Assembly: GCA_964645005.1 (NCBI GenBank)
Contig: CAZXYS010000006.1
Location: 4,741-68,740 of the forward strand
DNA from: an uncultured Hyphomicrobiales bacterium
GTDB taxonomy: Bacteria; Bacteroidota; Ignavibacteria; Kapaibacteriales; UBA2268
DNA length: 64,000 bases
Direction: 5' to 3'
Numbering within the stretch: the first letter of the stretch is position 1; each line of letters begins with the position of its first letter. Both the position numbers and the translations under genes were made by a program. This document shows positions 1 through 64,000 of this stretch, piece by piece. The notes under the pieces are model-generated. The model was given only the letters and a program-made list of their open reading frames with translations. It searched no databases and had not been told where the DNA came from.

Positions 1-105
1 TATTATAAGAAAACTATTCTCTTAGAATATTGATTAGGGTGCAATTTACGAAGTGAAATATACTAAATCCTATTATTAAAGAAAGCAAATGAAATTGAAA
101 CTTTA

Positions 106-2157
106 CTAAGTAATTTGTGGTAATATTATTTGTAAATTTAAATTTTTGGTTGGATAGCTGATCATTACCTCATTTGTACCGGAAATTGTATGGTCGATAT
201 CGCCGGAGATAATAAGGTTTTCAACAGACGGTTCTTCACGGATATCAATATCTATCATTTTGTTTCTAACAGGAATGGAACAGTTTGCTTTTTCCATACC
301 TTTTAATAATGACGGCTTTATCAAAATATGATCTTCCTGTGGTCTGAAGCCGATTATGTGATGCATAAACAGCATTATCATTTCTGCCCATATCCACGGT
401 GTTATCCCAACCTGTGGGAAGGGAGGTGATAATTTTTGACCGTACATTTCGAACCACGCAGCGGATTTTCCGCCGGGGAGCGCATTTAGCCAGTTAAGTA
501 TTTCTTCTGCCCGGTCAATTTTTCCGCTTTCAATGCAGGCTCGGGCAATAAATATTGATGGGAAAGTCCAGGCTCCGGGGGAATCCGGCTCGGAACTGAT
601 ATGATAGCGCCCGTAACCACCCGTTTGCCAATCCTGGTTCCAAAGACTTTCCAGACCGAGCAAGGTATTATTCGATAGATCCGAAAGCGGATCTATAAAA
701 TTATATACGATAGGTAGTGCCTGAGATGAATCCGGACAAAGAAAATGTTCCGTATTTTCGAACAAAGGCAGCTTGAATTTTGAGTTTTTAGCCAAAGCCT
801 GAAAGTCTTCGAAAGCCTCTTTATCCGGCTCTATTCTATACTGGATTGCTCCTGATAATTCTCGCCTTTTTATTAATCTATTGTTATTTATCATTGCATA
901 TTTGGGATTTGTCAGCATGTTTTGCTTTAGCTTCTTTGCGAACATTGTCCATCGTTGAGACAATTTATTTTCGGAAAATTTATTTGCAAAAAAAGCTGCT
1001 GCCTGGAGCCCTATCACAGTGAAAATTTGATAAGCCAGTTCAATTCCCGGTTTTATGCCGTGTGCTGAATGACGTTCCCAGAATTCACGGGCGTTGCATA
1101 GCATTCCTGATGGGGCATGATAAAATTCATCCTTCAATGGAAATTCCGCAGCTTTTTTAATAATATCCCAATTTTTTCGGATGATTCCCAAATCCCCTGT
1201 CCAGAGATAATAGGTTTTAAGAGCATATAAGAGTATCCCGTTTTGGTCTAATTCGACATCGTCCGGTTCCCTCTTTACGCCGGAATCGATGGTATCACCG
1301 TCTTTATTTACGAATTCGTTGAGCAGCCTGTTGAGTAGAATAGCAGCTTTTTCGTGGTGTCCGGCTAAAGTCAGCCCCATCGCCATAAAACTGTGATCGC
1401 GGACCCATTCATTGTTATACTGCCAGATGCTGGCGTCGACGATGCCCTTTTGTGATATGGCAGAATATAATTGATGTGATGATGCTCTAAAAAACCTGTT
1501 ACACTTGTCGTCGTGGAGGTCAATTCCGGCGCCTTGTTCCCAGTAGTTTATATAATCTTTGGAAATCTCAGCTTTAAATACCTCAGCTATTTTAACACAT
1601 GTATGTTCTTCATTTAACTTATATTCAAATGTAAATTCTTGCTGACTGTTGGGATGAAACTTTAATTCTCTATGGATAGTATAATCAGTAACGCCGGTCA
1701 TGAGATTAATTTTCACATATTTATCTGCTTTATTATCAATTCTAATATGTCTTATCAAAGCTGCCCCTGTATTATCCCGGCAGTAGAATCTTTCTTCAAA
1801 TTTCAAATTATCATAATTCCAGTTAAGGAGCACTTCGGGATATTCATTTTTGCTCCATTTTGCATTTATTTTTTCAGGAAAGAAGCTTTCATGTCCTTCT
1901 ATGTTGATTGCCAGCATAGTTTTTTCAAAGCCTGAATGAATATCATAGGTAAAAGAATCTCTCTTTTTGGAAAGCTTATCAGGGGGCATTATGATTACAC
2001 CGTACGGGCTGCCTCCTCCCAAGGGGGATATTTGGATAGCTGCTTTGATCAAGCCATTGCCCAGAAAGAAGTAGAAGGCATCTTTAAGTCTCGTGCACGC
2101 ATCGGGATGCCCAACATTCGGATCATCTTCGTAGAAATGTTCGCTTATGTCTATCAT
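106..2157 (-). CDS. Glycoside hydrolase, GH15-like (glucoamylase/trehalase-type (alpha/alpha)6 barrel with N-terminal beta-sandwich)
   Basis: 683 aa ORF. Size and two-domain layout fit bacterial GH15-related proteins. WVRDHSF and GYGRYHISSEPDSPGAWTF regions resemble the GH15 catalytic barrel. Family assignment from memory, not searched. Confidence 0.45.
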   Translation of the reverse strand: MIDISEHFYEDDPNVGHPDACTRLKDAFYFFLGNGLIKAAIQISPLGGGSPYGVIIMPPDKLSKKRDSFTYDIHSGFEKTMLAINIEGHESFFPEKINAKWSKNEYPEVLLNWNYDNLKFEERFYCRDNTGAALIRHIRIDNKADKYVKINLMTGVTDYTIHRELKFHPNSQQEFTFEYKLNEEHTCVKIAEVFKAEISKDYINYWEQGAGIDLHDDKCNRFFRASSHQLYSAISQKGIVDASIWQYNNEWVRDHSFMAMGLTLAGHHEKAAILLNRLLNEFVNKDGDTIDSGVKREPDDVELDQNGILLYALKTYYLWTGDLGIIRKNWDIIKKAAEFPLKDEFYHAPSGMLCNAREFWERHSAHGIKPGIELAYQIFTVIGLQAAAFFANKFSENKLSQRWTMFAKKLKQNMLTNPKYAMINNNRLIKRRELSGAIQYRIEPDKEAFEDFQALAKNSKFKLPLFENTEHFLCPDSSQALPIVYNFIDPLSDLSNNTLLGLESLWNQDWQTGGYGRYHISSEPDSPGAWTFPSIFIARACIESGKIDRAEEILNWLNALPGGKSAAWFEMYGQKLSPPFPQVGITPWIWAEMIMLFMHHIIGFRPQEDHILIKPSLLKGMEKANCSIPVRNKMIDIDIREEPSVENLIISGDIDHTISGTNEVMISYPTKNLNLQIILPQIT

Positions 2158-2297
2158 AATAATTAAATTTGATTAAACTAATTTTAAAAAATTATCGATT
2201 ATTAAATTAATCCTTAAAAGATTAATTTCAATTAGTTATTTTGTAGAATCTATATTATAACAGTATTAAAATAGTAAAACAAAAAAATTTCTTCTAC

Positions 2298-3578
2298 ATG
2301 AAGAAAATAATCAAAAAAATAATGTCTTCGCTGGAAAAGAAATATACGAATTTCATTGAATTCGTGAAACCTTACTCCAAGACAATTTTTATAGACAGCA
2401 CACTTGCAACAATTCTGTGCTTTGCTATAATGTTCGTTTTCCTTAATTTATTTTCTTCAAAATACTTTGAACCGTTCAAAGAAAGTTTCCGTGATTTTCA
2501 GATTACTGATATAACTTATTCGGATTTGAGGGATGATATTAGTGTCCGGGCTGATCCGAATATAGTGCTGATAGACGTCTGGAGATTGAATAAACCGGGG
2601 CTGGCTCAACTGATAAAACGATTGAATGATAACAACCCGGCTGTTGTTGCGATAGATAAGATATTTACAAAAGGGGATAATAAGCTGAATGATCTGGTAT
2701 TAGCTGATGCCCTGAAAAACACCGACAACCTTGTAATGGCATACAGGCTTTCGAATAACTCAGAGGGGGCTAAGTATTATGATGAAATGATAACCAGCGA
2801 TAGCATGTTTATCCAAAATGCCTCTATGGGATATTCAAATCTGATGTTCGGGAAAAACAAGGAAATCTCAACAGTAAGAGAATTTGTACCTAAACATTCT
2901 TTTAAAGGTAAAGAATTATTCTCTTTTGGAGTTCAAACGGCAAAGAATTATAATCCTGCGGTAGTGGAAAATTTATTCAGCAGAAATAAAAACAGAGAAA
3001 TAATAAATTATCGTGCGGATTGGAAGAAATTTACTTTTCTCGAAGGAATCAAAGTCCTCAAGGAAGATGTAGACAGAAATGTTATTGAAGGAAAGATCTT
3101 AATCTTAGGTGATGTAGGCGCTTTCAGAGAATATGAACTCCTCGAGGAATTATATTTCACACCTCTTAACGAGAGAATAGCCGGCAGGACACTGCCGGAT
3201 ATGTCGGGCGTGGAAATACATGCTAATATTGTGTCAATGATAAAAACCGGTGATTATTATGGAGAAATGCCACTTTGGATAGGTTTTTTATTGGCTGTTA
3301 TTTTATGTTATGTAAATATGTGGATTTTTAGTTACATTTGCATTAAGAATAAAACATGGTTCGAGATCAACAGCTTGTTGATCTTTCTCTTGGAATCAGT
3401 AGCATTGTTATATCTTACGGTTCAGATTTTTAACAAATATCATTATCAATGTACTTTTACCATAGCTCTTTTCGCAGTAGCATTATCAGTTTTCATATAC
3501 CAAATTTACAATGAAACATTTAAACCATTTTATCAAAGACTTAGTAATAAATTAAAAAATTCAAAGGTGTCGACATGA
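2298..3578 (+). CDS. CHASE2 extracytoplasmic sensor domain membrane protein without cytoplasmic output domain
   Basis: N-terminal TM, ~300 aa extracytoplasmic domain with the CHASE2-typical GVEIHANIVSMI motif, three C-terminal TM helices and no kinase/cyclase domain. Paralog of 5735-6922. Stop overlaps the next start (ATGA at 3575-3578). Confidence 0.65.
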   Translation: MKKIIKKIMSSLEKKYTNFIEFVKPYSKTIFIDSTLATILCFAIMFVFLNLFSSKYFEPFKESFRDFQITDITYSDLRDDISVRADPNIVLIDVWRLNKPGLAQLIKRLNDNNPAVVAIDKIFTKGDNKLNDLVLADALKNTDNLVMAYRLSNNSEGAKYYDEMITSDSMFIQNASMGYSNLMFGKNKEISTVREFVPKHSFKGKELFSFGVQTAKNYNPAVVENLFSRNKNREIINYRADWKKFTFLEGIKVLKEDVDRNVIEGKILILGDVGAFREYELLEELYFTPLNERIAGRTLPDMSGVEIHANIVSMIKTGDYYGEMPLWIGFLLAVILCYVNMWIFSYICIKNKTWFEINSLLIFLLESVALLYLTVQIFNKYHYQCTFTIALFAVALSVFIYQIYNETFKPFYQRLSNKLKNSKVST

Positions 3579-4561
3579 AAAAATATTTAGTTTTATTTAT
3601 GACAATGTTGTTGACCGCAGCAATAAATATTTTCGCGGCTGAACCTGATTTTAAAGTGCTGGCTTTAAATGGTGAACTTCAAATTAGCAAATCCGGCGGA
3701 AGTTGGGAACCTATTAAATCAAATACGGTGCTGCATGAGAAAGACAAGGTAAAATTGGGAAATAAAGCTTACCTCGGTCTGGTACACTCGAGTGGTAGAA
3801 CAGTGGAATTAAACAAAGAAGGTGTTTTCACCTGCAGGGAATTGAAAAAAATTGCCAATAAAAAAGGCAGTGAATTAACAAAGCGATTAGCAAAGTATGT
3901 CATTGATGAAATCGGCGACGCTGATGATCTCATGGCAACAGATGATTATCATGAATATATGGATGTCACCGGGTCCGTAGAAAGAGGATTGAGCTTAAAT
4001 GAAATTGAAAATATGAAAAAGGAAGCCGATAAAGAGAAAGGTTTCATCCTTGAATCAGGCAGATATATCGTTATGATCTCTCCCAAAAAGACAAGTTTAA
4101 TTGATCCGGAAGCAAGTATTCAGTGGTATGGGATCAAAGGTATAGATGAATATCAAATAACTTTCTACGACAGATTCGAAAGAAAAATTCTATCTGACAC
4201 TATTCAGGATACCGTTTATAATCCGGATATGTCCGGGGATGGTTTTGAACCCAATAAATATTATTTCTATACGGTTGCTGCCGTGAACCATCCAAGTATA
4301 AGATCTGAAGAGTGTGCCTTCACTATTTTAAATGAAGAAGAGCGGGAAATGATTCGCCAGGAACTTCGAAAATTGGAAGAAGAACTGGGTGAAGAAAGAA
4401 CCCCCCTTGAAAATCTTATGATAGCAGCTTTTTATGAGGATCACAAGTTATTTAATAAAGCTGAAAAATATTACCGAAAAGTCGCAATGGAGAATCCTGA
4501 AGTGGATAAATTCCAGGATATCTATAAAGCTTTTAATTATAAAAAAAGTAAAGGATATTGA
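3575..4561 (+). CDS. FecR-like secreted protein with Fn3-like middle and TPR-like C-terminus
   Basis: Signal peptide (MKKYLVLFMTMLLTAAINIFAA). N-terminal region resembles the FecR fold (LALNGELQISKSGGSWEPIKSNTVLHEKDKVKLG...LVHSSGRTVEL). Shares a conserved core with 4610-5689 (KYVIDEIGDADDLM...DYHEYM...GSVER). Confidence 0.5.
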   Translation: MKKYLVLFMTMLLTAAINIFAAEPDFKVLALNGELQISKSGGSWEPIKSNTVLHEKDKVKLGNKAYLGLVHSSGRTVELNKEGVFTCRELKKIANKKGSELTKRLAKYVIDEIGDADDLMATDDYHEYMDVTGSVERGLSLNEIENMKKEADKEKGFILESGRYIVMISPKKTSLIDPEASIQWYGIKGIDEYQITFYDRFERKILSDTIQDTVYNPDMSGDGFEPNKYYFYTVAAVNHPSIRSEECAFTILNEEEREMIRQELRKLEEELGEERTPLENLMIAAFYEDHKLFNKAEKYYRKVAMENPEVDKFQDIYKAFNYKKSKGY

Positions 4562-4609
4562 TCTTTAAACGTAATAATCATATACAAGCAAAAAATATAC
4601 TAAATATTA

Positions 4610-5689
4610 ATGATGCGGGTAAATAAAATGGCTGCAAAATATTTAAAATTAACGATATTTCCGGCTGCAGCAATGGTTTTGTTGATGCTGTTTAACTTAA
4701 GTGATTTAAAAGCTGGGAGTTACGAATTCAGGGCAATTGCTGTGAACGGCGACGTCGATTACAAAACCGGAAGCAGTGGGAACTGGAAAACCCTGAAAGT
4801 CGGTACTGAACTTCAGAAGAGTTACAGTATAAGATTAAAAAGATCATCTTATGCAGGTCTTGTTCATATTTCCGGGAAAACGCGGGAACTTGAAAAGAAT
4901 GGATCATATTCGGTTTCTGAATTGTCAAAACAGGTTTCCGTAAAGGAAAGTGGTCTTAATAAACGATTTACCAAATACGTGATAGACGAAATAAGCGACG
5001 CCGATGATCTAATGAGTTATGGTGATTACCATGATGACATGGGAACTGTCGGTTCGGTGGAAAGAGCGATCGACGAGGACTTCGAAGTTTCCGAAAAAAT
5101 CGGGAAATTAGGGAAAATGGATGATGAGACAAAGTCCTCATTGCGTGATGCCGACAAATTAGTATCATTGAAGAAGGAAATGATCAATATTCGTTTTCCA
5201 AGAAGCAGTTATATTATTGATGAAAAAATAGCTTTTTCGTGGCGTTCACACCCTGAAGTAAAGGAATACAAGTTAGTTATAAAGGATAAGGACAATCATA
5301 CTGTTTTCAGTAAAAAACTCAGAGATACGGCTTTAGCTGTCAATGTTCAGGAAACAGGTATTCAGCCGGGGAAGAATTACTACTGGAAAGTGAAGTCTGA
5401 CAAAATATCATCTTCGGAATACTGTATTTACAGGCACAGTGAAGAAACTTCACCTCAATTATTTGCCGAACTAAAAGAAATGAAAAGTAGTTATGCTACG
5501 GATAGAAGCGCATTGAACAATATAATTATGGCGTCGTTTTACGATGAACACAACATTATGCAGCGAGCTCTGCAATGTTATCAACGCGCTATGAAGTTAT
5601 CCTCCAAAACTAAAGAATATCAGAAGCTATATTCTCTATATTTGGGGCGTATTGGCTTACGTGAAGAAGCAAGAAAATTTGCTCAATGA
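4610..5689 (+). CDS. FecR-like secreted protein, paralog of 3575-4561
   Basis: Signal peptide. KYVIDEISDADDLMSYGDYHDDMGTVGSVER block is shared with the upstream paralog. C-terminal TPR-like helix (MASFYDEHNIMQRALQCYQRAMKL). Confidence 0.5.
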   Translation: MMRVNKMAAKYLKLTIFPAAAMVLLMLFNLSDLKAGSYEFRAIAVNGDVDYKTGSSGNWKTLKVGTELQKSYSIRLKRSSYAGLVHISGKTRELEKNGSYSVSELSKQVSVKESGLNKRFTKYVIDEISDADDLMSYGDYHDDMGTVGSVERAIDEDFEVSEKIGKLGKMDDETKSSLRDADKLVSLKKEMINIRFPRSSYIIDEKIAFSWRSHPEVKEYKLVIKDKDNHTVFSKKLRDTALAVNVQETGIQPGKNYYWKVKSDKISSSEYCIYRHSEETSPQLFAELKEMKSSYATDRSALNNIIMASFYDEHNIMQRALQCYQRAMKLSSKTKEYQKLYSLYLGRIGLREEARKFAQ

Positions 5690-5734
5690 ACTTTATAATC
5701 ATAAATTTCAAAGGGATTTCTAGAATAAACGCTA

Positions 5735-6922
5735 ATGAAGTATATATTTTCATTAAATAACATTATAAGCACTTTATTTGTTTATCTGGTCCTGGCACTT
5801 TTACCGTATTTCTTTGAGATTGATTTCCTCAATCCCATTGAGAATACTCTGGAGTCATTCAGCATTACGGATATGTACTTCTCACAACTGCAAAATCATG
5901 ATGAGATTCCGGTTGATTCGAACATTGTACTTGTTAATATTGGTGATCTTAAGCGTAGAGGTATTGCCAAGCAAATTGAAATAATAAGCCGTTACGATCC
6001 CAAAGTCATTGGCATAGATGCATTTTTCAGAGACGAAAAAGAGCCCATGCAGGATGTTCCTTTAATAAATGCAATTAAAAAATCAGAAAAAATTGTCCTT
6101 GTTACAAAGATAGCCAATTATGATAAGTCCAAGAAAACACATGACACTGTAGAAACATCACATGATAAATTCACCCAATCCGCTTATCAAGGTTACGCAA
6201 ATTTCTACATACCTAAAGATGATTTCCGAACCGTTCGAAAGTTTTCACCCAAAGAAAATCTTCACGATACGCTGCAATATTCATTTGCGGTGGAAGTCGC
6301 CCGTAATTATGATTCCGCTGCAGTTGACAGACTTCTCGAAAGAGATAACGGACTTGAAATAATCAATTTTCGAAGAGGTTACGACAAGTATATTACACTC
6401 AGTACAAAGGATGTTTTCGTTAAAAGAAATGAACTGGATTTTATTAAAGATAAAATTGTGCTGTTGGGATTCATGGGACCGAATCTCATCACACCTACGG
6501 ACGGAGACATATTCTTCACCCCTATGAATGATAATTTTGTCGGCAAAAGCTATCCGGATATGTATGGTGTTGAAGTTCATGCCAATATCATTTCAATGAT
6601 TCTTGACGGCAAATATTTCGAAATGATTCCGGACTGGCTCTCTTTTACTTTAACAATCCTGCTGGTTTATTTCAATATGGCTTTTTTTTCATATTTAAGG
6701 GATAAACGTGAGGGACTATATGAACCAATAAGTATTATTGCGACTTTTGGAGAGTTGATACTTGTATTTCTTTTTATACTCTGGTTCTTTTATTTATTCG
6801 GAATAGAGATAAGAGCCAGCGGAGTGTTTTTCGCTATCATTCTTCTTAAGCAGATCTATGAATTATATAATGATTCGATCAAGCAAATAGCAATAAATTT
6901 TTTCAAGCGAAGATTTCAGTAG
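5735..6922 (+). CDS. CHASE2 sensor domain membrane protein, paralog of 2298-3578, no output domain
   Basis: GVEVHANIISMILDGKYFEMIPDWLSF motif is near-identical to the one in 2298-3578. Same architecture: N-terminal TM, extracytoplasmic domain, C-terminal TM bundle. Confidence 0.65.
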   Translation: MKYIFSLNNIISTLFVYLVLALLPYFFEIDFLNPIENTLESFSITDMYFSQLQNHDEIPVDSNIVLVNIGDLKRRGIAKQIEIISRYDPKVIGIDAFFRDEKEPMQDVPLINAIKKSEKIVLVTKIANYDKSKKTHDTVETSHDKFTQSAYQGYANFYIPKDDFRTVRKFSPKENLHDTLQYSFAVEVARNYDSAAVDRLLERDNGLEIINFRRGYDKYITLSTKDVFVKRNELDFIKDKIVLLGFMGPNLITPTDGDIFFTPMNDNFVGKSYPDMYGVEVHANIISMILDGKYFEMIPDWLSFTLTILLVYFNMAFFSYLRDKREGLYEPISIIATFGELILVFLFILWFFYLFGIEIRASGVFFAIILLKQIYELYNDSIKQIAINFFKRRFQ

Positions 6923-7037
6923 AAGGGGTCTTTTAGAAATATTTTAAAAAAAATCTAATGCCGGTGGAAATAATTCTCTGACTTAATCATTTAGGTAGTA
7001 AAATAAAACACTGATTTTTAAATCAAAGGGTGGTTCT

Positions 7038-7967
7038 ATGGACATTATTGACGGAACATATGTAAGTATTAACAGAAGGCAGCTTTATATCAAACCTGCC
7101 GGCAGAGGCATTCCACCAGTTGTTATCGAACCCGGCTGGGGTAGTCTCTCTGCGGAATGGACATTCCTGCAAAACGATCTTTCGAAATATACATCCGTGA
7201 TCACTTACGATCGCGCGGGCTACGGCGAAAGCGCAGAAGCCAAACAACCAAGAACAAGTGATCAAATAACAGAGGAATTGAATACTCTGCTTGAAAATGC
7301 GCAGGTGCCGATGCCGATAATTTTATTAGGTCATTCGGCAGGTGGTTTCTATGTGCAGCATTTTGCGAGGAAGTATCCTGATAAAGTTGGAGGAGTGGTT
7401 CTGGTGGATTCAATATCGGACAAGGATAAAGAATTTGACAAACTCGATGCGCCAAATTATCAGAAATATGTGTCTGTTCCGGCTCGCATGGAAAATATCA
7501 GGAAATATCTTGATTATGACAAAGATCAATTTGAGCAAATGGCAGCACCGTTTCTTGAGAAACTCTATCCGAACTACCCGGAACCCATCAAAAAGCAACT
7601 TGTCGCTTACCAGACCGATCTGACTTTATATAAAACAATTATAGATGAATATGAAGCTTTTGATGAGAGTATGGAACAGTTACGCAATGCACCGGAATTT
7701 CCTTCAGTTCCTCTGAAAGTATTATCCCGCGATCCGCAGACAATGAAAAAGCTGACTATGGAATTGAATGTACCGGAAGAAGAAGCGCAAAAAGTGGAAG
7801 AACTCTGGCAGAAGCATATAAAAGAGCTTGCTGAGCTGTCTCCCAAGAATGAATTCATCATTGCCGAAGGCACCAGCCATAACATACATCTAGAGAAACC
7901 GGAATTGATAGTTGAGGCGGTTCGTTCGATAATAGATACACATGGAGGAATTTTCGAAATCGGCTAA
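7038..7967 (+). CDS. Alpha/beta-fold hydrolase
   Basis: GHSAGG nucleophile elbow (GxSxG) after an HGG-like oxyanion region. 309 aa. Confidence 0.7.
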   Translation: MDIIDGTYVSINRRQLYIKPAGRGIPPVVIEPGWGSLSAEWTFLQNDLSKYTSVITYDRAGYGESAEAKQPRTSDQITEELNTLLENAQVPMPIILLGHSAGGFYVQHFARKYPDKVGGVVLVDSISDKDKEFDKLDAPNYQKYVSVPARMENIRKYLDYDKDQFEQMAAPFLEKLYPNYPEPIKKQLVAYQTDLTLYKTIIDEYEAFDESMEQLRNAPEFPSVPLKVLSRDPQTMKKLTMELNVPEEEAQKVEELWQKHIKELAELSPKNEFIIAEGTSHNIHLEKPELIVEAVRSIIDTHGGIFEIG

Positions 7968-7990
7968 ATACCGGATACTTGAAAATATAA

Positions 7991-8070
7991 AAAACCCGGG
8001 AACTCAAAAAATCGGTTAGGAATTTTTTAACATAGCGGAATCCACCGATTCACGTCCCGGGTTTTTTATG
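7991..8070. terminator. Bidirectional terminator hairpin between convergent genes
   Basis: aaaaacccggga ... tcccgggtttttt 12-bp stem with flanking A/T runs. The loop has an inner aatcggt/accgatt stem. Lies between the convergent 3' ends at 7967 and 8143. Confidence 0.6.
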
Positions 8071-8142
8071 TACATACTACAAATACACATTACTTTCAAA
8101 AATGTTAGCTTAATTTTTTTATTTTTTTGATATTTTTTCAAT

Positions 8143-9726
8143 TTATTTTTTTAAACAACTCTTTACAATCCTATTTCCCTTGTATTCAAGGGAATAGAAG
8201 TATATTCCATGAGAGATACTCTCGGGTTTCCATGTTTCCACATGCATACCTGCATTTTGAATTCCATCAACGAGAGAATCTATTAATTCTCCGGTTGAAC
8301 TGTATATTTTCAATTTAACATGCGCAGTTTCAGGCAGAGTATATTTAATTGTGGTGAAAGAGTGAAACGGGTTAGGATAGCTTTGGTTCAGTGAAAATTG
8401 TTTCGGTTTTTGTCTGTACTTTACATCAACTACTGAAGTATCTAAATAAGGTGCTGCTATAACAGATGCCCTGCCGCCCAGCAGTGATGTGAAAACCGGA
8501 TATATTCTGCCGTTATAAGCAGCAATGTTATTATAATCACCTAAAAAGATCTGATCTTTAGCCTGGAAGGATTCCTCGCTTATCCTGAAATTTTCAAATG
8601 TTTCTCCGCCGTCGGTCGAGCGTGCAACAAATACATCTGTGTAGTTCTGCATTGACTTGCTATCGGCATAGTAAATAAAGTAAAGAAAACCGGTGTAGGG
8701 ATCGACATCCATCCAGCTCAGGAACTGGTGACCATCGGTTTCTTCGTGGATTATTTTGATATCACTCCACGTATCGCCGCCGTCCGTGGATTTAATAAGA
8801 TAAGCGTCAGTATCATCCGTTCCTTTCCTTTGATCGGTAAAATTGACGTAGATAGTACCTCTGTAGGGTGAATCGCTAATGTCACACTTGATTACCGGCA
8901 TACCGTTACATCTCCGGAAGCCGGGAACGTCGTACCACCAGCCGCCGGGTTGTTTTGCAATTATTTTGTCTTTGCCAAAGGTCTCTCCCCCGTCGGTGGA
9001 CATATCAAAATATAAATTTTCGTGTCCAGCCCAGCAGATATACACTTCTCCATTTATACCGACAACAGATACAGCACCTTCCATAGCTTCGTCGCCGTCC
9101 CTTGGGCTTCCAACCGTATCACTTATAACAATCGGTTCTTTCCAGCTTTTGCCGTGATCATCCGAATATGAGAACAAAATGCGAGTATGATGTGATGGAT
9201 CGGGTGTTTGACCAGGGAAGTAATACTTGTCAAACTCCGTCCAACTTAGATATAATCTGTCACTGAACTTGGAATCCGTCATGTCACATGTTATCCATTC
9301 CTTGTCGTGATCGGTAGATCTATCAGCCCCAATGCCGGTTCCGTCATCCCAGGTTATGCCGCCGTCCGTGGATTTCTGAATGACCATTCTATCTAACCAT
9401 GTTGGTCCGGGGACACCGGATAAATGCGCATAATACAAATTTCCCTTACTGTCGAAGGTAAGACTTGGATCACCCCAAACGCCGTAAGTGCTCTCCAGCT
9501 TTTCCTGTGTCCAGCTTTGTCCGGCGTCAAACGAAAAGAAATAGCCATGCAAGTTGGCGCCTGCTGCTATATTATCCGGGTCGGTGGGATTGACGGCAAC
9601 TGATACTTCATTGCCAAATCCCATGTGGATGTTATTAATCTGGGAATAGATCTGAATTGAATAGATGAAGGTAAGTAATATAACTGAAGTGTATTTAATA
9701 ATTTGATTCATTTTGTTTGTTTCCAC
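8143..9726 (-). CDS. BNR/Asp-box repeat beta-propeller protein (sialidase/glycosidase-like) with T9SS C-terminal sorting domain
   Basis: Five S-x-D-x-G-x-T-W/F Asp-box repeats (STDGGITW, SDDHGKSW, STDGGETF, STDGGDTW, STDGGETF). Signal peptide. C-terminal SYPNPFHSFTTIKYTL...GIYFYSLEY block is typical of Por/T9SS CTDs. Confidence 0.7.
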   Translation of the reverse strand: METNKMNQIIKYTSVILLTFIYSIQIYSQINNIHMGFGNEVSVAVNPTDPDNIAAGANLHGYFFSFDAGQSWTQEKLESTYGVWGDPSLTFDSKGNLYYAHLSGVPGPTWLDRMVIQKSTDGGITWDDGTGIGADRSTDHDKEWITCDMTDSKFSDRLYLSWTEFDKYYFPGQTPDPSHHTRILFSYSDDHGKSWKEPIVISDTVGSPRDGDEAMEGAVSVVGINGEVYICWAGHENLYFDMSTDGGETFGKDKIIAKQPGGWWYDVPGFRRCNGMPVIKCDISDSPYRGTIYVNFTDQRKGTDDTDAYLIKSTDGGDTWSDIKIIHEETDGHQFLSWMDVDPYTGFLYFIYYADSKSMQNYTDVFVARSTDGGETFENFRISEESFQAKDQIFLGDYNNIAAYNGRIYPVFTSLLGGRASVIAAPYLDTSVVDVKYRQKPKQFSLNQSYPNPFHSFTTIKYTLPETAHVKLKIYSSTGELIDSLVDGIQNAGMHVETWKPESISHGIYFYSLEYKGNRIVKSCLKK

Positions 9727-9834
9727 TATAATATTTTTTTAGTCAAAATAATGATATTCTGATAAAAAAGGAAATAAAAAAGCCGGTAGAAATTAATCGC
9801 CGGCTTTAATTCATATAATTTGATTTAATAAAGA

Positions 9835-12800
9835 TTATCTGCTAACAACAAAGCTCCTTGTCAGTACATTATCACCGGCGCTAAGCCTGAAGTAATACAC
9901 GCCGGGAGCTAAATCTTCAGTGTTGACATCTATTCCCAGGTTTCCTTTTCCTGCCAATCCATGCTTCACCATTTTCATGAATTTACCTTCGGCATTGTAT
10001 ATCTCCAAAGAGAATTTGGAAGGTTCAGGCAGATAAATATTTAATTTAGTTGAATTTGCCGCAGGATTGGGACTGTTCTGTTCCATGACCACACCGCCGG
10101 ACATTGTCCTGTCGGGAACTGATGATGGATCAATACCAACTCCGGATAAGTTCATTTCATAATTTTTGCCAGCCACGTCAGTCTTAACAATCAATTTGGC
10201 TTTTCTTATACCTTCTTTTTCAGGAGTGAACTGTAAGCGTACAATCCCCTTTTGATTTGGCTCCACATAATCCGGTTTGCCAAGGAAGAATCCAAATTCG
10301 TTTTCTTCGGTATCTTCCAAAGGTTGAATAGTCAGTTCAGTGAAATGTACATCAATTTCTCCGGTATTCTCAAATTCCACATTTTGCAGATCTTTACTTC
10401 CAATATTCGTGGTGTCGAATTCAACGTTCTCATCTGATAACAACTCGATGTTCTGGTCTGCATCATTAGGAACATATTTAAAATTAAAATTGCTTACCCA
10501 TGAATCAAATTCCCAGACCTTAACTTCAAACCCTGGATTAACAACAACTGCTCCGGACTGAGCTCCGACAGACTGTTCACTTAGCACAGGTGTCCAGCTT
10601 TCGCCCATGTCGTCAGTCCAATAAATTTCACCCCCTGAGCATAGAACGTAAAACTTATCACTTCGGGGCAATGAGAAGAAATGAACCGGCTGAAGGGCGA
10701 AATCAGAGAAATTAAATACGTTCTTTTTCCATGTTTTTCCGCCATTTGTTGTTGATGCTGCCAACTGTTCTCCCTCGTGATCCGATTCAGTATAGATGGC
10801 TATGCCGTTATTTTTATCATAAAAGCCTAATTTTAAAATAAAGCCATTATTATAAACTGTTGACTCATCCCATGAGGCACCTTTATTGCCGGATTTATAG
10901 ACTCTTCCTTTCGACGTTCCGAACCATACATCCGTACCTAAGCGGAAGTGGCTGCCGACAAATCCATTTTCGTCATTCAGCGGGGGAGGAATATTATCGA
11001 CACGTGACCAGTTTTTGCCGCCGTCAGTTGAGCGAGCAACACCCCAATCAGCACCAATAGGATCACCCAAAAACAATCCTTCCCTATCATCAAAAAATAT
11101 TATCTCGTTAATAAAATTAGTAATTCCCTGAATATTATTTACCTGCCAATTGTTCCCGCCATTAGTGGTCTTAAGTACTCTTGCATCGCCGCCGCTTGTC
11201 TTTGATGATACTGCAAAAGCTGTGTTTTTATCAATCGGTGCTATCGAGAAAAATGGATCTCCGTTTAGTGTATTGGTTGAAGAATTTGTACTGGGATTAT
11301 AGCGATAGTATACTGGTAATGTATAATATCCGTAGGCTAAAGCATATCCTGCAGCCCAAACGGAATTATCATCGGTCAATTTCGCTGAGGTCCATCTCAG
11401 GTTCATGTTGTTGGGATATTTGGTGACTGTTGACAAGCGATTGTTGCTGGTCATTAAAATGGGCAAATTTAATATCTCATAATCAACATAGTCGCTGCTT
11501 TCGTACGTTAGAGTAAGTTTAATTTGTCCTCTAAACCATGGATTCATCTCGTTTAGCTGCATCCTGAGTGTAAATTCCTTCGATTTATCTTTAGCCAGGA
11601 AACCAAGATTGAATTCAGTTTTATTGAATTCGACAAAATTATTAACGCTGGATAATTTTACTTTCAGATTCGAAGCATTTGCCAGATAGTTTGTTACTTC
11701 GATATTAACACTTGTTTTTTCGTAATCATTAATAGCATCAGAGCCGACGAATTCTACATTGGTAATAGCTATACCCGGTACATTTTTACCAGGATTATTG
11801 CCGTTATAGTCAAGTGCTTCAAAAGCGTTTATCCTGCCATAAAACAGAGGTTTATAAGCGGGATTGCTGGTCAGTACATCGTCAGATGTACTTCTGATCT
11901 GTTTCATAAGATGAATAGGGCTCCAATTAGGCTTAAAAGATTTCAACAGCGCCATAACCCCCGCTACTACAGGTGATGCCATTGATGTTCCGCTTTGATT
12001 ACCATAGCGGTTATTCATCAAAGTGGAATAAATGTTGTGCCCCGGAGCGTAGATATTAACCGAATTACCAATATTGGAAAAACCTGCCACACCATCATTG
12101 TTTGCGGTAGCTCCAACAGTGAAAACATTGTCATAAGCTGCCGGATACTGAGGATTTGTATCAATATTCTGAAAATTATCATTACCGGCTGCAACCACAA
12201 CTACGGCACCCATATCCATAGCTTGATTTATTACATCCTGCTCGGCAGGGCTGGAACCAGGTCCACCCCAGGAACAGTTAATAACGTCAGCGCCTAATTC
12301 CGCTGCATAGATGATTCCCTGATATCCATGTGTGATAGCCGGTCGTCCGCCCTCATCCCCGGATACTTTGACGGGAACAAATGAACAATTGAATCCCGGA
12401 GAAAGCACCCCGGTACTGTTATCCGTCACAGCAGCGGCACAGCCCGCAACATGAGTTCCATGATTGTTATTTGCGTCATTTGGTTTTACAATCGAGTCAT
12501 TTCTGGCAAGGTCCCATCCATGAACGTCATCCACATAACCGTTTTCATCATCATCTTTGCCATTATTGGGAATTTCGTTTGGATTTGTCCAGAGATTTTC
12601 TTTTAAGTCTTCGTGATCTGTGTCAGTACCTGAATCGACGATCCCTATCAAAATATCTTTGCTGCCTTTGGATATATCCCAGGCTTTTTTCAGTTCGATC
12701 TTGTTTGTCATCCATTGCCTGTTTTGGGATGGATCGTTAGGTGTATATTCAAATGGATATCTCATGAAAACCGGAACGGCATATACAATCTCAGGATTTT

Positions 12801-13287
12801 TCATAAGCTCTTTGCAGGCGTCATAAGCATCCACCGGTGAAGAATATTCCACCTTATATATTCTGCTTATACCGTGCTTGTCCGCCGATTTCAGATCGCC
12901 TTCTCCATATTTTGCGAATGGCTGGCGAATTTCCTTTATGTTAAGATCCTCGATCGAACTCTGCAATATCATCGAGCGAAAGCCTTTATCTTCCTTTGAT
13001 ATTTTATAGTATCCCTTAGTTTTTATATGGATAGTGTTTTCCTGATAATATTCCTTGTCAACTATAGGGATATTGTAGATTTTTGCAGGCTTGTATGTGT
13101 TTGGTCCTGTTTTTACTCCTGGTATTACTATCTTATAGGCAATCTTTTGCCCGTCGCCGGGAATATATTTCGGGGAATCGTTCTTTTTTCCCTGATAACT
13201 TAATGGTGAGAGTGAGAAGAGAGGGATTGTAAGAATAAATCCCATTAATACTGTCAAAGATATAAATATTCGTCTAAAGTCTTTCAT
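9835..13287 (-). CDS. Subtilisin-family (S8) serine peptidase with C-terminal BNR-like propeller and T9SS sorting domain
   Basis: Catalytic triad motifs GIVDSGTD (Asp), HGTHVAG (His), GTSMASPVVAG (Ser). Later Asp-box-like repeats (TTNGGNNWQ, STDGGKNWS, TTNGGKTWK, TDDMGESWT). C-terminus NSPNPAANSTKLNIYL...GVYYFRL matches a T9SS CTD. Confidence 0.85.
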   Translation of the reverse strand: MKDFRRIFISLTVLMGFILTIPLFSLSPLSYQGKKNDSPKYIPGDGQKIAYKIVIPGVKTGPNTYKPAKIYNIPIVDKEYYQENTIHIKTKGYYKISKEDKGFRSMILQSSIEDLNIKEIRQPFAKYGEGDLKSADKHGISRIYKVEYSSPVDAYDACKELMKNPEIVYAVPVFMRYPFEYTPNDPSQNRQWMTNKIELKKAWDISKGSKDILIGIVDSGTDTDHEDLKENLWTNPNEIPNNGKDDDENGYVDDVHGWDLARNDSIVKPNDANNNHGTHVAGCAAAVTDNSTGVLSPGFNCSFVPVKVSGDEGGRPAITHGYQGIIYAAELGADVINCSWGGPGSSPAEQDVINQAMDMGAVVVVAAGNDNFQNIDTNPQYPAAYDNVFTVGATANNDGVAGFSNIGNSVNIYAPGHNIYSTLMNNRYGNQSGTSMASPVVAGVMALLKSFKPNWSPIHLMKQIRSTSDDVLTSNPAYKPLFYGRINAFEALDYNGNNPGKNVPGIAITNVEFVGSDAINDYEKTSVNIEVTNYLANASNLKVKLSSVNNFVEFNKTEFNLGFLAKDKSKEFTLRMQLNEMNPWFRGQIKLTLTYESSDYVDYEILNLPILMTSNNRLSTVTKYPNNMNLRWTSAKLTDDNSVWAAGYALAYGYYTLPVYYRYNPSTNSSTNTLNGDPFFSIAPIDKNTAFAVSSKTSGGDARVLKTTNGGNNWQVNNIQGITNFINEIIFFDDREGLFLGDPIGADWGVARSTDGGKNWSRVDNIPPPLNDENGFVGSHFRLGTDVWFGTSKGRVYKSGNKGASWDESTVYNNGFILKLGFYDKNNGIAIYTESDHEGEQLAASTTNGGKTWKKNVFNFSDFALQPVHFFSLPRSDKFYVLCSGGEIYWTDDMGESWTPVLSEQSVGAQSGAVVVNPGFEVKVWEFDSWVSNFNFKYVPNDADQNIELLSDENVEFDTTNIGSKDLQNVEFENTGEIDVHFTELTIQPLEDTEENEFGFFLGKPDYVEPNQKGIVRLQFTPEKEGIRKAKLIVKTDVAGKNYEMNLSGVGIDPSSVPDRTMSGGVVMEQNSPNPAANSTKLNIYLPEPSKFSLEIYNAEGKFMKMVKHGLAGKGNLGIDVNTEDLAPGVYYFRLSAGDNVLTRSFVVSR

Positions 13288-13603
13288 GCTGTTAAACCCA
13301 TATTTTTTTTAAAAATATTTTTTTCAATATAATTTTGAACTTATCGACGTTATTGCCATAAATCCTATTTTATTATTATAAATAGGTTGTATTAAGTAAA
13401 ATGGCTCAGTTTTTTTCTAACTACTTTATTTAAATAAAAAAACTAATGTTATAATATTTAAAATTATGGTTTTGAGCCATGTATTATTAATGTAAAATTA
13501 TAAAATAACTTTTTTCAATGATTAAAACAATAGTAAGAAATACTAAATACAATTTTTGATGAAAACATTACTATAATCCATTTCAACATCAACAGAAATG
13601 ATT

Positions 13604-13611
13604 ATATTTGT
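13604..13611 (+). promoter_or_regulatory. Possible Bacteroidetes-type -7 element (TAnnTTTG) upstream of ugd
   Basis: tatatttg sits 61 nt upstream of the ugd ATG in a 380-bp AT-rich divergent intergenic region. No clear -33 TTG partner found. Confidence 0.2.
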
Positions 13612-13671
13612 ATCTGTTTAAAAGCGTAAGCATTAAAGAGCTTTTTTTCTTTACTTTACAGCGGGTTAATT

Positions 13672-15021
13672 ATGGCTTATAACATTGCAGTGATTGGAAC
13701 AGGATACGTAGGGCTTGTAACGGGAACTTGCTTTGCAGCAACGGGTAACAATGTATATTGTGTTGACATTGACGAAGAGAAAATTAAACTGCTTCGCGAA
13801 GGCAAAAGCCCTATTTACGAAATCGGCCTGGAGAGAATGATCGAAAGAAATTTGCGTGAAAAAAGACTGCATTTTACGCTCGATTTGAAACAGGCTGTGC
13901 TTAATTCAAAGCTCATATTTCTTTGTTTGCCTACGCCTCCGACAGAGGACGGCTCTGCTGATTTGCAGCATGTGCTGAAAGTCGCCGAAGATATAGCTGA
14001 AATAGCCAAAGAAAATCATGACCCAAACGGTAAAATAGTTGTAAATAAAAGTACTGTTCCAGTTGGAACATCTGAAAAGGTCAGGAATATATTCAAAGAG
14101 AAAGCGCCCAAAGCCAAGCTTGAGGCAGTCAGCAATCCGGAATTCCTTCGCGAGGGCTTTGCTGTGGAGGATGCTATGAAACCGGAACGAATCATTGTCG
14201 GAGCAGATAATGAACAAGTTGTTGAGATCATGCGCGAGCTCTATCAGCCTTTCGTTCGCAGCGGCAATCCGATCTATATAATGGATGAAAAGAGTGCAGA
14301 GATAACCAAGTATGCTGCGAATTCATTCCTCGCTGCGAAGATCTCTTTCATGAACGACCTTTCGGCTTATTGTGAAAATGTCGGAGCGGACATCGAGAAG
14401 ATACGTCTCGGTATTGGCTCGGACAGCCGGATTGGCAAGAGGTTTCTTTTTGCCGGCATAGGTTACGGCGGTTCGTGCTTTCCGAAGGATGTCCGTGCAC
14501 TGATACATTCCACTCAAGAAGCAGGCACTCCCGTTGAAATTGTTGAAGCGGCACACAGGGTGAATTCAAATCAGCTTACCCGCTTCCTTGGAAGAATAAA
14601 TAATAGATTCAACGGCGATCTTAAAGACCGCCGGATCGCTATCTGGGGACTTTCTTTCAAACCCAATACCGATGATACGCGTGAAGCACCTGCTTTCAGA
14701 ATAATCGACTGGCTGCTGGACAAGAACGCCGACGTAAAGGTTTACGACCAGGAAGCCATGGATAATACCCGCAAGCATTTTGGCAGTAAGATAATTTATG
14801 CTGAGGATATGTATGATTGTCTCGATGCGGCTGAAGCACTAATAATTGCTACGGAATGGAATGTCTTCCGCAATCCTTATTTTAACAAAATGAAAGAGCT
14901 TTTGAAGAATCCACTGATCTTTGATGGAAGAAATCTCTTCGATCCGATAGAAATGGCTGAAGAAGGCTTCGAGTACTACTGTATCGGAAGGAAAACTATT
15001 AAACCGGGAAACAAGAAATAA
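13672..15021 (+). CDS. ugd: UDP-glucose 6-dehydrogenase
   Basis: N-terminal NAD Rossmann IAVIGTGYVGLVTG. Catalytic-Cys region GIGYGGSCFPKDV. Length 449 aa. Family-typical C-terminal UDP-binding domain. Confidence 0.85.
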   Translation: MAYNIAVIGTGYVGLVTGTCFAATGNNVYCVDIDEEKIKLLREGKSPIYEIGLERMIERNLREKRLHFTLDLKQAVLNSKLIFLCLPTPPTEDGSADLQHVLKVAEDIAEIAKENHDPNGKIVVNKSTVPVGTSEKVRNIFKEKAPKAKLEAVSNPEFLREGFAVEDAMKPERIIVGADNEQVVEIMRELYQPFVRSGNPIYIMDEKSAEITKYAANSFLAAKISFMNDLSAYCENVGADIEKIRLGIGSDSRIGKRFLFAGIGYGGSCFPKDVRALIHSTQEAGTPVEIVEAAHRVNSNQLTRFLGRINNRFNGDLKDRRIAIWGLSFKPNTDDTREAPAFRIIDWLLDKNADVKVYDQEAMDNTRKHFGSKIIYAEDMYDCLDAAEALIIATEWNVFRNPYFNKMKELLKNPLIFDGRNLFDPIEMAEEGFEYYCIGRKTIKPGNKK

Positions 15022-15065
15022 CATAAGATTTTAGATTTAACCTATTTATTTCATTAGAAAAAATG

Positions 15066-15146
15066 AAAATACACTTAAGTGTCATTGCGAGCAAAGTTGA
15101 GCGAAGCGAAATCCTGCTTTAGCAGGGCAGGAATCTGATAAATACT
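15066..15146. repeat. Short palindromic intergenic repeat (family 2, 'gtcattgcgagcgaagcgaa' type)
   Basis: gtcattgcgagcaaagttgagcgaagcgaaatcctgctttagcagggcaggaatctgat. Related copies at 52985-53105 and 54812-54900. Contains a cctgc/gcagg hairpin. Probably doubles as the ugd terminator. Confidence 0.6.
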
Positions 15147-15373
15147 GGCTGCCTCGCAACGTTAAAAAAGATTTTATTCGGAATGTCGATCTTATGGATC
15201 ACCCTCAATGAAGCCGAAGGCTAAGGGGTGGTTCTGCTAAATTGATAAAATTAATCTGGTTATATAGTAGTTCTATTGTTTAAATTCAATTTTAGTATGC
15301 AAAAATTTAATAAAACACTCAAAAAAGCTATTTTTGTAGGTTTAAATATTGAACGATCAAATTCGGAAAGTAC

Positions 15374-16249
15374 ATGGAGCATATATATAATATTTTCAGG
15401 GGGATGGCAATAGGTATAGCCAATGTTATCCCCGGGGTTTCGGGCGGAACAATGGCTGTTATTCTCGGCATTTACGAAAGGCTGACCGAAGCTGTCGGGA
15501 ATTTCGTTATAGACAAAAAAAACAGGCTCAGGAATATCATTTTACTGGTGACTATAGGAATTGGCGCGGTTATAGGTGTGATACTCTTCGCCAGATTTTT
15601 CTCATTTCTGTTGACAACGGAACTGACTGAACAGGCGACATATCTGTTTTTCGTCGGCTTGATTATAGGCTCAATTCCTTTCATAATCAAGCTTCACAGC
15701 GATATGAAGATTAACGGCACAAGATTGTTTTTAGCTATTATAGCGATAGGATTGATCTTGCTGACAACTTTCTTCGAAGGTTCCGGCGACGTGACAAGTA
15801 ACCTCGAAGTGAAAGACACCTGGCTGGGCTTTATGAAAATAACGGACATTGATCTGCTCTATGGCTTTTGGCTGTCAGTTTGCGGCTTGCTGGGCGCGGG
15901 CTCAATGGTGCTGCCGGGCTTTTCCGGCTCTGCGCTGCTGATAAGTCTTGGCGAGTATAATAATGTTCTCTTTTTCGTAGATCAGAGAATGATTGTCCCT
16001 GTAGGTTTTTTAGTTCTGGGAGTTATACCCGGTATAATTATATTCGCTAAAGTTATAAGTATTTTTCTCAAAAAATTCCCTTCCGAGACCTATTATTTTA
16101 TTATCGGACTATTGATAGCGTCTAATTATCAGATCTACACTGAAATCAAAGATATACTGGATTATTCTTTTTTCGCAATAATTTTGAGTATATTTACCTT
16201 TGTGGCGGGATTCGCTCTTGCGTATTTTTCGAGTAAAATCAACAACTAA
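15374..16249 (+). CDS. DUF368 family membrane protein (PopT-like putative undecaprenyl-phosphate translocase)
   Basis: Internal two-fold repeat with hallmark motifs IPGVSGGTMAVILGIYERL and LPGFSGSALLISLGEY. Polytopic membrane protein. Confidence 0.75.
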   Translation: MEHIYNIFRGMAIGIANVIPGVSGGTMAVILGIYERLTEAVGNFVIDKKNRLRNIILLVTIGIGAVIGVILFARFFSFLLTTELTEQATYLFFVGLIIGSIPFIIKLHSDMKINGTRLFLAIIAIGLILLTTFFEGSGDVTSNLEVKDTWLGFMKITDIDLLYGFWLSVCGLLGAGSMVLPGFSGSALLISLGEYNNVLFFVDQRMIVPVGFLVLGVIPGIIIFAKVISIFLKKFPSETYYFIIGLLIASNYQIYTEIKDILDYSFFAIILSIFTFVAGFALAYFSSKINN

Positions 16250-16252
16250 AAA

Positions 16253-17422
16253 ATGGCTGGGAGCAAGAAAATACTGTACGTTTGGAAAAGCCCTTATCCG
16301 TGGGATGTTCGGATTGAGAAGATCTGCACTTCTCTGGCGGAAAACGGCTGTGAAGTGCATATCTTAGCTCTTCGTGAAGAACGGCAGCCGCAGACGGAGA
16401 AGATCGGCAATTTGAACATCATACGCACCAAGTTCATAAAAGGCAGCAAGAAAAGCATCCCTGTTTCAATGAATCCCTTCTGGAAAACTGAAATCTCAAA
16501 AGCTGCAAGAGAGATACAGGCGGACCTGATAATAGTCCGTGAAATTATGCTCGCAGAACTCTGCTCAAATATTGCTCGTCAGTTGGATATACCGGTGATT
16601 ATGGATATGGCGGAGCACTATCCGGCGGCGATGAAGGATTTTAATAAATACTATAAAAATCTGATCAATAGAGTCTCTGTTCATTATTTGAAACTGCCTG
16701 ATAAAATCGAGAAAAAAAGTACAATAAGAATGGATGGCATTTTATCCGTAAGCAAGGAAAACAGCCTTAGATTAATAAAAAATAACTATTATCCCCCAAA
16801 AAATATAATTGAAGTGCACAATACTCCCAAGCTCGATTGGTTTAGTGATATTCGAAAAGGCTGCCAGAAGTCTCCGGTCGTGTATGCTTATCACGGTCAT
16901 TTCAGTAATGTGAGAAATCTTGATATTTTAATTAAATCTTTTATAATTGCAGCTAAGACCGATAAAAATATTAGATTAGTAATGGCTGGAACAGGTGAGA
17001 ATTTTAAAGAGATTTCAGATATCAGGGAAAATTCCGATGTTAAAGACAGAATTACTCTCACGGGTTTTTATAATCACAAAGATACAAAGAAGTTATATTC
17101 TGAGATGGATATAGGGATTCTTCCATATAAAAATAATGAGTTTATAAATAATATAATCTCTAATAAATTATTTGATTACATGGCTTGCGGAAAACCGGTG
17201 ATTGTTTCAGAGGCTTATCCGATGATACGAATAATGGAAGAAACAAATGCCGGTATAATAACAGACTGCAATAATCCCGATACTTTAGCTCAAAAAATGT
17301 TAGAGATCAAAAATATGGATCTTGAAAGCATGTCCCATAACGGTATAAAAGCTGCAGAGACAAAATATAATTGGACAGTAGATGAGCAAAAAATGATCGA
17401 TTTCTTTAAGAGGTATATATAA
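16253..17422 (+). CDS. Glycosyltransferase family 4 (group 1)
   Basis: C-terminal GT-B donor-binding signature (FINNIISNKLFDYMACGKPVIVSE). 389 aa. Stop overlaps the next start by 1 nt. Confidence 0.7.
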   Translation: MAGSKKILYVWKSPYPWDVRIEKICTSLAENGCEVHILALREERQPQTEKIGNLNIIRTKFIKGSKKSIPVSMNPFWKTEISKAAREIQADLIIVREIMLAELCSNIARQLDIPVIMDMAEHYPAAMKDFNKYYKNLINRVSVHYLKLPDKIEKKSTIRMDGILSVSKENSLRLIKNNYYPPKNIIEVHNTPKLDWFSDIRKGCQKSPVVYAYHGHFSNVRNLDILIKSFIIAAKTDKNIRLVMAGTGENFKEISDIRENSDVKDRITLTGFYNHKDTKKLYSEMDIGILPYKNNEFINNIISNKLFDYMACGKPVIVSEAYPMIRIMEETNAGIITDCNNPDTLAQKMLEIKNMDLESMSHNGIKAAETKYNWTVDEQKMIDFFKRYI

Positions 17423-17910
17423 TGGCGCAATTTGTATCAAATACTGTTCAGGTGCATATTTACGCATTTGATCATGATGATCAGGTATTACATCTGCTGC
17501 TGCAACGTGCTGACGATAATCCGCTTTACCCGTTGTTATGGCAGGCATTGACCGGAACTATTGAAACGGGTGAGACTGCCCTGCAAACCTCAGTCAGAGA
17601 GATCAAAGAAGAGACCTCGCTGTCACCAATAAAAATGTGGACTGTACCTTACATTACTTCATTTTTCGATCCCTATTCTGACAGAGTGAATTTTTCACCT
17701 GTTTTCGGTGCTCTGGTTGAATATCACGAAAACATCATACTTTCAGGAGAACATAAGGACTTTATCTGGTTAAAATATGAAGAAGCTTTAAAAAAACCGG
17801 AGCTGCCAACTCATGTAGAAGGGACAAAAGTTTTTCAAAAATATATTATTGAATCAAAAGGACATAGTAAATTTGAGATTCCCGAAATATATTTCAAACA
17901 ATTGATCTAA
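17422..17910 (+). CDS. NUDIX hydrolase
   Basis: Nudix box GTIETGETALQTSVREIKEETSL (Gx5Ex7REUxEExGU pattern). Confidence 0.75.
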   Translation: MAQFVSNTVQVHIYAFDHDDQVLHLLLQRADDNPLYPLLWQALTGTIETGETALQTSVREIKEETSLSPIKMWTVPYITSFFDPYSDRVNFSPVFGALVEYHENIILSGEHKDFIWLKYEEALKKPELPTHVEGTKVFQKYIIESKGHSKFEIPEIYFKQLI

Positions 17911-17913
17911 ATT

Positions 17914-18777
17914 ATGGATGATTACAAAATAGCAGCGGTTTTAATAACTCACAACAGACTGAATTTCTTAAAAGAGCTTGTTAATGGATTGAAAAATCAG
18001 ACGCGAAAGCCAGACAAGATTTTCGTTATAGATAATGCCAGCACCGACGGTACCGAAGAATGGCTTGTAAATCAGGAAGGTTTGACTGTTATCAGACAGG
18101 ATAATTTGGGCAGTTCGGGAGGTCAATATACTGGGATTAAAAAAGCTTATGAGCAGAATTATGATTGGATCTGGGTGATGGATGATGATGTCGAACCTGA
18201 ACCGGATTGCCTTGAAAAACTGCTCAACGTTAATAACGATAAAGCTTTGGTAAGAGCACCTTTAAGATATACACCCGAGAATAAGCCTTTTTTGTATGAA
18301 GCCATAAGCTATAATCTGACAAATCCTTTTAAGAGTTTTTGGATAGAGATTGTCTCAGAAGAGCATCTCAATTTGGAAGAAATTCCAGCCGCCGGAATTA
18401 CCTTCGAAGGACCATTAATCCATAAAGAAGTTGTCAAAAAGGTTGGCTTGCCGGAAAAGAAATTTTTTATATTCGCTGATGATACGGAATTTTTTATCCG
18501 GGTGATGAAGCAAAATTATAACTCAATAATTGTTAAAAATGCTGTCTTAAGAAGAAAGTTAACTTTTGATGCTTACCCTAAGAATTTCACATGGAAGCAC
18601 TATTACACAATAAGAAATCTGACCGCTATAGATGTATTGCATGGCAGCGCTGCAGTGCGCTTATTGCGCCCTGTCGGTTATCTAATCAAGTGGTTGTTCA
18701 GATGCCGCAAACCGAAAGATATAGCTGTTGTCTTCAAGGCTTTTATAGATGGTTATTTCTATAAGTCTGATAATTGA
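17914..18777 (+). CDS. Glycosyltransferase family 2
   Basis: N-terminal AAVLITHNRLNFLKELVNGL ... IDNASTDGT (GT-A fold with DxD-like WVMDDDVEP). Confidence 0.75.
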   Translation: MDDYKIAAVLITHNRLNFLKELVNGLKNQTRKPDKIFVIDNASTDGTEEWLVNQEGLTVIRQDNLGSSGGQYTGIKKAYEQNYDWIWVMDDDVEPEPDCLEKLLNVNNDKALVRAPLRYTPENKPFLYEAISYNLTNPFKSFWIEIVSEEHLNLEEIPAAGITFEGPLIHKEVVKKVGLPEKKFFIFADDTEFFIRVMKQNYNSIIVKNAVLRRKLTFDAYPKNFTWKHYYTIRNLTAIDVLHGSAAVRLLRPVGYLIKWLFRCRKPKDIAVVFKAFIDGYFYKSDN

Positions 18778-18962
18778 TTATCACTTTTTTTATTCAAAAT
18801 CAAAAATTTTTGCGACAAAAACAAATTTGATGTGTTATTCAGATAAATTTTTATGTTAATTTGTTTTTCTGCATTTGAATATAAATGTTAAGAAAAATTT
18901 CAGAAATATTAACATAATCTTTATATTCGTAAAATTTTTTCAAAAATAAGAGGATTTATTTA

Positions 18963-21476
18963 ATGATGATCACAAAAAAATTAAATTGCTTACTCACTTC
19001 ATTAATATTAATTTTAATTTTCAGTTCAAACGCCTTCTCGGAAAACAAAAATGTAGAGCAATTCCAGTATCTTTCTCCCGTACCTGATGCTGTTTTTGTT
19101 TCACCATTTAATGATCTGATCATTAGATATGGTGAGGAGCTTGATGAATCAACCGTTAGCGCGGATCTTATCGAAGTGACTGCTTCGATTAGCGGCGTCC
19201 ACGATGGAGAAGTTATTTTACTGGAAGATAAGAAAACTATGCTCTTCCAGTTTTTCAACAGTTTCGAATATGATGATACCGTAACAGTATCATTGTTGCC
19301 GGGAATAAAGACTTCAGGCGGAGCTCCCGTACCGGAAATGACTTATACTTATTATGTATCAAGTTTCAGTTATTACTATGGGACACAAGCACCACCCGAT
19401 GATCCGACTGATAATGATATCCCTGATATTATGAAAGCAGGGGATGCAGGTAAAGTCAAAAATGACGAATTACTTTTTGACAAAACGGAATACCTCGAGA
19501 GCAGGCATCTCCCAGATGATTTTCCTCCAATGAAAGTAGATCGATACGGAGAACCCAACCCTGGATATTTGATGCTTACTCCTTTTGCCTGGAAAGATTC
19601 AGTTCTGGGTAATTATATCGTAATGATGGATAATTGGGGAACTCCTGTTTTTTATAAAAGCTATCCTGATTCCGTATTTAGCGCGGAATTCAAAATCCAT
19701 CCTAACGGTTATGTAACTTTTTTTGATGCAACTAAAAGGCACTTCGCTATTTATGACAGTTCCTTCAACAAAATCGGACACATAAAACATAGGAACGGTT
19801 ACCTGAACGATTTTCATGAACTTCTTGTCACTGAAGATAACCATAAATGGGTAATGACCTATGATCACCAGTGGGTGGATTTGACCGATTCACTCGAAGG
19901 GGGAATGCCAAACACCGAATTAGTTGGACTGATTATCCAGGAGCTTGATGAAAATGACAATGTTATCTTCCAATGGAGAAGCTGGGATAACTTTTCTATC
20001 TTTGATGCACATTTGCCAGGTGTGAGATATGATACCAATGCCTCAACTATTGATTATGTCCACGGCAATGCTATAGAAATTGAATCTGACACTGCTGTTC
20101 TTATATCCAGCAGAAATCTATCGGAGATAACAAAAATAGACCGTAGAACCGGGGAGATTATCTGGCGATTCGGTGGAAAGAACAATAGTTTCGATATTCA
20201 AAATGATGACAGAGTTCTTTCCTGGCAGCATGATTGCCGGCGATGGTCCAATGGCAATCTCTCTGCATTTGATAACGGTGTGCACCATGATAATCCTTAC
20301 TCCGGTGCTGTGGAATACAAAATTGATGAAGAAAATATGACGGCAGAATTGATATACAGACATATAATCGATGAAGATCATTTAGCTCGTGTTACGGGAA
20401 GTTCCAGGCACCTTGATAATGGCAATTTACTTGTAAGCTGGGGTTCTGCAAGATTTCCGAATATATCTGAGTATGATTCTCTTGGCAACAGAGTCCTGGA
20501 TGTTTCGTATCCTTCAATAAATTATAGAACTTATAGATATCCCTGGAAGACTACGCTATTCGGAACTGATATCGAGATGATTGATTACCAGAGTTTTGTT
20601 ATCGGCGATCCGGTTAAAAATAATATTACTTTGAGTACTGATTCATCGGATAACATTGAAATTAGCAGCTATCATACTAATTATGATGCTTTCAGTATAA
20701 CTGAAGATATCCCTCTGGATATTCCCGGAGAAGGTTCAACAGAAATTGAACTTATTTTTGATCCGCAGGAAAATGGATATTATGAAGATGTTCTAACCCT
20801 TAACCATGACTATGAGACATCTAGAATTGCCCGGCAGGTACATTTGAAAGCTATTGTTTTCAATAGTATGGATCCGGTAAGTTTAAGCTTCGAACCTCAG
20901 GATAGCTCCGAAAATGTACCGGTTGATAAGAAAATAGTGATTAATTTCTCCGAAGCTGTCCAAACCGAAGAAGGAAATAAATTAACACAATTAAATGCAG
21001 CCGGCTTTATTATGCTTGAAGACAGCGCCACCGGCGAAACTGTGCCTTTCTCCGCAACTATTTCCGGATTGAAAAAGACAATTACTGTTAAGCCTGACAA
21101 TCCTTTTGATAGTGCTTCAACTTATTATGTTGGTATCAAAGATGGATTAATGGATTACAGAGATGAAGCAGTAGTAGTTGACAGCGCTAAGTTTTCCACA
21201 CCGGAATATCCTTCCTCAATTTATGAGGAACCTGTCTCGGAAATAAAGCTTTATCCGAATCCGGCAAATGACCAAATCTATCTGGAAAATGAAAGTAATC
21301 TGCTCATTGAAAAGGTAGACATAGTGAATTCCTTTGGCAAAAAGGTCAGGCAATTACAAAATATAACCGGCACTCTCAATAAGATCGAAATGTCAGGTCA
21401 ATCTCCAGGTTTGTATTTTGTAAGGATTTTCACATTCGACGGCAAAATCTACAGATATAAATTTATCAAAAGGTGA
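18963..21476 (+). CDS. Arylsulfotransferase (ASST)-like beta-propeller protein with Ig-like domains and T9SS C-terminal sorting domain
   Basis: Central region IDRRTGEIIWRFGGKNNSFDIQNDDRVLSWQHDCRRWSNGNLSAFDNGVHH resembles the ASST family (PF05935) propeller. Signal peptide. C-terminal KLYPNPANDQIYLEN...GLYFVRIF matches a T9SS CTD. Confidence 0.55.
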   Translation: MMITKKLNCLLTSLILILIFSSNAFSENKNVEQFQYLSPVPDAVFVSPFNDLIIRYGEELDESTVSADLIEVTASISGVHDGEVILLEDKKTMLFQFFNSFEYDDTVTVSLLPGIKTSGGAPVPEMTYTYYVSSFSYYYGTQAPPDDPTDNDIPDIMKAGDAGKVKNDELLFDKTEYLESRHLPDDFPPMKVDRYGEPNPGYLMLTPFAWKDSVLGNYIVMMDNWGTPVFYKSYPDSVFSAEFKIHPNGYVTFFDATKRHFAIYDSSFNKIGHIKHRNGYLNDFHELLVTEDNHKWVMTYDHQWVDLTDSLEGGMPNTELVGLIIQELDENDNVIFQWRSWDNFSIFDAHLPGVRYDTNASTIDYVHGNAIEIESDTAVLISSRNLSEITKIDRRTGEIIWRFGGKNNSFDIQNDDRVLSWQHDCRRWSNGNLSAFDNGVHHDNPYSGAVEYKIDEENMTAELIYRHIIDEDHLARVTGSSRHLDNGNLLVSWGSARFPNISEYDSLGNRVLDVSYPSINYRTYRYPWKTTLFGTDIEMIDYQSFVIGDPVKNNITLSTDSSDNIEISSYHTNYDAFSITEDIPLDIPGEGSTEIELIFDPQENGYYEDVLTLNHDYETSRIARQVHLKAIVFNSMDPVSLSFEPQDSSENVPVDKKIVINFSEAVQTEEGNKLTQLNAAGFIMLEDSATGETVPFSATISGLKKTITVKPDNPFDSASTYYVGIKDGLMDYRDEAVVVDSAKFSTPEYPSSIYEEPVSEIKLYPNPANDQIYLENESNLLIEKVDIVNSFGKKVRQLQNITGTLNKIEMSGQSPGLYFVRIFTFDGKIYRYKFIKR

Positions 21477-21526
21477 TGAAATTGGAATTTCGGAGCTGTA
21501 AAAAATATTAATCTGCAATTCCTATA

Positions 21527-21665
21527 CATAATCAAACCGGATTTTGCATTAGGACATAAACAATCTCTTGTTCCCCCTCATCACCAGCCCTTCTCCCGCC
21601 GGGAGGAGGGTGTTAGTGATGAGGGAATTCTTATAATGAATTTTCTCATCTAACACTTTTGTAAG
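21527..21665 (+). repeat. MITE-like hairpin repeat, family 1, short copy A
   Basis: aacccggattttgcat...ccccctcatc.ccagcccttctcccgccgggag...gatgagggaattcttataatgaattttc. Related to copies at 24079-24262, 28780-28965 (reverse) and a partial copy at 53262-53320. Confidence 0.7.
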
Positions 21666-21889
21666 CAAAGGTCTCCCATAGGTTTATAAAAATCCATGGA
21701 TTATATAAGAATCCAATCCGCCCTTGCCACGCTTGAGCGTGGTTTCCGCTTGGCTATAACTGCGCTCGGACACCCCTCAAAGAGGGGAATTCAATCAGAT
21801 GTAACATCTGACGGGAAGTTCTGAGGTGAGTTAGCAGCTTTTTGCCACAAATACAATTTTTGTATTGTGAATCCGGGTTAAAAAATCCC

Positions 21890-21948
21890 CCTCTTTCTGC
21901 TTCATGAATTTTTAAAAGAGGGAGATAAAATTTAAAAAATTTTTAGAT
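21890..21948 (-). terminator. Rho-independent terminator of dxs
   Basis: On the minus strand: ctccctctttt...agaaagaggggga hairpin followed by a T-run, immediately 3' of the dxs stop. Confidence 0.45.
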
Positions 21949-23901
21949 TTATTTATAGCTGTGAACTGCTTCCGATTCTACCTTTTCAGGGATATTATAT
22001 AATTTTCTTACGTAAGAAGCTATACCCGCTGCATCCAAACCGAGTTCGTGATGCAGTTCTTCCTGCGTGCCGTGCTGGATTATTTTATCCGGTATGCCAA
22101 GGATATGCACTTCCGGTTTGAACTTCATATTTCTGTTCTGAGCATAATTCTCAAGAACAGCAGAACCGAATCCACCAATAGCCTGGGCATCCTCGACGGT
22201 GATTACTCTGTCAAAACGGACTGCTAATTCATCCAGCATCTTTCCGTCGATCGGTTTTACGAAGCGAGGATTGATCACTTCCGCAGAAACTCCATCTTTT
22301 TCAAGTTCTTCAGCGGCTTTGACTGCCTCATGGAGCATTTTTCCAAGCCCGAGTATAGCAATATCATCTCCCTCGCGGATTTTTTGGGATTTCCCAAGAG
22401 GTATTTCTTTCATTGGACCTTCCTTTACTCCCAAGCCTTCGCCACGAGGATAGCGGATTGCAGCCGGACCGCTTTTATAATGATAAATGGCGGAATAAAG
22501 CATGTCTCTCAATTCCTGTTCATTTGTCGGTGCCATAAGGATCATGCCCTGCACCACACGCAAATATGCAATATCCAGAACTCCGTGGTGTGTAGCTCCG
22601 TCGGCTCCTACAAGCCCGCCTCTGTCCAAGGCAAAGACTACGGGGAGCTTTTGCAGAGCAACATCATGCACGATGTGATCATACGCCCTTTGCAGGAAAG
22701 TTGAATATATGGCACAAACCGGCTTCATGCCCTGTTTTGCAAGCCCTGCTGCAAATGTAACAGCGTGTCCTTCAGCAATTCCTACATCAAATATCCTTTC
22801 AGGGAATTCCTCCTGAACAATATCAAGGCTTGTACCATCCGGCATTGCTGCTGTTATCCCGACAATTTTAGGATTCATTTTGCAAAGCTCGATCATGGCT
22901 TCGCCAAAAACCTTTTGATATTTTTTAGGTTTGTTGTTTTTGCCGGTTGATATTGCCTTACCGGAATCTTTATCGATCTTGCCGATAGCATGAAGAAATT
23001 TCGGGTCTTTCTCTGCCGGTGGATAGCCATAGCCTTTTTTTGTGATAGTGTGTAACAGGATTGGTCCGTTCATTTCTTTGATCAAATTGAACATCCGAAC
23101 CAGCTTCTGCACATTGTTGCCATTGTTGGGACCAAAATATTTAAAGCCGAAAGCTTCAAAAAGCATACCCGGTGTAACAACGGATTTGAAGCCTTTTTCA
23201 AATCTGGAGGCAACAAAGCGTATCCTGTCGCCGAGTTCATCCATCTTTCCGGTTAAATCCCAAATGTTGTCGCGAATTTTCTGTATCGGAGTCGATGCAA
23301 ATACCTCGTTGAAATAATTTGAAAGTGCCGAAACATTAGGTGCGATGGAAGCATCATTGTCATTAAGGACTACAGTCAGATTACGTTTCTGAACGCCGCA
23401 GTTATTCATAGCTTCAAAAGCAAGTCCTCCTGTCATAGCGCCATCGCCGATAACCGAAACCACACGGTAATCGTCTTCCTGTATATCGCGAGCTGCCGCC
23501 ATTCCGAGAGCAGCAGAGATACTTGTGCTTGCGTGACCGGCACCGAAGGTATCATATTCACTTTCGGTCGGTTTTAAAAAGCCGGATAAACCGCCTTTCT
23601 GTCTAATTGTATGTAGTTGATCCCTCCTGCCGGTGATTATCTTATGGGGATAACCCTGATGTCCGACATCCCAGATAAGCTTATCTGCAGGTGTGTCGTA
23701 AACATAGTGCAGAGCAACAGTGAGTTCCACAACTCCCAAACCGGCGCCAAAATGACCTCCGGTTTTAGTAATCGTTTCGATCAAATATTCGCGAACTTCA
23801 TCGCAAACTCTGGGTAACTCTGTAACCGGCAATTCTCTCAGATCTGCCGGTGAATTGATGTCAAACAAATATTTATAGTTGAACTTTTTTAAGTTTGCCA
23901 T
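21949..23901 (-). CDS. dxs: 1-deoxy-D-xylulose-5-phosphate synthase
   Basis: 650 aa. TPP-binding GDGAMTGGLAFEAMNN. N-terminal HxGxxLG-type motif (HFGAGLGVVELTVALHY). Transketolase-like C-terminal domain. Confidence 0.9.
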   Translation of the reverse strand: MANLKKFNYKYLFDINSPADLRELPVTELPRVCDEVREYLIETITKTGGHFGAGLGVVELTVALHYVYDTPADKLIWDVGHQGYPHKIITGRRDQLHTIRQKGGLSGFLKPTESEYDTFGAGHASTSISAALGMAAARDIQEDDYRVVSVIGDGAMTGGLAFEAMNNCGVQKRNLTVVLNDNDASIAPNVSALSNYFNEVFASTPIQKIRDNIWDLTGKMDELGDRIRFVASRFEKGFKSVVTPGMLFEAFGFKYFGPNNGNNVQKLVRMFNLIKEMNGPILLHTITKKGYGYPPAEKDPKFLHAIGKIDKDSGKAISTGKNNKPKKYQKVFGEAMIELCKMNPKIVGITAAMPDGTSLDIVQEEFPERIFDVGIAEGHAVTFAAGLAKQGMKPVCAIYSTFLQRAYDHIVHDVALQKLPVVFALDRGGLVGADGATHHGVLDIAYLRVVQGMILMAPTNEQELRDMLYSAIYHYKSGPAAIRYPRGEGLGVKEGPMKEIPLGKSQKIREGDDIAILGLGKMLHEAVKAAEELEKDGVSAEVINPRFVKPIDGKMLDELAVRFDRVITVEDAQAIGGFGSAVLENYAQNRNMKFKPEVHILGIPDKIIQHGTQEELHHELGLDAAGIASYVRKLYNIPEKVESEAVHSYK

Positions 23902-24078
23902 AGTATCCGTTTTTTAATGAACATATTGTGGTTGACTTAACTTTAGTTTTCTTGTGCCTGTTTCTTTTTAGATCGAACCAACAGTTAATTATACAATTTA
24001 CAAATTTTAGTGACGATTTATATAAGTTATATGTTTTAATGTTTTGTAATTAATTCGGATAACTGAAAAATTATTATG

Positions 24079-24262
24079 AACCCGGATTTTGCATCAGAAC
24101 AAAAACAATCTCTTATTCCCCCTCATCCTCAGCCCTTCTCCCGCCGGGAGGGGTGTAAGAATTTCTTTTTACTCTGAAAGTCCCTTCTCCACTTGGGAGA
24201 AGGGTTTTAGGAATGAGGGAATTCTTATAATGAATTTTCCGGGTTAATGCTATTTTTGTATT
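24079..24262 (+). repeat. MITE-like hairpin repeat, family 1, full-length copy B (~180 bp)
   Basis: Long imperfect palindrome ccctcatcctcagcccttctcccgccgggagg ... cccttctccacttgggagaagggttttaggaatgaggg. Lies in the dxs/pcm divergent intergenic region. Confidence 0.7.
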
Positions 24263-24399
24263 TTGAATTTGGGTTAATTCAAATTCATGCCTTTTGAGAA
24301 AAATAATTTGTATAATAGATCTAATATTTTTATAACTTTATCCTCTTTGTAAATAATTATCAAAAAAATAGTCATATTAATCAGTTCAAATAATGTAAA

Positions 24400-25149
24400 A
24401 TGTATGATATGACCCTATTAGAAAAAATTGGCAGCAAGGCTGTGCTATTCCTGTTTTTTCTGTCGAGTGTAATCAATTGCGGTAAGAGCAACGGCAATGG
24501 CGACAGTAATAGCTTCGAAAAACAGCGAATACAAATGGTGCAGGAGCAAATAAGAGCTCGTGGAATTTATGATGTGAAAATACTCGAAGCGATGCGAAAA
24601 GTTCCTCGTCATTTATTTGTACCGGAATCTTACAGAAACAGAGCCTACGGAGATTCTCCCCTTCCTATTGGAGAGGGACAGACAATATCCCAACCTTATA
24701 TCGTGGCTTTCATGTCGGAAAAGTTGAATCCGAAGAAAAATGAAAAAGTCCTTGAAATCGGCACTGGCTCAGGCTATCAGGCTGCAATTCTTGCCGAACT
24801 GTGCGACAGTGTTTTTTCCATCGAGATCTTTGAATCGCTGGGGAATAAAGCAAGGGGAACGCTCAATGAACTTGGCTGTGACAATGTTTTGGTCAAGATC
24901 GGCGACGGCTACAAAGGCTGGAAAGAACATGCCCCTTTTGATGCAATAATTGTTACCTGCTCGCCTTCTCATATCCCGGAACCTCTCAAGGAGCAGCTTG
25001 CCGAAGGGGGCAGAATGATAATCCCTGTCGGTGAAACATTTACCCAGAAATTAGTCCTGCTCACAAAGGAAGACGGAAAAATTACCAAAAATTCAGTTCT
25101 GCCGGTTCGCTTCGTACCGATGATCGATGACAGAGGTAAAAAATATTGA
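24400..25149 (+). CDS. pcm: Protein-L-isoaspartate O-methyltransferase with N-terminal lipoprotein-type signal
   Basis: MVQEQIRARGIYDVKILEAMRKVPRHLFVP...GEGQTISQPYIVAFM...VLEIGTGSGYQAAILAEL (SAM motif I). N-terminal hydrophobic segment ending in a Cys (LFLFFLSSVINCG). Confidence 0.85.
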   Translation: MYDMTLLEKIGSKAVLFLFFLSSVINCGKSNGNGDSNSFEKQRIQMVQEQIRARGIYDVKILEAMRKVPRHLFVPESYRNRAYGDSPLPIGEGQTISQPYIVAFMSEKLNPKKNEKVLEIGTGSGYQAAILAELCDSVFSIEIFESLGNKARGTLNELGCDNVLVKIGDGYKGWKEHAPFDAIIVTCSPSHIPEPLKEQLAEGGRMIIPVGETFTQKLVLLTKEDGKITKNSVLPVRFVPMIDDRGKKY

Positions 25150-25323
25150 TTTGACAAATATATAAGGTGTTAACATGAAAAAGCTATTGAGTGTTATTAT
25201 CTTATAAACTCTGATCTCCGGTAACAAAGAGTTAACGCAGCCTTAGCGATGATGAAGATACATTAGAAGCACGTGGATATTTAGGTATTTCATTAATCGG
25301 AAGGACGGCATTCCGTACTCGGG

Positions 25324-25701
25324 CTAAGGACTGACATTAGTGAGCCGGATTAGATGAGCCGGACATTCCCGGCAGTCTGAAGAACCAAAACCCTTTACCG
25401 GCACTTCGGAATTTTGTCGATTCAATAATTCTCCGTTTAGTTCACATTCAATCTTCTTTTTTGAGGGGAATTTCTTAATATCAATGATCTCAACATTGTC
25501 ATCAGCAAGTAGAAAGTCTATATGCCAGTGTTGTTTTTTGTCTTTCCGTTGATGACGTTGAACTCTCTTTTCCAGTCCTCTCATTGCACTGCCGGTATAT
25601 ACATATTTACCGGCAGGGAACCGGCATTGACCAAGTGAGCCAATTTTTACCTTGATTTCCTTTTTAATATTAATTATCAACTGATAGGCGCCGGAGTTCA
25701 T
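25324..25701 (-). CDS. DUF123 / GIY-YIG-superfamily small protein
   Basis: GAYQLIINI...GKYVYTGSAMRGLEKRVQRH...HWHIDFLL...GFGSSDCRECPAHL matches the DUF123 hallmark blocks. 4-nt overlap with the upstream SDR gene. Confidence 0.6.
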   Translation of the reverse strand: MNSGAYQLIINIKKEIKVKIGSLGQCRFPAGKYVYTGSAMRGLEKRVQRHQRKDKKQHWHIDFLLADDNVEIIDIKKFPSKKKIECELNGELLNRQNSEVPVKGFGSSDCRECPAHLIRLTNVSP

Positions 25702-26405
25702 TGATCTTTCTCTGGTTTCCAGTTTTTCATAAACAGGTCGAAAAGGAAATTAGGCAGTACCTTTACTAATTTTGTAGAAAAAGCCATGGGAAATGGGAAA
25801 CTGATTACTTGTTTTTTTCTTTGAATACCTTTTGCAATAATTTTTGCTGCCTTATCAGCTTCCATAAGAAAAGGCATGTGGAATTGATTCTTTGCTGTAA
25901 TGTTTGATTTTACAAATCCCGGTCTGATCGTGATAACTCTAATTCCATGTCTTTTCAATTCCACTCTGGCGGATTCCAGAATATATGCTGCGGCTGCTTT
26001 ACTCGCGCTGTAGGTTGACGAGCCTGGGAAGCCTCTGGCATCAGCTAAAGAACCTATACCTGCTATAATTCCTCCGCCTTGCTTTATCATAGCCGGAACT
26101 AAAAATTCCAAAGCGTAAACTATACCGTTAATATTAATATCCATCACTTTATGAAATTGGTCATTATTCCAACTTTGGAATAAATTATAGCCGCCAACTC
26201 CGGCATTGAGTATCGCCAGATCAATCCTTTCCATTATATCGAAAGCCGAATTGATAGTATCCCGAACTGCTTTCCTATCAGTTACATCGCATATTTTGTA
26301 ATGGGCTTTACCACCTTTTGAGCGTATCTTCTCACATACTTCAATGAGTGCTTTCTTGTCTCGGGCAGCCAAGAAAAGCTCGGCTCCCTGCGAGGCATAT
26401 TCCAT
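25698..26405 (-). CDS. Short-chain dehydrogenase/reductase (SDR), probably starting at a non-canonical ATT codon at 26459
   Basis: NAGVGG and YSASKAA (YxxxK) motifs. The cofactor motif TGGSKGIGKALA is encoded in-frame upstream of the first ATG, with no ATG/GTG/TTG between it and an in-frame TAA at 26481-26483. AGGTGG lies 10 nt upstream of the ATT at 26457-26459. Confidence 0.8.
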   Translation of the reverse strand: MEYASQGAELFLAARDKKALIEVCEKIRSKGGKAHYKICDVTDRKAVRDTINSAFDIMERIDLAILNAGVGGYNLFQSWNNDQFHKVMDININGIVYALEFLVPAMIKQGGGIIAGIGSLADARGFPGSSTYSASKAAAAYILESARVELKRHGIRVITIRPGFVKSNITAKNQFHMPFLMEADKAAKIIAKGIQRKKQVISFPFPMAFSTKLVKVLPNFLFDLFMKNWKPEKDQ

Positions 26406-26495
26406 TGCAAGCGCTTTGCCTATTCCTTTGGAACCGCCTGTAATAAAGACTTTTTTAATGTCGATAATTCCACCTAATATTTACCGGGATACTGA

Positions 26496-27707
26496 TTATC
26501 TCTTCTTCAATTTCATGAATTTTCTTTTTCCGACTTTGATCATTTTCTCTTCAGATAGATCAATATTATGACCGGGGTCACTGACTTTTTCCTCATCCAC
26601 GGAAACCGCATTCTGCAACAACAATGTCCGGGCTTGCTTCTTTGATGGCGCTAGACCTGTCTGAACCAGCATATCCGTAATATTGATCTCGTCTGAATCA
26701 ATTTTATACTCGGGGATATCATCAGGAATGCCTTTGTCCTGGAACATACGGTTGAATTCGTCGTGGGCTGATTTTGCGGCTTCTTTATCATAGTATAATT
26801 CAACAATTCGCATGGCTGTTTTGACTTTAGCATCACGTGGGTGGATAGTATTATTTTTCAAGCCGGCTTCCATTTCCGCTATTTCATCCTCGCCTGCGAA
26901 AGCTCCGTATCTGAAATATGGAATTATCAAATTGTCCGGTATAGACATTACTTTGCCGAACATATCTTTTGGCAATTCGGTGAGAGCTATGTAATTATCC
27001 AGAGATTTACTCATCTTCTCGACACCGCTGGTTCCTTCGAGTATAGGCATGGTGAGTATGCACTGGGCATCTTTATCGTATGCCTGTTGGACTTCGCGAG
27101 CCAGCAGGAGATTGAACTTCTGGTCAGTGCCGCCAAGCTCTACATCGGATTCTATTGCTGCGGAATCCATAGCCTGCGCCAGCGGATACAGAAACTCATG
27201 CAGGCTGATAGGCTGCCCTCCCTTATATCTCTTTTCGAAATCGTCACGCTCAAGTAACTGGGCAACCGTAACCTGGGCAGCAAGATTTATAACTTCGGCA
27301 AAGTTCATTTTTGAGAGCCACTCGGAGTTATAGCGTACCTCGAGATTATTTTTTGAAAGCACTGCAGTTGCCTGAGCAAGATAAGTCTCACCGTTGATCT
27401 TTGTTTCTTCCATGGTCAACTGTGGGCGGGTTTTATTCCTGCCGGAGGGGTCGCCGATCATAGCCGTAAAATCACCTATGATAAGCACTGCCTTATGCCC
27501 GAGATCCTGAAATTGCCTCATTTTTTGCAATACAACTGCATGCCCAAGATGTAGATCAGGCTTGCTGGGATCGCAGCCTAATTTTATGATGAGCGGTTTG
27601 TTATTTTTCTTTGAGCGTTCAAGCTTTTTCTCAAGTTCTTCTTCCGGCAGCAATTCAACTACACCGGATTTAATCACATCCATTTGCTCTTTTACCGATG
27701 GAACCAT
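26496..27707 (-). CDS. tyrS: Tyrosine--tRNA ligase
   Basis: Class I HIGH variant (PDLHLGHAVVL). KMSKS present (KMSKSLDNYI). C-terminal S4-like domain. 403 aa. Confidence 0.9.
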   Translation of the reverse strand: MVPSVKEQMDVIKSGVVELLPEEELEKKLERSKKNNKPLIIKLGCDPSKPDLHLGHAVVLQKMRQFQDLGHKAVLIIGDFTAMIGDPSGRNKTRPQLTMEETKINGETYLAQATAVLSKNNLEVRYNSEWLSKMNFAEVINLAAQVTVAQLLERDDFEKRYKGGQPISLHEFLYPLAQAMDSAAIESDVELGGTDQKFNLLLAREVQQAYDKDAQCILTMPILEGTSGVEKMSKSLDNYIALTELPKDMFGKVMSIPDNLIIPYFRYGAFAGEDEIAEMEAGLKNNTIHPRDAKVKTAMRIVELYYDKEAAKSAHDEFNRMFQDKGIPDDIPEYKIDSDEINITDMLVQTGLAPSKKQARTLLLQNAVSVDEEKVSDPGHNIDLSEEKMIKVGKRKFMKLKKR

Positions 27708-27872
27708 TTCTATATCCCAATTTTTAACATCAAAAAAACAAAATTAATAAATTTTCAGTATATTGATGAATTATGATTAGTAGTATTGCAAATAATCTAA
27801 TTTTGTTAAATACATAATTTTTGCAATATTAATAAATCTTAAAATTATTTTTAACAAAATTGGAAAATAACT

Positions 27873-28547
27873 ATGTGTGGTAGATTTGCGCTGTCGCCGC
27901 AGACTGGCGATATAGAGAAGCTGGTGCCCGGATTGCGGGTGGAAGTTGACATTCCGCCGCGGTATAATATTGCGCCGACGCAGGATGCAGCTTCAATTCT
28001 CAATGATGATCAGAAAGCGGTGAGTTACCTGCGCTGGGGGCTTATCCCATTCTGGGCGAAGGATCCGGCAATTGGCAATAGGATGATAAATGCCAGAGCG
28101 GAAACAGTTACGGAGAAACCGGCGTACAAAGGTCCGTTCAAGAAAAAGCGTTGTTTGGTGCTTGCTACGGGCTATTACGAATGGAAGAAAGAAGCGGGCA
28201 GCAAGAGGAAAATTCCTTATTTCATCAGGCTGAAGTCGCAAAAGCCGTTCACTTTTGCGGGGCTGTGGGATAACTGGACTGATGAGAACGGAAAGGATGT
28301 GCAGTCCTGCACCCTGATCACAACGGAAGCGAATGATGTTACGTCTGAAATACATCATCGGATGCCGGTCATTATTTCGCCGGAAGCGAGGATGGATTGG
28401 CTGGACAGCGTCGCTGCTGATGTAGAGAAACTTAGCAGCCTGCTGGTGCCCTACGAGGAGGAGCCGATGGAGGCTTATGAAGTTTCAGCGCTGGTGAATA
28501 ATCCGGGTAATGATACGCCGGAGTGTATCAAGCCGGTGGATGGGTGA
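27873..28547 (+). CDS. SOS response-associated peptidase (SRAP; YedK/HMCES family abasic-site processing protein)
   Basis: Begins MCGRF (catalytic Cys2). 224 aa. Conserved WGLIPFWAKD and ETVTEKPAYK blocks. Confidence 0.85.
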   Translation: MCGRFALSPQTGDIEKLVPGLRVEVDIPPRYNIAPTQDAASILNDDQKAVSYLRWGLIPFWAKDPAIGNRMINARAETVTEKPAYKGPFKKKRCLVLATGYYEWKKEAGSKRKIPYFIRLKSQKPFTFAGLWDNWTDENGKDVQSCTLITTEANDVTSEIHHRMPVIISPEARMDWLDSVAADVEKLSSLLVPYEEEPMEAYEVSALVNNPGNDTPECIKPVDG

Positions 28548-28779
28548 AAGATTAATTGGAGTGGTTCTTAAATCGTTATTGTCTATCCTTCGACATCGCC
28601 CAGCTAAAGCAGGATTTCGCTTCATAAAAAAAGTAGAGACATACCCCTGGTCTGTCACAAAAAAAAGGTTATACTTGGGTGGAGTTGAAGTGCGGCACGA
28701 TTTCCACAATTATGAAACAGCCTCATCTATAACATATTACTTTTTTATAAAAATTTTGGTATTTTTATCCCGGAAAATT

Positions 28780-28965
28780 CATTATAAGAATTCCCTCATC
28801 CCTAAATCCCTTTTCCCAAGTGTAGAAGGGACTTTCAGTGTAATAAGAAATTCTTACACCCTTCTCCCGCCGGGAGAAGGGCTGGGGATGAGGGGGAAAA
28901 GAGATTGTTTATGTTCTAATGCAAAAATCAGGGTTTAATGTAACATCCGGATTAAGATGACGCTT
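28780..28965 (-). repeat. MITE-like hairpin repeat, family 1, full-length copy C (inverted)
   Basis: Its reverse complement aligns along its length with copy B (aatccggatgttacat...ccccctcatccccagcccttctcccgccgggagaagggtgtaagaatttctt...gggatgagggaattcttataatgaattttccgg). Confidence 0.7.
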
Positions 28966-29034
28966 CTGAGACACCATCTTGGGAATAATGGAAATATTCT
29001 TAAATTTTATATAATGAAAAACTACGTCTACGTA

Positions 29035-32000
29035 CTATGGCAAAATAACTATCTTAGCCACAGATTTTCTTGATTGCTTATTTACGGATAAGAAATACAG
29101 CCCCGGCTGTAAATCATTTATTTTGGAAATGTTCACAGTCCTTGTATTTCGCCCTGAATCATAAAACCTGCTGCCGCTTGAATAGATCTCATTACCCATA
29201 GCATCCCTCAGTTTAATGTTAACGTATCCAGCCTCCGGATTTTCAAAAGTGACCATAAATATATCCACCGCCGGATTAGGATAGACTTTGAGATTTAAAT
29301 CTTTAGCGGAACTGTATTCCATCACCCCGGTGTACACCGAATTCTTTCTGCCCGGCGTGCCGTTCATTACGTACGATGCCTGCCACGACTCGGGCAGCGA
29401 ATTGTCCAGCCCCGGGTTCTTCAATTCCATTGTCAATCCGGTTTCAACACAGTTTCCCGGCCAGGGGGAAGAGGGCAGATATTCCACTTTGTCGACAAGC
29501 TCGTCATTGGAATCATATAATCTTACCGCATCATCAGTCCCAAATCCGTAAGTGAAATCCTTAGGATAATGCTCAACATTGGGATGCACACTCTCGAAAT
29601 TATTTATATCCCTGCAAATAACCATGTATTCATCACTTTTGATATTCGTTTCCTGGTCAAAAATGAAGATATGGGAATCATCGTCATCTTTAATCTTCCA
29701 GCCGCTGATATTGATATCGTAATCATCAGCATTGTACAGTTCAATCCAGTCTTTGCTGTCCCTTTCGTCGGGCGGAGACTTATACATTATTTCGTTTATG
29801 ATAATTTTGCCTTCATATTGATGGATTTTATCCTCGAATTCAGCTTTCAATGTGACATTCTCAGGTAAATTAACTTTTAACTGCGGCAAACGTGCTTCCA
29901 TAGTATCGGAGAATATGGAGCGATCGCTGATCCATCGCTTGAATTCCATGCCTTCCGGGGGGGTTGCTTCCAATTCAACCGGCACTCCCTGGAAATAGAT
30001 TCCATTCCACGGAAACTCGTCAATGTTAATTGAATTCACTCTGATCTCACCGCCAGTGTGATTTGCATTTATTTCAAGTTTTGCTGTTCCGGTTAAGTTG
30101 AAATACTCAGCATAATGATCAGGTAAATAATTTAAACGAAGCTCATAGAATTTTTTTATTGACTCAATTTCATCTTCCCAATCAATAGCTGCTGAATCCC
30201 ACCTTTTTCTGTGCCTAATGATTTGTGGTCTGATAATATTTGCCAGACTATCTACTATTGGTACAACATTTTCAGCCTGCAGTACCGTGTTCATTAAATC
30301 CGCACTTTTATTGATGAATTTATGCCTAAACACCATGTTTTCCAAAAACTTACTAAAAATTGTCGGGAACGGCCATTTTTGTTTTAAAGTAAACTTAAGC
30401 ATATTATGGTTAAGCATGTATGCCCGGGAAGTACCGTCAAGATCATTTAGAATCCACCGCCATTTCCCATCTAATGAATCTGAGCGCCAATATTTTAGAT
30501 TTTTATAGGGCCAATCAAGATTTGTATTATAGAATTCAATGATGGCGTATTCCATAATGTTTTCAATATCTACACTTCTATTAATAAATTCATAGGAACC
30601 TGGTTTGTTAAAATCCATAGTTTCAATACTGTCATACATATTAAATAACTTAATTCCATCGCCATGTAATCTACCGTTAGCATCTTCATACAAATCAATT
30701 GTGTTTTTTGGGATGTCATATTTTAGACTGATTTGATCTTCATGTATTCTCTCTCTTATATTTTCGATCCCCCAGTATTCGCCATTCAGGAAAACAATGG
30801 CGGGGCTAAAAGCCATTGCATCAAGATTGTGGAAATCTTCTGCCAAAACAGCACAAATCCCATCTCTTATTATGCTGCTTTTCCATTCCGTACCGCCGTT
30901 ACGAACAATTAGGTGATCATATTTGTCCATTCCTTTATCCCCGAAAAAGGGATAATCAAAATATTTTTCACCGTAAATACTTCGCGCGTATAATCTCACT
31001 GATTTTTGCGGATGATATCTTGATGCATGACCGTGTACTCTCGCCCCCGCCCCCGATTCATACTTTAATTCCTTATCATCTCCCCATAACTCGAAATTGA
31101 CCGGTATTTCAATATCTTTGAATAAGTTATCTTTCACGAAAATGCCGTTCTCCTTGTTCCATAGATCCTCCGGGTCAGCAGACAAAGATATTACCTGCAA
31201 CGGAATGTCTTCATCAATGAAGTAAGTGTTGGATACTATCCTGCCGGGTAAAAGCGCATCATTGAATGCTCTGGCTCTTATAAGTGTCGTCGTATCGATT
31301 GTGATCGTTTCGCCGGTATATCGTATCGAGCCGCTGTCAGGCTCAGAGCCGTCTTTTGTATAATAGATATTAGCTTTATCATCATTGACACTTAATGTTA
31401 CCGTTTTATTCCCTTCGAACCAGCCGCCTTTATTTGAAAATATAGGGTCTGCGGTTCTTCCGGGGCAGCCTTGTAAATTTTCTTTTTCTGGTGTTGGATT
31501 CGGGCAAAATGAAAATTCGCCTTCTCCATCGGGGAATCTACTATAGGAAATATCCGTTATCTGATCGGTAAATATGACTTTATCTATTAATTCACCTCTC
31601 GAATTCCATAGAAATAACGATTCTGATTGTCTGTTAAGTTTAAAATCCGTATGTAATTCTCGTGATAAATAGCTTCTGCCTTCTTCGCCGGCGTTGAATT
31701 CAATGTGTTTGAATTTCTCAGGTGAAAAATCTTCCCCGTTGATTTTCAATTCCGAAACCGTTAGTTTTGACATTTGATCTCTATTACCGCTTCCAAAGGC
31801 TATACCAAGATAGATCGTGCCTTCCGGCATTGGAAGATTAATTTCAGCGCCGCAGTACCAGTGTACTCCGTCAGCATTAATGTATCCAAAAAGAGAATCC
31901 CCCCTGCGCTTTAACTTTATGTAGTAACTTGGATATTCCACTTCGACATTCCAAAAAGGCACTATCTTGGGCCATTCTCTTTCTCTGGTCCTGAAATGGA

Positions 32001-32538
32001 ATTTGTAGCCCTTCATTCGCGGGCTTTCGCATACCATAGCGCCATACCTGCAATCTTCAGTCAATTTCTCCCGTACCATCAGACCTGCTTTTGCATTATC
32101 CGCAGCGAAGCGCATAGCATTGAATTTTGCCTCTATTTCAAAATCCCCCTGAATTTCAATATAGTCAAACCTGATGCCGTCAGTTCCATCATAATATCCA
32201 AAGCCCCAGCCGGAGGACTCCATGATATAATTATCCGTGCCTCTTCTGTCCAGTCCCGAAGCATAAACCATCAATCTCTCACCCGGTTCAACTCTTCTGT
32301 CAGGAATTTCCCATGCTTCCTCAAAATTATTATTATCGCTTACCCTGTATCCCTTTAAATTGACCGGACTATCACCGTTGTTGTATAGCTCAAACCAGTC
32401 AGGGGTCTCCATATTTTCATCATAGTAGCAGCTATGGTTGGAGGCTGCGATTTCGTTGATTTTGATATCGGCTGCTGTACTGTCAATTACAATAACGATC
32501 AATGATAGGAATAGTACAAATCTCCGCTTTAATTTCAT
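29035..32538 (-). CDS. CotH kinase-family protein flanked by lamin-tail domains, with T9SS C-terminal sorting domain (LTD-CotH-LTD-CTD), paralog 1
   Basis: N-terminal LTD (IKINEIAASNHSCYYDENMETPDWFELYNNGDSPVNLKGYRVSDN). Central CotH-like region (LIVRNGGTEW...VFLNGEYWGIENIRE...WRWILNDLDGT). Second LTD (IINEIMYKSPPDERDSKDWIELYNADDYDINISGWKIKDDD). C-terminal KVYPNPAVDIFMVTFEN...GLYFLSV CTD. Confidence 0.7.
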   Translation of the reverse strand: MKLKRRFVLFLSLIVIVIDSTAADIKINEIAASNHSCYYDENMETPDWFELYNNGDSPVNLKGYRVSDNNNFEEAWEIPDRRVEPGERLMVYASGLDRRGTDNYIMESSGWGFGYYDGTDGIRFDYIEIQGDFEIEAKFNAMRFAADNAKAGLMVREKLTEDCRYGAMVCESPRMKGYKFHFRTREREWPKIVPFWNVEVEYPSYYIKLKRRGDSLFGYINADGVHWYCGAEINLPMPEGTIYLGIAFGSGNRDQMSKLTVSELKINGEDFSPEKFKHIEFNAGEEGRSYLSRELHTDFKLNRQSESLFLWNSRGELIDKVIFTDQITDISYSRFPDGEGEFSFCPNPTPEKENLQGCPGRTADPIFSNKGGWFEGNKTVTLSVNDDKANIYYTKDGSEPDSGSIRYTGETITIDTTTLIRARAFNDALLPGRIVSNTYFIDEDIPLQVISLSADPEDLWNKENGIFVKDNLFKDIEIPVNFELWGDDKELKYESGAGARVHGHASRYHPQKSVRLYARSIYGEKYFDYPFFGDKGMDKYDHLIVRNGGTEWKSSIIRDGICAVLAEDFHNLDAMAFSPAIVFLNGEYWGIENIRERIHEDQISLKYDIPKNTIDLYEDANGRLHGDGIKLFNMYDSIETMDFNKPGSYEFINRSVDIENIMEYAIIEFYNTNLDWPYKNLKYWRSDSLDGKWRWILNDLDGTSRAYMLNHNMLKFTLKQKWPFPTIFSKFLENMVFRHKFINKSADLMNTVLQAENVVPIVDSLANIIRPQIIRHRKRWDSAAIDWEDEIESIKKFYELRLNYLPDHYAEYFNLTGTAKLEINANHTGGEIRVNSINIDEFPWNGIYFQGVPVELEATPPEGMEFKRWISDRSIFSDTMEARLPQLKVNLPENVTLKAEFEDKIHQYEGKIIINEIMYKSPPDERDSKDWIELYNADDYDINISGWKIKDDDDSHIFIFDQETNIKSDEYMVICRDINNFESVHPNVEHYPKDFTYGFGTDDAVRLYDSNDELVDKVEYLPSSPWPGNCVETGLTMELKNPGLDNSLPESWQASYVMNGTPGRKNSVYTGVMEYSSAKDLNLKVYPNPAVDIFMVTFENPEAGYVNIKLRDAMGNEIYSSGSRFYDSGRNTRTVNISKINDLQPGLYFLSVNKQSRKSVAKIVILP

Positions 32539-32630
32539 TTCTCTACCCTTATTTTAATAATAACCTATATCTGTTACACCGTATCAAATCGCCATAATTA
32601 TAGTAATATTATTTTTCCTATCCCTTAATG

Positions 32631-35600
32631 TTATGGTAATACAATTATCTTTTTTACTACTTTTTCATGTGCTTTATTTACGGACAAAAAATATGTTCCT
32701 GAATTGTTGGCGGTAATTTTTGAAATATTCATAGAAATATCTGTTATGCCCTTCTTATAAAAGTGTTTTCCTGTGGAATAAATCTTATTGCCCAATACAT
32801 CATGCAACTCGATTACAACATGTCCCGAATTAGGATTTTCTATCGAGATATTTATCCTATCTGTTGCAGGGTTGGGATATATTTCCAAACTCAAACCAGA
32901 TATTGTCCTGTAGTCGAGAATGCCTACATAGACCGAATTCTTTCTGCCCGGCGTGCCGTTCATTACGTACGATGCCTGCCACGACTCGGGCAGCGAATTG
33001 TCCAGCCCCGGGTTCTTCAATTCCATTGTCAATCCGGTTTCAACACAGTTTCCCGGCCAGGGGGAAGAGGGCAGATATTCCACTTTGTCGACAAGCTCGT
33101 CATTGGAATCATATAATCTTACCGCATCATCAGTCCCAAATCCGTAAGTGAAATCCTTAGGATAATGCTCAACATTGGGATGCACACTCTCGAAATTATT
33201 TATATCCCTGCAAATAACCATGTATTCATCACTTTTGATATTCGTTTCCTGGTCAAAAATGAAGATATGGGAATCATCGTCATCTTTAATCTTCCAGCCG
33301 CTGATATTGATATCGTAATCATCAGCATTATACAATTCAATCCAGTCTTTGGAATCATTCTCGCCGGGCGGCGATTTATACATTATTTCGTTTATGACAA
33401 TTTTACCGTCATTTTGAAGCTCTGCTTTCTTGAATTTTGCTTTTAAATTCACAGAGTTTGGCAATGAAACAGTAATTTTGGGCTCAAAAGCATCAAGAGT
33501 ATCTTCGAAAATTGACCTGTCGCAAACCCATTTGTGAAAAATCAAATTATCTGTCGGTTCAGCTTCAATTTGAACGGGCACATCTTGAAAATAAATGCCA
33601 TTCCACGGGAATTCAGATATAGTAATATCATTTATCTTTATTTGCCCGTTTGATGGTTCAGTGTTTATTTTCAAATTTGCTATACCGCTTAATTCGAAGA
33701 AATCTACATAGTGTTTTGGAAAATGTTCTAATCTATGGTTTATATAATATTTAATGGCAAAAATCTCTCCTTCCCAATTAATTGCGGAAGTATCCCATTT
33801 TCTGCGATGCCTTTGTAAATTTGGTTTTATAATATCAACTAAACTGTCAACAATAGGCAATACATTGGTAGGTTGCAAAACCGTGTTTATAAATTCGGCA
33901 GTTTTATTAATAAATTTATTTTTGAATTTAGGATTTTTAAAAAAATTAAGTAAGATATCTGAAAAGGGACATTCTTTATGAGAAAGACGCTTAAAACAAT
34001 CATACTCGGCATTTCCCAAATAACCGAAGGTCCAGTCCAAATCATTTAATATCCATCTCCATTTGCCATCTAATGAATCAGAACGCCAGAATTTGAGATT
34101 TTTATGTGGCCAATCAAAATTGCCGGTATATAATTCCATAATTACATATTCCATGATATTATTGATATCCACATTTCTCTCAATAAAATCATAGGCTTCG
34201 TCCGCCTCAAAGTCAATTATCTTAATGCTATCAAGCAAACTATACAATTCTTTACCGTCCCCATGTAGTAATACGTTCGAATCTTCATACAGATCTATTG
34301 ATTTAGTTGGTATATCATGTTTCAAATGTAAATAATCTTCGTGGACTCTTTCTCTTATCTTTTCGATTCCCCAATACTCTCCATTAATAAACATTATAAC
34401 CGGCGTAACAGCCAATGCATCCAGATTTGAGAAATCATCGGCTAATATCGCGCAAATAGCATCTCTTATCAGGCTCTCTTTCCATTCGTTCCCACCATTA
34501 CGCAGTACAATGTGATTATATTTCTCCAGTCCTTTATCCCCGAAGAAAGGATATGAAAAATACTTGTCACCATAAATATTTCTGGCATATAATCTCATGC
34601 ACTTCTGGGGAAAACTTGTTGAACCTTGTCCATGTAATTTTGCTCCGGCTCGGGTTTCATATTTTAAGCTTTTATCAACTCCCCACAATTCAAAATTCAC
34701 CGGTATCTCTATATCAGCAGATATATTGCTATCATGGAAAATTCCTATTTCTTCATCCCAAAGGTCCTTTGGCTCAACAGCTATGGAAACTGTCGGTAAA
34801 GGAAATTCTTCTTCAATAAAGTAAGTATTCGATACAATGCGGCTGTTTAAAAGTTTATCATTGAAAGCTTTAGCCCTGATACAGGTTGTTGTATCGAGCA
34901 CAATAGTTTCACCTGTGTATTTGCTCGAGTTAATATCCGGTTCTGAGCCGTCTTTGGTATAGTAAATATCTGCATCTTGATCCGGCGAACTTATAGATAT
35001 CGTGGCTTTTCCTTCAAACCATCCGCCTTCATTTGAGAAAACCGGATCGGGGGTTTTTCCGGCAATTCCTTTGTCATTCTCTTTCTCGGGACTGGGTTTT
35101 GTGCAATAAGAGAAGTCTCCGCTGCCGTCAGGAAATCTGCCATAAGAAACATCCGTATACTGTTCCGAGAAAACAACTTTATCGAGCAATTCTCCTTTGG
35201 CATTCCATAAAAATAATGACTCTTTTTCTCTGTTTAGCTTGAAATCTGTATGCAATTCATTCGAATAATAGCTTCTCCCTTTTTTGCCTGTATTGAATTC
35301 TATAGAATGAAAATTTTCAGGTAAAAACTCTTTTCCATTAATTTTCAAATTAGTAACAGTCAATTTTGATATATGATTATAAGCACCACTCGTTAAAGCA
35401 ACTCCTAAATATACAGTATCCTGTTCCATTTGTAATTTTGCCCTTGCATCACAAGTCCAATGTACACCATCAGTACTAATATAGCAGAAAAGTGAATCAC
35501 CTTCCCTTTTAAATCTCATAAGATAGCTTGGATATTCAGCCAGAAAATTCCATAACCGGGATCTAATTGGTAACTTACCTTCATCGCTTCTATAAATAAA

Positions 35601-36188
35601 CCTGTATGCCTTTGTCACTTGGTTTTCACAAACCAGTGCAGCATATTTGCTGTCATCAGTCAATTTCTCTCTTACCATTAAACCGGCTTTGCTTTCGGGC
35701 AATGTTAATCTTAAAGCATCAAATCTTACATGTATCTCAAAATCGCCGCTTATCTTAATATAACTAAATCCAAACCCATCAATTTTATGCTTAAAAGAGA
35801 ATCCCCAGCCGGAGGACTCCATGATATAATTATCCGTGCCTCTTCTGTCCAGTCCCGAAGCATAAACCATCAATCTCTCACCCGGTTCAACTCTTCTGTC
35901 AGGAATTTCCCATGCTTCCTCAAAATTATTATTATCGCTTACCCTGTATCCCTTTAAATTGACCGGACTATCACCGTTGTTGTATAGCTCAAACCAGTCA
36001 GGGGGCTCCATATTTTCATCATAGTAGCAGCTATGGTTGGAGGCTGCTATCTCATTGATTACTATTTCTGCAATTGCACTTGAGCAGCAAATTATGAAAA
36101 AAAGTGTTCCTATTAAAATTTTCCACATTAGATACATAGATCCATTCCTTCTTTTGTTACAATGATCATTATAAACCGTAATAGTCAA
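32631..36188 (-). CDS. CotH kinase-family protein flanked by lamin-tail domains with T9SS C-terminal sorting domain, paralog 2
   Basis: Same architecture as 29035-32538. N- and C-terminal LTDs are nucleotide-identical to paralog 1 over ~265 bp and ~400 bp. The central CotH region and the CTD are diverged. True start is probably an internal Met (MYLMWKILIGTLFFIICCSSAIA signal, near 36137). Confidence 0.7.
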   Translation of the reverse strand: MTITVYNDHCNKRRNGSMYLMWKILIGTLFFIICCSSAIAEIVINEIAASNHSCYYDENMEPPDWFELYNNGDSPVNLKGYRVSDNNNFEEAWEIPDRRVEPGERLMVYASGLDRRGTDNYIMESSGWGFSFKHKIDGFGFSYIKISGDFEIHVRFDALRLTLPESKAGLMVREKLTDDSKYAALVCENQVTKAYRFIYRSDEGKLPIRSRLWNFLAEYPSYLMRFKREGDSLFCYISTDGVHWTCDARAKLQMEQDTVYLGVALTSGAYNHISKLTVTNLKINGKEFLPENFHSIEFNTGKKGRSYYSNELHTDFKLNREKESLFLWNAKGELLDKVVFSEQYTDVSYGRFPDGSGDFSYCTKPSPEKENDKGIAGKTPDPVFSNEGGWFEGKATISISSPDQDADIYYTKDGSEPDINSSKYTGETIVLDTTTCIRAKAFNDKLLNSRIVSNTYFIEEEFPLPTVSIAVEPKDLWDEEIGIFHDSNISADIEIPVNFELWGVDKSLKYETRAGAKLHGQGSTSFPQKCMRLYARNIYGDKYFSYPFFGDKGLEKYNHIVLRNGGNEWKESLIRDAICAILADDFSNLDALAVTPVIMFINGEYWGIEKIRERVHEDYLHLKHDIPTKSIDLYEDSNVLLHGDGKELYSLLDSIKIIDFEADEAYDFIERNVDINNIMEYVIMELYTGNFDWPHKNLKFWRSDSLDGKWRWILNDLDWTFGYLGNAEYDCFKRLSHKECPFSDILLNFFKNPKFKNKFINKTAEFINTVLQPTNVLPIVDSLVDIIKPNLQRHRRKWDTSAINWEGEIFAIKYYINHRLEHFPKHYVDFFELSGIANLKINTEPSNGQIKINDITISEFPWNGIYFQDVPVQIEAEPTDNLIFHKWVCDRSIFEDTLDAFEPKITVSLPNSVNLKAKFKKAELQNDGKIVINEIMYKSPPGENDSKDWIELYNADDYDINISGWKIKDDDDSHIFIFDQETNIKSDEYMVICRDINNFESVHPNVEHYPKDFTYGFGTDDAVRLYDSNDELVDKVEYLPSSPWPGNCVETGLTMELKNPGLDNSLPESWQASYVMNGTPGRKNSVYVGILDYRTISGLSLEIYPNPATDRINISIENPNSGHVVIELHDVLGNKIYSTGKHFYKKGITDISMNISKITANNSGTYFLSVNKAHEKVVKKIIVLP

Positions 36189-36210
36189 GCATGTGTTATT
36201 TTTTATTTAG

Positions 36211-36885
36211 TTAATGCAACTCAAAGCTGTACTTATAATAAAAAGCCAGAATTCTCTCAATATCCGGCTCCTCAATATTGAATTCATTTTCATAGCGGTA
36301 GAAGATATCCAATTCATGACCATTGTCCAGATTAATCTCCACACCGACAGATAATTTGTATTTTAGAAAGCGGTCACCTTCATCCCAATTGAATCTGTAA
36401 AAGGCTTCGCTGCTCAAATACGGATTTACCGGACCTTTGAGATTGTAGTCTATCGCGAACTTATTGCGCCAGAAAACTCGATTATTATCGTCCACGCGAT
36501 ATTCTTTATCATAGCGGGAGCGAAGCTGAAATTCGAATCTATCTATTTCATATTCAAGATAGATTGTAGGTCGCAATTCATGCTGCTTTTTGTCAGTATA
36601 AAGATTATACCTGTAAGCTAAAGCCAGATCAACATATTTATGCAGATCGTATTGAAAACCATAGGATGCAATGCTGTTCTTCATATTTTTGCCGCTGTTT
36701 CGCAATCTTATCTCCTGTTCATATTCAAAATCAAGATCTTTGGATAGTTCAAATTCAATTTGCATTCCCATCCAGAATTCATTTTCATTATCCTGCGACT
36801 GTGCCGTAACAATACTGAAAATTATTAAACAACTGCAAAAAAATACTTTTCTTAAATATATATTCCTGTAATTTATAACATACAT
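36211..36885 (-). CDS. Putative outer-membrane beta-barrel protein (DUF2490-like)
   Basis: Signal peptide, then alternating hydrophobic/aromatic beta-strand-like segments rich in Tyr/Phe/Arg/Glu (YRYNLY, YLEYEIDRFEFQLRSRYDKEYRV). 21-22 bp gaps to both neighbours in the operon. Confidence 0.35.
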   Translation of the reverse strand: MYVINYRNIYLRKVFFCSCLIIFSIVTAQSQDNENEFWMGMQIEFELSKDLDFEYEQEIRLRNSGKNMKNSIASYGFQYDLHKYVDLALAYRYNLYTDKKQHELRPTIYLEYEIDRFEFQLRSRYDKEYRVDDNNRVFWRNKFAIDYNLKGPVNPYLSSEAFYRFNWDEGDRFLKYKLSVGVEINLDNGHELDIFYRYENEFNIEEPDIERILAFYYKYSFELH

Positions 36886-36906
36886 TATAAAATACGCTTT
36901 CTGATT

Positions 36907-37515
36907 TTATTCATAATAAAATATCTTGACATTAGCCGTATCCTGCAGGAAGTCGATCCTGCCGATTTCATATCTGTGAATATTTAACCCTGTACGCTTT
37001 TTCAGATCATCCAGCAAAAGCGCATTATTCTCCGGTTTGATCAGTTCAATTTTCTCATAAGTAATATTCTTGCTAACTTCATTTTTTATCCAGGTCTTCT
37101 CAAGGAATAAAGCAAACGCAGCTATCAATACATTTACAAATAAGATGTTAACCAGCCCGATTTTCTGATTAGCTAAAGCATTGATAATAGCGACGCTTAT
37201 AGAAATAAATAGATAGGTCATTTCCTTGATTGGCACAGTTTCCGTTCTGTACCTGAGTATCGAAAAAATTGCAAACAGCCCGAAAGCAAATCCTATACTC
37301 AGATTGACACTGTTAAGCAGAAAACATACTATAAATACAGCAAGATTGAATAAGACCATCGTAAAGAGATAGTCCCTGTTTTGGGTTATTCTGAAATAGA
37401 TCTGCTTGGTGATGAAATAAACAAATATAAGATTCAGTATAAATCTTGGAATGAATTCCTTAATAAATGAAAATTCAAATAATTCATATTCTGCCATACT
37501 ATTTTGCCCCCACAT
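36907..37515 (-). CDS. DUF4956 family membrane protein
   Basis: Three-to-four TM helices followed by LRYRTETVPIKEMTYLF, which I recall as DUF4956-typical. Overlaps the VTC gene stop. Confidence 0.55.
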   Translation of the reverse strand: MWGQNSMAEYELFEFSFIKEFIPRFILNLIFVYFITKQIYFRITQNRDYLFTMVLFNLAVFIVCFLLNSVNLSIGFAFGLFAIFSILRYRTETVPIKEMTYLFISISVAIINALANQKIGLVNILFVNVLIAAFALFLEKTWIKNEVSKNITYEKIELIKPENNALLLDDLKKRTGLNIHRYEIGRIDFLQDTANVKIFYYE

Positions 37516-38280
37516 TACTTTTACAAATTTTTCGAATAGAAATTAGCTTGGACTTCAATCGATTGTATTTCACCTCGGGAACTGTCAATACCGTTCCAAT
37601 ACAATATTTGCTGAATGAAGCGGGTTTTATACCATATTCTTTCACAATATTGGCAAATCGGGAATTTTGATTCTTTCCCGGAAATTTAACCTCCGCTACT
37701 ACTAATCTCTCTAACCTGTTTTCATTTATTGAGTTTTCGAAATAGAGTTCATAGTCGAGTGTTACTTTTTCAGGGATGTTTTTATGAAGCAATGTAATTC
37801 TGTGATAGCTAACCTTTAGCTTTGAATGCAATCTATCGGTATCAATATTGAAAGTCTCCAAAGCTGTTTTTTTCAAAGCCCCGTTAATTCTCTCATTGAA
37901 CTGACCCTGAGGTTCTCTGTATTTTATAACTCTCTTCTTATTATTTTTATATTTTATCTCGAGGAATGTTCTATTTGACTCAACATAGGTTCTATAACGA
38001 ATCTTAATTCTATTTTGCTTGCCATTCACATGATTAGTGAATAAAAAATGATCTTCGGTATCAAAATAGTGATTTTCTATGGAGAAATGCCTTAAGCCAT
38101 CGATATCCAAAATCATATAGTCTCTTTGTAGGTTGGCAAGCAATTCCGGCAGTAAACTTACATTGAAGAAATACTTTTGCTCATACCTGTTGATAAGCTT
38201 TTGGCATCGAGTTGCTCAAGACTCGTTGGCTTGAAAGCACTTAGCATTCTTTTTGTTTCCCTATTTACCTTATTACCCAT
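37499..38280 (-). CDS. VTC (polyphosphate-polymerase/CYTH-like) domain protein, interrupted by an apparent -1 frameshift at an A4 run (~38199-38206)
   Basis: Downstream frame encodes ...LINRYEQKYFFNVSLLPELLANLQRDYMILDIDGLRHFSIENHYFDTED... (VTC N-terminal block). The only ATG starts (38280, 38247) are in the +1 frame, giving MGNKVNRETKRMLSAFKPTSLEQLDAKS before a TAA. The track ORF 37499-38143 starts at an internal TTG. Confidence 0.6.
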
Positions 38281-38669
38281 TTACTATTATTAACACATTA
38301 ATTCGATTTTTTTCTTTACAAAATACTAAAAAAAATGTGAACAGAAACATAAATTACCTGCTAACACAGTGTGTTTCTGATTTTCGAAAATTATGTCAAA
38401 TAGGATAAATAGGCTCTATATCAAAACCCTGATTCGTTTTGTTGAAAATCAATTCCACAAATACAATTAATACTTTTGTTTATATATTTAAAATTTTTCA
38501 TCAATCATTGCCCTTTTTAAAATTCACTATAAAATCAATATAGTAAATTTTTTACATAAAGCAAAATTATTTTTAGAGTAATTATTCTTTTTTTTGAATG
38601 TGTTAATAAAATGATTATATTTATCATACGTATTAGAAATAAAAAGATGATAATTTATATCATAAAAAG

Positions 38670-38894
38670 GTGGTAAAAATGCGCACTACAATCAACGTAA
38701 GAGATGATATTATCAGTGATATTATTGAATATTATGATGCAAAATCAAAAACCGAAGCCGTAAACAAGGCATTGGAAGATTTTGCTATGGACTTGAAAAG
38801 AAAAAAAATAATTGAGATCAGAGGCAAGATTGATATTGAAGATGATTTGGATGAATTGAAGAAAAAAGAAATCCAGGAGTTGAAAGAATTATGA
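38670..38894 (+). CDS. vapB: Type II antitoxin (VapB-like)
   Basis: 74 aa, charged C-terminus. Directly precedes the PIN toxin gene and overlaps it by 4 nt. Confidence 0.6.
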   Translation: MVKMRTTINVRDDIISDIIEYYDAKSKTEAVNKALEDFAMDLKRKKIIEIRGKIDIEDDLDELKKKEIQELKEL

Positions 38895-39274
38895 ATGAGC
38901 TTGTTATGATTGACTCAAGCTGCTGGATAGAGTATCTAAGAAATAGTGATCAAAAAATTGCTGATACCGTTGTTGATTTAATACAAAATCATCAGGCATG
39001 TATTTGTGGCATTATTGAAATGGAGATCGTACAAGGTATTCGGAATAAAAAACAAGCTGAATTAGTGTCTAATCTCTTCGATATACTCAAATATTATACT
39101 ATTGTTAGAGAAGATTTCATTAATGCCGGGAAAAGAATAATTGAAATGAAGAAAAAAGGTATTATAGTTGCTACTTCCGATTGCCTTATAGCTGAAATCT
39201 GTATAAAAAATAATCTTAAACTCTACACGAAAGATAAAGATTTTAATTACTTTCAAAAACTTAAACTTTATTAA
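38891..39274 (+). CDS. vapC: PIN-domain toxin (VapC family ribonuclease)
   Basis: 127 aa. MIDSSCWIEYL (first acidic residue), EMEIVQG, and ATSDCLIAEICIKNNLKLYTKDKDF (C-terminal acidic residues) match PIN domain topology. Confidence 0.75.
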   Translation: MNELVMIDSSCWIEYLRNSDQKIADTVVDLIQNHQACICGIIEMEIVQGIRNKKQAELVSNLFDILKYYTIVREDFINAGKRIIEMKKKGIIVATSDCLIAEICIKNNLKLYTKDKDFNYFQKLKLY

Positions 39275-39333
39275 ACCCATATTTTGCAATAGAATAAACA
39301 TATATTAGAATAAATAACTTAATCCTAAGAACT

Positions 39334-39389
39334 AAACCACCCCTTCTTTCCCCCGCCTTAGTAAGGAGGGGATACAGGGGTGGTTTTTC
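39334..39389 (+). terminator. Hairpin terminator after vapC
   Basis: aaaccacccc ... ggggtggttttt palindrome followed by a T-run. Confidence 0.5.
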
Positions 39390-39570
39390 TAATTCTTTTA
39401 AAGGCACTATGTTCGTAAAAGTGAGTAGTTATAATGAAATATCCGGGTTTAACTCAATAAATTTATATTCACCATTATGTTACGAATATCGTAATAACAT
39501 TTTCCTTACAAAATATTAAAATTCTACCCCCGTCGAAATATTAAATTTTTCCATAAATACAAGGCATACA

Positions 39571-40533
39571 ATGGAAGAACTACAGATCTATCCCGAAATC
39601 GAACCGTTTAACACAGGCGAATTGAAAGTTTCGGATTTACACACTCTTCACTATGAAGAGGCGGGCAATCCCAACGGCATACCGGCAGTATTCCTGCATG
39701 GCGGTCCAGGCGCCGGACTTAATGATGCTTATCGCAGATTCTTCGATCCGAATGTCTATCATGTTATACTCTTCGACCAGCGCGGCTCGGGTCAAAGTAC
39801 TCCCCACGCCGAGTTGAAAGAAAACACAACCTGGCATCTCGTCGAAGATATGGAAAAGCTCCGCACACATTTTGGCTTTGATAAATGGCTCGTCTTCGGT
39901 GGAAGCTGGGGCAGCACACTTGCTCTCTCTTACGCAGAGAGTCATCCGGAAAATGTATCAGCACTTGTCCTGAGAGGGGTTTTCCTCGGCAGGAAATTTG
40001 AATTAGACTGGCTATATCAGGATGAAGGCGTCGCCCGCCTCTATCCCGACAATTACGAAGAATTTGTCAATTTCATCCCGGAAAACGAACGAGGCGATAT
40101 GATCAATGCCTATTACAAGCGCTTAATTGCCGACGACGAAGATCTCCAGCTAAAAGCGGCAAAGATCTGGAGCATCTGGGAAGCTGGCATATCCAAACTT
40201 GTCCCCGACCAGAATCTCATCGAAGAATTTGGCGATCCGCATACTGCTCTTTCAATAGCAAAAGTGGAATGTCATTATTTTGTAAACAATTTGTTTTTGG
40301 AAACCGAAAACTACCTGCTGGACAATGCTCATAAGATTAAGGATATACCAGCGGTGATAGTTCAGGGGCGTTATGATGTAGTCTGCCCGCCTCGCTCGGC
40401 ATGGGATCTTCATAAAGCACTCCCGAAATCAGATCTGCGGATTATGCAAACCTCAGGCCATTCCCAGCTTGAAGTTGGCATTTCCAATGAACTGGTAAAG
40501 GCTGCTGATGAGTTGAAAACAACATTGCAATAA
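39571..40533 (+). CDS. pip: Proline iminopeptidase (prolyl aminopeptidase, S33)
   Basis: N-terminus YPEIEPFNTGELKVSDLHTLHYEEAGNPNGIPAVFLHGGPGAG is near-canonical for Pip. Nucleophile GGSWGSTLAL. 320 aa. Confidence 0.9.
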   Translation: MEELQIYPEIEPFNTGELKVSDLHTLHYEEAGNPNGIPAVFLHGGPGAGLNDAYRRFFDPNVYHVILFDQRGSGQSTPHAELKENTTWHLVEDMEKLRTHFGFDKWLVFGGSWGSTLALSYAESHPENVSALVLRGVFLGRKFELDWLYQDEGVARLYPDNYEEFVNFIPENERGDMINAYYKRLIADDEDLQLKAAKIWSIWEAGISKLVPDQNLIEEFGDPHTALSIAKVECHYFVNNLFLETENYLLDNAHKIKDIPAVIVQGRYDVVCPPRSAWDLHKALPKSDLRIMQTSGHSQLEVGISNELVKAADELKTTLQ

Positions 40534-40740
40534 AGTGCTAAATGTTTTATCTCGTTAACATTTGTGTTCAAATTTTTTACAACAAATAATGGCAGATTTA
40601 CGTTTATATAAATGAAACTAAATTAAAATCCTGGCTTAAAAAGCAGGTCTGGTTTCAGTAAAAACTTGGGAGTAATGATGTTAGGTGAGACATTAACATA
40701 AAAATTTTCCTTCCTTCCTCCCCCCGAGCAAGGTAAGGCT

Positions 40741-40796
40741 GCATCCGTCCCCCAGCGGATGCGCAAAGGAGGCTTGACCCTGGCCTCCTTTTTTTA
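40741..40796 (+). terminator. Rho-independent terminator after pip
   Basis: gcatccg...cggatgc stem, then aaaggaggc...gcctccttttttt stem with a T-run. Confidence 0.6.
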
Positions 40797-40984
40797 TTTA
40801 AAGAGAAAATTACGAAGTTTTAAAACATCTGCCAAATTAAAATTGATTAATATACATATTTGTGTCTTATGGAAATTCATAAATCCAATAATTTATAAAA
40901 ATTGTTTATAAACTCTTTATAATTGATTTTATCATTAAAAAATCTTAGTTTCCATTCTAAAAATTACAACAAACTCGGGGATCC

Positions 40985-42499
40985 ATGCAGGCAAAACGAA
41001 AGAAATCGCAAATAGCAGGACTGATTGCTGGTCCGGTTTTATTTGTTTCGATAATTTTATGGAATTTTGCACCGGATAATCCCGAAGCCGTACGCACGGC
41101 AGCCTGTGCCGCTTGGATGGCTGCATGGTGGATGACGGAAGCCATCCCGCTGGCAGCTACAGCATTATTTCCCTTGATCTTATTCCCCATCCTGGGCATA
41201 GCAACAGGAAAAACCATTGCCCCCGTTTACTTTAACAGCACCATATTTCTCTTTATCGGTGGATTCCTGATCGCCATCTCTATGGAACGATGGAATTTAC
41301 ACAAGCGTATCTCCCTTCTGATTATAAGATTCATTGGTACGGGGTTGTCCCGTTTGATACTGGGATTTATGATCGCATCGGCATTTTTATCAATGTTCAT
41401 TTCCAATACGGCAACGGCAATAATGATGCTTCCTATCGGCTTGGCTATTATCAGTAAAATGGAAGATGATTACTCTACTGAAAATGTCCATTCATTTGCC
41501 GCAGCCCTGATGCTGGGCATCGCTTATGCTGCATCTGTCGGCGGAGTTGCGACTCTCGTCGGCACTCCGCCAAATCTTGTTTTTCGCCAGATATTCGCAA
41601 ACACTTTTCCGGGCGGTCCCGAGATAAGCTTCGGAACATGGATGATCTTCGGCTTACCGCTGTCCATGGTAATGCTTATCTTTGTTTGGATAATGCTGAC
41701 GAAGGTATTATTCAGATTTTCAAAAGATATTCGTGTTGACCGTTCCGTGGTCGATAAAGAATATAGAGAACTCGGCAAAACGAGCTACGAAGAGAAGGCA
41801 GTGCTCGTAGTATTTGTATTAACAGGCTTACTCTGGATATTCAGAAAAGAGATAGATGCGGGCTTTTTATCAATCCCCGGATGGTCAGGATTACTGGACA
41901 TTGGTGATTTCATCGACGATGGAACTGTTGCCGTCTTTATGGCGGCAGCCCTGTTCCTGATCCCTGCCAAATCAAACAATAACGCCGTTGCAATTCTCGA
42001 CGAAAATGCCTTCGGAAAACTTCCCTGGCACATCATCATTCTCTTTGGCGGAGGTTTTGCTCTGGCGGAAGGCTTTCAATTATCAGGACTATCCCAGGTA
42101 TTGGGAAAACACTTTGCAGCTTTGCAGGGAGTGAATATTTTTATTCTGGTTTTAATCATTACTGCAGTAATAGTACTGTTAACAGAACTAACCTCCAATA
42201 CCGCAACCACGCAAACACTATTGCCGATCCTCGCATCCGTAGCTGTCGGATTGAAACTGAATCCTATGCTATTGATGATACCGGCAACAATAGCGGCTTC
42301 TTATGCCTTTATGCTGCCCGTAGCTACACCGCCGAATGCTATTGTTTTTGGCTCCGGCAGGATAAGAATAGCTGAAATGACCTATGCAGGGGTGCTCATT
42401 AATATTTTCGGTGTGCTTTTAATTACTTTGATGTTTTATTTTCTGGGCAGCTTTGTCTTTAATATCGATCTGACCACCTGCCCCTCGTGGGCGGAATGA
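40985..42499 (+). CDS. DASS/SLC13-family sodium-coupled anion (sulfate/di- or tricarboxylate) symporter
   Basis: 504 aa polytopic protein. Duplicated SNTA(T)T motifs (FISNTATAIMMLPI and TSNTATTQTLLPI) are typical of DASS hairpin loops. Confidence 0.75.
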   Translation: MQAKRKKSQIAGLIAGPVLFVSIILWNFAPDNPEAVRTAACAAWMAAWWMTEAIPLAATALFPLILFPILGIATGKTIAPVYFNSTIFLFIGGFLIAISMERWNLHKRISLLIIRFIGTGLSRLILGFMIASAFLSMFISNTATAIMMLPIGLAIISKMEDDYSTENVHSFAAALMLGIAYAASVGGVATLVGTPPNLVFRQIFANTFPGGPEISFGTWMIFGLPLSMVMLIFVWIMLTKVLFRFSKDIRVDRSVVDKEYRELGKTSYEEKAVLVVFVLTGLLWIFRKEIDAGFLSIPGWSGLLDIGDFIDDGTVAVFMAAALFLIPAKSNNNAVAILDENAFGKLPWHIIILFGGGFALAEGFQLSGLSQVLGKHFAALQGVNIFILVLIITAVIVLLTELTSNTATTQTLLPILASVAVGLKLNPMLLMIPATIAASYAFMLPVATPPNAIVFGSGRIRIAEMTYAGVLINIFGVLLITLMFYFLGSFVFNIDLTTCPSWAE

Positions 42500-42637
42500 T
42501 ATAAAAAGTTCATCTTTTATCCTTTCTGTGATTGAATTTATTTCAAAATTCACAATGAATCATGTAAAAATGTATTTTTTTTACGCTCATTCCTTTCATA
42601 AATTTGTTGATTGTAGTTTTATTAATGATAAAAATCT

Positions 42638-43894
42638 ATGAATGTGAATAAAGCTCTGATCATTGCATATTACTTTCCGCCAATGGGATTGAGCGGAGTG
42701 CAGCGGACTATGAAGTTTGTCAAATATTTGCCGGATTTTGACTGGAATCCTATTGTACTGGCAGCAAATCCGTCTTCATATTATGCTTATGACGATACTC
42801 TACTGACAGAACTTGACAGAGAAGAAATTGAAATTCATTATACAAATAAAAAAGGTGGATCAGGAAAAAAGCAGAAAAAGTTCCCATCATATTTTAAGCA
42901 AAAGTTAGGTAAAGCCGTACTTCAATCCTTACGCCAACCAGACAGTAAAAAAACATGGATGAAAGAAGCATTGGAGCTTGGCAGGAAAATCCTAAAACGA
43001 CAGCGTATCAACGCTATCTTTGCCACTGCTCCTCCTTTTACTGATTTCCTGGTCGCCGGACAATTGGCTAAGGAATTCGGACTGCCATATATTGTGGACT
43101 ACCGGGATATTTGGGTCGATAATCCATTTAATTTTTATCTGACCCCATTCCATAAAAATCATAGCATCAGGCTTGAAGAAGGTATCCTGACACACTCGGA
43201 AAGAGCAATTGTAACTACCAGATTTGCTAAGGAATTGCTTTTAAAAAGATACAGCATACTTTCGCATAACGATATAAAGATAATACCTCAAGGGTATGAC
43301 CCCTCGGATTTTAATGTTGATATTATTGAAAAAAATCCTGAAAAATTCGTAATTACTCATACCGGATTGTTCCAGGATGACCGGACTCCGAAGTATTTTT
43401 TAAAAGCCTTGGAGTCTTTACTTGACAGTGATAAAGAAGCTCGGGATAAGATTGAAATAAGATTTGTAGGGCTTATGCGAACTTCTCATTTAAAAATGTT
43501 CAAAAAGTATAAATATAATGACAATATCAAAACAACCGGCTATGTTAATCATAAATCGGCGGTGAAACAATTACTGGAATCCGACGTCTTATGGCTGATG
43601 TTGAACGACAAATTCCGCTCCCCGGGCAAGATTTACGAGTATTTCGGAGCGGGCAAACCACTTCTGGTAACCGCGCCGGAAGGAGCAATGAGATCAACTG
43701 CTGAACAAAGCGGCGCTGCGATCTGTTGTGACCCTGATGATATTAAAGGGATTAAACTTTCATTGATAGAATTATTTGAAAAATGGAAAAACAATAATTT
43801 ACCTGAGTATAAGGACAATTTCAGAGAAAAATTCGACAGAAAAACACTTACTGGGGACTTGGCAAGAGAATTAGCGTTGATTGCTGAAATTTAA
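42638..43894 (+). CDS. Glycosyltransferase (GT-B, family 4-like)
   Basis: C-terminal KIYEYFGAGKPLLVTAPEGAMRSTAEQSGAAICCDP resembles the GT4 donor-binding end. The N-terminal domain is atypical. Confidence 0.5.
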   Translation: MNVNKALIIAYYFPPMGLSGVQRTMKFVKYLPDFDWNPIVLAANPSSYYAYDDTLLTELDREEIEIHYTNKKGGSGKKQKKFPSYFKQKLGKAVLQSLRQPDSKKTWMKEALELGRKILKRQRINAIFATAPPFTDFLVAGQLAKEFGLPYIVDYRDIWVDNPFNFYLTPFHKNHSIRLEEGILTHSERAIVTTRFAKELLLKRYSILSHNDIKIIPQGYDPSDFNVDIIEKNPEKFVITHTGLFQDDRTPKYFLKALESLLDSDKEARDKIEIRFVGLMRTSHLKMFKKYKYNDNIKTTGYVNHKSAVKQLLESDVLWLMLNDKFRSPGKIYEYFGAGKPLLVTAPEGAMRSTAEQSGAAICCDPDDIKGIKLSLIELFEKWKNNNLPEYKDNFREKFDRKTLTGDLARELALIAEI

Positions 43895-44014
43895 TTTGTT
43901 ATTTTTAATAATAACATTATTTTAGCATTATCTTATTTCTTACAAAAAATAACAAACAATATTAAAGGTCGATCACAACTAATTATATTATTAACCAATA
44001 TTATCGGAGGAGAT

Positions 44015-45208
44015 ATGAAAATCTTCAAAATTATTTCTGTTTTAGCTTTAATGGCATTCTTGCCTTTGTTTTTCAATGGATGCAGCGAGGATACTACCGG
44101 TCCTGTAGGAAATCCCTACATTGCCAGCCTTTCGGATTATATCGCTAATATCGGCGATACAATTACTATCTACGGCGAAGACTTCGGCGAAGAAGGCGAT
44201 GGTCTTGTTGAGTTTAATGGAACTTCAGTTCCGCTTGTAGGGGTAGTAAGTTGGACCCCTACTCAGATTAAAGTCGTGGTACCTAATGGCGCTACTTCCG
44301 GTCCTGTAATAGTCGAAAGGGGACAGGAACAAAGTAACAGCGTAAATTTCATCGTCGGTTCCAAAATACCTCCGACACCGGAAAATGCAAGTGCTCTTTC
44401 GGTAGATGCAAATACCGTAAAGCTATACTGGGATGCACCAACGGTTAATGGCACCAATGTAGAAGATCTCAATAATATCTTTGCCAATTACTTTATTGAA
44501 GTTTACGACGAAAATCAGAATATTGTCGAATCCGCAAGTGCAGCAAGTGCACCTTACGATATAGAAAATCTTACCGAAGGCGAAGTTTACACATTCATGA
44601 TTTACGTTGTTTATGAAAATGGCAACAAATCAGCCCCACCCGCAGAAGTAATGTGGTCACCTGCAACTAGATACGCCGGTCCTTTCAAACTATACGAATC
44701 AGAAACAAGTCAATATGGAAGTGGTTTGGACTTCTTTAACACCACCGAAAATGGTCCGAAAGTTGTAAAAGTTTCGGAGGCTGAAAGTTGGAACATTGGA
44801 ATTTATACTTTCAATGATGTATTAAAATTCGGATCCGCTTCTGAACTTGAATATTCCGCTTTCAGTACTAATCCTCCGCAATCAGCCGACATGAGCGAAG
44901 ACTTCTGGACAGGCGGCGATCTGGACAATGCATTCAGTGAATCAGCTCTTGACGGAGTTAATTTTGGCGAAATGGCATTGGATATGTTGGATTTCTTCGG
45001 TGCTGCTGATACACCCGGAGACGTTATATTCGTTTTCCGCACAATGGAACCCGGAGAATCAGACTATAACTATGTAAGAGTATTGTTAATGTACGACGAT
45101 GCAAACGATACATTCTTCAAAGGACAAGCGCCAGACAGATACGTAGAAGTTAAAATCTCTTATCAGAAGGAAGCTGGCGTACCATACGCCAAGCAGCCAA
45201 ATAGTTAA
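44015..45208 (+). CDS. Lipoprotein with IPT/TIG-like and fibronectin-III-like domains
   Basis: Lipobox LFFNGC. IPT-like segment (IANIGDTITIYGEDFG...GPVIVERG). Fn3-like segment (PENASALSVDANTVKLYWDAP). Confidence 0.4.
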   Translation: MKIFKIISVLALMAFLPLFFNGCSEDTTGPVGNPYIASLSDYIANIGDTITIYGEDFGEEGDGLVEFNGTSVPLVGVVSWTPTQIKVVVPNGATSGPVIVERGQEQSNSVNFIVGSKIPPTPENASALSVDANTVKLYWDAPTVNGTNVEDLNNIFANYFIEVYDENQNIVESASAASAPYDIENLTEGEVYTFMIYVVYENGNKSAPPAEVMWSPATRYAGPFKLYESETSQYGSGLDFFNTTENGPKVVKVSEAESWNIGIYTFNDVLKFGSASELEYSAFSTNPPQSADMSEDFWTGGDLDNAFSESALDGVNFGEMALDMLDFFGAADTPGDVIFVFRTMEPGESDYNYVRVLLMYDDANDTFFKGQAPDRYVEVKISYQKEAGVPYAKQPNS

Positions 45209-45232
45209 AAAATATGTTAAATAATTTTTTCA

Positions 45233-45790
45233 GTGGTAAATATGAAAAAATTAATAGTTTTATTCTCGATTTTAGGCATACTCTTCCTGAGCGAATCAAT
45301 CGCTCAGGAAGAAAAAGCCACAAAAAAGAAGTTGGAAATCCAAAAGAAGGAACAGACTTCTGAAGAAAAGCCTGAAAAGGCAACAAAGAAGAAGTTGGAT
45401 TTCGAATCCATCAAGAAAAAACAAGAAAAAAGCACTGCTAAAAAAGTCACACCAAAACAGCCTTCAGGGAAAGAACCGGTCCTGGAACTCCGCCCCGGTG
45501 CTAAGAAACCTATACCCGGAGAAGTTGTTAGCTTAAAAGCTCTTGTTAGCGAATCTGAAGCTTCGATTAACGAAGGACAAGCCCGTTCACTCGTTAACGA
45601 TGGACAACCGCTGCTATTCAGGGATAAAAACGGCAACATCTACTGGGTTTACAATGTTTACGGTAAAATACCCTATGAAAAGATGATCAGCTATGCCGGT
45701 AAACAGTTTAGCATTGTCGGCGATGTCAGGGAAGTTAACGGAGTCAAAGTTATCGTTGCTTCCAAATACGTTAGCAGTTCGGTACATTAA
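45233..45790 (+). CDS. Secreted hypothetical protein with Lys/Glu-rich low-complexity linker and conserved C-terminal ~70-aa domain
   Basis: Signal peptide. Repeated EKATKKKL units. C-terminal domain is paralogous to 45828-46262 (...NGNIYWVYNVYG...VKVIVASKYV). Confidence 0.4.
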   Translation: MVNMKKLIVLFSILGILFLSESIAQEEKATKKKLEIQKKEQTSEEKPEKATKKKLDFESIKKKQEKSTAKKVTPKQPSGKEPVLELRPGAKKPIPGEVVSLKALVSESEASINEGQARSLVNDGQPLLFRDKNGNIYWVYNVYGKIPYEKMISYAGKQFSIVGDVREVNGVKVIVASKYVSSSVH

Positions 45791-45827
45791 TCAATAAATT
45801 TATTGATAATAAACAGGTGAAATAGTT

Positions 45828-46262
45828 ATGACTAATAAATTATTGATTCTCTTATCAATGATATTTATTCTCTTTGCCTTTACATTCTGCGGAGAAGGAG
45901 AAGAGAAAGAAAAACCGGAAGAACCGCAGACCGAAGAAATGCAGGAGCCTGAAACTTTAGAACCCGCAAAACCTGACTTCACTGAAACACCGCTGAAAGG
46001 AAAGGTTGTCTGTTTAACAAAAATGCTCATCGGCGAGGAAGAAACCGTTGATGTTGAAAAGGCAGTAAATCTGGCAAATAAAGGTTTCCCAGTGGTCGTG
46101 AAATCTCAGGATAACGGTGAGATCTATTTTATTTGTAATCCCGACGGCTCTTTTGCAGCAAAAAAACTTGCCCGGCATGCAGACGAGGAAATAGTTGAAG
46201 TATACGGGGAATACAAAGAAATCAAAGATTTGAAAGTAGTTCTGGCAAGTAAGATTCAGTAA
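45828..46262 (+). CDS. Secreted/lipoprotein hypothetical protein, paralog of 45233-45790 C-terminal domain
   Basis: Signal with Cys (FAFTFCGEG). Acidic linker. C-terminal ...NGEIYFICNPDG...LKVVLASKIQ aligns to the neighbour. Confidence 0.4.
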   Translation: MTNKLLILLSMIFILFAFTFCGEGEEKEKPEEPQTEEMQEPETLEPAKPDFTETPLKGKVVCLTKMLIGEEETVDVEKAVNLANKGFPVVVKSQDNGEIYFICNPDGSFAAKKLARHADEEIVEVYGEYKEIKDLKVVLASKIQ

Positions 46263-46322
46263 ACCTTCGACTCCGCTTAGGATGACCGAACCGTGTCAAA
46301 GTGAGCGGAGTCGAACTGTGAC
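46262..46322. repeat. Short palindromic repeat (family 2b, 'ttcgactccgctcaggatgac' type), left copy flanking GIY-YIG gene
   Basis: cttcgactccgcttaggatgac...gtgagcggagtcgaac. Related copies at 46645-46700, 57062-57125 and 59352-59425. Confidence 0.6.
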
Positions 46323-46342
46323 ATTATCAATTTCAGCAGGTA

Positions 46343-46579
46343 ATGAAAACTTATTGTGTCTATATTCTAATATGTTCAGATAATTTTTATTTTACCGGAG
46401 TTACAAATAATCCGGGAAAAAGAATTAATGAACGCAATTCTGGTTTGAGTGAGGATAAATATACTTTTTCAAGACGACCGGTTAAATTAGTTTTTTCTGA
46501 ATATTTTACGAATATAGATGATGCTATTAGACTCGAGAAGCAAATCAAAGGCTGGTCAAAAAAAAAGAAGCAGTTATAA
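46343..46579 (+). CDS. GIY-YIG nuclease-family small protein (YhbQ/UPF0213-like)
   Basis: 78 aa. CVYILICSDNFYFTGVTNNPGKRINERN (GIY...YIG-like) and RRPVKLVFSEYF...AIRLEKQIKGWSKKKK. Confidence 0.7.
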   Translation: MKTYCVYILICSDNFYFTGVTNNPGKRINERNSGLSEDKYTFSRRPVKLVFSEYFTNIDDAIRLEKQIKGWSKKKKQL

Positions 46580-46644
46580 ACAATGATTTTAAGACTTTAA
46601 AGACAGAATCTAAATGCAAAAATAAAACATATCACAAACATTAT

Positions 46645-46700
46645 AACAAGTAGTCATCCTTCGACTCCGCTCAGGATGACATCCTAAGATTCTGTCCTGG
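46645..46700. repeat. Short palindromic repeat (family 2b), right copy flanking GIY-YIG gene
   Basis: gtcatccttcgactccgctcaggatgac. Same orientation as the copy at 46262-46322. Confidence 0.6.
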
Positions 46701-46738
46701 CAGGATTTATATTATACAATCAGCAATTAGCAGGCACC

Positions 46739-47806
46739 ATGAACGAAAAAAATATTAAAGTAATAAAGAACATCCTCACCGGATTTCTCTTTGTGCTTGT
46801 TATATATCTTATGTCGGAACTGGCATCTATACTTATCCCGCTCGTTCTGGCATTTCTATTTGCAGGATTGTTCATGCCGTTGATAAACTTTTTCAACAAG
46901 AAGAAAGTACCCCGCTTTCTCTTTCTGCCGATCGTTGTTATCATAACGTTAGGCGTTTTGTTTGGCATAGTTCAACTATTCATACAGACCGCATCTCAGA
47001 TTCAAGCGCAGCAGGAATTCCTCATATTTCAGCTAAACAAAAAATTTAACACGGTTTTCGATTGGATCAACGGCATTCTATCAAATAATATCAACTATGA
47101 GCTAAGTTTTGAAGGAGTCACCTCTTTATTGAATCCTGACAGTATCTCAAATTTAGCCAAGAATTTAGCTGTTTCCATAGGCTCTTTTACGGGTTCTTTT
47201 CTTATGTTTTCATTGTATTACATATTTCTACTGGCGAGTCTTGCAAACTACGATAAATTTATTAATTACGTAGCGGGCAGTGGTAACGAACAATTTGTGC
47301 AAAGCTTCGAAAAGATCAAAGACACAATTATTTCTTACATTGGTGTCAAAACATTTGTAAGCATACTTACCGGAGTTTTTGCTTATGTAATACTAATTAT
47401 TTTCGGCGTTAAATTTGCATTTTTCTTTGCCTTTTTGACATTTTTGCTGAATTACATTCCAAGCATTGGTTCCACTGTAGCAGTAGTGTTCCCGGCACTT
47501 ATGGGGATTATCCAGTTTGATTCGATCAATTTAATTCTATTTATGGTCATATTATTAACTGCTGTTCAGGCAAGTCTGGGCAATGTTGTCGAGCCAATCC
47601 TGCAGGGACGAACTATGAAAATGAGTCCCCTCATTATAATTTTCGGACTTGTCTTCTGGGGATATATTTGGGGAGTTACAGGGATGTTTCTGTCAGTTCC
47701 TCTAATGGTGATTTTAAAAATTGTTTTGGAAATGAATCCTTCAACAAGAATCTTCGCAAGAATGATGGAAAAACCGCAAAAGGAGCCTAAATCTGCTAAA
47801 CAATAA
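46739..47806 (+). CDS. AI-2E family transporter (UPF0118/PerM-like)
   Basis: 355 aa polytopic. C-terminal GYIWGVTGMFLSVPLMVILKIV matches the AI-2E family conserved block. Confidence 0.75.
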   Translation: MNEKNIKVIKNILTGFLFVLVIYLMSELASILIPLVLAFLFAGLFMPLINFFNKKKVPRFLFLPIVVIITLGVLFGIVQLFIQTASQIQAQQEFLIFQLNKKFNTVFDWINGILSNNINYELSFEGVTSLLNPDSISNLAKNLAVSIGSFTGSFLMFSLYYIFLLASLANYDKFINYVAGSGNEQFVQSFEKIKDTIISYIGVKTFVSILTGVFAYVILIIFGVKFAFFFAFLTFLLNYIPSIGSTVAVVFPALMGIIQFDSINLILFMVILLTAVQASLGNVVEPILQGRTMKMSPLIIIFGLVFWGYIWGVTGMFLSVPLMVILKIVLEMNPSTRIFARMMEKPQKEPKSAKQ

Positions 47807-48099
47807 CAGCTTGTCTATTTTCTCTACTTTTGGTTATTACCTGTATTGCAGCTATTATTCGAATTATTGTATTATTCATTATAACTTATGGATTTACGTT
47901 AGAATAAACAACTTGACTTAAAGAATTTAACACCCCTCGTAGTGAAGCCGCCGATTTAATAATTAAATTTGTATCTAAATCTTCCGATAACAAAATTATC
48001 AATGAAATTTTTTTCATGTTTTACCATTAATTAGTTAATTTTGAGAATATTTTTGGAACAGAAATTGCAGATTAGTGACAAAATAAACGGGCTTGACTA

Positions 48100-48825
48100 T
48101 TGAGTAAAAGAAAGGATAAGAAAATTGTAGTGTATTGCGATTTCGACGGGACCATAACTAAGAAGGATATAGGTGACGAACTGTTCAAGGTTTATGGCAA
48201 ATTCCAGCCATATAACCAGGAATTAAGAAAAGGTAAGTTTAGCATAACAAAATACTGGCAAATTCAATGCCGGGAGCTTGACCCCGGTATTGATGCGTTT
48301 ACTATAGCGCAATTTGCCCGCGAATGCGAAACAGACCCATATTTCAAGGAGTTCACCCAATACTGTGAAACCAATAACATTGCTCTCTCAATAGTCAGCG
48401 ACGGATTCGAAGAATACATCTATCCAATACTTGAAAAGGAAGGTCTTTCCCATCTGCCCGTTTACTGCAACAGGATGGATTTTACTGAAGATAGGATCAG
48501 ACCTGTCTTTCCCGGGGCGGATGAATCATGCGAGTGCCCCTGCGCTTCCTGCAAGCGTAATGCGGTTTTATCAAATACGCCCCCGGAAAGTATAATTGTC
48601 TTTATCGGCGACGGGCATTCAGACTACTGCGCTGCAGAACACGCGGACATTGTATTCGCTAAGAAAGAGCTTGCAGCTTACTGTAATGACAATCGGATAC
48701 CTCATTATCCGTTCAAGACTTTCTTCGATGTCCTGAGAATTTTTAAAAAAATTGTTAATAATAATGACATTAGAATCAGGCATCAGGCAAAACTCAAAAG
48801 AATTAAAGCATTCGAAATAGAATGA
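48100..48825 (+). CDS. HAD-superfamily subfamily IB phosphatase (MtnX-like)
   Basis: Motif I DFDGTIT near the N-terminus. Motif IV-like GDGHSDYCAA. Cys-rich insert ESCECPCASCKRN. Starts at TTG. Confidence 0.6.
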   Translation: MSKRKDKKIVVYCDFDGTITKKDIGDELFKVYGKFQPYNQELRKGKFSITKYWQIQCRELDPGIDAFTIAQFARECETDPYFKEFTQYCETNNIALSIVSDGFEEYIYPILEKEGLSHLPVYCNRMDFTEDRIRPVFPGADESCECPCASCKRNAVLSNTPPESIIVFIGDGHSDYCAAEHADIVFAKKELAAYCNDNRIPHYPFKTFFDVLRIFKKIVNNNDIRIRHQAKLKRIKAFEIE

Positions 48826-48884
48826 TAAATCAATAAGTTTAGAGAATCTCAGAATTTTATGATTAACGCAAAATCGATCTTTAA

Positions 48885-50471
48885 ATGAAAAAAAGCATAT
48901 ACATAGTTTTAGCAATAATACTCTTATTTTCAACAAATTTTGCTCAGGAGCAAAGCGAAGCGGACTTAAGAAAAACCGTTATCGACTCTGTCTGGGTAAA
49001 TAATGCTTTAATTCCCGAGACAAAATATGACGATATAGTTATGGCGGCGGATGATTCCATAACTTTTCGTTATCATCTCGAAGCCGGCGAGAAACAGAGG
49101 ACCAGACTGCTCTTCAGAATAATTCTTAAGACCGGCAACGATTCTTCAAATCATGTTTACAGACTCAGGACATTCAAATTCAAGAAAATGCCTGAAGATA
49201 AATATACACTAAAGATAAAAGCTTTTGACCCAAGGGGCATCTGGAAAGCTGAACCTGCGTTTTTGCAATTCATTGTTGATAATGAAAAAGCCGAAATGCA
49301 AAGACGCCTGGACAGCTTAGAACGCGAACAGGCAATAAAAGACAGTCTCCTGGCAGAAAGCAAAAAGAAAGAAAATTCAGGCAGAATCTTTGATTTTTCT
49401 TCAACAGAACTTATCATTTTTTCTGTAATTTTGTTTACTTTATTTATATTAATTCTTTTTGTCATTATTTTCTACAAAAGAAGACAAAAAGCGGCACAAA
49501 ACAAAACAAAAAAAGCATTACAAGAACTAGATTCATTAAGAGAGGATGCACAAATGAATCAGGAAGAAAAGAACATCAGTGAAAGCGAACATCAAAAACT
49601 ACTGAAGGAAAATAACGATCTTCAGGCTGAGTTAAAAGCCTTACGTGCGCAAATCGATGGAATGCAGACCCGGGGCGAAGAACTGCAAAATCAAAACAAA
49701 GAACTGCAGGAACAAGTTAAGCGCCTGACAAATATGAAGGAAGAACTCGAAGACCTGCAAAACCAGAAAGATGAGTTATTTGCTGTAATAATCCATGATA
49801 TCAAAAATCCGGCAGCACTCATAAAGAGTCTTGTTGATCTGCTGCGCTCCTATGACCTGACAGCAAATGAGCAGCAGGATATAATGAACGATATCTTCGA
49901 AACAACCACACGAATAGTTGCCTTATCGCAGGAAGTCTCGAAGATTCTTGCCCTCGAAGGAGGCAGGCTGAAAATGGACTTCGAGCAACTACAGGTGAAC
50001 GATATATGCGACCACATTTACCGCACAAATAAATACGCAGCGGATGAAAAAGATATTCAATTATCCCTGGACCTTGATGAAGAACTGCCTGAAGCCGAGG
50101 TCGATGCCCAAAAAGTCGAGGAAGTTCTTGATAATCTGGTTTCTAACGCTGTCAAATTCACCCAAAAAGGGGGTGATGTGCAAATCCGTTCTCACCACAA
50201 AAATGGTGAAATAGTGATTGACGTTAGTGATAACGGACTTGGACTCGCCGAGGAAGATATTAAGGAGGCATTCAAACGCGGAGCTAAACTCAGTGCCCAG
50301 CCTACGGGGGGTGAATCATCCACCGGTCTGGGGTTGTGGATAGTCAAAAAACTCATAGAAGCTCATAAAGGGCGTGTCTGGGTCAAGAGTTCCGTTGGAA
50401 AGGGCTCGACCTTTTCCTTCTCTCTTCCAATAGTCCGTGAAGTAGAAGAAGAAGTGATAGTTGAACCTTGA
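48885..50471 (+). CDS. Sensor histidine kinase (signal peptide, extracytoplasmic domain, 1 TM, coiled coil, HisKA + HATPase_c)
   Basis: H-box AVIIHDIKNP. N/G boxes LVSNAVKFT, DNGLGL, GGESSTGLGLWIVKK. No adjacent response regulator. Confidence 0.85.
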   Translation: MKKSIYIVLAIILLFSTNFAQEQSEADLRKTVIDSVWVNNALIPETKYDDIVMAADDSITFRYHLEAGEKQRTRLLFRIILKTGNDSSNHVYRLRTFKFKKMPEDKYTLKIKAFDPRGIWKAEPAFLQFIVDNEKAEMQRRLDSLEREQAIKDSLLAESKKKENSGRIFDFSSTELIIFSVILFTLFILILFVIIFYKRRQKAAQNKTKKALQELDSLREDAQMNQEEKNISESEHQKLLKENNDLQAELKALRAQIDGMQTRGEELQNQNKELQEQVKRLTNMKEELEDLQNQKDELFAVIIHDIKNPAALIKSLVDLLRSYDLTANEQQDIMNDIFETTTRIVALSQEVSKILALEGGRLKMDFEQLQVNDICDHIYRTNKYAADEKDIQLSLDLDEELPEAEVDAQKVEEVLDNLVSNAVKFTQKGGDVQIRSHHKNGEIVIDVSDNGLGLAEEDIKEAFKRGAKLSAQPTGGESSTGLGLWIVKKLIEAHKGRVWVKSSVGKGSTFSFSLPIVREVEEEVIVEP

Positions 50472-50495
50472 TAAGAAATAACATTATCTTATGAA

Positions 50496-51284
50496 TTAGA
50501 ATCTTACACTCAAATAGATACCATTATTGAATACCGAAAGACTATAAAGTTTGTCTTTTGTGTGATGCAGGTCCGGCACAAAATATCCTATCAGGCTCCC
50601 AATAACCGCCCCGGTCAGGATATCTGAAGGGAAATGCTTCCCTGAAGCGTACCTCAAATACCCAACCAAACCTGCTAATGACAGGCTCGATCCCCATATA
50701 ACATAATTCCATTCCTCATCATCAACATAATCCTGAAATATCTTAGATAAAAATACCGCGCTCGCAAATGATACTGTAACATGCCTTGAAATGAAGGATT
50801 CCTTGGTTTCTCGTCCCTGCTTTGTTAGTAAAGATACTTCATTATTATAGGCATAGGGTCTGATCCTTTGGACTGTTCCTTTGAAAACAAGCGGAATGGA
50901 ACTACTTAGTATAACAGTTTGCATATATATCACTGAAACAGGGATTAGATCCGAGCGAATTTTCTCATTCAAAGTTAATAACACTGGGGCAGCGCCTAAT
51001 CCAAACATAAGATAATCACTGAGCTCAGACAGCTCCGGCGACCAATTATAGCAGGCTGATCTATCAAACCGATTAACATCACTTATATTTAACTCATTTA
51101 TTTCCGGAACTGACAATGGCTCAATATCATTTTCCAAAATCAATCCGGTTATTCCGATTGCAGCGCCTCCTGTAAATATAACTACCTCCTTAAGCGGCTT
51201 TAATTCATAAGGTCCGTTAGAAAATAGAGTATTAATTTGCATCATCATTATTATGATAATGGCGAGGTATCTATAAAATCCCAT
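50496..51284 (-). CDS. PAP2-family membrane phosphatase
   Basis: PAP2 motifs KGTVQRIRP (KxxxxxxRP), SFISRH (PSGH variant), LRYASGKHFPSD (SRxxxxxHxxxD). Confidence 0.7.
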   Translation of the reverse strand: MGFYRYLAIIIIMMMQINTLFSNGPYELKPLKEVVIFTGGAAIGITGLILENDIEPLSVPEINELNISDVNRFDRSACYNWSPELSELSDYLMFGLGAAPVLLTLNEKIRSDLIPVSVIYMQTVILSSSIPLVFKGTVQRIRPYAYNNEVSLLTKQGRETKESFISRHVTVSFASAVFLSKIFQDYVDDEEWNYVIWGSSLSLAGLVGYLRYASGKHFPSDILTGAVIGSLIGYFVPDLHHTKDKLYSLSVFNNGIYLSVRF

Positions 51285-51351
51285 CAGCTTACTTCCATAT
51301 TTTCAATAACTGATATTTAATGAAATTAATTTGTTCGTTCATCGATTTAGC

Positions 51352-52899
51352 TTAAATGAACATCTTAAGTTTTTCCCAGAGTTCATCCAAAGGCAGCTTC
51401 GGATTTGTACAAATGTAAATATTTCGGTTGTTTTCGTAAGGCATACAGTAATCACATTTAAACTCGCCGCTCTTGTAAATCAGCTTGAAATACTGCTTCA
51501 ACTCTTCCTCGTCGCCGCCGAGCACGATGAAAGTCTTCCATACCCTGTCACCATAGCCCCAGAGCCAGTAATTATTATGCGCGGAAATCACTTTGGGCAA
51601 TTCGTATTTATCGCTGTAGTATTCCATAGCGCCGGCTTCACCGTAGTTTTGCGCAAATATCACGCTGCGGCGCTGCGCCGATCGAGGCAATTCCTTATAT
51701 ACTTCCGAAACAGTCTTCGCCATTTTTTCCCAGCCGTGCATATCTGCATAGAATTGATGCAGCTTCTGCGTTTCCTTGCTTTCATGATTTGTAAAAGATA
51801 TGCCAATAGTATTTGAGTAAGCTATAAATTTCTCAACCGGCAGGAACGGCAGTGTGTATGGCGCTAATATCAAGCCAAAGATAATCAGGACCGCCGGCAG
51901 AGCGAATTTTATCCATTTGTACGAGCTTTCTATCAATCCCTCAAATTTCACGGCGCCCGCTGTGAGCAGAATAGGATAAGCCGCGGCTATGTACTCAGGC
52001 TTGCTGTGCCAGTTGATAAACAAAATCACAAACGTAACGGCAAAAATGATCCCCAGCGGCATATATCTCTTATCATTTTTTGTCAGGAAAAGAAAATGCA
52101 GTCCCGCACCTGCGATGATAATATTTATCGGATTCATATATATTATTTGTCCCATGATGAAATCAAAAGCTGTCACACCGCTGTTTTTTATCTGAGTGGC
52201 ATTCCTGATAAATTCGATATGGGCAAAGTCATGACTGATATTCCAGATGATATAAGGCGTGAAGATCGCAATAGCAGCCACAGCACCGAAGTAAAACCAC
52301 TTGTTCTTAAACCATTTTCGCTGGTCGGTCACAGCCAGAGCCGCGATCAAGCCAATTGCAAACCAGACCATGCTGACTTTGTTCATCATCCCCAGACCAA
52401 CGATTATACCCAGATCCAGCCACAGCTTCTGGTCATTTTCCTTTAAAATCACCGTAAACAAATAAGCCGCAGCTATCCAAAATAACACATCAAGGCTATT
52501 AATTGAATAAATTGTATTAAAAGCCAGAAATATCGGCGCCAAAATAACAGCAAGACAAGTAAGAACAACCGCGAATATTTTTCCGCCCATTTTGTAGGTC
52601 AAAAGTCCCGCGAAATAAACGGACATGGCACCAAAGACAGCGGGTATCATCCTGATAATGAACACAGAATCGCCAATAAATGGTTTAAGTCTTGCCAGAA
52701 GATAGACAGACAGCGGCGGCTGATCGACATAGCCCCAGTCGAGCCGGTCGGCACAGGCAAGATAATAAAGCTCATCGCGGAAAATACCGTAACCTGCAAA
52801 AGCATTTGTCAGTAAATGAATTGCCAGTTTTATAAGAGCAAAAATTATTAAGATCAGGATGACATTGGTTGGTTTTAACGAGTTTTTAGTTGCTTTCAT
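51352..52899 (-). CDS. Membrane glycosyltransferase, ArnT/PMT-like (GT83/GT39 family)
   Basis: 515 aa, >10 TM helices. N-terminal loop FRDELYYLACADRLDWGYVDQPPL resembles the DE-containing first periplasmic loop of ArnT/PMT enzymes. Confidence 0.65.
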   Translation of the reverse strand: MKATKNSLKPTNVILILIIFALIKLAIHLLTNAFAGYGIFRDELYYLACADRLDWGYVDQPPLSVYLLARLKPFIGDSVFIIRMIPAVFGAMSVYFAGLLTYKMGGKIFAVVLTCLAVILAPIFLAFNTIYSINSLDVLFWIAAAYLFTVILKENDQKLWLDLGIIVGLGMMNKVSMVWFAIGLIAALAVTDQRKWFKNKWFYFGAVAAIAIFTPYIIWNISHDFAHIEFIRNATQIKNSGVTAFDFIMGQIIYMNPINIIIAGAGLHFLFLTKNDKRYMPLGIIFAVTFVILFINWHSKPEYIAAAYPILLTAGAVKFEGLIESSYKWIKFALPAVLIIFGLILAPYTLPFLPVEKFIAYSNTIGISFTNHESKETQKLHQFYADMHGWEKMAKTVSEVYKELPRSAQRRSVIFAQNYGEAGAMEYYSDKYELPKVISAHNNYWLWGYGDRVWKTFIVLGGDEEELKQYFKLIYKSGEFKCDYCMPYENNRNIYICTNPKLPLDELWEKLKMFI

Positions 52900-52984
52900 A
52901 TCATATTTTTTTAATATGCCCGAATTTTTTTCAAAAATATGAAATTATATATAAATCTACATATTGCTTTAAAAATAAACTATC

Positions 52985-53105
52985 AAATAGATTTGCAAAA
53001 GAGTCATTTCGAGGAGCGAAGTTGAGCTTTGCGAAATCCTGCTTGAGCAGGGCGGCGAAGCAATCCCGAAATTCAAGAGATTGCTTCGCTTCGCTCGCAA
53101 TGCCA
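52985..53105. repeat. Short palindromic repeat (family 2a), tandem/complex copy
   Basis: gagcgaagttgagctttgcgaaatcctgcttgagcagggcggcgaagcaatcc...gattgcttcgcttcgctcgcaatgcc. The perfect gcgaagcaatc/gattgcttcgc hairpin gives the spurious DCFASLAM-type ORF at 52890-53111. Confidence 0.6.
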
Positions 53106-53261
53106 GTTTAATGTCTTTTTAATTGGGAATATTGAAAATCCTATATTAAGTAAATGCTGTTTCACATTGGAAATTAATTCTTTCTTTTGTTAAAAGGTTA
53201 AGTTAAAGCCGGAAATTTCCGGTAAGTTAACCGCTAATTTCTAAACCACAACATTTCAGGT

Positions 53262-53320
53262 ATTTAGACGAACCGCCCTCATTTAGGGATGAGGGAATTC
53301 TTCTAATGAATTTTCAGGGC
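53262..53320 (+). repeat. MITE-like repeat family 1, partial copy D
   Basis: ccctcatttagggatgagggaattcttctaatgaattttcaggg matches the 3' arm of copies A-C. Confidence 0.55.
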
Positions 53321-53368
53321 TTATATGTTTTATTCAGTAAACTGAATCTTAAGATTGACTTCTATTAC

Positions 53369-54727
53369 TTATTCACCTTCATAACCTCGTTTTTTGTCGT
53401 AGGAGCGGACAGCTTTTTGGTAAATTATCAGCGAAACCGCCGATACCGCGCCGATACACGCAAATACGAACCAGAGGTAATAAGAATGCTCGTAATAAGG
53501 GGCAAGCTGCTCCTGTGTTAAGCCGGCAAGTTCCGGTTTATTGGGATTGGGACAGAAAGCGTCCAGCAGGAAGCCCGATATACCGAATCCTATCAGATTG
53601 GCAAAAAACGAGTGGAGGTGGGAGAAGCCCAGATACAGTCCCTCCTCTCCTTTAGGAGCCTGTTTCGAGAAATACTCAAGATATCGCGGACTTATGAAGC
53701 ACTCGGCAAGCCCCTGAAACGCAATTCCGGTGATCATCATCACAACTACCGGATGTAAAGAGAAAAAGCCGAATATTGACATCGAATTGCCTACAGACTG
53801 CTCGAGGAAGTAGCCGGATGACATAAGCAATGCTGATACAGGCATTATAAACATTCCTGCTGTCAGTGATGTTATTGCTCGAAATCTGCTCATAAGATTG
53901 GTAACAAGAACAACAAAGAGCATGACCGTTAGTGGATTGACGTTTGCAACCCATTCCGGGGCAGCCTGCTCTCCTGCAAGCCGCAGTACGTATTTAGGCA
54001 TAGTCGCGTACATCTGATGCTGGATCATCCAGAAACCACTGACTATCAAAATCAAAAACAACAGGCGCGGTTTCGTCATAACGACTACGAATGAGCGCCA
54101 GACATCTTTAAGCGATTTACCTTCTCCCTCCGTATCAATGCTTTTATAAAAAATGATTACCGCAATAAGAGCTAAAAATGTTAGAATCGCAGATACAAAC
54201 ATAACTTCTTTCAAGCCCAGCGCAAGCCTGACAGGATATGCAAATGTCTTGCCTGAAAATGCGCCTATGTTGACTACGAGATAGAATATGGAATAGCCGC
54301 GTGCTCTGTTTTGCGTAGTTGTGCTTTTAGCAACGGTTCCGGTTATAAGTGATTTGATGAAAGCGCCTCCTATCATAAGCAAGACATAAGCCGGCAGAAC
54401 CGTCAGCTTGTATGGAAGGGCTGCCAGAGTGAAATAAGCAATTGTTTGCAATGCAAAAGCCAGGATAATGGCTTTCCTGAATCCCATTTTGTCGGAGTAA
54501 GCGCCAACAAATGTGGGTAGAAAGTATACACCTGCACTGAAGAATGCCCCGATAATACCAGCTAATTCATCACTGTAGCCTACAACTCTCGATAAATACA
54601 GTGATATCGAGATGAACATCGCATAAAATGCTGCCCGCTCGAGTAACTCAGATGCGTTTGCCGTCCAGAAAGTCCGTGGGAAGTGCCATTTGCCTTTCTT
54701 TTCGGATGCTTCTAGATTTTCTGCCAA
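53369..54727 (-). CDS. MFS transporter, POT/PTR2-like (proton-dependent oligopeptide transporter family)
   Basis: 452 aa, 12-14 TM. N-terminal FPRTFWTANASELLERAAFYAM resembles the POT signature (ExxERFxYY-like). Confidence 0.55.
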   Translation of the reverse strand: MAENLEASEKKGKWHFPRTFWTANASELLERAAFYAMFISISLYLSRVVGYSDELAGIIGAFFSAGVYFLPTFVGAYSDKMGFRKAIILAFALQTIAYFTLAALPYKLTVLPAYVLLMIGGAFIKSLITGTVAKSTTTQNRARGYSIFYLVVNIGAFSGKTFAYPVRLALGLKEVMFVSAILTFLALIAVIIFYKSIDTEGEGKSLKDVWRSFVVVMTKPRLLFLILIVSGFWMIQHQMYATMPKYVLRLAGEQAAPEWVANVNPLTVMLFVVLVTNLMSRFRAITSLTAGMFIMPVSALLMSSGYFLEQSVGNSMSIFGFFSLHPVVVMMITGIAFQGLAECFISPRYLEYFSKQAPKGEEGLYLGFSHLHSFFANLIGFGISGFLLDAFCPNPNKPELAGLTQEQLAPYYEHSYYLWFVFACIGAVSAVSLIIYQKAVRSYDKKRGYEGE

Positions 54728-54811
54728 AGTTCTCCTCCGTTTATTTATGGATGATGTTCTATTTAGCCGCTTCTATTGTAGAGGAGCCTGTCTCAAAAGT
54801 TAATTAATGTC

Positions 54812-54900
54812 ATTCCTGCTAATGTCTTTAGATCCTGCTTTAGCAAGGTAGGAATCTGATGAATTCGGGATACTTCGCTGCGCCCAGGATGACGTTACTA
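54812..54900. repeat. Short palindromic repeat (family 2a)
   Basis: gtcattcctgc...atcctgctttagcaaggtaggaatctgat...gcccaggatgac. Confidence 0.55.
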
Positions 54901-54936
54901 AGGTTTTCACACTTTTAGGACAAGCACATATCAAAA

Positions 54937-57036
54937 TCATTCTCCCTTAGTATATTTATCCAAAAACTCGAAGAATTCCTTGCTCCATACGATAAATTCC
55001 TGCGGATGCGCAATGAAATGCGTCTCCTCAGGGAAATAGACCAGCTTCGACGGTATGTCTTTCACCTGCGCAACTGTAAATGCTTCCAGACTTTGAGTAT
55101 ACGGTACGCGGTAATCGTGTTCCCCCGTGCTGATCATTATAGGTGTATCCCATTTATCCGCATAAGTATGGGGTGAATGCTTTACGTATTGCTCTTTGTT
55201 TTTTTCTTTCCAGTAAGGTCCGCCGTATTCCCAGTTGGGGAACCATAATTCTTCGGTAGAGCCGTACATGCTTATGAAATCAAATACCCCGCAATGGGAA
55301 ACGAATGCCTTGAAGCGCCCATCGTGATTTCCAGCCAGCCAGAATACGGCATAACCGCCGGCGCTGGCTCCAACTGCACAGAGTTTTTCTTCGTCAATAT
55401 ATTTTTCTTTTTTCATTTCATCCGTTGCTGCCAGAATGTCCTCCATCGGCTGCCCGCCCCAGTCTAGGCTGATGGCGTCGTTCCATTCCTGCCCAAAGCC
55501 GGGAAGCCCGCGGCGGTTTGGCGCAACAACGACGTAACCATGGGAAGCCATCAAATACAGGTTCCAGCGATAATGGAATCGGGGCGTAATGGTTGACTGC
55601 GGTCCGCCCTGACAATATGTGATCATCGGATATTTTTCAGAGGGATTGAAATTTGGCGGATAGAGTACCCAGCAATGTACTTTCTTTCCGTCAGTGCTTT
55701 CGATCCATTTCTGCTCGACATTGACGGGATACAATTGTGCGAATTCAACTTCATTTATCTGCGTGACGGGTTTAATTTCTTCGGATTCAAGGTTCATCTT
55801 GTAGAATTCCACCGGGCGCTGGAATCGCTGGCGTCCGTAAATGATCTCTTTACCGCCGGGAGTTACGGATAGTCCGCCGCCATGGCGGTAGACACCGTCG
55901 GTGATTTTTTCCCATTTGCCGTCCGTAGTTACATTGTAGATCTGTATAGTACCTTCATCGCCGGCAGTGAAATAAAGTGAATTCCCATCCGGTGCCCAGG
56001 TGAATTCATATACCCATTGGTTGAGTGTTTTGGTCAGGTCGGTGATCTGACCTGTTTCGCGGTCGTAGATCATCAGACGGATCTTGTCAGCTTCAAAGCC
56101 GGCGCGGCGCTGGCTTGTGAAAGCGATGTAATCGCCGTCAGGTGAATAAAGCGGCGCCTTGTCAAAGCCGGGCATATCTTTTGTAATATTTTTAGTTTTA
56201 TTTTTTTCTATATCCACTATGTAAATATCAGAATTGGTGCTTTCGACAAAATTATCGGCTTTTTTGGATGTATAAGCTATTTCTTTGCCGTCGGGAGCCC
56301 AGCAGATCTCTTCTGCGCCGCCCCATGGTTTTAGCGGGGTGTCATATTTTTCATTGGGCATGAGATCTTTAGGTTCGCCGCCGTCAACAGGCTGGATGAA
56401 TAAATGGGAATACTTTTTATCTGTCCATTCGTCCCAGTGGCGCACAGGGAGATCCTCATAAATCCTAATGTTAGCTTTAGGATATTTGGGATATTTTTCG
56501 TCGAGTGATTTTTCGAGCTTGACTTCCGAAGTGAATGAATAATACTTGCCATCGGGAGAAAAGGCGAAGTTAGATATGCCGTTGGGCATGTCGGTGACTT
56601 TTTCAGGCTCGCCGTTGGGAAAATCCATAACGTAAGCCTGAGCATTGTCGCCGCGGGTAGATATAAATGCGATCTTCTTGCTGCCGGGCGACCATCGTGG
56701 ATTATAATCGTAGGCGTCGGATTTGGTGATCTTTTTCATTATACCGCCTTCGATTGGCGATGAGTAAATAAATTTGCTGAAAGAATTTTCCGTTATTTCA
56801 GGATAAGTCTTAACATAAATGATATTTTTCCCGCCGGGTGACAGCTGCAGATCGCTGAGACGGTGCATTGTCATTAAATTGAATGCAGTAAAAAGGTCTT
56901 TTGATATTTTATATTTGGCTGTTCCCGGGGCAGATTCCGTTTTTAATTTCTGGCAAAAAAGATTATTGCCAAAAAAAAAGATAATTGTTATTAAAACAAT
57001 TGCCGATATTTTTATTTTCATCTTTGTCTCCTTCAA
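54937..57036 (-). CDS. S9-family serine peptidase (prolyl oligopeptidase/acylaminoacyl-peptidase-like) with N-terminal beta-propeller
   Basis: Signal peptide. PD40/TolB-like propeller repeats (SPDGK, APDGK). C-terminal alpha/beta hydrolase with nucleophile GASAGGY and HD dyad (GEHDYRVP). Confidence 0.8.
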   Translation of the reverse strand: MKETKMKIKISAIVLITIIFFFGNNLFCQKLKTESAPGTAKYKISKDLFTAFNLMTMHRLSDLQLSPGGKNIIYVKTYPEITENSFSKFIYSSPIEGGIMKKITKSDAYDYNPRWSPGSKKIAFISTRGDNAQAYVMDFPNGEPEKVTDMPNGISNFAFSPDGKYYSFTSEVKLEKSLDEKYPKYPKANIRIYEDLPVRHWDEWTDKKYSHLFIQPVDGGEPKDLMPNEKYDTPLKPWGGAEEICWAPDGKEIAYTSKKADNFVESTNSDIYIVDIEKNKTKNITKDMPGFDKAPLYSPDGDYIAFTSQRRAGFEADKIRLMIYDRETGQITDLTKTLNQWVYEFTWAPDGNSLYFTAGDEGTIQIYNVTTDGKWEKITDGVYRHGGGLSVTPGGKEIIYGRQRFQRPVEFYKMNLESEEIKPVTQINEVEFAQLYPVNVEQKWIESTDGKKVHCWVLYPPNFNPSEKYPMITYCQGGPQSTITPRFHYRWNLYLMASHGYVVVAPNRRGLPGFGQEWNDAISLDWGGQPMEDILAATDEMKKEKYIDEEKLCAVGASAGGYAVFWLAGNHDGRFKAFVSHCGVFDFISMYGSTEELWFPNWEYGGPYWKEKNKEQYVKHSPHTYADKWDTPIMISTGEHDYRVPYTQSLEAFTVAQVKDIPSKLVYFPEETHFIAHPQEFIVWSKEFFEFLDKYTKGE

Positions 57037-57061
57037 TATATTATTTTTAAAAATATTTGCC

Positions 57062-57125
57062 CTTTGTCACAGTTCGACTCCGCTCACTGTAGCAGAGCCA
57101 GCCGCTCTAGGCAGAGTCGAAGGAA
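57062..57125. repeat. Short palindromic repeat (family 2b)
   Basis: gtcacagttcgactccgctcactgt...gagtcgaaggaag. Lies between the two S9 peptidase genes. Confidence 0.55.
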
Positions 57126-57170
57126 GTTATTTCAATTTAAAAACAAAATTTTGATTCTCCCTTAAAATTA

Positions 57171-59237
57171 TCATGATTTATTCTTACAATATAGCTCGAG
57201 AAATCTGAAGAATTCCCTGTACCAGAGAATTTTTTCCTGGGGATGAGTTATCCAGTGGATCTCATCGGGATAAACAATGATACGGGAAGGAACATTGTTC
57301 ATCTGCGCTGCCGTGAAAGCCTCAAGGCTCTGTGTATAAGGCACGCGATAATCCTTTTCGCCGGTAATAATGAGTATTGGAGTATCCCAGTTCTTTACGA
57401 AACGGTGCGGGGAATTCTCGTCGTAGAATCTTTTGTGCTGGCGCTCCCAGTAAGGACCGCCATTATCCCATAGCGGGAACCACATTTCCTCAGTCGAACC
57501 GAATTTACTTTCCATATTGAACATACCGCAGTGTGAGACGAAGGTGCTGTAAAGCCCGTCGTCATTTCCTTCCAGGAAGAAGGCGGCATAGCCGCCTGCG
57601 CTTCCTCCGATGGCAGCGAGTCTTGTCTCATCGACATAAGGTTCTTTTGCGAGAGCTTTAGTGGCTGCCATGATGTCATCCATTGGCTGCCCGCCGTAAT
57701 CCATGCGTATGGAGTCGATCCATTTCTGTCCGAATCCCATGCAGCCGCGGCGGTTCGGAGCCAGCACTATATATCCTTCGGAAGCCATGGTCAGGAAATT
57801 CCAGCCGTAGCTAAAATAAGGAGTGACCGGCATCTGCGGTCCGCCCTGGCAGTAAGTTATCATTGGATATTTTTTGCTGGGATCAAAATTCGGGGGGTAT
57901 ACAACCCAGCAATGAACATTGGCGCTGTCGGTAGAGGTTATCCAGCGTGCTTCCACTTTGCCTATGTCAATGTTTTTATAAGCGTCGTCATTTAAATGAG
58001 TGATTTGTTTCATCGTGCCGGTGGATGTATTCATGGCGTACAACTCAGTCGGGTGCATGTAATCTTCGCGGCTTAAGATGACTGTATTACCGTCGGGGGT
58101 AACCTCAAGAGCTCTTGCGGCATGGTAATAGCTGCCTTTTGTTACCACTTTGGCTGTGCCGCTCCTTGTTATATGCCATAGCTGGGTAGTGCCGTCATTA
58201 TTTCCGGCAGAAAAATACAGTGCATCGCTGCGTGGTGTCCATGCCATAGTTCCGACATGCTGATCTACATCTTTGGAGAGTTCGCCGATTCTGCTGCTGC
58301 TTCTGGTGTGCAGCATTAATCTGACCCGGTCGGATTCATAACCTGCGCGTTTCTGGCTGTGGAATGCTATATAATTACCGTTGGGGGGATATACCGGATA
58401 TTTGTCGAATCCGGGCATTCCCTGAGTGATATTCTTTGCCTTGCCGCCGTAAACCGGTACTACGTATATATCGGAATTGGTACTGGTTTCGAAATCACTA
58501 ACTTTCTTGCAGGTATAAGCGATCTCGGTGCCGTTAGGTGACCAGGCAATCTGTTCATGCCCGCCGAAAGGGACGAGCGGAGTGTCGAATTTTTCCATTT
58601 CCATGAGGTCGCGGGGTTCGCCTCCTTCGGCAGGGATCACGAAAAGATGTCTGTATTTCTCGTCGATGTAGTGGTCCCAGTGTCTGATCGGCAGGTCATC
58701 GTAGATATAAGCATTGACATCCGGCAGATCTTTGTGAGTTTCATGGATAGTCTGCTCGAGTTTTACATCCGAACAGAAAGCAAGATGCTTGCCATCGGGG
58801 GACCATGAAAGAAATGATACGCCATTTTCCATATTGGTTATCTTACGGGGTTCGCCGCCGTCCATATCCATTATGTAAACCTGAGGTTTACCGTCGCGGT
58901 CGGAGATGAACGCAACTTTATCCGCTTTGGGTGACCAGACGGGGTTGTAATTATGGTCACCTGTTCTGGTTAGTTGGATAGCTTCGCCGCCTGAGACGGG
59001 CTGCATAAACACCTGCTTTGTATAAGTATTATTTTCAAAATCGGGGAATGTAACGGTATAAAGGAGTTTCTTCCCGTCCTGCGAGATGTTAACATCACTG
59101 ATCCTTTTGAGAGAAAGTAATTTCTCAGGGGTGAGGATTTCGCTCGTTAATAAGCGAGGCACTATTATTAGCGCTATTACGAATATGAATAATTTTGACT
59201 TCATTGTCCAAATCCTTATAATGTTTAAAATTTTCAA
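57171..59237 (-). CDS. S9-family serine peptidase, tandem paralog of 54937-57036
   Basis: Same architecture. GGSAGGY nucleophile, GEKDYRVP. Long colinear blocks shared with the paralog (YPMITYCQGGPQ, TYVVLAPNRRG-like). Confidence 0.8.
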   Translation of the reverse strand: MKILNIIRIWTMKSKLFIFVIALIIVPRLLTSEILTPEKLLSLKRISDVNISQDGKKLLYTVTFPDFENNTYTKQVFMQPVSGGEAIQLTRTGDHNYNPVWSPKADKVAFISDRDGKPQVYIMDMDGGEPRKITNMENGVSFLSWSPDGKHLAFCSDVKLEQTIHETHKDLPDVNAYIYDDLPIRHWDHYIDEKYRHLFVIPAEGGEPRDLMEMEKFDTPLVPFGGHEQIAWSPNGTEIAYTCKKVSDFETSTNSDIYVVPVYGGKAKNITQGMPGFDKYPVYPPNGNYIAFHSQKRAGYESDRVRLMLHTRSSSRIGELSKDVDQHVGTMAWTPRSDALYFSAGNNDGTTQLWHITRSGTAKVVTKGSYYHAARALEVTPDGNTVILSREDYMHPTELYAMNTSTGTMKQITHLNDDAYKNIDIGKVEARWITSTDSANVHCWVVYPPNFDPSKKYPMITYCQGGPQMPVTPYFSYGWNFLTMASEGYIVLAPNRRGCMGFGQKWIDSIRMDYGGQPMDDIMAATKALAKEPYVDETRLAAIGGSAGGYAAFFLEGNDDGLYSTFVSHCGMFNMESKFGSTEEMWFPLWDNGGPYWERQHKRFYDENSPHRFVKNWDTPILIITGEKDYRVPYTQSLEAFTAAQMNNVPSRIIVYPDEIHWITHPQEKILWYREFFRFLELYCKNKS

Positions 59238-59351
59238 GGATAAGAATTTGGCAAATTAAAAAAAGGGGATAAAAATCCCCAAATTTTTTAGCAAAGCTGT
59301 AAATTAAAGTTTTTATTTGGAAAAAATTAAAAAGGCTTTCCCCGGAAATGG

Positions 59352-59425
59352 GTAGTTATTGTCACACTTCGACTTTGCTAAGTGTGACCTGCTGCTGTTA
59401 TCCTGAGCGAAGTCGAAGGTTGGCA
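59352..59425. repeat. Short palindromic repeat (family 2b)
   Basis: gtcacacttcgactttgctaagtgtgac...tatcctgagcgaagtcgaagg. Confidence 0.55.
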
Positions 59426-59593
59426 AAAGAAAAATAAACAAATATGACTTTTGGGAATATCTTTTTACTCAGCCTCTTGTTGATCAATATACCCCTTAAA
59501 TAAAAATTGCCTCCCAAAGGAGGCATTCTTTATTGCTTTTTTAATTTTTTTCGGAAATATTAATACTTATTAACTTAACCCAGTTAATGATCC

Positions 59594-59716
59594 TTACAGA
59601 AATATTCCGAAAATGACTACTGCGAAAATTACCATTAGGAAAAGTAAAGAAGTCATTATGTCCGTTACATACCGTGCCGGTGTCTTTGTGTTCTTTTTCA
59701 TAGATGCCTCTTTCAT
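59594..59716 (-). CDS. Possible small (40 aa) membrane protein
   Basis: MKEASMKKNTKTPARYVTDIMTSLLFLMVIFAVVIFGIFL. AGGAG lies 9-10 nt upstream of the ATG. Hydrophobic C-terminal helix. Below the ORF-track length cutoff. Confidence 0.3.
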   Translation of the reverse strand: MKEASMKKNTKTPARYVTDIMTSLLFLMVIFAVVIFGIFL

Positions 59717-60067
59717 TTTTTATTACTCCTAACTGAGATGTTTAAAAATTGTTTTTAAAAGCATTTATAATATAACAATGCTGCAAGACAGTTTCAATAG
59801 CATTTTTAATGATTTTAATGTAGTATTTTTTTGATGCTTTGTAGTAATATTACTACATGAAAATTTCTTATTGTAATTACGTATAATTAAATACTGAGTT
59901 TAGTACAAATCTTATACCCAAATTGATCAATTCGCAGACAGAGAAAAAAAATCAATTTTAAATTAAGCTGTAGTAATGGTTTTCGTACAAATTTTATTGA
60001 AAAAAGATTTTTTTAAGTAAATTTGTACGCAGCATAAATTGAATGATTTACATAACGGAATAATTTT

Positions 60068-63000
60068 ATGAAAATTATTAAAACTCTGATAATAATACCC
60101 CTTGCTTTCATTGCAATTATAATTAATTGTTATGGACAGAACTCACTGACAGTTTTCGACTATGATCAATCTAACTATCCAAATATCAGAGCATTGTTTT
60201 ATGCTTTCGATGAAAATTCGGGAATAATAAAGAGTCTATCGGCAGGGGACTTCAATATATCGGATAATGGTGTCTCAGTGCCTGCTGCCAATGTTGAGTG
60301 TCCGGGAACAAATGAGGAGCATGCAAATTCAGTAGTCATTGCTTTCGACCTTGCTCTGAATAATTACGAGGGAGGTACTACCAATTTTAAAGCGGCGCAG
60401 TTGCTAGGGAAAGAGCTCATCGAGCGGCTGGATCTCGATACCTCGGAGTGCGCTGTAACAAGTTTTGATTATATAAGCTATCTGAACCAGGAATTCACAT
60501 CAGATCCGGACATGCTTTTTAGAGCTATAGATTCCCTGCCTTCGGCGAGAGGCTCTTATTTTGATAAAGGATTGCTTTCATTGCCGGCAGGAGCTATACC
60601 TGTTGCTGAGAAAGGTGACGACGAGAAGTCCATTATTCTGATAACCGATGGAATAGGCGCTGTGAATGTGGACAGCGTAGTTGCTCAGGCAGCAAAAAGC
60701 AATGTCAGACTATTTACAATTGGACTGGGAAATGAACTGCCCGATGGTTTAAAAAGTGTCTCAGAACAGAGCGGCGGCAGATGGGTGGAAAACATTCAAC
60801 CGCAGCAGGATATGAGCAGTACCGCGGCGATATTACGTGCGTTTATGCAGGGGAGTCAGCCCTGTGAATTGACGTGGAACAGTCCGCTGGATTGCGATGA
60901 TGAGCATTTTGTTGAAATTGAAATTCCTTCACGATCCGTATCCTCGACATTCACATATTCAGTGCCGGAAGGTAACAAACCATATATAGAAGCCCGCCCG
61001 TCGAACATTGCTTTTAAAGCGATTTTGCATCCGGCGACTGAGGTCAGGAGTGTCTTCATTACCGCGCGTTATGCGGATATACATATTGACAGTATGAAAG
61101 TTACGGATACATCCAATAAATTTTCGATAGTTTCCGGGACAGAATTAGAAGATTATACTCTGAAAAAAGATGCTCAGCATGAAGTAAAAGTGAAATTCAC
61201 ACCGGTAGAAGGTGATTCAGCTCTGATATTTTCAAAATTGATAATTTATTCTAACGCCTGCTTCGGTGAAGAAATTAGAATGACAGCAGGTTTCCCGAAC
61301 CGACCGCCCCGTAATAAGACCATTGAGATTGTGTCGCCCAATGGCGGGGAGACATTGTTCGCTGGTGATACGGCTGCAGTAAAATGGGACGGATTGCTGG
61401 AAAGAGATGTCATTCTTCTTGAATATACTACTGATAATGGTCAGTCATGGGATACGCTCGCCAAAGACGTTAACGGATTAAAATATAATTGGAAAGTGCC
61501 GGATGAATATAGTGATTCATGCTATGTTCGTGCTGTTCAGTTGTGGCCCAACAATGTCGGAAAAACTATGGACCTCAGACATTATCGGGCTGTTAACTCC
61601 GCATTTTTCAATAGTGATCAGAATCTGGTAGTTACATCATGTAAAGATAAAATGGGGCGCCTCTGGAATGCAAATAACGGCAAAGAATTAGTAAGGTATA
61701 AAGGGCACACCGATGAGGTCCTGTGGGCGGAATTCAGTCCGGATGACCAATTAGTTGTAACCGCAAGCTCTGACAGCACTGCAAAGATCTGGAAACGGGA
61801 AACGGGTGAACTGCTATATACATTATCAGGTCATGAAGGGGAAGTCAGATCAGCCTGTTTCAGCCCTGACGGCGAAAAGGTGCTTACCACAAGCGCCGAT
61901 AGGACAGCTATTCTCTGGGATGCGGAAACCGGTGAACAGATCAAAGTTCTGCTGTCTTCCGATAAACCATTGTACTTTGCCTGTTTTGATCCCGCAGGCG
62001 AAAAAGCAGTTATATCCGGTGTTGGAAAGTATGTGAAAGTATTGAAGGTTGAAGATAGTGAAGTTGTCAGCGAATTCGATACCGAATTGGATTTCAATAT
62101 AATGTCCCATGTAAATTACAGCCCTGATGGCAGCAGGTTGGCAGCATCAAGCCAGATAGGACCAACAATTATTTGGGATGTGACAACTGAACAAAAGATA
62201 CTGGAAGTAACCCACTTCGATTCTCTGGGGAATCCTTCGCCTATTTTATTCTCGTCATTTGACCAGACCGGCGATACGTTACTGACTGCCGGCTTTGACA
62301 ACAAGATAAGAATGTGGCATGTCCATCAGAATACGTCCGAACCGATACTGACTTTTGAAGAGCACACAAGCTCTGTAAAGTCCGCAGTGTTCAATTTTGA
62401 CGGGATGCGTGTACTAACGGCAAGTTCGGATTCTACAGCAAAGATTTGGAACAGGGCTCAGCGCGACCTGCAAACTGACAGATCGGACGACAGATTCAGT
62501 ATAGCGAAAGCCGAGGCAATAGCCTTCAATGTGGATTTTGATAAAGTATTGATGGGAGAAGTTGTAGATACTCTTGTAAGTGTATTTGCCGTCAATACAA
62601 CAAAATATCCGTTTATGGTCAGAAATATTGAGATCCAAAGTGATGATACCGGAGATTTTTCAATTCTTGGTGATAATGAACCTTATGTATTGCAGCCTGG
62701 GGACACCTCATCGATTGAACTTCGCTTCGAACCACAACTGGTTGGAACGAGGAATGCACGAATAGTGATAACATATCCCAACGGTACTGCCGAAGCTGAA
62801 TTGACAGGCGAAGGGATTTATCCGGATCTACTTGCAACCAACAAGTATATTTACTTCAGAGAGATTGAACTGGGTGATTTCAAGGATTCTGTTGTCAGCG
62901 CTATTGTACAAAATAAAAGTGGTACAGCTCTACAGGTGACGGAGATCAATATTCTTGGTCCTGATACGGAGCATTTTGACATTATATCAGGCGGTCAAGG

Positions 63001-63841
63001 ATTCACTCTTGCACCAAATGACAGTCATGAAATGACGCTGCGCTTCACACCTGAAAAACTTGGCAGATTGAACAGCCAGCTTCAATTTTTACATACAGGC
63101 AAAGAGAAGGATACACGTGTATTTCTTTTCGGCGAAGGTGTGCCTATGGTAGTCGATACGGCTACGATTGCGATTGATACGCTATTCAAAGCCTATCCCG
63201 GTGACGAAATACAGATGCCTATTTACATTAAGGATATCAGCTCCAGGGGTATACCGCCCAATGTGACAGGCTTTAATGCTGCGCTGAGGTTTAATTCCAC
63301 TTTGCTGGAACCTCTGCAGCCGCTCGATGTAGAAAATGATGAAATTGTAGGTACCGAGAGGATCATTACTATGAATCTGCCTCTTGATGAAGACAATGAT
63401 GGTATCCTGACTACCATTAACTTTAAAGTGGGATTGGGAAATGACACTACATCCCCTATTATTTTGGAGAACATTGCGCCGATCGGCAGCGGCAAAATGA
63501 TAATTTACCGCGAGTTAGGCACTTTCAATCTTCTCGGTGTCTGTCATGAAGGGGGCGCCCGGCTATTTGATTCGGAAGGCAGAATATCCCTAATGCATAA
63601 TTACCCCAATCCATTTGAGGAATCAACGACGATCGAGTTTGAAACTGCCGAGAAGGGCATAACAAAGCTGTATATAACCGATATGATGGGAAATACTGTC
63701 AGAACTATTGTAAACGAGAAGCTTGAACCGGGGCAGCACCGCATCAGCATAGATTCAAGGGGTCTGCCGTCCGGTGTATACTTCTACAACCTAAAGACGC
63801 CGACTGTGGTTATTACCAGAAGGATGCATATAGAGAGGTAG
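60068..63841 (+). CDS. Giant secreted vWA - WD40 propeller - Ig-like repeat protein with T9SS C-terminal sorting domain
   Basis: Signal peptide. vWA-like segment (VVIAFDLALNNY...IILITDGIG). At least 7 WD40 repeats (GHTDEVLWAEFSPDDQLVVTASSDSTAKIW, GHEGEVRSACFSPDGEKVLTTSADRTAILW, ...). C-terminal Ig/ASH-like domains. NYPNPFEESTTIEFE...GVYFYNLK matches a T9SS CTD. Confidence 0.75.
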   Translation: MKIIKTLIIIPLAFIAIIINCYGQNSLTVFDYDQSNYPNIRALFYAFDENSGIIKSLSAGDFNISDNGVSVPAANVECPGTNEEHANSVVIAFDLALNNYEGGTTNFKAAQLLGKELIERLDLDTSECAVTSFDYISYLNQEFTSDPDMLFRAIDSLPSARGSYFDKGLLSLPAGAIPVAEKGDDEKSIILITDGIGAVNVDSVVAQAAKSNVRLFTIGLGNELPDGLKSVSEQSGGRWVENIQPQQDMSSTAAILRAFMQGSQPCELTWNSPLDCDDEHFVEIEIPSRSVSSTFTYSVPEGNKPYIEARPSNIAFKAILHPATEVRSVFITARYADIHIDSMKVTDTSNKFSIVSGTELEDYTLKKDAQHEVKVKFTPVEGDSALIFSKLIIYSNACFGEEIRMTAGFPNRPPRNKTIEIVSPNGGETLFAGDTAAVKWDGLLERDVILLEYTTDNGQSWDTLAKDVNGLKYNWKVPDEYSDSCYVRAVQLWPNNVGKTMDLRHYRAVNSAFFNSDQNLVVTSCKDKMGRLWNANNGKELVRYKGHTDEVLWAEFSPDDQLVVTASSDSTAKIWKRETGELLYTLSGHEGEVRSACFSPDGEKVLTTSADRTAILWDAETGEQIKVLLSSDKPLYFACFDPAGEKAVISGVGKYVKVLKVEDSEVVSEFDTELDFNIMSHVNYSPDGSRLAASSQIGPTIIWDVTTEQKILEVTHFDSLGNPSPILFSSFDQTGDTLLTAGFDNKIRMWHVHQNTSEPILTFEEHTSSVKSAVFNFDGMRVLTASSDSTAKIWNRAQRDLQTDRSDDRFSIAKAEAIAFNVDFDKVLMGEVVDTLVSVFAVNTTKYPFMVRNIEIQSDDTGDFSILGDNEPYVLQPGDTSSIELRFEPQLVGTRNARIVITYPNGTAEAELTGEGIYPDLLATNKYIYFREIELGDFKDSVVSAIVQNKSGTALQVTEINILGPDTEHFDIISGGQGFTLAPNDSHEMTLRFTPEKLGRLNSQLQFLHTGKEKDTRVFLFGEGVPMVVDTATIAIDTLFKAYPGDEIQMPIYIKDISSRGIPPNVTGFNAALRFNSTLLEPLQPLDVENDEIVGTERIITMNLPLDEDNDGILTTINFKVGLGNDTTSPIILENIAPIGSGKMIIYRELGTFNLLGVCHEGGARLFDSEGRISLMHNYPNPFEESTTIEFETAEKGITKLYITDMMGNTVRTIVNEKLEPGQHRISIDSRGLPSGVYFYNLKTPTVVITRRMHIER

Positions 63842-64000
63842 ATGTCGGGTGTGGGCTGTCAGGGAGCCGGATCAGGGATTGGCTGCGAGAATTATGCATA
63901 GCTGCTTTTGGAAATAGGAAAATTATTAGATTCAATGAATTTTAAATTTGAATTAGTCAGTTCCAAATAATGTCAGGATTTTAATAGGATTTTTTCTAAC

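What the first reader, a model, noticed from the sequence alone, without database searches (positions are those of the whole stretch)
38143..38290. VTC gene N-terminus lies in a different frame: frameshift at an AAAA run
The conserved VTC opening block (RYEQKYFF...) is in-frame with the body of the gene but is preceded by an in-frame TGA with no ATG/GTG/TTG. The only ATGs (38280, 38247) are in the +1 frame and encode MLSAFKPTSLEQLDAKS before terminating. Inserting one A into gccAAAAgctt (+ strand tttt at 38199-38202) would give a continuous MLSAFKPTSLEQLDAKKLINRYEQKYFF... protein. Three explanations are possible: a homopolymer sequencing error, a genuine inactivating mutation of the first gene of the CotH operon, or slippage-dependent expression.
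Basis: seen in the sequence. Interest (0 to 1): 0.5.

Follow-up and report, generated by a model that had tools for sequence, protein, structure and literature searches.

The report
Frameshifted VTC gene, single-base deletion
The first gene of a VTC–DUF4956–DUF2490–CotH cluster has lost one A from a five-A run near its 5' end, which breaks the reading frame; this looks like a real but ordinary recent mutation, not programmed recoding.

Summary
On the minus strand, the VTC (PF09359) gene body (frame B, 38215..37499) follows an in-frame TGA (38218-38216). It has no ATG/GTG/TTG before TTG 38143. The family's conserved N-terminus (MLSAFKPTSLEQLDAK) lies in the other frame, from ATG 38247, and that frame ends at TAA 38160-38158. 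One extra A in the AAAA run (38202-38199) restores a 249-aa protein. That protein aligns without gaps to 39 homologues and folds (pLDDT 92) like the yeast Vtc4 tunnel domain.

The closest relative (67% aa) has AAAAA there and reads through, as do all 112 other homologous loci examined. Three assemblies from separate sequencing runs match the window exactly, including the A4 run. None of the other ~42 long ORFs is split, so a sequencing error is unlikely.

There is no slippery heptamer and no downstream structure (z = +0.36), and four A's are too few for transcriptional slippage. Both halves show purifying selection against the relative, and there is no second lesion, so the deletion is recent.

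Every canonical start left in the body frame loses strand β1, which carries invariant R21 and K25 (equivalent to Vtc4 K200). Verdict: a genuine, recent, probably inactivating frameshift of low general interest. An ATC near-cognate start at 38194 is a minor open alternative.

The parts
38200..38247 (-). 5' piece of the VTC gene in frame A: ATG 38247 plus 15 codons, MLSAFKPTSLEQLDAK. This is the family's conserved N-terminal extension.
   Evidence: It aligns without gaps to the consensus L..F..I.L.EMD.VK of 39 homologues. Against the closest relative pN is 0.22 and pS 0.75. It adds about 14 bits to the family HMM score, against about 2-5 bits for shuffled versions. AF2 gives pLDDT 96 for residues 1-10.
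38199..38202 (-). The A4 run, which is the site of the 1-nt deletion (ancestral state A5).
   Evidence: The closest relative L004 reads GCGAAAAAGCTC where the window reads GCCAAAAGCTT. Three Logan contigs from SRR7048218/19/20 carry the same A4.
38216..38218 (-). In-frame TGA that closes frame B upstream of the VTC body.
38158..38160 (-). TAA that ends the frame-A reading (29 aa from ATG 38247, 40 aa from ATG 38280).
37499..38200 (-). VTC / triphosphate-tunnel domain body in frame B (residues K17-K249 of the repaired protein, plus the stop). It has no other lesion.
   Evidence: Pfam PF09359 at 9.8e-24 after repair. AF2 pLDDT 92.3, and Foldseek top hits are yeast Vtc4 (3g3r, TM 0.67, E 3e-11).
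38162..38188 (-). Codons for strand β1 (R21-N29, RYEQKYFFN), including invariant R21 and K25. In the present sequence no canonical start codon can reach this segment.
   Evidence: R21 and K25 are invariant in 40/40 sequences. AF2 places a strand at 21-29. The profile aligns K25 with the Lys of Vtc4 'RQTTKYWV', inferred to be K200. K200 coordinates triphosphate, and K200A lowers polyP (bioRxiv 10.1101/2023.01.27.525886).
38192..38194 (-). ATC (Ile19) in frame B, the only near-cognate start that would still include β1. 87 of 112 homologues have Met at this position.
   Evidence: The HMM score of an ATC-start product is 253.7 bits.
38141..38143 (-). TTG, the first canonical start in frame B (residue L36). 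Its 214-aa product lacks β1.
38114..38116 (-). ATG used by public gene calls (205-aa product P0001).
36907..37497 (-). DUF4956 gene. Its ATG 37497 lies one base after the VTC stop; an alternative ATG at 37515 overlaps the VTC gene.
   Evidence: Pfam PF16316 at 9.7e-51. DUF4956 lies directly downstream of VTC in 95 of 103 loci that have enough sequence.
36211..36885 (-). DUF2490 (outer-membrane β-barrel-like) gene.
   Evidence: Pfam PF10677 at 4.4e-23. It is present in 49 of the 114 loci.
32631..36188 (-). CotH-kinase-domain protein of 1185 aa, with LTD, CHB_HEX_C and T9SS sorting domains.
29035..32538 (-). Second, tandem CotH paralogue of 1167 aa with the same architecture.

Best explanation
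This is a real, evolutionarily recent 1-nt deletion (A5 to A4), probably from replication slippage, in codons 16-17 of a bacterial VTC / triphosphate-tunnel gene. That gene heads a VTC-DUF4956-DUF2490-CotH-CotH cluster.

Ribosomes starting at ATG 38247 now make a 29-residue peptide and stop at TAA 38160. The rest of the gene can be entered only at TTG 38143 or ATG 38116. Both lie downstream of strand β1, which carries the invariant Arg and Lys of the tunnel.

The canonical 249-aa enzyme is therefore no longer made, and the gene is a young pseudogene or at best yields a crippled N-truncated product. Premature termination may also lower expression of the tightly abutting DUF4956 gene.

Shown: the frame break, its reproducibility, the ancestral A5 state, the conservation and structural role of the lost segment, and the absence of recoding signals. 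Inferred: loss of function and polarity on downstream genes.
For: 1. Frame break and repair. One added A gives a gap-free match to 39 homologues, including invariant L18, R21 and K25. Pfam coverage extends to profile position 1.
2. Ancestral state. The closest relative (L004, 65-67% aa identity) has GCG AAA AAG CTC ATC AAC AGG and reads straight through. All 112 other homologous loci with the motif read through in one frame, and 108 have a canonical start at least 20 codons upstream of R-x-E-x-K.
3. Not a random error. Contigs assembled independently from SRR7048218, SRR7048219 and SRR7048220 are exact substrings of the window, including the A4 run. No intact 249/260-aa allele exists in the 5.8-billion-cluster protein collection. 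The window has 1,229 A/T runs of at least 4 nt. None of the other ~42 long ORFs (up to 1257 aa) is split, and all but the SDR gene are N-terminally complete against Pfam wherever a family match allows the check.
4. Recent. Against L004, pN/pS is 0.22/0.75 for the 16 codons before the shift in frame A. It is 0.12/0.76 for the 19 codons after it in frame B, and 0.22/0.89 for the rest. There is no second stop or indel in 249 codons.
5. The lost part matters. AF2 (pLDDT 92.3) puts residues 21-29 in the first long tunnel strand. The fold matches Vtc4. K25 aligns with the Vtc4 Lys inferred to be K200, a triphosphate ligand whose mutation lowers polyP. The family HMM score drops by 40 bits for the TTG-start product.
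6. No recoding signals. See the rival explanations.
Against: - Read-level data were not available. The three Logan assemblies and the NCBI contig probably derive from the same study, so a systematic artefact or a minority A5 allele cannot be excluded.
- The rest of the gene and the four downstream genes are perfectly intact. That is expected for a very recent lesion, but it is equally what one would see if the protein were still made in some way.
- Near-cognate starts seem to be used occasionally in this gene family and in this genome (SDR gene; L004, L038, L092/93). ATC 38194 could therefore rescue a product containing the whole Pfam domain.
- Only one close relative exists for polarising the change, and it comes from a 3.4x-coverage contig.
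Confidence: 0.7

Rival explanations
1. Sequencing or assembly error: the organism really has A5 and an intact gene.
For: Homopolymer indels are the classic artefact of some platforms. The gene is otherwise flawless and under purifying selection. All data may come from one study.
Against: Three separately sequenced and separately assembled runs give the identical A4 in contigs that are exact substrings of the window. A 4-nt run is short for homopolymer error. No other frame break occurs among the other ~42 long ORFs, despite 1,229 A/T runs of at least 4 nt. No intact allele is in the protein collection.
Confidence: 0.07
2. The gene is still functional through near-cognate initiation at ATC 38194-38192 in frame B. 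This could be direct, or by re-initiation after the short frame-A ORF. The product would be a 231-aa protein with the complete Pfam VTC domain but without the 18-residue N-terminal extension.
For: - ATC sits exactly where 87 of 112 homologues have Met.
- An ATC-start product keeps R21/K25 and scores 253.7 bits against 269.6 for full length.
- In the same window, an SDR gene has its invariant GxxxGxG motif in frame with only ATT/ATC/ATA upstream.
- L004, L038 and L092/93 likewise lack canonical starts before the conserved N-terminus.
- In E. coli, AUA/AUC/AUU/CUG initiate at about 1-2% of AUG (bioRxiv 10.1101/063800).
Against: - The N-terminal extension is conserved across the family (L10 nearly invariant, L18 invariant) and confidently structured (pLDDT 96). 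It is under purifying selection against L004, so it is not dispensable.
- Ribosomes translating frame A from ATG 38247 run across the ATC.
- Near-cognate initiation is weak.
- No homologue was found whose open frame begins at this position.
Confidence: 0.1
3. Programmed recoding: a -1 ribosomal frameshift at C-AAA-A, or insertion of an extra A by transcriptional slippage, makes the full-length protein at a set ratio.
For: The needed shift is -1, which equals one extra A, and it lies at an A run. The gene is otherwise intact.
Against: - The zero-frame codons are GCC AAA AGC, so there is no X XXY YYZ heptamer. After a -1 slip, tRNA-Lys would have to re-pair with CAA (rule from established knowledge, reviewed in PMC5009743).
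- The 101 nt from the site fold no better than shuffles (-14.1 against -15.2 ± 3.0 kcal/mol, z = +0.36).
- The frameshift is absent in the closest relative and in 112 other homologues.
- Selection against transcriptional slippage is seen at runs of about 9 A/T, and productive use on 8 (PMC1088944). This run is 4.
Confidence: 0.03
4. Reversible on/off switching (phase variation), or a standing A4/A5 polymorphism in the population.
For: The indel lies in a homopolymer at the 5' end of the first gene of a surface- or secretion-related cluster, which is a typical location for contingency loci.
Against: The tract has only 4-5 nt, whereas phase-variable homopolymers are typically about 7 nt or longer (own knowledge).
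Confidence: 0.05
5. The gene naturally starts at TTG 38143 or ATG 38116, and the truncated 214/205-aa protein is the normal, functional form. This is how public gene callers annotate it.
For: Gene callers report the 205-aa product. It still passes the Pfam threshold at 71.6 bits.
Against: No homologue starts there. All keep the R-x-E-x-K[YF] strand, and R21/K25 are invariant. The 35 codons upstream are conserved at the amino-acid level against saturated synonymous change. The truncation removes a tunnel strand and half of helix 30-40.
Confidence: 0.03

Closest known systems
Yeast Vtc4 catalytic triphosphate-tunnel (TTM/CYTH-like) domain, PDB 3G3Q/3G3R; Pfam PF09359 VTC
   Same: - The fold matches (Foldseek E 3e-11, TM 0.67).
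- The profile matches Vtc4.
- The basic tunnel residues are conserved. These include the β1 Lys aligned with the Lys inferred to be K200, and the R-x-R / K-x-K strands (R80, K82, R84, R86, E97, K99, K101 are invariant).
   Different: This is a stand-alone 249-aa bacterial protein with no SPX domain or membrane domain. It is paired with DUF4956 rather than Vtc1-type subunits. Its activity is untested, and here its reading frame is broken.
Bacterial 'polyphosphate polymerase (VTC) - DUF4956 - CotH' accessory gene set, described next to Gram-positive pel operons (bioRxiv 10.1101/768473) and in Clostridium perfringens NELoc-2 (PMC2879425)
   Same: The gene trio is the same and is arranged contiguously on one strand. 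VTC followed by DUF4956 is found in 95 of 103 loci.
   Different: This cluster is in a T9SS-bearing (FCB-group) organism. It has an extra DUF2490 β-barrel gene and two giant tandem CotH-LTD proteins with Por secretion tails. No pel genes are nearby. The function of the module is unknown in all cases.
Ordinary homopolymer-indel pseudogenes (replication slippage)
   Same: A single-base length change in a short mononucleotide run causes an early frameshift. Orthologues are intact.
   Different: Nothing of note. The lesion is young, with no secondary decay.
Programmed frameshift or slippage genes, such as E. coli dnaX A AAA AAG and Thermus thermophilus dnaX 9A (PMC1088944, PMC5009743)
   Same: Only that an A run lies at the junction of two frames.
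   Different: There is no heptamer, no stimulatory structure and no conservation of the shift. The run is 4 nt, not 7-9.

Membership tests
VTC / triphosphate tunnel metalloenzyme family (PF09359) | Significant match to the family profile over the whole domain | tested here: met
   After repair the match is 84.6 bits (cut-off 23) over profile positions 1-231 of 235. As encoded, it covers only positions 20-231.
VTC / triphosphate tunnel metalloenzyme family (PF09359) | Closed β-barrel tunnel fold like Vtc4 | tested here: met
   The AF2 model of the repaired protein has pLDDT 92.3 and pTM 0.89. Foldseek against PDB puts Vtc4 chains on top (E 1.7e-11 to 1e-9, TM up to 0.67), followed by YgiF and CYTH proteins.
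VTC / triphosphate tunnel metalloenzyme family (PF09359) | Conserved basic or acidic tunnel residues, including the β1 Lys (Vtc4 K200) | tested here: met
   R21, K25, R80, K82, R84, R86, E97, K99, K101, R150, E160, E186 and K188 are invariant in the 40-sequence alignment, so they are present in the repaired translation. The K25-to-K200 equivalence is inferred and the construct numbering.
VTC / triphosphate tunnel metalloenzyme family (PF09359) | One uninterrupted reading frame with a start codon upstream of β1 | tested here: not met
   The frame is broken at 38199-38202, and there is no ATG/GTG/TTG between TGA 38218 and TTG 38143.
VTC / triphosphate tunnel metalloenzyme family (PF09359) | PolyP polymerase or triphosphatase activity | not testable with these tools
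   This needs biochemistry on a repaired recombinant protein.
Programmed -1 ribosomal frameshift site | Slippery heptamer X XXY YYZ in the incoming frame | tested here: not met
   The incoming codons are GAT GCC AAA AGC. A -1 re-pairing would be on CAA.
Programmed -1 ribosomal frameshift site | Stimulatory RNA structure 5-9 nt downstream | tested here: not met
   MFE is -14.1 kcal/mol against a shuffle mean of -15.2 (z = +0.36). 121 of 200 shuffles fold at least as well.
Programmed -1 ribosomal frameshift site | Frameshift conserved among relatives | tested here: not met
   L004 and 112 further homologues are in a single frame across the site.
Transcriptional slippage site | Homopolymer A/T run long enough for RNA polymerase realignment (about 8-9 nt or more) | tested here: not met
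   The run is 4 nt. The threshold is taken from PMC1088944.
Phase-variable (contingency) homopolymer locus | Tract-length variation between samples or isolates | tested here: inconclusive
   Three assemblies all show A4, but minority alleles cannot be seen without reads.
Pseudogene by frameshift | Disrupted frame where orthologues are intact, reproducible in independent data | tested here: met
Pseudogene by frameshift | Loss of the functional product | not testable with these tools
   This is inferred from loss of β1 with R21/K25. Proteomics or activity data are needed.

The most novel reading that the evidence does not exclude
The VTC protein may still be produced from the near-cognate ATC at 38194. 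This would reflect a broader habit of this poorly sampled FCB-group lineage, and of this gene family, of initiating at AUU/AUC/AUA/CUG codons.

Supporting hints are:
- the SDR gene at 25698-26459, whose NAD-binding motif has only ATT/ATC/ATA codons upstream;
- the VTC genes in L004, L038 and L092/93, which lack canonical starts before a conserved N-terminus.

If so, the frameshift would have trimmed rather than killed the gene.
Probability: 0.1. Interest if true: 0.4.

Novelty: already known. Interest (0 to 1): 0.15.

Why it matters
**Annotation.** The public gene call (a 205-aa 'VTC' protein from ATG 38116 plus a 40-aa ORF) hides a frameshifted gene. It should be flagged as disrupted, not counted as an intact VTC enzyme.

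**Biology.** This organism keeps two very large, intact, secreted CotH-domain proteins and an intact DUF4956/DUF2490 pair, while the tunnel enzyme that normally leads the cluster is broken. If the lesion is fixed, this is a natural knock-out. It could help show whether CotH proteins in this conserved but uncharacterised module depend on the VTC partner.

Beyond that, it is an ordinary young pseudogene.

Tried and rejected
- **Genome-collection scan with the family alignment.** The two peptide patterns chosen (KNNK[KG][RK]TxK; H[QH][NR][GK]K...) do not match the window's own sequence (KNNKKRVIK, HVNGKQNRIK). The source genome and any very close relatives were therefore missed, and the organism could not be named. 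The best hit was 43% identical (Ca. Kapaibacterium).
- **Exact DNA pattern allowing A4 or A5 in JGI metagenome contigs.** No match.
- **Protein-based scan of metagenome contigs.** Nothing closer than 41%.
- **Cluster look-up.** No names or accessions.
- **Literature search for the three SRR accessions.** Nothing, so platform and sample type remain unknown.
- **Sigma-70 promoter and intrinsic terminator scan of the cluster.** Counts equal the shuffle expectation, so it is uninformative. This consensus probably does not apply to this lineage anyway.
- **tRNA scan of the window.** None found.
- **Idea that both close relatives carry independent 5' lesions (window frameshift, L004 start loss), hinting at something systematic.** This was weakened by finding three further homologous loci (L038, L092/93) that also lack canonical starts. 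L004 more likely uses a near-cognate start.
- **ATG 38280 as the true start.** The 11 codons between 38280 and 38247 show pN of about 0.41 and pS of about 0.32 against L004 (derived). They add only 1.8 bits, so ATG 38247 is preferred.

Full report
**1. What is in the sequence**

- The VTC-domain body is open from just after a TGA at 38218-38216 down to TAG 37501-37499. The 24 codons after that TGA contain no ATG, GTG or TTG, and the first is TTG 38143-38141.
- The two upstream ATGs (38280 and 38247) are in the other frame. That frame reads MGNKVNRETKRMLSAFKPTSLEQLDAKSLSTGMSKSISSM and stops at TAA 38160-38158.
- The two frames meet at TGCC-AAAA-GCTT (A run at 38202-38199). Re-reading one A gives a continuous 249-aa protein, MLSAFKPTSLEQLDAKKLINRYEQKYFF....

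**2. The two pieces belong to one gene**

- Pfam VTC (PF09359) matches the largest canonical ORF only from profile position 20 (71.6 bits). It matches the repaired protein from position 1 (84.6 bits).
- A search of 5.8 billion protein clusters with the repaired protein returned 61 VTC proteins. In a 40-sequence alignment the repaired N-terminus fits without a gap.
- L18, R21 and K25 are invariant, and L10 and L33 nearly so. All five lie upstream of TTG 38143 (residue L36).
- A family HMM built without the query gives these scores:

| Version | Bits |
|---|---|
| Repaired protein | 269.6 |
| Frame B alone | 255.9 |
| ATC-38194 start | 253.7 |
| TTG-38143 start | 229.8 |
| ATG-38116 start | 218.9 |
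| N-terminal 15 residues shuffled (five versions) | 257.6-260.7 |

The frame-A peptide and the β1 block are therefore both specific family features, not chance.

**3. What the lost segment does**

- AlphaFold2 on the alignment gives a confident model (pLDDT 92.3, pTM 0.89). It has a short strand at 6-8, a helix at 10-15, a long strand at 21-29 and a helix at 30-40.
- Foldseek against the PDB places the yeast Vtc4 tunnel domain on top (3g3r, E 3e-11, TM 0.67). Other triphosphate tunnel enzymes follow.
- A profile search of PDB sequences aligns 'nRvdtKy' with Vtc4 'VRQTTKYWV'. With the three-residue tag of the 189-480 construct, that Lys is K200; this numbering is my inference.
- K200 is one of six basic residues that hold the triphosphate, and K200A lowers polyP (bioRxiv 10.1101/2023.01.27.525886).
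- Any product starting at TTG 38143 or ATG 38116 lacks this strand entirely. The frame-A peptide reads the same nucleotides as nonsense (STGMSKSISSM).

**4. Which state is ancestral**

- The only close relative found is an ENA metagenome contig (L004, 65-67% aa identity). At the same place it reads GCG AAA AAG CTC ATC AAC AGG TAC GAG, with five A's and a continuous frame.
- 114 more distant homologous loci were fetched from genome and metagenome collections. All 112 in which the motif could be located read through in one frame.
- 108 of those 112 have a canonical start at least 20 codons upstream of the R-x-E-x-K[YF] strand. No homologue starts at the position equivalent to 38143.
- The window's A4 is therefore a derived 1-nt deletion.

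**5. Real or artefact**

- The 205-aa gene call occurs on contigs assembled independently by Logan from three runs: SRR7048218, SRR7048219 and SRR7048220. All three contigs (3369, 2136 and 1427 nt) are exact substrings of the window and include the A4 run.
- No intact allele exists in the protein collection.
- The window contains 1,229 A/T runs of at least 4 nt. A gene map plus Pfam scans of the other ~42 long ORFs found no split gene, and the ORFs reach 1257 aa. Where a Pfam family matched, N-terminal coverage was normal. The one exception is the start-codon oddity described in section 9.
- I could not see reads, and the datasets are probably from one study. I therefore leave about 7% for an artefact and about 5% for an unassembled A5 minority.

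**6. Age of the lesion**

Nei-Gojobori counts against L004 show saturated synonymous change and constrained non-synonymous change in every segment, each read in its repaired frame.

| Segment | pN | pS |
|---|---|---|
| 16 codons before the shift (frame A) | 0.22 | 0.75 |
| 19 codons between the shift and TTG 38143 (frame B) | 0.12 | 0.76 |
| Remaining 214 codons | 0.22 | 0.89 |

There is no second stop or indel. Both pieces were translated as one protein for most of the divergence, so the deletion is recent or, less likely, compensated.

**7. Is it compensated by recoding**

- The shift needed is -1.
- The incoming codons are GAT GCC AAA AGC. There is no X XXY YYZ heptamer, and tRNA-Lys slipping back would face CAA (rule from the recoding literature, for example PMC5009743).
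- The 101 nt starting at the site fold no better than shuffled sequence (z = +0.36).
- Selection against transcriptional slippage is seen at runs of about nine A/T, with productive use on eight (PMC1088944). Four is far too short.
- The shift is not conserved (section 4).
- I put programmed recoding at about 3%.

**8. A less conventional escape**

- Codon 19 is ATC (38194-38192), and 87 of 112 homologues have Met there. An ATC start would give a 231-aa protein holding the whole Pfam domain.
- Near-cognate starts work at about 1-2% of AUG in E. coli (bioRxiv 10.1101/063800).
- There are hints that they are used in these organisms. The SDR gene in this window (section 9) and the VTC genes of L004, L038 and L092/93 have conserved N-termini with only ATT/ATC/ATA/CTG codons upstream.
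- Against this, the 18-residue extension is conserved, structured and selected. Frame-A ribosomes also traverse the ATC.
- I give this about 10%.

**9. Context and things noticed**

- The gene heads a minus-strand cluster. DUF4956 follows, with its ATG at 37497 one base after the VTC stop. Next come DUF2490 and two tandem CotH proteins of about 1,170 aa, each with LTD, CHB_HEX_C and T9SS sorting domains.
- VTC followed by DUF4956 is the rule, in 95 of 103 loci.
- The VTC/'polyphosphate polymerase'-DUF4956-CotH set has been noted as a conserved accessory module of unknown function (bioRxiv 10.1101/768473; PMC2879425).
- Early termination in the first gene may reduce coupled translation of DUF4956. 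This is an inference.
- Upstream and divergent is a VapB/VapC pair.
- The SDR gene at 25698-26405 matches Pfam only from profile position 19. Its TGGSKGIG motif is in frame upstream, but only ATA/ATT/ATC codons lie between it and the preceding stop. Homologues are about 253-262 aa and start 3-7 residues before the motif. The likely start is therefore ATT 26459, or else this is a start-codon mutation.

**10. Verdict**

The best explanation is a genuine, recent single-base deletion in a short A run. It inactivates, or at least decapitates, the VTC tunnel enzyme at the head of a known but uncharacterised VTC-DUF4956-CotH module (confidence about 0.7).

This is an ordinary kind of event. Its main value is for correct annotation, and as a possible natural knock-out within that module.

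Noticed in passing
window 25698-26483 (minus strand): A short-chain dehydrogenase gene has its invariant NAD(P)-binding motif (KKVFITGGSKGIGKALA) in frame with the body. No ATG/GTG/TTG lies between the upstream stop (TAA 26483-26481) and the motif; only ATA, ATT, ATC and ATT occur. The first ATG (26405) would delete the motif. Homologues (about 50-55% identity, 253-262 aa) start 3-7 residues before the motif. The gene probably starts at ATT 26459, or it has a start-codon mutation.
   Followed up: partly
L004 502-640; L038 67-175; L092/L093 about 2935-3040: Four VTC homologue loci encode the conserved N-terminus (..F..ISL..) in frame but have no canonical start upstream. The candidate starts are ATT-AAG (L004), CTG-AAA (L038) and ATC-AAA (L092/93). 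In L004 the position of window ATG 38247 is AAA, and that of ATG 38280 is ATA. This suggests occasional near-cognate initiation in this family or these lineages.
   Followed up: partly
window 29035-32538 and 32631-36188 (minus strand): Two tandem paralogous giant CotH-kinase-domain proteins (1167 and 1185 aa) have identical architecture: two Lamin-tail (LTD) matches, CHB_HEX_C/Fn3_assoc, CotH and a T9SS Por_Secre_tail. Both are intact downstream of the broken VTC gene.
   Followed up: partly
window 38670-39274 (plus strand): A VapB antitoxin / PIN-domain VapC toxin pair with overlapping stop and start lies divergent from the VTC cluster. It is about 390 nt upstream of the VTC 5' end.
   Followed up: no
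window 28510-28938 (plus strand): A 142-aa ORF with no Pfam match overlaps the 3' end of the SRAP (SOS-response-associated peptidase) gene (27873-28547) by 38 nt in another frame. The SRAP gene itself is complete (profile 1-214/214), so this is not a split gene. The nature of the ORF is unknown.
   Followed up: no
window 38192-38194 and alignment A1 column of residue 19: 87 of 112 VTC homologues have Met two residues before the invariant Arg of strand β1 (K-L-M-N-R). The window and L004 have Ile (ATC). It is not known whether the internal Met ever serves as an alternative start in the family.
   Followed up: no
window 2298-3578 and 5735-6922; 54937-57036 and 57171-59237: Two gene families each occur in two nearby copies on the same strand. 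They are two CHASE2-domain proteins and two tandem S9 prolyl-oligopeptidase-family proteins with PD40 propellers. Several T9SS-tailed secreted proteins also occur in the window (8143-9726, 9835-13287, 18963-21476). This is consistent with a Bacteroidota/Ignavibacteriota-like (FCB) organism that has no close sequenced relative. The best protein identities to named genomes are about 43-55%.
   Followed up: no

What the first reader, a model, noticed from the sequence alone, without database searches (positions are those of the whole stretch)
46262..46700. GIY-YIG minigene bracketed by same-orientation copies of a palindromic repeat: possible mobile cassette
A 78-aa YhbQ-like GIY-YIG nuclease gene (46343-46579) is flanked 20 bp upstream and 65 bp downstream by copies of the ttcgactccgctcaggatgac repeat, in the same orientation. 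Further copies of this repeat occur at 57062-57125 and 59352-59425. Free-standing GIY-YIG ORFs are classic homing or selfish elements. Direct repeats flanking it suggest insertion, or recombination-mediated gain or loss, of a small cassette between two unrelated genes (a secreted protein and an AI-2E transporter).
Basis: partly seen in the sequence, partly recalled or inferred. Interest (0 to 1): 0.5.

Follow-up and report, generated by a model that had tools for sequence, protein, structure and literature searches.

The report
Dead GIY-YIG nuclease among cognate hairpin repeats
A broken copy of a tiny nuclease gene sits between copies of a hairpin-forming DNA repeat; in at least nine bacterial phyla this kind of gene is nearly always embedded in its own matching repeat family, which looks like an undescribed counterpart of the REP/RAYT repeat-and-enzyme partnership.

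Summary

- **Broken gene.** The 78-aa ORF is the front of a frameshifted gene of about 103 aa (A9 run, 46558-46566). It also has unique substitutions at two strictly conserved residues, so it is probably inactive.
- **Stop codon.** In the corrected frame the stop codon (46651-46653) overlaps the downstream repeat.
- **Upstream element.** It is two inverted units, so the units nearest the gene are inverted, not direct.

The flanking is not chance. In 80 homologous loci from nine phyla, about 80% of genes have a unit beside each end, against 5-7% of control ORFs (p about 1e-50). The unit is a hairpin with a covarying stem, a conserved core TTCGAC-NN-GCTCA and a TGAC tag. It lies outside genes and is often paired. 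Protein clades each have their own unit variant, even within one genus.

One orthologous intergenic site in Ignavibacteriales is filled in two lineages and empty in others, and two of the empty sites keep a single repeat pair.

My best reading is a REP/RAYT-like partnership built on a minimal Slx1/YhbQ-type GIY-YIG nuclease. I found no description of it in the searchable literature or in Rfam. The mechanism is inferred, not shown.

The parts
46266..46286 (+). Repeat unit in forward (F) orientation, distal upstream: TTCGACTCCGCTTAGGATGAC.
   Evidence: Pattern match with 1 mismatch; covariance-model hit 46258-46290.
46295..46322 (-). Repeat unit in reverse (R) orientation, nearest the start codon. 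On the minus strand it reads GTCACAG-TTCGACTCCGCTCA-CTTTGAC. It ends 20 nt before the ATG.
   Evidence: covariance-model hit 46291-46323 on the minus strand; sequence read.
46266..46315 (.). The two upstream units together form a REPIN-like long palindrome.
   Evidence: Inverted repeat I9. As single-stranded DNA, window 46260-46324 (which contains this pair) folds at -16.2 kcal/mol, z = -5.4, with 0 of 200 shuffles as good.
46343..46653 (+). Frameshifted gene for a minimal Slx1/YhbQ-type (UPF0213) GIY-YIG nuclease. The open frame as it stands is 46343-46579 (78 aa); the restored frame gives 103 aa. It has Phe17 in place of the Tyr of the YIG motif and Arg31 in place of a conserved His.
   Evidence: Pfam PF01541 E=5e-16. 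Frame analysis. Homologues of 95-111 aa align over up to 95-100% of the restored sequence. F17 is seen in 0 of 170 homologues and R31 in 0 of 174. PDB relatives 1zg2 and 1ywl.
46558..46566 (+). A9 homopolymer in the lysine-codon run; this is the frameshift site, and A10 would restore the frame.
   Evidence: identical in assemblies L001 and L002. The homologous A-run is A6 or A7 polymorphic in another species, giving P0051 or the truncated P0073.
46653..46680 (+). Downstream unit in F orientation with a full 7-8 bp stem: GTCATCC-TTCGACTCCGCTCA-GGATGAC. Its first base is the G of the restored stop codon TAG (46651-46653).
   Evidence: Exact pattern match; best covariance-model hit in the window, 21.3 bits; DNA fold -6.2 kcal/mol; coordinates checked.
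57065..57125 (.). Dispersed repeat pair between ORFs 54937-57036(-) and 57171-59237(-). The F unit is good; its R partner is degenerate.
59360..59425 (.). Dispersed repeat pair: F unit 59360-59392 (stem GTCACAC/GTGTGAC) and R unit 59393-59425. It lies between ORFs 57171-59237(-) and 60068-63841(+).
   Evidence: (I5). DNA fold of window 59352-59430, which contains the pair: -13.2 kcal/mol, z = -3.4.

Best explanation
The segment is a decayed member of a widespread partnership between two things. One is a clade of minimal (about 100 aa) Slx1/YhbQ-type GIY-YIG nucleases. The other is a dispersed family of REP-like hairpin repeats.

**Shown**
- The gene family is embedded in these repeats far more often than other genes are.
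- The unit is an extragenic hairpin with a covarying stem, a conserved core and a TGAC tag, often arranged as inverted pairs.
- Each protein clade has its own unit variant.
- In the one replicon checked, units greatly outnumber genes.
- The gene-plus-repeat block is present or absent at one orthologous site.

**Inferred**
- The nuclease recognises the hairpin, extruded from single-stranded DNA or as a cruciform. The hairpin probably forms on the strand reading GTCA-stem-YGAG...CGAR-stem, where the conserved core can continue the helix through tandem G.A pairs.
- It nicks at or near the conserved tag.
- The resulting recombination or repair copying spreads and maintains the units and, more rarely, moves the gene.
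- This would work like RAYT with REP/REPINs, but with a different nuclease superfamily.

In this window the gene is inactive (frameshift plus Tyr17Phe and His31Arg) and only the repeats remain intact.
For: **Association**
- A unit lies within 150 nt upstream of 60 of 75 GIY genes and within 120 nt downstream of 64 of 79.
- For 881 control ORFs in the same loci the figures are 5.4% and 6.8% (Fisher p about 1e-50).
- In at least 9 loci the gene's stop codon is the TGA of the unit's TGAC.
- Many homologues end in translated unit peptides such as HPSTGSG, FDSAQDD and LRLRSG.

**Hairpin**
- 73% of stem cells pair, against 47% in shuffles (0 of 500 as high).
- The covariation score is 0.63, against 0.04-0.16 in slid registers, and all five pairs show compensatory changes.
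- In canonical units the three inner pairs are complementary in 85-95%, with at least 12 different triplet pairs.

**Dispersal**
- 92% of units lie outside long ORFs, and close R-F and F-R pairs are common.

**Cognate specificity**
- All 25 loci of the clade whose proteins end LPNLAKKKF carry the V-type unit.
- The genus Flavobacterium holds M-, T- and V-types, each with its own protein clade.
- Next to V-clade genes I counted 0 M and 68 V units, although the rest of those loci hold 17 M and 96 V.

**Units per gene**
- One 395-kb Sphingomonas replicon has a single gene, with units on both sides.
- About 21 canonical units lie in 200 kb of that replicon that hold no gene.

**Gain and loss**
- At the mutA|mutB site, L083 and L111 are filled. 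L107 and L108 are empty but keep one R-F pair.
- The filled lineages are the most distant pair of the six by mutA (76.8% DNA identity), yet their GIY genes are 90.5% identical.
- Identity at fourfold-degenerate sites is 0.81 for the GIY gene, against 0.49 and 0.62 in the flanking genes.

**Clade limits**
- Classical yazA and yhbQ lack the repeats, so the association belongs to particular clades.
Against: - No biochemical evidence links the protein to the repeat; co-location and co-variation are the whole case.
- Identical proteins sit at a single locus in all assemblies of two species, so there is no sign of ongoing gene movement.
- The orientation of flanking units is only a preference (R-gene-F in 27 of 55 loci). 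There are no clean terminal inverted repeats and no target-site duplication.
- Most stems have only 3-4 Watson-Crick pairs outside the core, so a stable hairpin depends on the inferred tandem G.A helix, which I did not test.
- The synonymous-site argument rests on 27 sites.
- The 80 loci are the best tblastn hits to one clade, and unit detection used regular expressions and ORF proxies rather than annotated genes.
- Whether the window's genome holds an intact paralogue is unknown.
Confidence: 0.55

Rival explanations
1. Homing-type selfish gene. The GIY-YIG gene is a free-standing homing endonuclease whose target is the repeat unit. It cuts empty units and is copied into them by repair. The units themselves spread by some other means and are only landing pads.
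For: - Presence/absence at one orthologous site, where the filled form has a unit duplicated on both sides of the gene (L111: R1-25 nt-gene-R2-27 nt-F) and empty forms keep one R-F pair.
- The GIY gene is more similar between distant lineages than the flanking genes are.
- L083 and L111 share an excess of sites in the first 600 nt of mutB, which resembles a co-conversion tract (41:31 against 50:98, p=0.001).
- Five tandem identical copies in L003.
Against: - Units vastly outnumber genes: about 21 canonical units and no gene in 200 kb of a replicon.
- Extra gene copies are rare in 1.3 Mb of flanks.
- Identical proteins occupy only one locus.
- The protein is a bare domain of about 100 aa without the DNA-binding modules of known GIY-YIG homing enzymes.
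- This reading does not explain how the units themselves multiplied.
Confidence: 0.2
2. Host hairpin-processing enzyme. The nuclease is a housekeeping, structure-specific enzyme, like Slx1 or SbcCD in spirit. It removes or resolves hairpins formed by a parasitic repeat family. Its gene is surrounded by units only because units accumulate there or regulate it.
For: - Stable single locus within species.
- Membership of the Slx1-like branch, whose eukaryotic members cut branched DNA (PMC1564403, read).
- Clade-specific matching of protein and unit would also fit an enzyme adapted to its substrate.
Against: - A housekeeping gene would not be patchily present or absent at one site among close relatives.
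- It would not decay as in the window, nor carry on/off homopolymer alleles.
- It would not have its stop codon repeatedly fused to a unit.
- Nothing explains why units would pile up specifically at this gene's ends.
Confidence: 0.1
3. RNA-level element. The units act in transcripts, as stabilising or processing hairpins or as small RNAs, and the GIY-YIG protein is an RNA-binding or RNA-cutting partner.
For: - A covarying stem and a conserved core with a possible tandem G.A motif would also suit an RNA.
- Units sit beside gene ends.
Against: - Units flank the gene mostly in inverted orientation, so the strand able to form the G.A helix is on opposite strands at the two ends.
- G.U-type pairs are rare and show no strand bias (11 GT against 21 AC among 627 stem cells).
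- There is no T-run terminator signature.
- No Rfam family matches in the window or in 15 related loci.
- Every characterised member of the fold that I know of is a DNA nuclease.
Confidence: 0.08
4. Coincidence. The repeat is a common intergenic element, and a small gene with two short intergenic flanks simply happens to lie between two copies.
For: Units are dispersed and extragenic and also occur at two other places in the window.
Against: - Only 5-7% of control ORF ends have a unit, against about 80% of GIY-YIG ends in 80 loci from nine phyla.
- Unit type tracks protein clade.
- The stop codon is built into the unit in many loci.
Confidence: 0.02

Closest known systems
REP / REPIN elements and their RAYT (REP-associated tyrosine transposase) genes
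   Same: - Short extragenic palindromic units with a conserved tetranucleotide tag next to a variable stem.
- Units dispersed in many copies, often as inverted doublets that fold into long hairpins.
- One or a few enzyme genes flanked by the units, with each enzyme clade matched to its own unit type.
- The enzyme gene sits at a stable locus within a species.
- (REP/RAYT properties as summarised in PMC3733652.)
   Different: - The enzyme is a GIY-YIG nuclease of about 100 aa, not an HUH Y1 transposase of the IS200/IS605 family.
- The tag is TGAC/GTCA, not GTAG.
- The unit has a conserved 13-14 nt core inside a short covarying stem, rather than a long stem with a small loop.
- No activity has been shown.
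CGTC-tagged REPs (Di Nocera et al. 2013, PMC3733652), reported to lack a dedicated transposase
   Same: - An orphan class of tagged palindromic repeats reported in Alphaproteobacteria, Chlorobi, Bacteroidetes and other phyla.
- In R orientation the present unit starts (T/C)GTC followed by a stem that opens with A...T.
- That paper notes TGTC variants of the tag and stems that begin with A-T pairs.
   Different: - CGTC REPs are described with 8-9 bp stems, 4-5 nt loops and a CCA tail.
- Here stems outside the core are mostly 3-4 bp, the core is 13-14 nt or carries an inner hairpin, and the tail is GAC(A).
- Whether the two classes are related was not tested.
Free-standing GIY-YIG homing endonuclease genes (for example the phage T4 Seg proteins, and I-TevI as the intron-borne prototype)
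   Same: - The same catalytic superfamily.
- A small selfish-looking gene between unrelated genes, with patchy presence at one site.
   Different: - There is no DNA-binding extension.
- The family is not phage-borne: only one weak hit in 2.9 million viral contigs.
- It belongs to the Slx1-like branch, not the UvrC/homing-enzyme branch (PMC1564403; PDB matches).
- The gene is coupled to a multicopy hairpin repeat rather than to a unique target in a conserved gene.
Classical stand-alone UPF0213 proteins: YhbQ (Enterobacteria), YazA (Bacillus), BH0048 and EF2693 (PDB 1zg2, 1ywl)
   Same: The same minimal fold and motifs. The family profile matches 1zg2 at E=7e-22 and 1ywl at E=5e-18.
   Different: - yazA overlaps trmNF and rsmI, and yhbQ abuts yhbP; neither has flanking repeats.
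- The repeat-associated clades carry an extra conserved C-terminal helix (KKKEALI...L..LSK) and are patchily distributed.

Membership tests
GIY-YIG superfamily, Slx1/YhbQ (UPF0213) branch | Match to the GIY-YIG catalytic domain model above its curated cut-off | tested here: met
   PF01541: 59.2 bits against a cut-off of 22.6, E=5e-16.
GIY-YIG superfamily, Slx1/YhbQ (UPF0213) branch | Sequence relationship to solved stand-alone UPF0213 proteins | tested here: met
   The family profile hits 1zg2 (BH0048) at 7e-22 and 1ywl (EF2693) at 5e-18, and no other PDB chains.
GIY-YIG superfamily, Slx1/YhbQ (UPF0213) branch | Intact reading frame and conserved motif residues (Tyr of YIG, conserved His, Arg, Glu) | tested here: not met
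   Frameshift at the A9 run. F17 where 98% of 170 homologues have Y, and R31 where 174 of 174 have H. R27 and E65 are kept.
REP/REPIN-RAYT system | Short extragenic palindromic units with a conserved tag, dispersed, often as inverted pairs | tested here: met
   Unit logo and TGAC tag; covarying stem; 92% of units outside long ORFs; close R-F and F-R pairs; about 21 canonical units in 200 kb of one replicon.
REP/REPIN-RAYT system | The enzyme gene is itself flanked by the units, and enzyme clades match unit types | tested here: met
   About 80% of gene ends against 5-7% of controls. Clade-to-type match. 0 M against 68 V units next to V-clade genes.
REP/REPIN-RAYT system | The enzyme is an HUH Y1 transposase of the IS200/IS605 family, and the tag is GTAG | tested here: not met
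   The protein is GIY-YIG, and the tag is TGAC/GTCA. So this is not a member, although it is organised like one.
Free-standing homing endonuclease gene | Presence/absence of the gene at the same site in relatives, with the empty site intact | tested here: inconclusive
   Not testable for the window's locus, which has no close relatives and no synteny. Met for a family member at the mutA|mutB site of Ignavibacteriales.
Free-standing homing endonuclease gene | Extra DNA-binding module that gives a long specific target | tested here: not met
   Proteins are 95-111 aa and the single domain covers nearly all of that length.
Free-standing homing endonuclease gene | Site-specific cleavage of the empty allele | not testable with these tools
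   Needs an enzyme assay.
IS element or MITE with terminal inverted repeats | Defined terminal inverted repeats, target-site duplication, and several identical copies at different loci | tested here: not met
   Flank orientation is variable. No duplication is visible at the filled versus empty sites beyond the units themselves. Identical proteins occur at one locus only.
CGTC-tagged REP superfamily | CGTC/TGTC tag, 8-9 bp stem opening with A-T pairs, 4-5 nt loop, CCA tail | tested here: inconclusive
   The tag resembles (T)GTC-A, but stem and loop sizes and the tail differ. Definition taken from PMC3733652.
Any curated RNA family (Rfam 15) | Covariance-model match at the gathering score | tested here: not met
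   No hit on any unit in the window, in 7 V-type loci or in 8 M-type or alphaproteobacterial loci. Only chance-level matches at a relaxed threshold.

The most novel reading that the evidence does not exclude
Minimal Slx1/YhbQ-type GIY-YIG nucleases are the dedicated enzymes of a large, so far unrecognised superfamily of REP-like elements. These elements are GTCA/TGAC-tagged hairpins with a conserved YGAG...CGAR core. They occur in Bacteroidota, Ignavibacteriota, Nitrospirota, Nitrospinota, Alphaproteobacteria and other phyla. If so, this is a second, independently evolved repeat-and-nuclease symbiosis alongside REP/RAYT. It might also supply the missing enzyme for the orphan CGTC-tagged REPs.
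Probability: 0.35. Interest if true: 0.85.

Novelty: new variant of a known kind. Interest (0 to 1): 0.66.

Why it matters
REP-type repeats are among the most abundant non-coding elements in bacterial genomes. Only one class, the GTAG-tagged REPs, has a known partner enzyme (RAYT). Other classes are described as orphans (PMC3733652).

If a GIY-YIG nuclease of about 100 aa is the partner of a hairpin repeat family found in at least nine phyla, four things follow:
- It would explain the origin of a very common repeat that annotators often translate into spurious protein tails such as FDSAQDD, PSTGSG and LRLRSG.
- It would give the large, function-less bacterial Slx1/YhbQ family a concrete substrate. 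That family has about 27,000 clusters at 50% identity.
- It would add a second, mechanistically different example of a vertically kept repeat-enzyme association.
- It might yield a very small structure- and sequence-specific nickase.

For genome annotation, it flags these minigenes and their run-on tails as predictable artefact sites.

Tried and rejected
**Tests that gave nothing**
- **Syntenic empty-site test for the window's own locus.** The exact AI-2E transporter occurs only in two near-identical assemblies. The next homologue is 55% identical, and three such loci have different neighbours.
- **tRNA-like reading.** The TTCGA in the core looks like a T-loop, but ARAGORN finds no tRNA or tmRNA in the window, and the flanking bases do not make a T-arm.
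- **Known RNA families.** Four Rfam searches matched no unit. That includes Flavobacteriaceae loci, where I wondered about the Flavo-1 motif.
- **Terminator.** There is no T-run after the hairpins, and the scan finds none at the units.
- **Defence-system membership.** PADLOC gave only one sub-threshold hit, and NCBIfam has no specific family.
- **Phage origin.** One weak hit (34% identity) in the viral contig collection.

**Ideas rejected by reading the sequence**
- **Hammerhead-like core (CUGA...GAA).** The G8-A9 positions are not satisfied. I did no further test.

**Tests that gave an informative negative**
- **Recent transposition.** Identical proteins P0051 and P0012 each occupy one genomic context in 25 and 23 contigs.
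- **Strand test for RNA versus DNA by wobble pairs.** 11 GT against 21 AC, not decisive.

**Literature**
- Ten full-text searches combined GIY-YIG with palindromic, REP, RAYT, REPIN, MITE, hairpin, YhbQ, UPF0213 and Flavobacteri.
- None found a paper linking these genes to repeats.
- The 2006 superfamily survey (PMC1564403) treats the bacterial Slx1-like proteins as vertically inherited and does not mention repeats.
Full report
**1. What is in the window**

ORF 46343-46579 (+) is a GIY-YIG domain protein (Pfam PF01541, E=5e-16). A looser 12-mer search gives 12 matches, against 3.25 expected.

A covariance model built from units of other genomes returns six window units as its six best hits:
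- two just upstream of the gene, 46258-46290 (+) and 46291-46323 (-);
- one at its 3' end, 46652-46684 (+);
- one at 57.07 kb, whose degenerate partner is seen only by pattern search;
- a pair at 59.36-59.43 kb.

The upstream pair folds as a long DNA hairpin (-16.2 kcal/mol, z = -5.4).

**2. The gene is broken**

The 78-aa ORF ends inside the family's conserved C-terminal helix. One extra A in the A9 run (46558-46566) restores ...WSKKKEAVINNDFKTLKTESKCKNKTYHKHYNK and a stop at 46651-46653. Homologues are 95-111 aa and align over up to 95-100% of the restored sequence, C-terminus included. The A9 run is identical in two independent metagenome assemblies, so it is not a sequencing error.

The copy has Phe at the Tyr of the YIG motif (0 of 170 homologues share this). 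It has Arg at a His that is invariant in 174 homologues. I read it as a pseudogene. In the restored frame, the G of the stop codon is the first base of the downstream hairpin GTCATCC-TTCGACTCCGCTCA-GGATGAC (46653-46680).

**3. The repeat unit**

I collected 776 units from the window and 80 related loci. The logo is nnn-TTCGAC-NN(N)-GCTCA-n'n'n'-TGAC(A).

- **Stem complementarity.** The three bases on each side of the core are complementary in 85-95% of canonical units. Shifted registers give 5-48%. At least twelve different triplet pairs occur.
- **Unfiltered test.** On 73 units not filtered for stem or tag, 73% of cells pair, against 47% in shuffles. The covariation score is 0.63, against 0.20 in shuffles and 0.04-0.16 in slid registers.
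- **Stem length.** Stems extend to 7-9 bp in a minority of units.
- **Location.** Units are extragenic: 375 of 409 lie outside long ORFs, although about 80% of the sequence is ORF.
- **Pairs.** Units often form close inverted pairs.

My own reading of the sequences, not tested, is as follows. In the opposite (R) orientation all variants share 5'-Y-G-A-G opposite 5'-C-G-A-R. That is a context known to favour tandem sheared G.A pairs. The conserved "loop" would then be a continued helix closed by a 5-6 nt loop or by an inner hairpin. The few variant positions behave like Watson-Crick pairs. Only one strand can form this helix.

**4. The association is family-wide and specific**

Eighty loci encoding homologues were fetched from one-genome-per-species contigs. 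They come mostly from Bacteroidota. Ignavibacteriota, Nitrospinota, Nitrospirota, Cloacimonadota, Patescibacteria, Vulcanimicrobiota, Chloroflexota and a Syntrophaceae genome are also represented.

- **Enrichment.** A unit lies within 150 nt upstream of 60 of 75 genes and within 120 nt downstream of 64 of 79. For 881 control ORFs in the same loci the figures are 5.4% and 6.8% (p about 1e-50).
- **Stop codon.** In at least nine loci the stop codon is the TGA of the unit's TGAC.
- **Orientation.** The commonest arrangement is R-gene-F, an inverted flank (27 of 55 loci). All four combinations occur.
- **Protein tails.** Many database proteins of the family end in translated units such as HPSTGSG, FDSAQDD, LRLRSG and LRQAQDD.
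- **Family size.** The wider protein family has 27,109 clusters at 50% identity with E<=1e-3, and 9,356 with E<=1e-10.

**5. Protein clades have their own unit types**

- **V-type.** All 25 loci of the clade ending ...LPNLAKKKF carry a variant unit, GTCA-stem-GAGTG-[inner hairpin]-GTATCGA-stem.
- **One genus, three types.** Within Flavobacterium, three protein clades go with three unit types, M, T and V.
- **Immediate flanks.** Next to V-clade genes there are 0 M and 68 V units, although the rest of those loci hold 17 M and 96 V.
- **Alphaproteobacteria.** A Sphingomonas gene has an M-type F..R pair upstream and an F unit inside its 3' end. Two Methylobacterium genes are flanked by CCTCATCCTGAGG-[hairpin]-CTCGAAGGAGG units.
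- **Another clade.** A different GIY-YIG clade on a Spirosoma plasmid sits between other GTCATCC...GGATGAC palindromes.
- **Classical genes lack repeats.** B. subtilis yazA and Enterobacter yhbQ have none.
- **Units per gene.** In the 395-kb Sphingomonas replicon there is one gene. About 21 canonical units lie in 200 kb that contain no gene.

**6. Evidence on mobility**

*Against recent movement.* Two proteins, P0051 and P0012, were found in 25 and 23 contigs, and each always sits between the same neighbours.

*For gain and loss.* In Ignavibacteriales the site between two methylmalonyl-CoA mutase genes takes several states:
- filled in L083 and L111;
- empty in L107 and L108, which retain one R-spacer-F pair;
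- empty in L110, which has no unit;
- occupied by an unrelated small gene in L109.

L111 reads R1-25 nt-gene-R2 (overlapping the stop)-27 nt-F. L083 reads [R1-F1*]-80 nt-gene-[R2-F2].

By mutA, L083 is closest to the empty L107 (88.6% DNA identity) and furthest from the filled L111 (76.8%). Yet the two GIY genes are 90.5% identical. Identity at fourfold-degenerate sites is 0.81 for GIY (n=27), against 0.49 for mutA and 0.62 for mutB (p=0.005-0.03). L083 and L111 also share an excess of sites in the first 600 nt of mutB (p=0.001).

This points to independent gain or horizontal exchange by homologous recombination rather than to simple vertical descent. The numbers are small.

A Bacteroidales contig holds five tandem, 99.7-100% identical copies separated by variable arrays of a unit fragment. 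The family is essentially absent from viral contigs.

**7. Mechanism**

*Shown:* the specific linkage, the hairpin covariation, the dispersal, the cognate matching, the many-units-per-gene ratio in one replicon, and the presence/absence polymorphism.

*Inferred:*
- The nuclease recognises and nicks the hairpin.
- This drives copying of units and, more rarely, of the gene.

The organisation parallels REP/REPIN-RAYT, whose properties are summarised in PMC3733652. The enzyme, however, belongs to the Slx1-like branch of GIY-YIG (PMC1564403; PDB 1zg2 and 1ywl). It therefore fails the defining RAYT features and cannot be filed as a member. A pure homing model, a host hairpin-processing role and an RNA-level role remain possible.

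**8. Novelty**

Ten full-text searches and four Rfam searches found no description of this gene-repeat link (4, 23, 84, 91). The closest published repeat class is the CGTC-tagged REPs, which are explicitly said to lack a dedicated transposase. The present units share a (T/C)GTC-A start but differ in stem, loop and tail. I cannot exclude a description in journals outside the searchable library.

**9. Verdict**

The window holds an ordinary-looking, inactive remnant. It is a clear example of a broad and apparently undescribed association. The "direct repeats from insertion" reading and the classical homing-endonuclease analogy are not supported.

Noticed in passing
window 46558-46566; L083 4218-4224 compared with L121/L122: The frameshift-prone A-run in the lysine codons is polymorphic elsewhere. 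The Ignavibacteriaceae gene exists as A6 (P0051, 101 aa) and as A7 (P0073, 79 aa, 20 contigs) on otherwise identical DNA over the 130 nt compared. This may be a mutational hotspot, an on/off switch, or a site of transcriptional slippage.
   Followed up: partly
L003 7941-10312: Five tandem, 99.7-100% identical GIY-YIG genes in a Bacteroidales MAG. Each is followed by a variable-length array of a short tandem repeat (about 18 nt) derived from the unit (..GACTTCGCTCGCTCT..). This is either recent amplification or an assembly artefact.
   Followed up: partly
L109 5704-6075: The same mutA|mutB intergenic site that holds the GIY cassette in L083 and L111 holds a 123-aa 23S_rRNA_IVP (PF05635) gene in another Ignavibacteriales genome. 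The site seems to be a hotspot for small accessory genes.
   Followed up: no
L107 5652-5745, L110 5652-5740, L111 5652-5745: Another repeat follows the mutA stop codon in three genomes: GAACRCGGATGACACAG...CAGTGTC(A/C). It is unrelated to the GIY-associated unit.
   Followed up: no
window 45282-45312: A perfect 12-bp palindrome, CTTCCTGAGCGA-atcga-TCGCTCAGGAAG, lies inside the signal-peptide-coding part of ORF 45233-45790. It shares CCTGAGCG/CGCTCAGG with the repeat unit and may be a unit-derived fragment within a coding region.
   Followed up: no
L120 (Spirosoma oryzicola plasmid NZ_CP089542.1) 220-800: A different GIY-YIG clade (C-terminus ...GWRREKKEELINSMNPDWRFLDEI) is flanked by other GTCATCC...GGATGAC palindromes. 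One is a roughly 80-nt palindrome whose 31-nt arms (GTCATCCCGAGGAACGAGGGATCTTCGCGCG...) are perfectly complementary. The GTCA/TGAC-tagged hairpin association may therefore extend to further GIY-YIG clades.
   Followed up: partly
L029 1-91 (-): A group II intron domain (Rfam RF02001, 64 bits) lies at the edge of a Bacteroidetes locus that is unusually rich in units (33 in 18 kb).
   Followed up: no
window 46674-46708: Downstream of the 3' unit and upstream of the AI-2E transporter gene there are two further small palindromes, GGATGACATCC and TCCTGGCAGGA. They could be operator-like sites or parts of a degenerate second unit.
   Followed up: no
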